A DNA stretch of 28,297 nucleotides from Paecilomyces variotii (lineage: Eukaryota), in the NCBI GenBank assembly GCA_004022145.1, contig RCNU01000015.1. The stretch is one strand, 5' to 3'. Each line of letters starts with the position of its first letter. The stretch's first letter is position 1. Below are positions 1 through 28,297 of this stretch, piece by piece. Below the pieces are notes generated by a model. The model was not told the origin of the DNA, did no database searches, and saw nothing but the letters and a program-made list of their open reading frames with translations. A program made the translations under genes and the position numbers.

Positions 1-19
1 AAGCGAACAGTGCAGAGTA

Positions 20-150
20 GGAAATTTCTGCGATGGTTCGCTTGCGAGCAGTTAGTTTTATGGGCGGAAGTGGGAAGGGCGCTAAAGAGCGCCTAAGCGC
101 CGTACCGGGATGGTCCGAGCGCTACCGCCGCCGCACGCCGAAAATTTCCT
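20..150 (+). promoter_or_regulatory. Possible RRPE-like (GAAATTTC, GAAAATTTC) and PAC-like (GCGATG) ribosome-biogenesis promoter motifs upstream of NOP10
   Basis: ggaaatttctgcgatgg at ~20-36 and gaaaatttcc at ~140-149, upstream of a ribosome-biogenesis gene. The motifs are short and degenerate, so function is inferred. Confidence 0.35.
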
Positions 151-276
151 GCGCATGATTTCGAGATCCCCGAGATAGCACGAGAGCAAAAGTCTTCACG
201 GTCAACTTAACCAGTATCTCCATCAGAGGAACGTTAGTCCATTTTATCTCTCTAGCAGATTCAATAATTTTCCAAA

Positions 277-690
277 ATGCATCTTATGGTACGCCGTCAA
301 GCCCGATCCGTGCTCCATCTATTGTCTAACTCATGTCAGTACACTCTCGATGCCTCTGGCAAGCGCGTCTACACTCTCAAGAAGGTCCTCAACGGTGAGG
401 TTACCAAGAGTGCTCACCCTGCGAGATTCTCTCCTGATGACAAGTACTCGAGGTAAGTTTTGGCAAACCGAGGGCGCATTTCGGCCTGAAGCCGCTTGCA
501 CAGAGAGCTCCGCAAGCAAGATGAGAGACAACGTATCGGTTCTGACTGGTAAAATAGACACCGAGTGACTCTCAAGAAGAGATACGGTCTTCTTCTCACT
601 CAACAGCCTGGTAGGTTTACTTCTACATATACCTTGTTCAAACACGATTCTAATACCTGAGATCTAGACAAGACTGCTGCCAAGCTCTGA
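277..690 (+). CDS. NOP10: H/ACA snoRNP subunit Nop10 (~66 aa); exons 277-288, 340-452, 558-610, 668-690
   Basis: Spliced translation [66 protein letters not shown] contains the Nop10 hallmark [17 protein letters not shown]. All three introns are GT..AG with CTAAC/CTGAC/CTAAT branch sites. The ORF track misses it because of splicing. Confidence 0.96.
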
Positions 691-1097
691 ACGGACAATA
701 AAAGTGATAAACGGTTATAATGGCGAATGGTGTTTAATGTGGAGTTTGATTTGGTGAGAGAATATTTCTCTCTGCCTTGATCAGGATATAGTGGTTTGCC
801 AGTATTTGCTTCGTGTATTCAACGGTTCAAAGCTACCTTCCACGAATACTGGATGCGGAATGCGGAAAGCATCAGTATAGTACTTCGAGGATGGCTTAAT
901 GGAGAGATACATCTGAAATTTATGTACGAGTTTGCGTGTGGTGTCTATATCTGCGGATATGGTCTGCATGCTGGTGATATGTACATGGCATCATCATCAT
1001 CGGTATCCCTAGCGTAGTCCAGTTCTATTTTAGATCTCTTAAATACACTTTTTTCCTACCAGAACTCCGGTCATCCCTCATGCAGATGCAAATAGAA

Positions 1098-2395
1098 CTA
1101 GCGCTTTCTAGAATTCACGCTGCGTCCAGCTCCCACCTTGATCCGACCGCCAGTCCTATGGCGCTCGCCAGTGAGAATACCAGGCAGGTAATCCTCATCC
1201 ATGAGATCTCGCTCCTTCCTGAGCCGTCTCTGTTCTTCTGTTCTGGCCTTCACATACTCTTTCTGATCTTCCGCGAGAATAAGGCCGGTTCCCCATCCTC
1301 CCTGGCCACCACCGCCCTTCCACTTTCCGCTAGCGCTTCCATGCACCGGTTTCGGGATACTGTATTTGTCTCCTCGAGTGTTCCATTGCATGTTTTTCTT
1401 CAGATGCATCTTGAACTCTCCACTCGCATTCGTCGAGCACGAGACTCTGGTGAGAGTGTCCTTTCCACATCGGGGACAGAACTGCTTTGTCATGTCCTTC
1501 GTGGTAGCAAAGCATGCATGGCAGCGTTTGATGTATGTCTTGAGGTGTTGAATCCTTTGTAGAGTGGTCGTAGATAATAGGTTCAAGTTCATCTGAAGCA
1601 GTACGTTTTGACACTGTTGAAAGTCAACTAAATCGGTACAGATGTCTGGAATGTCTGATTTTTACATACCGCAAAGTCTGTGGTCATTGTTGCGACCTGC
1701 ATGACCTTAGGTTCAGTAGCTGTGATTGCTGCGCTGCCCTCATCGCGGGCCTGCTTCTTCTTGAGATTTGAGGGCGTAATCCACTCTCCACCATCGGACT
1801 CTTCGTCATCTTCTGCCTCTTCTGCCTCTTCTGCCGATTGAGGCTCGATGATCTGTTCTGGAGATGTCTGTTCTTCCGTAGCGGGGCTCCCATTTTCTTC
1901 ATTTTCTTCCAGGACGGGAGTCTCTGGGACGGGAGTCTCTGCACTCTGGAGAGTGGTATTCTCCAATTCCTTTGTGAGCTCCTCTACCTTAGTCTCCTCC
2001 TTCACGGGCGGTTTTCCATTAACTCTCTTCTGTCCTGGGACGCTCCTCAATCTCCAGTCACCTCCATTCCTCTCGCATTCGAGTTCATACGCCAGCGCAA
2101 GTATTTCGATATCGACTTTACTCAGAACGGCCCTGTCTCCAGTCTTTCGTGCAAATTCACTGATGACACTAATACTTTTCGGTGTAGGCGTCCTCTGTTT
2201 GAGGAACGGAAGGTATAGCGTTTCGACTCGCGCCCTGGCATCGGGATCACGGATTTCATTAATGACAGAAGGGGTCGTGGCGAGTTCTTCTGACTGCGCA
2301 AGGAGCGTGGACAGTGGAGGGATGTTCTTGAGGAGGGGTCCGGCATCGAGAACGATTGTGTGCACCGGCTTCGTCGCCGGGGTTGAACCGGACAT
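1098..2395 (-). CDS. NOB1: 20S pre-rRNA D-site endonuclease Nob1 (~413 aa); exons 2395-1670 and 1613-1098, intron 1669-1614
   Basis: N-terminal PIN domain (HTIVLDAG..EIRD..LSKVDIEILAL), acidic linker with GEWITPSN, TTDFA|CQNVLLQMNL across a GTATGT..CAG intron, Zn-ribbon CHAC...CPRCG, and C-terminal LILAEDQKEY. ATG at 2395 has a good context (gccatcATG). Confidence 0.95.
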
Positions 2396-2521
2396 GATGG
2401 CGACAGTTGCCAAATCTGGCTCTGAAAGTAATAATAAAGAGAGAGAAAGAGGAACCCAACGAAGCGCGATCCGTAAGTTGGGTATGTTTGTGCCCCTCCG
2501 CTGGTGGTGATGATTTCTCGC

Positions 2522-2575
2522 CTGGAATTTTCAGTGAGATGGTCTGTGCGTTAAGCTTATCTTAGCGCTATCGCT
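2522..2575 (-). promoter_or_regulatory. Possible RRPE-like (TGAAAATTCC) and GATAAG/GCGATAG motifs upstream of NOB1
   Basis: The minus strand reads ...gcgatagcgctaagataagc...ctgaaaattccagg, ~130-180 nt upstream of the NOB1 ATG. Function is inferred from the gene class only. Confidence 0.3.
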
Positions 2576-5155
2576 TCTCCCAGTCTCGACTCTCGAGAAA
2601 CTCGAGAAACAGAGTGCCTGGAGACGGATCCTAAGCCAAATGAACAGAAAATGGCGATATTGGCTGTGTCATTATGTTTATTCAGTTCTACTTGCAGCCA
2701 CCCTTCTCTCGCATGGCTAGTGTGCATGATATTTCTGACAATATCGAACCCTCTACCCTTCCCGGATGTCTGCTTATTCCAAAAATAATGTAGGCTTCGT
2801 GGTAATGAGTAGACACTAAGGGAATTCCATTTGAATCTATCTCTCAGCTATTTCAATGGAATTAGGTAAATTTACCAGGAAACAAGAAGTTTCTTTTCAT
2901 AAGGCAATAGAGCTATCCAACTCATAGTCTGTGCATACTAATGACTCCAGAATACCTATGTACACATGCAGTTGATACCAACGATTTTATTTTCAGTTCT
3001 TGCACGGAACGAGTACAAGGACTTCTTCTCCAGTCACCCTTATGTTTAGTGTGCTCCTTGCTGTAGCGGAGAGACATATAGTACTCTGCCACACCAAAGC
3101 TCCATGCATAATGAGATCGGCCCTTTCGTATCCCGGTGTCTCACTGAATTCTTGGCTCTGGAAAGACTGAAAGTTTTTGAGAATCATTATATTCTTTGAT
3201 GGTCTTCCATCGTCCTTGTTGGCATATTGTGCTGCTCAGAAGTCTGCCATTACTATGCGTGCACAGACCCTTACAGCAGCTCGTTGCTATCATATCAAAC
3301 TATAGAAAGCTTAAGAAGAAAAAGAAAAGGTCTAAAATTATCCTGTTGAAGATCATCAGACTGATTGGGACATGAAGCTTTCTCGTTGCCATGTTGCTCC
3401 CGCAACAATCCCCCTCGCTCTTGCTATCGCCATTGTTTTGACTTCAGTCCACCCAATCAGGTCAGGGACATGTATATCTCCCTTCGATAATGGTCTATAA
3501 AGTTCTGAGGATCATCTAGATTAAACACAAGGCGCATAACCTTACTTCCCCGTTCTGCGATTCGGGGAATTTCGTCCTGCGTACTGGCTTGATGCTGCAT
3601 ATATACTTGCGCCAATAACTCAACTCCTCCAGTCATGAGTCTCGCAAGGGACATGGGAATATTTATGTAACAAACTAATATGGATCAGGGTGACATCGAA
3701 ATCTTATCTGCTGTGTTCCGATCTTCCGAAACAGATCCTGTCACTGGATATGACTGATCCTAAAGTGATCGTCAAGGTCGAGTACGGAGTACAGCTTGGT
3801 CGAGAGACCCGTCTGGTGGGGAAAACAGACTTGGACTTTCCGCGCTTCTCTGCGCACCTCAACACCAACACAGCAACTTGACAAATTCAACCCTATCGCC
3901 AACGCTCGGCCCTTCCGATATCAATTTCGCGAGAATAAAAGAAAACTATCGTCTATACTTCATACTGCCCCGCGGTGAGGGGTCTAGAAGACAGCCGCAT
4001 TGTCACAAGCTGGACCCCCTCCCCCTAGCCGACGTCCCGACGTTCACTCTGTGAACCCTGAATTGATCATCAACATGGACGGAACAGAAAATCCAAGACA
4101 TTGGACTTCGAGTCCACACTGACTGCCCCAATGGTTCGTCAAAGAGTTTAGGCCAGGAGCGAATAGTTCTGGAGATCTGCACCGACAAGCAGGATAGTTC
4201 AGCTTAACGTCTCGATTGCTCCTCCCCCTTGCTGCGTGGCGTCGGTGCACGATAGCTTAAACCACGCCACAATTCTATATAACCAAAGTGGCGGTCTCTC
4301 CACAGACTCAAAAGAGACATTATTCTCTTGATTTAGCCAGGGCTTTGTACCTTTCCCTTACTCTGGAAATGATCTGACTTATGTAAGTTCTCGGTTGTAG
4401 GGATGCCGCTGATTTGAACTGCAACATCTCGGAATATATTGGCCAATGCTCTATGAGTCTACGCGAATCTGGATCCAATTTTCCAATGGAGCACTGCAGG
4501 TCCATTTGAGAAGTGCGTCAGTAGTATGATAAAAGTCTATTTGTCTGGATGTTTACGCCAACTAGGTTGACACGGGCGGTTCTCTTAGTTTCCGTACGGG
4601 CGTTCCGCTCCGTGGACCAAGCGAGGGCAGCCGTAAGGCACTTGTTCAGGTTAGATATGGCTATCCTGATTGGCATATCATGGCTTGCGAATGAGTTCCC
4701 TTTCTGGAGGACTCTCTCCGATTGGGAGGTGGCCGCAGTTACGAATCTTAAACCGGATCTCTCTGGGCTGAGCTGTCACAACCTAATTGAGTAGGGCATC
4801 ATTTTTCCTATGCCTGTCAAATGGTGTCGAAGCAGGTTATTCGCCCCTCCCTTGCTGCTCATCTGAGTCTATACTGTCTGTCCCCAGCTTATCCCGCCAA
4901 GCTGGAGGGGTACTGAGCCTGGTGCGAGGAGGGACCTTGGAGCTCTCACTGACAGAGAGGTTGCATCAATGTCTAGCCCAATTCAGAACTGTTTTATGCA
5001 TGTCATGATTTATATCACGCAGGTGCCCTTGCTATCTCTTCAGCCTCATTCACCTTCTGTCAAGATTGCTTTCCATGACAAGCGTCGATGGGCGAAGGCA
5101 AACTGCCGTCGACGACTCTAAGGACTTCTGACCAGCAGCAGTCTTCCCAGGCAAG

Positions 5156-6559
5156 ATGAGCAGCAGCGGTGGTATCCTTCTCCCTCGGGAGCACACACGG
5201 ACCATTGTGTCTGCTCGCGGGGGGAGAGCCTTGGCTGCCAGCATTACTTTCACTTTTCTTGCGACATGTGCCGTTGCTGCCCGTCTCTACACCAGGATGA
5301 AGATCATTCGCAGGATTGAGCCGAACGATTGGATGGTTCTGGTTGCCTTGGTATATTTCCAGATATACTGCCATGCCTCTAGATAAATACTGATGTTGAC
5401 ATAGCTATTCTCATACCTTTTCCTGGGCTTCTTCATAGGAGAGACGGTGTACGGGATGGGCGTGCCCGGGCCTCAGATCCCGCCGTCAACGCTGAAAATG
5501 CAGATGCAGGTGAGAGATGCCGGCATATTACTTTTGAGGATGCCCTCTTATGTTCGACATATATACAGAATTTCTGGATCACCGTCCCAATGTACAACAC
5601 TGCCGTTATCTGTGCGAAGGCATCGATCCTGATGCAGTACTTCCATGTCTTTCCGACAAGGGGCATGCGGATTGCTTGCTCGATTATGATCACCGTCCTG
5701 GCCATATATGGCACCTGGGCCGTCCTGAGCGGATATCTGAACTGCATCCCTGTGGCAAAATTTTGGGATCCCACTATTCCTGGATACTGTATAGATATGA
5801 AGGCACTTTGGTTCTCCAACGCCAGCATGCACATTTTTACCGATATTGTGATTCTGGTCATGCCTCTGCCTGCCTTGCGGTCCTTGGATCTTCCTCAACG
5901 ACAGAGGTTAGCACTCATGGGAATCTTCGCGGTCGGTGGATTGTAAGTTTGACCTCCTATCTTTCTGTCTATCAAGATGGCTATAGGTCGAACATCAGCA
6001 GCTAATAGTCGATCTCTAGCGTCTGTATCACCAGTATCTTCCGTCTTATCAGCTTGAAGGTGATCGCTCAGTCCTCAGACCCAACATGTAAGCTCTATAA
6101 GACTTAAATTCCATAACTGCCCCGGCTGACCTTGACCCTACAGATGATAACGTAGGCGCAGCCACCTGGTCCGCTATCGAATGCAACGTTGGAATCATTT
6201 GCGCCTGTCTGCCTACCCTTCGCCCCCTCATCTCCCGCATCCTCCCGCGCTTCCTTTCAACACGCAGCGGTGGGAGCAGACCAGCCAAGCGAAATACTTT
6301 CTCTCGGGGACGTGCTCCCACCTACCGCGGCGGAACTACTTCATCCACTGCTGGAACCCCAGGCGACGACCTCGAGTACGGTATGTGCAGCGTCGACATG
6401 GACCGTGTGTTGGCAGGAATCCCCTTGCCACATCCTGCGAACAGTCACAGAACCGGTCGAGAGGTCAGGAAGGAAGAGAAAGACAGCGTTCTGCTAGCGA
6501 AAGAGAAGGAGTTCAACGGTTCGGAGTCGCCTTCGTCAGCATCGGGGTCGTCAAGGTAG
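5156..6559 (+). CDS. PTH11-like fungal integral membrane protein / GPCR (fungal rhodopsin-domain family, no CFEM domain); exons 5156-5350, 5405-5509, 5569-5942, 6020-6087, 6144-6559
   Basis: Spliced product has the family motifs ARLYTR..NDW, YGMG, AKASIL.QY..VF, CIPVAKFWD..IPGYC, IFTDIVILVMPLP..L.LP..QR..L.GIF.VGGF.CITSI.RL, DPTYD and WSAIECNVGIICACLPTLRPL. Four GT..AG introns keep the frame; stop is TAG at 6557-6559. Confidence 0.92.
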
Positions 6560-8349
6560 AGTAGTGGCACTACCAAGACCAATCCGATAGAAAGGTCATG
6601 TTTAACATGGCTATGTCCTAATTACCCTATCTTTCCTTCTCCTTTTGGACATTCGGTTGCCTTGACCTGGCTATATATTCTTCATTTTCTCAATCTGTAC
6701 TATTGTACCGACTTTTATTTTTCTTCTTCTATGGTCTGATATTCCCCAAATTTTGTGTCTAGCGCACAATGAAAGATGGAAGGAAGAGTCTTGTGTACTT
6801 TTGTTGTCCATGTCTATCCACTCTCAGGATTCGCTCGGGTTAATAATCATGTAAATCATCACTAATACATGTGAACAAAGCAAAAAAAAAGGGGGGGGGG
6901 ATAATAAGAAAAAGGCAGGAATGAAAAGTGGTATAACGCAAGAGCAACAATACCCTCGAATATACGCACTGCGAATCCAATAGACCGGCCTAGCATGCAA
7001 ACGCAGGTTCTCCCTGATTTTCAAGAACTGGTTCTTTTCTCTCTCCAATCTGAATGTTTATCCTCTTGCTTAGTTAATTTACCTTTAAGCCCTGTGTATG
7101 CATATACGTCGCGTGCGCGTTGCGCGTTTAGGGTTATTTATTGTTGGTCAGTTTTTAACTAGGCCCGGCGGCCGAAATACCCCTTACATATATAGTCCTC
7201 CTTCTTTCCCTCCCATTTCACCTTTCTTTCTACGTCTCATATTCATTATTTGTCAACTTAATATCTCTGTTACTCATCAAAGTATCAGTGAGTCCGATTT
7301 TGATTTTCCAACCAGCCATGTAAAAACAATATCTATCCTATCTGGTGGCATTTTTGGCCTTTATAGCTTTGATTTGCCTGTTATGTGTGTGCAATGAACA
7401 GTTTACATTTCATGAATGGGTCTTTCGTCCAGCAAGTAATATAAGGTAATTCTTCGCAATATATGGTAGACACTGTTCGTTCTTCAGTCTGTTATTATCA
7501 TAATGCGACGACCGCAGCCTTGTCTGATCCGAATCCCGACTCTCGAGCCTAACCGCCCGCGAGTATACATATCAACCCATCAACGAAGGCATTTGCTTTT
7601 ATACCTGTATCAGGATAGACCATCGATATTCGCTTGCTTGCATGCCATGGGAGGGTCAGCATCTACCCATCCTGTGGACCTCCTTATCCACGAGAAGTTA
7701 TAACTATAGTTACCCCATCCTAAATTTCTAATAGACCAAAGGTCCAATAAATAAATAAACCACCATAGATCTCGTATATCCATCCCATGTCTAGTTCTCG
7801 AAACTCCGCGGAGTTCTGTAATCGCTAGCTCTTGAAATTGGGTCGTTTGAGTGAAATTAGGTAATGTGGATGTAGTGGTAAATCGTTTTTCTTAGACTAT
7901 ATAGATGAGCAGGAGGAGTACTTAATGATAATACTTTATCCTTTATCCCGCGGTTATCGACTGCGCGATGATAGGTTACGGTTGGACTTTTTCGATGATG
8001 TATTTATTCGGTTTACTCTGGTTGTTATGGCTTCCGTCCAATATATATATTTTTTCTACGTGACGGCTTGTTCCACTTACGCGTAAATGCATGTACACGT
8101 ACTACGCCTATCCAGTCTACTTTATCTAATGAATCAAATAGATTTTGAGTCCAAATATATTCATAATGTTCATATACTTTTAAACTGAAAACACTAATGC
8201 AACCGGGATGCTATTACAACGCGCCTAGATCACATGCGATGCAAAACTAACAAGGGAAAACGAACGCTCTTCCCCGGATATCAAACGTAAAGAATGCTGA
8301 AAGGCCAAGCAGAATGAAACTCTTGCGAGTCTACGTCTCGTCTACGAAT

Positions 8350-9918
8350 CTAAAACCCCTGAAACTCCGCGTCCACTTCTTCGTAGTAATCGAAGAAGCC
8401 CTTGAAGATCTTGACGCCAAGACCAGGATCGAGACTCCCGGTCGTGGCGCGGATGCTGTGCATGCTCAACTGCGGAATACCCGCGTCGATGGCTCTCATG
8501 CCAATGCGAGCACTGGTCATGGGTCCGATAGTGCCGCCAGAACGAGAGTCGTTGCGAATCTGGAAGACTTGCAGGGTGGAACCGCACTTGTCGGCAACGC
8601 GCTTGAGGATGGCGGAGCTGACGCTGTCGGTCGTCATGTGGCCGTTGGGATCGGCGCTCACTGCAACACCAACGTTGAGTCTGGGAGAGTGGTTCTCGAG
8701 ATAGACATTGAGGAAGTTGGGGTTGACGGCGTGGATGACGTCTGAGGAGACCAGGAAGCTGTTGGCAACAGTCTGGGAGAGTAGATTGGGTCCATAGGTG
8801 TTCGCAGGAGCAAAAGCTTCCGCAATACGCTCGATCACACTGGACATAAAGTTGGAGCGTGCACCTTGACGGAGAAGAGATCCAACCTCCTCGTCATCGA
8901 ACATGCCGACCATCTTCACAATTCCCGGGGAACTCTCATCGGGAGAAGCGAGCAGGGCCTCCTGCGCAGCGTAGCAGCAGAGCTTGTCATCGATCCTGCC
9001 AGCGAAAATGAGATCCTTCTCCAGTCCACCGAGCTGCGCCGGTTGGCTGTCAAACAGCTCAAGCTCCCAGTTGACAATGCTGGTATAGTCTGTGATACCT
9101 AGCTCTTTGGAGATGACCTTGACCAGCTTCTCAGGCTGCGTCGCGGCAAAGGTACCGGACGGGATATCGCTTCGCGTTTCGGCATTGGATTCACCAAAGA
9201 TGTCCGAGTTGTCCACTCCAATTATGGGCACCATCTGCGTCTCCTGGTTGAATGGCCCTTGCGAGGGAGCACCAAAGTGTGGTGCGAGGGTTGGGATCCT
9301 TGCAATGGGCCAGTCCAACTTGACCAGCTTGGTCTCGACCTTGTCTGTGTTCGGATCGCGTACCAGGACTCGTCCACCCAGCGACAGGTCACGATCCCAC
9401 CAGGTGGAGTTGAGCGCACCCGCATAGGGGGCCACGCCCAACTGACGGAAGCCAGCCTTGTTGGGCAGCGTAGGGATAGGCTTCAGCTTGGCGGTAAGCG
9501 CATCAATGTGGCCGGCGACGATACCGATACCATTTCCGCTCTTATAGTCCTTCCCGACAGCGAAAGCGATCAGGGCACTTCCATTGCGGGTAGTGTAGTA
9601 CTTTCCACCACGCTTCAGTTCCGATGTCCAGACATCACGCTCGGAGAGACGCTTGTAGCCATGCTCTTCTAGTTGCTTGGAGAAGTGCTCGACGGCATGG
9701 AAGATGGTGGGGTTCGAGGACATAAACTCGCAGAACGGTTTTGAGTAGGCATCAGGAGAGACGGTGTCCGTCGCAGCACGAGGCTGTGACGGTCTGGGTG
9801 GCAGTACCTGCGAAGATTGTACGGAGACAGGGATGTATCGAGCCTGGGACAACTGGTCACTGTCAAGACGCAGTGTTGAGACGGACGCCTGCAGATCAGC
9901 AACTCTCTTCTTGGTCAT
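8350..9918 (-). CDS. Peptidase M18 family aspartyl/vacuolar aminopeptidase (Lap4/Ape1-like), 522 aa, intronless
   Basis: M18 motifs: PTIFHAV, GHIDA, TWWDRDL, IPTLAPH, GRIDDKLCC, FDDEEVGS, SSDVIHAVNPN, SGGTIGP, PQLSMHSIR. The N-terminal extension resembles that of the Ape1/Lap4 subgroup (inference). Confidence 0.95.
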   Translation of the reverse strand: MTKKRVADLQASVSTLRLDSDQLSQARYIPVSVQSSQVLPPRPSQPRAATDTVSPDAYSKPFCEFMSSNPTIFHAVEHFSKQLEEHGYKRLSERDVWTSELKRGGKYYTTRNGSALIAFAVGKDYKSGNGIGIVAGHIDALTAKLKPIPTLPNKAGFRQLGVAPYAGALNSTWWDRDLSLGGRVLVRDPNTDKVETKLVKLDWPIARIPTLAPHFGAPSQGPFNQETQMVPIIGVDNSDIFGESNAETRSDIPSGTFAATQPEKLVKVISKELGITDYTSIVNWELELFDSQPAQLGGLEKDLIFAGRIDDKLCCYAAQEALLASPDESSPGIVKMVGMFDDEEVGSLLRQGARSNFMSSVIERIAEAFAPANTYGPNLLSQTVANSFLVSSDVIHAVNPNFLNVYLENHSPRLNVGVAVSADPNGHMTTDSVSSAILKRVADKCGSTLQVFQIRNDSRSGGTIGPMTSARIGMRAIDAGIPQLSMHSIRATTGSLDPGLGVKIFKGFFDYYEEVDAEFQGF

Positions 9919-11122
9919 GGCTGTATTAGAGAATGTATTCGGAAGTCAGAAAGGACAGGATGTAAGACACAGAGTACCAGAGGAGGAATGAGGGGAAACG
10001 AACGAGCAGAAGAGAGTGAGGATGTGTTGAGATGAGCTGAGTCCGTTGCTAAGCTCGGGCAGCGTCGGCGTTCCTGGCCGGAATGTCCCTAGTTCCGTTT
10101 TAGTCGGACATCGAAGTCCAATTGTCGTTTCCAGAACAAGACACATCTCGAGCACGGTTCACCGTCTAATTATCTCTCTGTTTACCTAGTTAGCACATAC
10201 TCACAATGGGTTTAACTACTGGATTCCAAACACAATAATTGCCTGGGAGAACATCGTGTATCCAAAACAGGCTGGAAGGAAACTTATGTGGACCACCTGA
10301 TTGCGCGGCATACCCTGTTGCTCCAAGAGATTGCCAGTAAATCTCAGGGACCACAATCCTGAAGTTCAATAGTTTATCTTATAGACGCACTCTTCACAAT
10401 TTTCTGGACGCGATCTGTCATCTCCACAGCCACATGGTGAAGATATCCGTGCTTTTCCCGCCAGAGTGGTGCTGGTCTCCGCCGTCCGGAATGTTCGAAG
10501 GACGATTGGGATAGACATCGTCATCACGATGTGCCACATGTCTCACGTGGGAATGTGCCGCAAATTAACCACGAGCCGTCACTGTAAATTGACAGCGGGG
10601 AATATAATTACATTGTCTCACAGAAGAATCCTTGAGACCCTGATCTGGCTGAGACCCCTGCCATTGTTTGTGGCCGGAATAGTCCAGTCTGCAGTGCCGG
10701 GTATGCTGTATACCTCCAGGATATACAATATGCCAATCCAGGAAAAACACGGCCATTCAAGACATTCTAGATGGCATGTTCATAAACATGTATTTGTTTT
10801 TTGTTTTTCTTGACATCGATCCCTCAGATTCAAGAGCCAGCCGGATCGCATAGGGGTAGAAGCAAGGAGGCAGATTGACTCTAGCGGTGATCAGCATCCC
10901 AAACAAAACTTTCTATGATATAGCCTAAAAATCCAGAATCTATGGTAATAAAACAGAAAGCATTGCCAACAGCACAGCGGATCAAGCTGTCGAAGCAAAT
11001 AGAAGCGAAATGTGACAAAGGCAAGACTAGGTATTCTATCTCCAATACCAAGACAGCCAAAAAAGATAAAAACTATGTCCAATGAGAACCTAAACCGTAC
11101 CGCTCTCTCCTACTCATACCTT

Positions 11123-12574
11123 TCAAGCAGTTTTCTGAGTATTGCTAGAGCCGACGACAGCGTTCCAGTTGACCTTACCGTCGGCGCAGTCATCTGTGAT
11201 AGCGGGTCCGGTGGCAGATTTGACCGGCTTGCCGTTGCGGATAATAGCCAATTTCACAGCGCCAGTCTGGTTGTTCATCGGGATGGAAAAGTGGTTGAGT
11301 CCAACAGTGTTGGCACGGAATGTGCTCACGCTACCGTTGCCGATTTGAGCAGTGACGACACTGGGCTTCTGGACTAGGACTGTAAAGAAAACCTTGTCTT
11401 GGGAGACAATGCCAGGGGGCAATGTCGGCTGGCCTTGGGCAGGGTTGTTACCGGTCGTGCCTCCAGTGCTGCCGGCGGTGCTAGGATTCGGTCGATACCA
11501 GTAAGTTATCTCGTCTTCTGCAGTGTGGTTGCTCCGGTAGAAAGTGGAGTTCCCGTGCGGAGTATGGACTGTGGTATTTCCAGTCTTGTAGGCATCGATG
11601 TAGTATGGAAGCAGCGTTCTCCAGCCGTCATGGGGGTTCTTTGAGACGTAGTCAGACGCACCCTCTGGAATTCCAGATTCGTGGATAGGGCCAATATAGT
11701 GGGATTCTCCGTAATCATTCCAGGTAATAATCTAGATTGAAATTAGCAATCAACAACCGAGAAGGTGCTCAGAACAAAGAGACCCACCTCAACGATGGCC
11801 GGTCGAAGCTCGATGGCCTGAGCCCAGCGATCATGCCACAGGGAATCACCTCGCCACAGCCAGTTCTTGTTCCACTGGGGTAGGTTGGTGTAGAACCATG
11901 GGGAAACAGGCATCATGTATGGTTTTCCAGTGATGGCGCTCATGAACGCTCTGTCAGGGGCATCCGTCATGTCTTGGGTACCCTCTGGCCAAGCGTCCCA
12001 GCTGGCAAAGCCGTCGATCACGCCGAGAACAGAGGCAAGGCCGGTGACTCCTAAACTGGTCCAGGTCGGCATGACGAAACTGTCTGTAGCGGCTTTGATA
12101 CCAGGCCAGTCACCAACATTGCCGGTACCTTCGAACGTGGTGACCAGGGGCCTTCCTTTGTAGTAAAACTGAGCGGGCTTGTCCTTGTAGGTGTTGATTT
12201 TTGTGATCACATCACTGGCGGCCCAGGGACCACCAGATTCGTAATCAAAAGAGAGAAACATCGAGAAATTGCCAACAGCCTCAGCAGCGTCATATGCTTT
12301 CTGAAGGACGGAATCAGTGTACGAATCTTGCGGAGCAATATTCATCACAAATCCGTCGATGTGAGCGTCCTTGGCCGCGGTGATGTCTGACACCCAGTCA
12401 TCTGATGACATGCCTGCGGCATTTCCCACCTACCGCAAGTTAGTAACACAGATTCACAAGATCTAGATATCCAGGAAGACTTACGATGAAATGTGCGAAC
12501 ACATATTTTGGTTCGGAAGACGCTATCACGGAGGTGACTGCAGCAGCCAAAGAAAGTAAATATTTGAGATACAT
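11123..12574 (-). CDS. Secreted glycoside hydrolase family 71 alpha-1,3-glucanase (mutanase), ~446 aa; exons 12574-12485, 12429-11788, 11731-11123
   Basis: Signal peptide MYLKYLLSLAAAVTSVIAS, followed by the GH71 motifs VFAHFI|VGN, AHIDGF, SFDY, PLVTTFEG, WDAWP, PYMMPVSPWFYTNLP..KNW.WRGD.LW..RW, IVE|IITWNDYGESHYIGP, PHDGWR and NWNAVVG. Two phase-0 GT..AG introns. Confidence 0.95.
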
Positions 12575-14573
12575 ATTGTCTGCCTCGATGTGATCGCAGT
12601 ACGACGAACAGAAGGCACGGAAAATGCCTTTATGCGCGCGAATTGAGCAAGATAAATCAATGAAGGTACTGTTTTGGTGGGGCAATGTTGCGGGGGAAGT
12701 ATAAAGGACAGGAAGTTTTGGCGGATCTAGGCCTCAGAGTGAACAATGTGACTGTGGATTCTGTCTTGCAGAAGGAATGTGTACGCCGTCGACTCAATCG
12801 ACGCCGCGAGTAAATGGTGTATCGGCTCTTAGGGTAAATTTTGTAGCTACAGAGCTCCGCTCCGTCCCTGAACTCGTTGGCCAAAAAGAGCGTCTTGCCG
12901 GAAGAACTGGACGACAAAATCAAGTCACAGTGTGACGAAAAGAAAGGACGGTCGAGCTTGCTCGACCTGAGAAGTGTATAGTCCGAAGACAAGTAAAAAA
13001 ACAGAGGCCTTCGCTAACGAGGGGAGGGAAAAAGAAGAGGGGAACTCGAGGCAGTTAATAAAGGACCACCCACCAGCCGATTAAACGACTTCATGGCCGT
13101 GGCTGGGATGAAACTAAGATAGCCAAAGGGGGCCAAATGAGCAGATGCCATGAACGTGCGGCAAAAGAAGAGTGTTTTAGCCGCAGGATGATCACTTGGT
13201 AGGGCAAGATCATAGCGCCGTTCGGGTTCTTCCAGGATAAGAAATAAAGGGACCAGGAACCAAACAACAATCGGATCAATCATAGCGACGAGAGGCATCT
13301 AAGGAAACATAGTGGGCCAGGAACGGAGATGCATGAAACAAACCTTGGTCGGATTGCTGCTGTTTCCCCTTGCTATGGGCGCGACGGTGTAGACGGTTGA
13401 ACAGCTTCATGGTGGCACCTAATCACCGAGTGATACGGCTTCCAACGGTGGATGTGTGGAATCGGAGATCCGAGTGGATCAGACGCCCTGATCAGACCAG
13501 GATATGACTGTCAACCGTAGTCGACAATATAATTATAATGTTAGGGTCCCTACTGAGTATTCTGTCCGGGAGAACGAGAGCGATCGGTAAAGGAACGAAG
13601 TTGACGTGGGGTAGGTAATCATGAATGGTCTGATCAGCGATGTGGGCGCAAGGGAATTTGATCGACCAGCATCTGAAACAAGACGTCTGCTTATCTATCG
13701 CTTCAATCCGCCAGTCTGTAACTTAGCGTTAGTAGTGTCGTAGTTTATCCCACATTTGGGAATTGGGACGAACGATGCTTGATCTCTCGAATGACCTGCA
13801 GATTATCGCTGTGCCGCCAGGTTCTGTCCTCGAGTCGGTATTTCTCTATCCTGAGGATAGAATATAGGTAGATAGTCCCAGCAGTGATTCTAACGCAGCA
13901 GACAGAGGAAATATGAGCCGTCGAGGGATATCGGAATCTCGGTGAGTGCTCTCATCTCATCTCGTCTCTCTCTCATCGGCGATGTTCCCAGGTATCCGGA
14001 TGTGCACGAACCGCCCAATGATCTCGCGTCACGAAGCGCCCATCGTCAACAACTGAAACACGCCAATCGAGAGGTTATGCAGCCACATTGCATCCCCCTC
14101 AACCCAGAGATCCAGCTGTTCCTTTTTGTCTCTAGACGGCTTCGTCGACGACGATCATTAACTTCGACCAGTATCGCTTCTTAACGGGTTAAGTCGAGGC
14201 TAGTTAAAGCGCACAGTTGCTACTCAATATCCACGAGCCTAATGGAATCGCGTCGGTTTTCCGATTGACTCTCACCATCTGCGCTTGTATCTTGCCGGTG
14301 CCGAAAAAGTAGCCTCATAGAGGGACCGGGATCCAGTCCTCTGAGCGCTTATTGATTGCGTCCGGTGATTCTATCTCTACCAGGCCTGCTAGCTGCATAT
14401 CAGAGTCGGTGTTTTAATACTTGCGTAGCGTGATTCTTGGTGAGATGAACAGCAGGGGAAGAGGTGTGTATGACAACCAGTCAAGCTCTCACACAGCCAG
14501 ATAGAAGACGCCATGGCAGCACTGATGTATCTGATATCCAATCACTCAAGTAATACAACAGCATCCGACTTTG

Positions 14574-14590
14574 AAAAAAAAAAAAAAAAA
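14574..14590 (+). repeat. Poly(A) homopolymer (~17 nt)
   Basis: Run of A visible directly in intergenic DNA. Confidence 0.9.
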
Positions 14591-15640
14591 GCAACGGTAG
14601 ATATGCAAAACGCCCCTGGCTGGCCAGTTCTGTGCTTATCCGCCTCAAACAATGCGACCTTAGGACCAGTTGGTTCCCATCTAGCGGCTGGACAGTCAGG
14701 AAACTAGACCACAGGGATTTAGTAGATTCTACCGGTCAAGCTGAGCACCAGTATTTGCCAACTCGGAGGGAAGCAACTGTAAGCATTGGCATGATCTTTG
14801 AGCGGACGAAGCTGTGTGCTTGGACAGCTAATATAGGACAGCAAGGCACTGCCGCACGCGAAATTCCTATATACTTCGACGTCGCAGAAGCATAGTAAGT
14901 GGCTGATAAAGAATGCGGAGAGAATGCTGTTTTCTAGGCGTCCTATCTGTACTTGCAGGTACGATGTCGCTCCATTATGGCGGTAAGAAGCAGCGTCACA
15001 TCGTGGACGAGTTTTGGACCATTTTCTGATGATATGTCTCTGAGCTGCAAAAAGCTAAGTTTATTGGATAAATTAAGGGCATGGTATAACCTCGATTGAG
15101 TGGGAATCATGGAGGCTCATCGGCACCCGTTGACATTTCGACATATCTAGTGCATAGATGGAGGTTCACCTTACTTATCGCCAATGATAGCTAGGTAGGT
15201 AACTAGCCATTTCATCCATGCCAAATAAACCAAAAGTCACCTTGCGTTCCAGCTGCTATAACCACAGGATTGTGCCGCGAGATCTTCAATGACATGGTTT
15301 GTGTCTATGTAATTAGCATCCCTGCTTCGTCATTATTCTCCGCAGAAACTCTGCGGCTCATCATGTTGCAGCATCGCACTAGTTCAGTCACAGACCCCAG
15401 CACTTCATGGAGCTGTAATGTCGCTGTCTGCTATGTCTACAATCAATCTGGTTACACAAGCTGACTTGACATAGTTATGTCACCTCAATTCAGCCTTGTG
15501 AATGGCTTGTTCTACATCTTCCTGACTCGATAAGCTAGGAACGTTGGCTGCGGGCGCGACAAACTGCTTCATAAAGCCACTATGAACCTTCCGATTAGAC
15601 AGGTCCGGACGTTGATCGTCAAGAACCTCGGTTATATGGG

Positions 15641-15706
15641 TCGCGAGGTCGCGAGGTGGCGTCTCGCGAGGTCGCGAGGTTTTTGTTACCAGTAGGTTAC
15701 TGGTAA
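15641..15706. repeat. Compartment-boundary motif: two 17-bp direct repeats TCGCGAGGTCGCGAGGT (15641-15657, 15664-15680) followed by a 9-bp-stem hairpin TTACCAGTA-ggt-TACTGGTAA (15686-15706)
   Basis: Read directly from the sequence, exactly at the GC-to-AT transition. Confidence 0.85.
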
Positions 15707-15822
15707 ATTATTATTTTATATTAAAATTATACTAATATATACTAATAGAGAATAAAATCTAAAATTTTTAAATCTCGCGGGGTAGTAAGATTGTAATTTT
15801 TATATTTTATACTAAATATTAC

Positions 15823-17009
15823 TATCACAGTGCCAGCATAGGGGATTATGTAAGGAGTTATATAATCTCGCGAAAATATTTTCAGTATATAGCTTAATCT
15901 GAATTCAAGCTCCTTAAGCTATATCTTATTTATTAAGCCTGCCTATAATAGCTTATTTTAGTCTGAATTAGCTAGATAGAGATCTTATAGCTAGTTCTAA
16001 TATTAATTATCTTATTCTATTTATTCTAACCTGCTTCTAGAGCCTATATCTTAATATTATATAGTTTCTATCTAAGAGTTAATATTATTAATAATACCTG
16101 CCCTAATTCTCTTATTCCTGCTAATTGCCCTAAATAAATTTATTAAATATATTACTGCTAGCTATAGGCTAGAATAATATAAATATTATTATCTAGCATA
16201 TAAATATATTAATAAAGCTAAAACTGCTGTAAATAAAATAAATTATTAGGCTAAAATATATTTTTAAAAGTTTTAGCAAGAATTTACTGCTATTTAATAG
16301 AGACTTAAATAAAAAATTATTAAACTTAAGGCTATTTAGTAATATTAAAAGATTTAGTTTTAAGAAAAAGAATAATAGTATATTTAAGCTATTCTTAAGA
16401 GGGATTAGGCCTATTATATAATTATATCTATTATAAATATATCTCTATTTATATTTAAATTTAAGCTTAATATTAAGAGGCCTATAGCTATTTTAATAGA
16501 AATATTTAAAATACTTATTATTATATTTTCCTTTACCCTTAGACTTTTAAAGAGATTCTTTAATTTAAATAAGTTTAAAGGCAATTAAAAGGATCTTTAA
16601 TACTTTATAGCCTAGATCTAAGGGAAGATAATAATTAATTAAAACAGATTCCTAACCTCCTAGAGCTATATAGCTTATATAATTAATTATTTAAAGGGTG
16701 CGCTTTATGCCTAAATATTGCTATATATTAGAGATAGAACCTATATTTTTAATAATTATTAAAAGATTTTAAATATTTTAGAGTATATATTTAATAACTT
16801 TAATTATATAAATAATATATATAATAAATTATTTAACCTTTATTAGATTAATAAAAAATTTAGAATTTTTTTTTATTAAATTTTAGCGCCTAGCACTAAA
16901 AAGAGAAATATTTAAAAGAATATTATTTATTTTACTAAAGCAAATTATTAGCTAAAAATTTTAAAAAATATTATTATATAGTTAGCCCTTAAATTATAAA
17001 TATTATTAA
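15823..17009 (+). mobile_element. Ty3/Gypsy LTR retrotransposon copy 1, truncated: 5' LTR (15823-16056, ~234 bp) plus first ~950 bp of the internal/gag region
   Basis: LTR starts tatcacagtgccagc (RIP of TGTCACAG) and ends cttaata. Region 16057-17009 is colinear with 20083-~21042 of copy 2. Homology stops at ...aaatattattaa|gggcatatac. Confidence 0.88.
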
Positions 17010-19827
17010 GGGCATATACCTCGGCTTAGCTAGGGCTAAGCTCAGCTTACCCTAGGAGCTTAGCCTACCCTAGAGCTTATTCTTAGTTAGGTTAAGCTTA
17101 ACCTATCTTATATACAGATTAAGTATAAGCTTAGCATAAACTAATTATATAATTAATATAAGATTAACTTATTTAAAGATTAATAATAATATTTATATAA
17201 TAAAACTCTTTAGAATTTATAATATATATATATATAATAGCTAATATAAAGCTAAGTACTATTACTTTTTCTCTAAATACTTAAAAATAGCTAAGAATTA
17301 AGTAATTATAATTAATAGCTAAATTAATAGTATTTTTAATTAATAGCTATATAATATTCTTGTCTAAATATATTAATATAATTCTTATAGAGACTTAGCA
17401 GATATTAAGTATATATTTAATATTTATTATATTTAGACTAAATGCTAATTTATTATAGAGCAAACTTATATAAAACTATAACTTTTATAAAATATACTTA
17501 AACTAGTTTAAGAATATAATAAGTAATTAAAGCAATATCTATTCTTATATAAAAAGTGAAAATAAAAAATTTAAGATATATCTTAAATTTTCTCTTTATA
17601 TAGAACTTAATTAGGTATATTTTTTTTATATAAGTTTTAGCAGAGTATATGCTAAGTATATCTAGAAGGTTATTTTTTTTATAGGTATTATTATTAGCTG
17701 TAATAATATCTTTAAGATTATAATTAATAATATTTAGGATAAATTATCTATTTCTAAATATTTAATAACTTATTTTAGTAGTATTTTATATTTTATTTAT
17801 TAAAAAAATTTTTTGCCTTATAACTATTCTAGTATAAATATTTATTAAATATTTTAATAACTTTTATTAAAGGTATATCTATATCTTATCTTAAGCAGAT
17901 ATTTAATATATTATAAGTATATATTAAGTATAACTTAGATTTAGTTTAGGCTCTATACTTAAGGTAATTATAAGATTTTATTTCTTCTACTTCTTTAAAA
18001 GGATAAAAAGGATAAAATTTAAAGTAAGATATATTATTAGGCATATAAATATAGCGGCATTAAATATTATAAGTATATATTAAAGTATATACTTAAATAA
18101 TATTATAAATATAGCTATATTAAACTAAATATCTTTAAAATACTTTATAAAGAAATAGGCTATATATCTAATACTACTTCTGCTAATAAATTTCTTAAAA
18201 AAGAAATTAAAAATTAATATAATAGATTTTTTTATTTTTAGAATTAATAATTAGCAAAATATTATTTTTATCTAAAAAGTAAAATATAAGTATACTTAAA
18301 TTAAACTCCGGTAATCTTTAAATAGTATAAAGTAAGTTTAACTCTATATTTAATTTTAGCATATACTAAATATATCTTTAGCTACTAGTTATCTTTATTA
18401 ATTGCCTATTAGCAAATAATTTTAAATTATAGTATATTATATAAGCTATCTCTATATATATAGCTTAAATTTATATACTTTATCTATATACTTTAATAGC
18501 TTATAGGATATATAATACTAATATTCCTATTTAATTTATTTATACTTATATTAATTATACTACTTTAAGGCATATAACTTATAGTAGGTATTTGCTTTAT
18601 ATATATTAGGTATATATTAACTATAAGTCTAGGATTTAACTACTCTTAAGGTATATTTAAAGTCCTATATAAAGAATATAATGCTTTAATTAATATTTTT
18701 ATTCTTTATAATTAGGATTATTTTCCTTTTATCTTTTTTATTTATTAAAAAGATTATATATATTTTCTTCTATTACTAACTAAGTTAAGTTAAGATTTTA
18801 TTTAAGAACTTATAGATTTAATTAATTAAAGAGATATTCTTACTATAACTATATATATATTATATATACTTTAAGCCTGCATTCTATATATGCTGACTAG
18901 ATATTTATAGATAAATTCTTAATATCTCCTAAAGTATATATATTTAAATAAAAATATTAAGGTTAAGCTCTAAATTTAATTAGAGCTTCTTTAAATATTA
19001 AGGATAAAATTACTTATTTAATTTAAAAATAAAAACTTCTATAATACTTATTTAGTTTAAATATTACTAGTTAGAATCTATTCTTACTATATATTTTATA
19101 TATACTAATACTATATAAAGGTTATATAAGAGTATAAATTTAACTAATATAAAAAAAGTAATAAATAATAGATTTACGCAGTTAATATTAGTAAAACTAA
19201 AGAATATATTATTATTTATTATATAAATACTTAAGTAAAAGTATTTATAAAAGCTAAATATCTTAAAATAAATTTAGCTTATAAGATAATACTTAGAAAT
19301 ATAAATATCTTTTTAATTTTAAGCTAGAATTCCGAAGCTAAATATATATTTAACTTCTTCTTATTATATATTTAGTATATACTAACTTTATATTAGGGAT
19401 TAATATCTATTACTATGCTTTTATCTCTCTATAAACTTATTATATATATTTTTAAATATTTAAATTATTATTTTAAATATTATTATAAGCTATATATTAA
19501 TATATTTAATAAGCATATATTTTAAATAGAGAAGAGATATAGACTATTATTATAGATATATATAAGAAATAAATACCTAGTTAGTATTATCTTAATAGAT
19601 ATAGAGTATATGCTAAGTATATTTAGGCTTTAGTAACTACTTATATTCTATTTATCCTTCCCTTAATTAGTAAAAATATCTTAAGCATATATTTATCTTC
19701 TGCTAAATATATATTAAATATAATTTCTATAAGAAGTTTAAAAGATCTTATTCTCTTATCTATTAACTAAAACATTTATAGGATTTATATTCTTACTAAG
19801 AAATCTTTTAAACTATATATTAATAGG

Positions 19828-22800
19828 TATTATAGTGCCAGCACAGGAGATAGAGATTTACTAGCTAATGCTTATATAAGGTATTATATAATTTTGCGAA
19901 GATATCTTTAGCATATAGCTTAATCTAAATTTAAGCTCTTTAAGCTATATCTTATTTACTAAGCCTGCTTATAATAGCTTATTTTAGTTTAAATTAGCTA
20001 AATAAAGATCCTATAGCTAGTCTTAATATTAACTTCTTTATTTTATTTATTTTAACCTGCTTCCTGAGCCTATATCTTAATATTATATAGCTTTTATCTA
20101 GGAGTTAATACTATTAATAATGCCTATCTTAATTCCCCTATTCTTGCTAATAACTTTAGAAGAGTTTATTAAGCATATTACTATTAGCTATAGGCTAAAA
20201 TAGTATAATTATTATTGTTTAGTATATAAATATATTGCTAGAGTTAAATTATTTATAAATAAAACTAGCTAATATATTAAATAAATTAAAGCAAGATTTT
20301 AAGAACTTTAGCAGGAGTTTACAGCTATATAATAGAGATTTAAATAAAAAAATATTAATCTTAAGACTATCTAGTAGTATTAGAAAATATAGCTTAATAA
20401 AAAGAAATAGCAATATATTTAGGCTATTATTAAGAGGGATTAAACTTATTATATAGCTACTCTTATTATAAATATATTTATATTTATATTTAAATCTAAA
20501 TCTAATATTAAAAGGCCTATAGCTGCTTTAATAAGAATATTTAAAATATCTATTACTATATCTTCTTTTGCCCCCAGACTTTTAAAGAAACTTCTTAATC
20601 TTAATAAGTTTAAAAGTAACTAAAAGAACCTTTAGTGCTTTATAGCTTAGATTTAAGAGAAGATAATAATTAACTAAGACTAATTCTTAACCCCCTAGAG
20701 CTATATAGCTTATATAATTAATTACTTAAAGAATATGCCTTATATTTAAATATTACTATATATTAAAGATAAAACCTATATTCTTAATAATTATTAAAAG
20801 ATTCTAAATATTTTAAAGTATATATTTAATAATCCTAATTATATAAATAATATATATAATAAATTATTTAACCTCTATTAGACTAATAAAGAATTTAAAA
20901 TCTTTTTTATTAAGTTCTAGTGCCTAGTATTAGAAAGAGAAATATTTAAAAAAATATTATTTATCCTGCTAGAGTAAGTTATTAACTAAAAATTTTAAAA
21001 AATATTATTATATAGCTAGCCCCCAAGTTATAAATATTATTAATTTGCCAAATTCTTATAAGACTTTAAAAACTATTATTATTAATATATTATAAACTAG
21101 CTCTTTATTATAAAAACTTATACTGCTATTTTAAAATCTATTTAATATATTTAGTCTTCTTTACTTATTCTAAGTCTTACCCTAGCTATAAGATATAATA
21201 ACTAGCCTTAGAAAAGCCTTATATAAAAAAGTAAATTAGCCCTAATATAGCTATATAATTTAATAGACTTAAATATTTTTAAATGCTTAAGCGGGAGAGA
21301 ATATAGCTTATTATATTATAAAATTAGCGCCTACTTTTAATATAGCTCTTTAAAATATTATATTAAAGATTATCTATATCTAGATAATTATTAGAAGATT
21401 TAAACTATAGCTATATATAAACCCTACTTTTAAACTCTCTAAATAATTTAGTTCCTAGATTTATATAATCTATCTCTTAGCTAATCTTTAATAAAAAGAG
21501 TAAGTCTAAAGTAAATTATAGCTAAGCTTAAGAATTATATATTATTTAAATCTCCGCTGCTATTATTTATAGAATTAACCTTAAGAAATACTTATAATAA
21601 TTAAAATTAATAATATTGTCTATAATATTAGAGAAGAAGAAGAAGAAAATCTATTTATTAACTTATATCTTACTTAATATTAGAGCTAAAAAAATAAAGA
21701 TTTATAGATTAAGGATAGGCTAAAAATTAGAAATTAAAGCTTATCCCCTTAAAAAGCCTAATTATCTTATATATATTTAATAGAAGAAAACTAGAAGATA
21801 AGAAGATTATATATTATATCTAGATAAATATAAGAATTAAAGATTATTTTAAGAAAGATATTAAGTTTTATATTATTTAACTAGCGTATTATTCTATTAT
21901 TTTAAGATTTCTCTAATTAAAGCACTATAACTTATACTTATAATTTACTATTTATAATATTATTTTTAATAATAATTATTATTAAAAGAATTATAATATA
22001 TTCTTAAAGCTAATTAAAATATCTGCCTTATATAATATTTTTCTAAAGGCTTTATTTTAATATTTATCTCTAAGACTTAGAGGATTAGAAGAAAGAAATA
22101 TAGCCTTTATTTCTTTAACTGCTTATTCTGCCTATATTTAAAAAAATACTTAAATATTTATAATTATCTTAAAGGACCTAGATATTACTCTAAGGATTAA
22201 ATAAATTTAAAAAAAAGACTCTGCCTGTTTATTACTTAAAAAGTTTAAAGATTATATTAATATCTTTTCTCCTAAAGAGGCTAAATATTTATTATTATAT
22301 TATTTTTATAACTATAATATTAAGTTATTAGAGGAGAAGTTATTTCCCTTTAAATCTCTATATATTATATCTTAAAATAAATTAAAGGTTTTAAAGAAAT
22401 AGATTAAAAAAAATCTAAGAAAAAGATTTATCTGCTTAAGCTTATTATCTGTTATATTCTTAATTCTGTTTATTAAAAAGCCTAATAGAGGAATATAGAT
22501 CTATATAGATTATTAAGCCCTAAATATAATAATTATTAAAGACTAATATCTCTTACCTTTAATTAAAGAGACTTTAAATAACTTAAAAGAAATAAAGTAC
22601 TTTATAAAGATTAATATTATTTCTATATTTAATAATCTTTATATTAAGAAAAAATAAGAATACCTAATTGCCTTCTATATTTAACTTAGCCTATTTAAAT
22701 TATTAATAATATTATTTAATTTAATAAAAATACTAGCAATATTTTAATAGTTTATTAATAATACTCTATAAGATTATTTTAATATCTTTTATACTATATA

Positions 22801-25782
22801 CCTTAATAATATCTTAGTTTATAATATAACTTATTCTAAATATATTTAATATATTTATACTATCTTATAGAAGCTATATAAAATAGGCCTATATATAAAG
22901 ATCTAGAAATATAAGTTTATTATCTCTAAGACTAAGTTTTTAGGTATTATTATTAGCTAAGACTGTATTAAGATAAATCTAGATAAAATAAAAATAATTG
23001 CTAAATAAAAGACCCCGATTTATATAATTAATATATAAGTCTTTATTAAGTTTAGTAACTTTTACTATTAGTTTATTTATAACTTTTCTAAGATAATTAT
23101 ACTATTTATAAGCTTAATTTAGAAGGAAGTTTCTTTTAATTAAATACCTATCTATTAGTTTAGTTTTAAAGCCCTAAAAGAAATATTTATTTAAACCCTA
23201 ATCTTAAAGCTATTTAACTAGACCTATAAGATTATAGTTAAAATTAATTTATTTAATTATATATTAGCTAGAATTATATCTTAATATAATAATAAAAGAA
23301 TCTTATATCTTATTATATTTTTTTTAAAAAAACTCTTTACTATAGAGTATAACTATAAGATTTATAATAAAGAACTACTAGCAATTATTTACTGCTTTAA
23401 AAAATAGCGCCTTAAATTTAAAGATATACTATTACTAATTAAAGTTATTATAGACTATTATAATTTAAAATATTTTATATTAATTAAGCTGCTGAACTAA
23501 TAATAGGCCTATTAATTTAAGTTTTTATCTTAGTTTAACTTCTAAATTATATATTAACCTAAAAAATAAAGAGTAAAGTCTAATATTCTAACTAGAAGGT
23601 TAGAGAATTTTCTTAAAAAAAAGGATAAATAGTTATAGTATTAGAGCTAAATAGTCTTAAAAAAGAGAATCTTAATTTATAGATTTAGAAATCCTTAAAA
23701 TTAAAAGCTATTATTAGAAGTTAAATAGTAAGATATATTTACTTTACCAATTTAATAGCTTAAAAAGCTAGAAATCTTGCTAAATCTATAAGAATACTTA
23801 CTTAACTTATTCTAAGAAATTAATCTATTTAGCCTAGAGAACTTATTTAATCTATTTTACTACCTAACTAGCTTATTAAGATTATTTAATTTATTAAGGA
23901 GATAATTTAGTCTATTAAAGAGATTATTTAGCCTATTAAAAAAATAGCCTAGCCTATTAAATAAAACTAGTTAAATTCCCCTGCTATACCTAATAAATTA
24001 AAATATCTGCTTAGTATTAAAGACCTATTAAATATAGCTTATTTATTTAATAATTTAATATAGTCTATTTTATAAGCTTTAGATTATAAAACTAACTGCT
24101 ATTTTAAGATTATATTAGTTAATTACTAATAAAGAAAAAGATATTTATATTATAAAAACTATTTATATATTTCTAATTATAATAAGCTAAGAGCTTATTT
24201 ATTATAAGAATACTATAATAAATATATATCTAGATACTCTAAAAAATATAAGCTTTATAACTTAATCTTATAGAAGTACTATTAGCTAAATATATACTAA
24301 TATATAGATTATTAGACCTAGAATTACTATACTTACTATTATATTATACTCTTAAATAAAGGCTATTAAAAAGTTTTATACTAGCTCTTTATCTCTAAAT
24401 ACTCTTAGTAAAATATTTTAATAGATTTTATTATTAGACTTATACTTTACTAAAGTTATAATATTATATTAATTATTATAGACTAATTTATAAAGATAAA
24501 ATATTTTATTCCTTATTAGGCTATTTATAATATTAAAGGAGTAATATAATTATATATCTATTATATATAGAAGCTTTATAGGCTATTAAAGACTATAGTA
24601 TTTAACTAAGACTCTTAATTTATTATTACTTTTTAGAAATACCTAATTTAATACCTAGATATTATAAACCTATTATCTATTACCTATTATTCTAAAACTA
24701 ATAATTAAACTAAAAGGATAAATGCTGTCCTAGAATAATATTTATATACTTATATTAGCTATTTATAAGATAATTAGGTTAACTAGCTATTTTTAACTAA
24801 GTTTATATTAAACTCTTATTATTCTAAGACTATTAAAATATTACCTTTTTTTACTAATTATAGGTTCTATTTATATATAGGATTTAAACCTATTTAGCCT
24901 ATAAACTAGCCTGTTATTAAAGATATTAAAGCCTTTATTAAAAAGATATAAGATATTATAAATTATATCTATACTTAAATTTATATTACTTAAGCTTATT
25001 ATAAAAAATAAATTAATTATTACTAAACTCTAGCTTACTACTATTATATAGAATAGTTTATTTAGTTAAATACCTAGAATATTTATATTTAGCGCCTCTA
25101 GAAGAAACTTAATTAGAAAAATCTTAGCCTATTCTATATTACTAAAGTTATTAGCCTATATATTTATTAGCTTAATCTATTTATTTTAATATATATTTAT
25201 CCTATATTTAATATTAGCCTGCTTTACTCTATTACTAAAAATTTTATACTTAAATAAAGATAACCTTTACTACTGCCTATTAAAGTTAATAATCTTAAAG
25301 AATAAGTTATTAAAGATATCTTAGACTTTTAATAAGAATGCTATAAATATAAAGGCTTTTAACTATAGTATATTATTAAATAAATAAATTATAATAATTT
25401 AATTAAAGAGCCTATATATTATCTATAATATATTTAAAAAATTATTACTAACTTCTATTACTATTATCTAAATAAACTAAAGCTAAAGAATAGTCTTAAT
25501 AAAGCTTAACTTTAAGAAGAGAAGTATTATTATAGTGCTAGTATAGGAGATAGAGATTTATTAGCTAATATTTATATAAGATATTATATAATCTTATAAA
25601 GATATCTTTAATATATAGCTTAATTTAAATTTAAGCTTTTTAAGCTATATTTTATTTATTAAGCCTGCCTATAATAGCCTATTTTAGTCTAAATTAGCTA
25701 AATAGAGATTTTATAGTTAGTCCTAGTATTAACTTCCTTATTCTATTTGTTCTAATTTATTTCTTAAGCCTATACCTTAATA
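19828..25782 (+). mobile_element. Full-length RIP-inactivated Ty3/Gypsy chromovirus copy 2 (5955 bp); LTRs 19828-20082 and 25528-25782; TSD ATAGG (19823-27) / ATAGA (25783-87)
   Basis: Two 255-bp direct LTRs, a purine tract aagaagagaag just before the 3' LTR, and a 5-bp TSD differing by one G>A. De-RIP pol motifs occur in RT-RH-IN-chromo order: FVKKP.GG.R.C.DY.ALN..T.KD.YPLP.I (~22460-22570), Y-L-D-D as tac ctt aat aat (22799-22810), ETD.SDY..AG (~23235), MDFI.GL (~24420), IVSDRD.QF (~24595), YHPETDGQTER.NA.LEQYL (~24680-24745), chromodomain-like V.DILD...Y.VKW.GY (~25300-25410). Confidence 0.93.
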
Positions 25783-26432
25783 ATAGAGTAAGAAATATCT
25801 AGATATTAAAAAATAGCTTTAAAATAAAATAAAACTATAGATTCTTACTGTATTATTATAGGAAATATTAAAAATCTCTTTTAAATAGTAGAGTTATACT
25901 TAAAAGTATATTAGATTATCTGAAAATAGTTACTTCTAAAATAATTATAATATAAAGAGAAACCTATCTTTACTAAGGGCTATTTAATAGTATATTTATA
26001 CTTAGTATATACTTAGTATTTATTTAGCATAGATTAAATACTAATAAGGCTAATTTATATTTAGTCTATAATAATATATAGAAAATATTATTAAATAATA
26101 AGAGCTTTTTAATTATAGTATTAATAATATATAGTAAAACTATAGTAATACTATATAGATCTCCTAATAAATATAGAGAAATAATAAGATAAAAGTTTAA
26201 TATGCCTTTAAATATATATTAAATATATCTTTTAAATTAATAGAATTAAAGAGCTATTAATTATTAAATAAATTAATTTTATTTACTATTTAATCCTAAT
26301 AATCCTTATAATATACCTTTAAATAATAATAATAATTAATCTTTTAATAAAGATACTAATTTTAAGGTTATTTTAATATCTTTATTTAAACCTTTTATTA
26401 AATATATACTGGCTAGAAATAAAATATCTATA

Positions 26433-27693
26433 GAGCATATACTAAGCAGAGATTAAAGAAGAGGTTAATCTAGAGATTTTAGTTATTATTAAAGCTAGGT
26501 TTAATCTAGAATTAAGTAGATTAAGCTAAGCTTTAAAGAATTAGATTTAAATTATTATTTTTAACGCAGATTAAATATAGAGTATATATTAAATAAAGAT
26601 TAAGAAAGAGATTAATTTAGAGGTTCTAGTTATTATTAGAGCTAGGTTTAATTTAAGACTAAGCAGACTAAGCTAAGCTCTAAAAAATTAGACTTAGATT
26701 ATTATTCTTAATATAGATTAAGTATAAAATATATATTAAATAGAGATTAAGAAAGAGATTAATTTAAAGGTTTTAATTATTATTAGAGCTAAGTTTAATC
26801 TAAAATTAAATAGATTAAGCTAAGCTCTAAAGAATTAGACTTAGATTATTATTCTTAATATAGATTAAATATAGAGTATATATTAAATAAAGATTAAGAA
26901 AAGGGTTAACTTAAAGGTTTTAATTATTATTAAAGCTAGATTTAATCTAAGACTAAATAAACTAAGCTAAGCTTTAAAGAATTAAACTTAGATTATTATT
27001 TTTAATATAGATTAAGTATAGAGTATATACTAAATAGAAATTAAGAAAGAGGTTAATTTAAAGATTTTAGTTATTATTAAAGCTAGATTTAATTTAAGAC
27101 TAAGTAGATTAAGTAAATTAAGCTAAGCTCTAAAGAATTAGACTTAGATTATTATTCTTAATATAGATTAAGTATAGAGTATATATTAAATAGAGATTAA
27201 GAAAGGGGTTAATTTAGAGATTTTAGTTATTATTAGAGCTAAGTTTAATCTAAGACTAAGTAAATTAAGCTAAGCTCTAAAAAATTAGACTTAGATTATT
27301 ATTCTTAATATAGATTAAATATAAAATATATACTAAATAGAGATTAAAGAAGAGGTTAATTTAAAGATTCTAATTATTATTAAAGTTAAGTTTAATCTAA
27401 GATTAAATAGACTAAGCTAAGCTCTAAAAAATTAGACTTAGATTATTATTCTTAATATAGATTAAGTATAGAGTATATATTAAATAGAGATTAAGGAAGA
27501 GATTAACTTAAAGATTCTAGTTATTATTAGAGCTAGGTTTAATCTAAAATTAAATAAACTAAGCTAAGCTCTAAAGAATTAAACTCAGATTATATTTTTT
27601 AATGCAGATTAAGTAAAGAGTATATATTAAATAGAGGTTAAGAAAGAGGTAGATTTAGAGGTTCTAGTTATATTTAAGGCTAGATTTAATTTA
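26433..27693 (+). repeat. Tandem array of 147-bp units (8 full plus ~half; the unit starting at 27021 is 156 bp owing to a 9-bp duplication)
   Basis: The landmark gattaagaaag/gattaaagaag recurs at 26451, 26598, 26745, 26892, 27039, 27195, 27342, 27489 and 27636. Confidence 0.95.
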
Positions 27694-28101
27694 ATACTAT
27701 CTTAATATTTAAAAGGGTTTAAACTTCTTTATTAGATTTAAATAGCTTTACTAGTTTTAATCTAGAGTATATATTAATTTTATATTTAATATATATTATC
27801 TAGAAGTTAAGTATAGATTTTAAATAAAATAGAGCTTATATATATTATAATAAAGGATTCTTATTAGAAGAAATAGCAGAGATTAATTTTATTATTTAAT
27901 TAAGAGAAATAATAGAATAAAAGCAATAAGAATTTAAGTAAGAAAGAGAAAGATTATTATAGCAGTTTATATAATAAATATATATATCTATATAGCTATA
28001 GTTATATAGTAAATATATATATATATTTTCTTTTCCTCTATAATAAGAATAAATAAAAAAATAAAGAATATTATATTATAATTATTTAAAGATATAGAAA
28101 A

Positions 28102-28197
28102 ATAATCTTTAAGTATAAGAACTTAGCATTAAACTAAAATTTAGCATTAATAATCTTTAAGTATAAAAGCTTAGTATTAAACTAAAGTTTAATATTA
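28102..28197 (+). repeat. Two 48-bp subterminal direct repeats at the right end of the MULE-like element
   Basis: ataatctttaagtataagaacttagcattaaactaaaatttagcatta (28102-28149) versus ataatctttaagtataaaagcttagtattaaactaaagtttaatatta (28150-28197). Confidence 0.85.
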
Positions 28198-28297
28198 AGT
28201 ATATGCTCGGGGGAGAGCTGGGCTTAAATATCTATATATTTAAGGCTTTTAAAACTTATCCTTAAAAGAAGAGATTATAACTTATAGATATAAACTT

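Follow-up and report, generated by a model that had tools for sequence, protein, structure and literature searches.

Positions 17010-28208 of the window, i.e., the whole stretch of 28,297 nucleotides of Paecilomyces variotii DNA analysed here, very probably represent a dead copy of a Mutator (MULE) cut-and-paste DNA transposon, lying on the + strand and inactivated by RIP. The initial annotation had noticed a hidden transposon relic in this region, and we confirmed this observation. A transposase is still encoded on the + strand. Its ten exons are separated by nine introns that measure 47-91 nt, and one or two further introns are putative (Table 1). The evidence supports a RIP-degraded, intron-rich transposase gene with a D..D..CxxH..E layout, as read from sequence comparison. 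The region belongs to a divergent fungal transposon family that is missed by standard domain searches.

A Transposase Gene Hidden by RIP

The region had been described as an ORF-free, AT-rich "junk" stretch, and the composition of the DNA bears this out. An ORF scan of the whole window found no ORF of at least 80 aa beyond 14895, and GC is 0.15-0.21 from around 16000 up to the window end (about 17% over 17010-28208). The RIP signature is strong, with a TpA/ApT index of 1.32 and a (CpA+TpG)/(ApC+GpT) index of 0.26 in 17010-19827, the genic part of the window giving 0.72 and 1.23, respectively.

When the +3 frame was used as query with only its stops masked, phmmer retrieved seven matches at E<=1e-3 among 1.84 billion representatives, the best being P0003 (E 8.1e-34, 48% identity). 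P0003 and P0004 are the two closest fragments. A RIP-aware aligner gave 81.9-228.6 bits on the + strand for eight reference proteins, i.e., 3-10 times the 17-39 bits of the controls (minus strand, Gypsy DNA, and Markov-simulated DNA), and the exon blocks were concordant between independent reference proteins. We also performed a RIP-only reversal, in which only C>T and G>A changes are undone. The reference residue was reached at 123 of 124 aligned codons for P0004 and at 217 of 219 for P0003 (99%), against 58 of 106 and 67 of 134 in the minus-strand controls (about 50%). These three results, namely a match of the unchanged stop-masked translation, the aligner scores, and the reachability, rule out that the reconstruction is an artefact of a permissive de-RIP reading in which any motif could be found, and we give this idea practically no credit. 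It could have drawn on the fact that an AT-only codon is convertible to about four amino acids (the mean over the 64 codons is 2.2 reachable residues per codon, AT-only codons being higher), on the lack of matches in unaided searches, and on the small number of strict intron signals.

As read on the + strand, the window carries YIYFLLLLTK at 18755, INLAYK at 19268, IDIYKK*IPS at 19552, and IRLSENSY at 25910, and the counterparts of these four are real motifs in the intact homologues P0005, P0008, P0010, and P0011. The CxxH motif reads FC*IY at 19698-19712, which is RIP-compatible with the FCQVH found in P0011 and P0014 (FCQVY in P0010). The D, D, CxxH, and E columns are conserved in protein alignments A1 and A3, and the alignments also contain conserved C...C...H-x-H columns in the N-terminal region. 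The motifs proposed in the initial annotation (HxHxPPPP, two D motifs, CxxH, and E) are, in this way, all present in intact homologues, and its claim that the RIP-reversed exons join into a protein with a D..D..CxxH..E layout is supported. Intact relatives exist.

Exon-Intron Structure

Nine DNA segments are absent from colinear proteins and shift the reading phase. Their first two bases are GT, or AT where RIP has changed them, and their last two are AG or AA. The earlier count of about ten introns holds: nine are identified by homology, that at 18584-18632 weakly, and the tenth (25990-26064) is putative. A strict intron regular expression matched only twice on the + strand. In the ENA-derived relative P0009/P0013, 15 extra residues are read through at the position of intron 7. 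Direct alignment places introns of the window at P0011 positions 347, 418, 475, 545, and 611, and three more lie at about 87, 156, and 287 according to our reading of alignment A1. Putative intron 10 coincides with an intron of a related family at P0011 743/744. The C-terminal remnant is weak, scoring 21.6 and 21.3 bits vs. null maxima of 18.0 and 17.5.

Table 1. Features of the transposon relic and of the Gypsy copies in and beside it.
Feature	Position	Strand	Evidence and remarks
Truncated Gypsy copy A, LTR and interior start	15830..17009	+	direct repeats D2, D3, D5
Left terminal 12-mer GGGCATATACCT	17010..17021	+	edge is where Gypsy A homology breaks off
5' subterminal region and leader	17022..17286	+	GCTTAGC/GCTAAGC repeats; TRF 17039-17079
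Exon 1	17287..17367	+	P0004 residues 1-27; start codon at 17287 now ATA (from ATG)
Intron 1	17368..17458	+	91 nt, AT..AG, donor G RIP-changed; P0004 colinear across
Exon 2	17459..17614	+	P0004
Intron 2	17615..17665	+	51 nt, GT..AG; contains GTATATGC then TAAG
Exon 3	17666..17872	+	P0004, P0003
Intron 3	17873..17938	+	66 nt, GT..AG
Exon 4, Cys/His-rich N-terminal region	17939..18331	+	P0003 residues 21-151, ungapped
Intron 4	18332..18381	+	50 nt, GTAAGT..ACTAAA..TAG
Exon 5	18382..18583	+	P0003 residues 152-219
Intron 5	18584..18632	+	49 nt, GT..AG; score 3.4, the weakest-supported intron; reading phase differs between blocks
Exon 6, end of zinc-finger-like region	18633..18854	+	P0005, P0010, P0011, P0014, P0015
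H-x-H-PPPP motif, in exon 6	18755-18784	+	motif search
Intron 6	18855..18910	+	56 nt, AT..AG; branch-like GCTGAC
Exon 7	18911..19069	+	homology to reference proteins
Intron 7	19070..19118	+	49 nt, GT..AA, acceptor RIP-changed
Exon 8	19119..19343	+	first catalytic D at 19271-19273, now AAT = N
Intron 8	19344..19396	+	53 nt, AT..AG; branch-like ACTAAC
Exon 9	19397..19579	+	second catalytic D at 19555-19557, GAT kept
Intron 9	19580..19626	+	47 nt, GT..AG; contains GTATATGC then TAAG
Exon 10, first part	19627..19827	+	CxxH: C 19701-19703; H now Y at 19710-19712
Target duplication of nested Gypsy, 5 bp	ATAGG 19823-19827; ATAGA 25783-25787	+	sequence reading
Nested Gypsy-type LTR retrotransposon (copy B)	19828-25782	+	LTR repeats
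Exon 10, second part	25788..25989	+	catalytic E 25922-25924, GAA kept
Putative intron 10	25990..26064	+	75 nt, GTATAT..GCTAAT..TAG; strict intron pattern
C-terminal coding remnant	26065..26400	+	FNPxNP[YF] motif, also in P0011 and P0014
Tandem array, 147-bp unit, about 9-10 copies	26364..27848	+	TRF, unit profile
3' tail	27849..28196	+	48-bp repeat, 2 copies, 28101-28198 (TRF)
Right terminal 12-mer AAGTATATGCTC, tentative end	28197..28208	+	reverse complement GAGCATATACTT

Gypsy Copies, Ends, and Repeat Array

Exon 10 is split by a nested Gypsy-type retrotransposon (copy B), in which RT_RNaseH_2 is recognized in frame 2 (E 1.1e-10). Once this copy and one target-site copy are excised, the join 19827|25788 lies within one ungapped 85-residue block matching P0011 651-735, and the frame resumes as had been claimed. 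On the left, the element adjoins copy A of the same retrotransposon. The homology of copy A to copy B ends exactly at 17009, a RIP-tolerant alignment pairing 16900-17009 with 20934-21043 before it breaks. Flank comparisons demonstrated no continuation of copy A in the right flank, and an insertion of the element into copy A is not demonstrable.

The two terminal 12-mers form a RIP-compatible inverted pair, and nowhere else in the whole window is the degenerate palindrome matched with at least three G/C kept. When the left and right ends were aligned more generally, the result did not exceed chance. The "very short TIRs" of the initial annotation thus stand as a 12-nt pair and not as a general end alignment. 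No target duplication surrounds the window copy (TATTATTAA vs. GGGGGAGAG). Because of this, and because the right end is tentative, the boundaries of the copy are partly open.

The long repetitive tail that had been claimed is real. TRF calls an array of period 147 at 26429-27694 (8.6 copies, 86% matches), and every unit contains a GCATATGC-derived site as well as a TAAGCTAAGC site. With the unit profile, nhmmer also found a resemblance at 17036-17140 (E 0.0077).

Put together, the element would have begun with a short terminal inverted sequence and a leader of 277 nt. The transposase gene, with about 840 codons spread over 11-12 exons, would have come next, then the 147-bp array over 1.3-1.5 kb and a short tail. 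The predicted protein would combine a Cys/His-rich N-terminal DNA-binding region ending in H-x-H-PPPP with a catalytic core of RNase H-like type (D, D, CxxH, E), into which a helical insertion is placed. Lying next to the truncated Gypsy copy on its left, the element was split later by the second Gypsy insertion.

A Related Mobile Family

A related element of 6,085 bp occurs at no fewer than 79 metagenome loci (L001-L079), which were kept from 150 matching stretches. It is a unit with sharp edges and inverted ends, these being imperfect, about 13-22 nt long, and accompanied by inverted subterminal CGTGGTCAC repeats. Duplications of 9 bp flank 24 of the 38 loci in which both ends were found (13 identical and 11 with transitions only), and the other 14 have none. 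About 11 introns fall at P0011 positions 87, 156, 249, 287, 348, 422, 471, 550, 611, 743, and 793. With its 79 or more loci, its inverted ends, the 9-bp duplications at 24 of 38 loci, and introns at matching positions, this family is mobile, in the manner of cut-and-paste elements. The initial annotation had named single-copy host genes lacking TIRs as the contrary case, and the finding is the reverse of that.

Like the window copy, the 6,085-bp element has a homologous transposase, introns at matching positions, RIP-like decay, and a long 3' noncoding region studded with GCATATGC. Unlike it, the element has ends of another sequence (CGGGTCGCAGCTG..., with CGTGGTCAC subterminal repeats), gives no clean tandem array in TRF, and is less mutated (GC 0.33-0.38). 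We infer that the window copy itself once transposed. When intact, it would have behaved like other MULEs, the transposase binding the ends, cutting, and integrating with a 9-bp duplication.

Superfamily Assignment

The assignment to Mutator, proposed earlier as a divergent fungal MULE-type family, is supported by several weak but concordant lines, none of which reaches a curated threshold. Two of them are the 9-bp duplications of the related family and the CxxH motif, a C/DxxH located between the second D and the E being what defines MULEs. In scans with the Pfam MULE model (PF10551), a check put forward with the initial annotation, the family stays below the gathering score: the only homologue touched by PF10551 or PF00872, among about ten scanned, is P0008 (E 0.047, 14.6 bits vs. 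a cut-off of 27.6). Neither model matched P0003, P0004, P0005, P0007, P0009, P0010, P0011, P0013, P0014, or P0015, nor the metagenome exons, nor the window frame translations. A Pfam threshold is a diagnostic tool and not a biological definition. The source name of P0010 includes 'MULE transposase domain-'. The ESM feature neighbours of the catalytic part are MULE clusters (score 0.93), and its ten best family-bearing matches all share that family or clan. For the N-terminal part, where a MULE would be expected to carry a WRKY/GCM1-type zinc-finger DNA-binding domain, the neighbours carry GCM (0.93; 12% of members), FLYWCH, FAR1, and DBD_Tnp_Mut. With agreement among just five of the ten best, the family of this part is doubtful, and Pfam gives no match.

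A structure prediction had been suggested in search of an RNase H fold with an insertion. The AF2 domain model (pLDDT 70.4, pTM 0.69) does show a beta-beta-beta-alpha-beta core with a helical block behind it. Its best structural matches are DDE transposases and integrase cores, but all lie below thresholds, none reaching Foldseek E<=1e-3 or Z>=8 (all E>=9.9e-3, Z<=5.4). For the modelled catalytic domain, Foldseek ranks first the transposase of ISCth4, an IS256-family element (E 9.9e-3, probability 0.77). VIA-align matched RNase H-fold cores with the helical insert skipped and gave Z 5.4 for HIV integrase and 5.2 for Hermes (82 aligned, rmsd 2.7), the alignment to ISCth4 being longer and poorer (Z 4.3-4.4, 147-151 aligned, rmsd 7); values this low may reflect a common arrangement only. 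A profile search of PDB sequences returned nothing relevant.

Transib, Hermes, and P-element transposases also appear in the Foldseek top 11, and Hermes, a hAT element, scores slightly above ISCth4 in VIA-align. Together with the failure to reach the Pfam MULE threshold, this could suggest that the DDE transposon belongs to a superfamily close to Mutator instead (hAT, P, Kolobok, or Transib-like), a reading that we consider unlikely. The presence of Hermes is expected because the folds are related. hAT elements make 8-bp duplications. The related family makes 9-bp duplications, and Pfam scans of the homologues found neither the C-terminal hAT dimerisation domain nor a domain of another superfamily. 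Moreover, the sole Pfam and source labels are MULE, and the ESM neighbours are MULE for the core and GCM, FLYWCH, FAR1, and DBD_Tnp_Mut for the N-terminal part.

Slightly less probable still is a domesticated MULE-derived host gene (like FAR1 or ZSWIM), damaged by RIP that spilled over from the Gypsy copies nearby. A gene rich in introns would be more usual for a host gene, the annotation of two Aspergillus homologues is that of ordinary single proteins, and the window copy has only its 12-nt inverted pair and no target duplication. Yet RIP is as heavy here as in the Gypsy copies, which argues that the sequence was itself repeated, and the fragments P0003 and P0004 derive from another copy that is less mutated. 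The octamer architecture of the array is also that of the 3' region of the relative found with duplications among its 79 or more loci.

A Palindromic Octamer in the Noncoding Parts

We report, as a new observation, that the palindrome GCATATGC is present in nearly every intron and makes up the 3' repeat array in both families. It also occurs in the leader. Within introns, its most unusual location, it lies right at the branch-site region (GCATATGCTAAC-like), and its 3' array extends over 1.5-2.5 kb. This enrichment is conserved in two diverged families, and the octamer may be a protein-binding site in the noncoding parts of the element. More specifically, and only as a tentative proposal to which we give rather low odds, it would be a docking site placed in nearly all the noncoding stretches of the transposon family. 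Two non-exclusive readings can be considered. The zinc-finger domain of the element, or a host factor, might bind GCATATGC in DNA or in pre-mRNA and thereby tie the transposase, in its splicing and expression, to its own level. The introns might also have arisen from copies of the repeat unit of the element, as in introner-type intron gain.

Comparison with Known Systems

Known MULEs include maize MuDR and the fungal elements Hop (Fusarium oxysporum) and Mutyl (Yarrowia lipolytica). The present family shares with MULEs the CxxH motif and, in the related family, the 9-bp duplications; the DDE core, the N-terminal Cys/His DNA-binding region, and the terminal inverted sequences are probable further points of agreement. 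It differs by its approximately 11 short introns, at positions common to two diverged families, by its very short ends, and by GCATATGC filling the introns and the long 3' repeat region. ISCth4 (PDB 6xgw, 6xg8, 6xgx), the best Foldseek match, belongs to the IS256 family, the bacterial counterpart of Mutator, and transposes by a copy-out/paste-in mode. It differs from the present family in being prokaryotic and intronless, and the identity is 10-14% with weak scores.

In PMC5751038, MULEs are reported to be ubiquitous in fungi and are assigned through PF10551 and PF00872. A survey based on these two models, as described there, would probably miss the present family because it gives no threshold match to either. 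Intact counterparts for comparison are P0008 from A. stella-maris and P0010 from A. granulosus, both uncharacterised Aspergillus proteins, together with the full-length P0011 (931 aa) and P0014 (969 aa), all colinear with the window exons. Unlike the window copy, to which they are 24-29% identical as read, they are intact, and they have in common H-x-H-PPPP, (I/M)DL(S/A)FK, TxDM, FCQV(H/Y), and (S/A)E(S/V)SH.

Nested Elements in an AT-Rich, RIP-Mutated Block

The window is genic and of about 50% GC from 1 to 15700, and from around 15700 to its end it consists of an AT-rich block of 15–21% GC, in which the DNA of the candidate element (17010–28208, + strand) has about 17% GC. The initial annotation described this DNA as devoid of ORFs and, indeed, not a single ORF of at least 80 aa is found beyond 14895. 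In Paecilomyces variotii, repeat-induced point mutation (RIP, i.e., C>T/G>A) has been shown experimentally, and its action on retrotransposons is taken as the origin of AT-rich regions of around 20% GC (PMC6300479). Over 17010–19827, the TpA/ApT and (CpA+TpG)/(ApC+GpT) indices are 1.32 and 0.26, versus 0.72 and 1.23 in the genic part; thus, the AT-rich block carries a RIP signature. Repeats of the GGTCGCGAG type make up a short GC-rich stretch (15637–15690) at the border of the two compartments, just before the first AT-rich sequence. A constant share of around 0.22 of the words of 17010–19827 is also found in many sequencing runs (X7–X18), including food-fermentation and grain metagenomes, which may mean that part of this segment, or a sister copy, is common to another lineage.

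Two Gypsy copies delimit or interrupt the candidate (Table). The homology of the truncated copy, Gypsy A, to the complete one, Gypsy B, ends exactly at 17009, and the left edge of the candidate (17010) is well defined. For the motif TAAGTATA, 11 occurrences were counted in the flanks of Gypsy B and none on the + strand of the 7.1 kb of Gypsy; since the two flanks share short motifs that are absent from Gypsy, they form one entity. The right edge (28208) is set tentatively by a RIP-compatible 12-mer that is the inverted partner of the one at the left edge; these two are the sole sites in the window that match the degenerate sequence with at least three G/C kept. Alignment of the two ends of the candidate revealed no inverted ends above chance, and no target duplication was found around the window's own copy. 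A resumption of Gypsy A to the right of 28208 was tried by alignment and was not significant; the 89 nt past 28208 carry no assignment. Part of the AT-rich block is hereby explained as nested elements, i.e., a Gypsy, then the Mutator-like element (MULE), and a second Gypsy within the MULE. Inside Gypsy B, close to its 3' end, a minus-strand segment (24913–25557) appears coding-like under a RIP-aware codon model (20.1, null 95% 13.7); it could be a codon-symmetry artefact or a further retrotransposon gene.

Recovery of a Transposase from RIP-Damaged DNA

Standard searches left the candidate without annotation. Pfam scans of stop-masked translations, as whole frames and as 96 tiles of about 150 aa (tiles at E ≤ 10), returned nothing for it. 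The same scans returned only RT_RNaseH_2 for the Gypsy control, and therefore have low power on RIP-damaged DNA. The +3 frame gave no match at E ≤ 10 in a word-indexed search of proteins, candidates being swamped by low-complexity proteins, and the three-base periodicity of the surviving G/C is weak even in Gypsy. A strict regular expression found two introns on the + strand and one on the minus strand (null around 0.4), a misleadingly low count since several splice sites have been altered by RIP. With the RIP-aware codon model, the maximal segment of Gypsy pol reached 42.7 (null 95% 13.7), and in the candidate the top-scoring segment was only marginal (15.9, null 95% 11.4) and came from the minus strand. 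Over 17300–19500, one phase totaled −13.5 versus −42.5 (sd 8.3) for the simulated best-of-six, a level reached in 0 of 300 simulations; the best reading phase switches every 250–400 nt in the candidate.

The decisive search was made with phmmer, comparing the unaltered +3 translation of 17012–19827, with stops written as X, to 1.84 billion representative proteins. Seven matches were obtained at E ≤ 1e-3, covering query residues 148–786 (best P0003, E 8.1e-34, 48% identity). We also used a purpose-written protein-to-DNA aligner, which scores codons by log-odds for C>T and G>A decay and places no cost on gaps in the DNA. With it, eight reference proteins reached 81.9–228.6 bits on the + strand, versus 17–39 bits for the controls (minus strand, Gypsy DNA, and Markov-simulated DNA). 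With the two closest fragments, reversal of RIP-type changes alone reaches the reference residue in 123 of 124 codons (P0004) and 217 of 219 (P0003), of which only 49 and 111, respectively, are identical as read; in the minus-strand controls, 58 of 106 and 67 of 134 are reachable. About one in ten codons of the transposase relic is now a stop. Hence, a protein-coding history is recoverable from DNA of around 17% GC that standard tools leave unannotated, and exhaustive search with a stop-masked translation, followed by RIP-aware protein-to-DNA alignment, is sufficient for it.

Gene Model and Introns

The exon blocks agree whichever reference protein is used. Between them, the proteins are colinear and the DNA holds 47–91 extra nt, with phase shifts. 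Intron borders were refined allowing RIP-altered splice sites (Table), and a CTAAC-like site lies 10–20 nt upstream of the acceptor in most introns. Precisely where intron 7 lies, two ENA-derived fragments (P0009 and P0013) continue in frame and have 15 additional residues. The initial annotation had proposed that the frame resumes once the nested Gypsy is excised; when 19827 is joined to 25788, residues 651–735 of P0011 indeed align ungapped from 19749 to 25963. The motifs that it had reconstructed from the damaged DNA are likewise present in database matches, namely P0005 (HSHFPPPPSK, IEMDLAFK, and LDMCKKQGPG), P0008 of A. stella-maris (HGHPPPPPSR and EIDLSFK), and P0010 of A. granulosus (ISESSH). 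A weak C-terminal match, FNPxNP[YF] (21 bits versus a null maximum of 18), extends the ORF as far as around 26400, which is also the start of the tandem array.

Table. Features of the candidate element and of the Gypsy copies in the window.
Feature	Coordinates	Remarks
Gypsy A, truncated	15830–17009	matches first 1.2 kb of Gypsy B
Gypsy B, complete	19828–25782	LTRs; RT_RNaseH_2 match, E 1.1e-10
Gypsy B 5-bp target duplication	19823–19827; 25783–25787	ATAGG; ATAGA
Start codon	17287	ATA now, from ATG
Intron 1	17368–17458	91 nt, AT..AG
Intron 2	17615–17665	51 nt, GT..AG
Intron 3	17873–17938	66 nt, GT..AG
Intron 4	18332–18381	50 nt, GT..AG
Intron 5	18584–18632	49 nt, GT..AG, weak
Intron 6	18855–18910	56 nt, AT..AG
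Intron 7	19070–19118	49 nt, GT..AA
Intron 8	19344–19396	53 nt, AT..AG
Intron 9	19580–19626	47 nt, GT..AG
Candidate intron 10	25990–26064	fits strict pattern; site of an intron in related family
First catalytic D	19271–19273	now N
Second catalytic D	19555–19557	kept
C of CxxH	19701–19703	kept
H of CxxH	19710–19712	now Y
Catalytic E	25922–25924	kept

A Related Family and Its Mobility

Among the relatives, P0008 and P0010 are annotated Aspergillus proteins, the latter named 'MULE transposase domain-' by one source, and P0011 (931 aa) and P0014 (969 aa) are full-length proteins on short assembled contigs (4,119 nt and 3,603 nt). P0003 and P0004, each listed on a contig of 1,273 nt that may be one and the same, are neighboring pieces of the protein. 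Where they meet, the window carries an in-frame stop and P0008 stays open; some residues of P0003 are changed in a RIP-like manner. The contigs of P0003, P0004, P0005, P0011, and P0014 lack the introns that are present both in the window and in the metagenome copies. These intron-less contigs may be assembled spliced transcripts or intron-less copies; if they are transcripts, they would show both splicing and expression.

The source of P0007 is a metagenome contig, and a scan of that collection gave 150 matching stretches, from which 79 distinct loci were kept. In one of them, L004, the repeated unit is sharp-edged, extending from 8447 to 14531 (6,085 bp), and is common to around 70 other loci. 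The ends of this related element are inverted (CGGGTCGCAGCTG... and ...CAGCTGTGAGCCC), with CGTGGTCAC subterminal repeats. Both ends could be located in 38 of the 79 loci, where the flanking 9 nt are identical in 13 and differ by transitions only in 11; in the other 14, there is no match. The copies display RIP-like decay (GC 0.33–0.38), and Pfam searches of their exon translations gave nothing. In three loci (L002, L025, and L067), a second copy of the right end lies 70–85 bp past the first, which suggests a duplicated or nested terminus.

The related transposase gene has about 11 introns of 37–66 nt, at P0011 positions 87, 156, 249, 287, 348, 422, 471, 550, 611, 743, and 793. By direct alignment to P0011, window introns fall at 347, 418, 475, 545, and 611, and introns 2–4 lie at about 87, 156, and 287, as read from the protein alignment of the family. 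The window and related-family proteins are each only around 25–40% identical to common references (local alignments). Thus, intron positions are common to two diverged families. With around 11 short introns at the same positions, these families offer a natural system for the dependence of mobile elements on host splicing.

Tandem Repeats and a Palindromic Octamer

The long repetitive tail noticed in the initial annotation corresponds to a 147-bp unit present in 8.6 copies (26429–27694, 86% matches), whose de-RIP consensus, built from nine copies, is interrupted by stops in each of the six frames. The 5' subterminal region (17036–17140) resembles this 3' tandem unit (26364–27848) in direct orientation (nhmmer E 0.0077), and GCTTAGC/GCTAAGC forms the core of both. 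TRF detected no array in the 3' region of the related element.

A de-RIP consensus of the element from this family contains 28 matches to the octamer GCATATGC (Markov null mean 1.09, maximum 5; one copy of the element is L021:2507–8591), and 18 of these are in the 3' 2.5 kb, mostly about 90–110 bp apart. Real copies have the octamer at a density of 1.57 per kb; across 157 kb of flanking DNA, the figure is 0.01 per kb. Its 7-nt core, [CT]ATATGC, is found in 9 of 11 related-family introns, and its density is 17.7 per kb in introns and 2.3 per kb in exons (Fisher p 9e-5). In the window, RIP-degenerate forms number 28 in the element (5.2 kb), versus 3 in Gypsy DNA (7.1 kb) and 7 in the genic part (15.7 kb). 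They adjoin a branch-like site in the introns of 17287–26064, and are further found in every 147-bp unit and at the two tentative ends. Of 16 in-gene forms, 11 sit in introns, which account for 587 of 2,818 nt, and none of the 10 proposed introns is without one, a count to be read with the caveat that, with one G/C kept, a RIP-altered GTATAT donor can mimic the octamer; with two kept, 6 of 10 are in introns. A literature search on this octamer gave only unrelated papers among the matches listed. From its distribution in the sequence, the octamer is a concrete candidate, open to experimental test, for a site of transposase binding or splicing control.

Superfamily Assignment

The observation of an intron-rich coding relic made in the initial annotation is confirmed, and its interpretation as a Mutator-type transposon is supported by several lines of evidence. 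The 9-bp duplications of the related family, the CxxH motif, and the source name of P0010 argue for Mutator. The Pfam MULE profile (PF10551), which the initial annotation proposed as a check, gave its best signal below the cut-off (P0008, E 0.047), the sole Pfam signal for Mutator, and a family profile compared to PDB sequences gave two irrelevant matches (E around 1). The ESM feature neighbors of the catalytic core are MULE clusters (score 0.93), the ten best all belonging to one family or clan; those of the N-terminal part (GCM, FLYWCH, FAR1, and DBD_Tnp_Mut) are a lead only.

AF2 modeling of the whole of P0011 gave a poor result (pLDDT 44.6), and the Foldseek list obtained from it is meaningless. 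An AF2 model of residues 441–765 (pLDDT 70.4, pTM 0.69) predicts a three-stranded sheet, a helix, and a further strand, followed by a helical block. With this domain model, the best Foldseek match is the IS256-family transposase ISCth4 (E 9.9e-3, probability 0.77), and the top 11 also include the Transib, Hermes, and P-element transposases. VIA-align superposes it on RNase H-fold cores, skipping the helical block (HIV integrase Z 5.4; Hermes Z 5.2, 82 residues aligned, rmsd 2.7), and on ISCth4 with Z 4.3–4.4 over 147–151 residues (rmsd 7). No supporting line reaches a strict threshold, and Mutator membership is well supported but not proven.

A divergent Mutator-type lineage is hereby added for filamentous fungi, comprising Aspergillus, the mould of the window, and a fungus with at least 79 copies; Pfam-based transposon censuses would probably miss it. 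In conclusion, this is not a new kind of element; within a known superfamily, it represents a lineage that is new, divergent, and unusually rich in introns.
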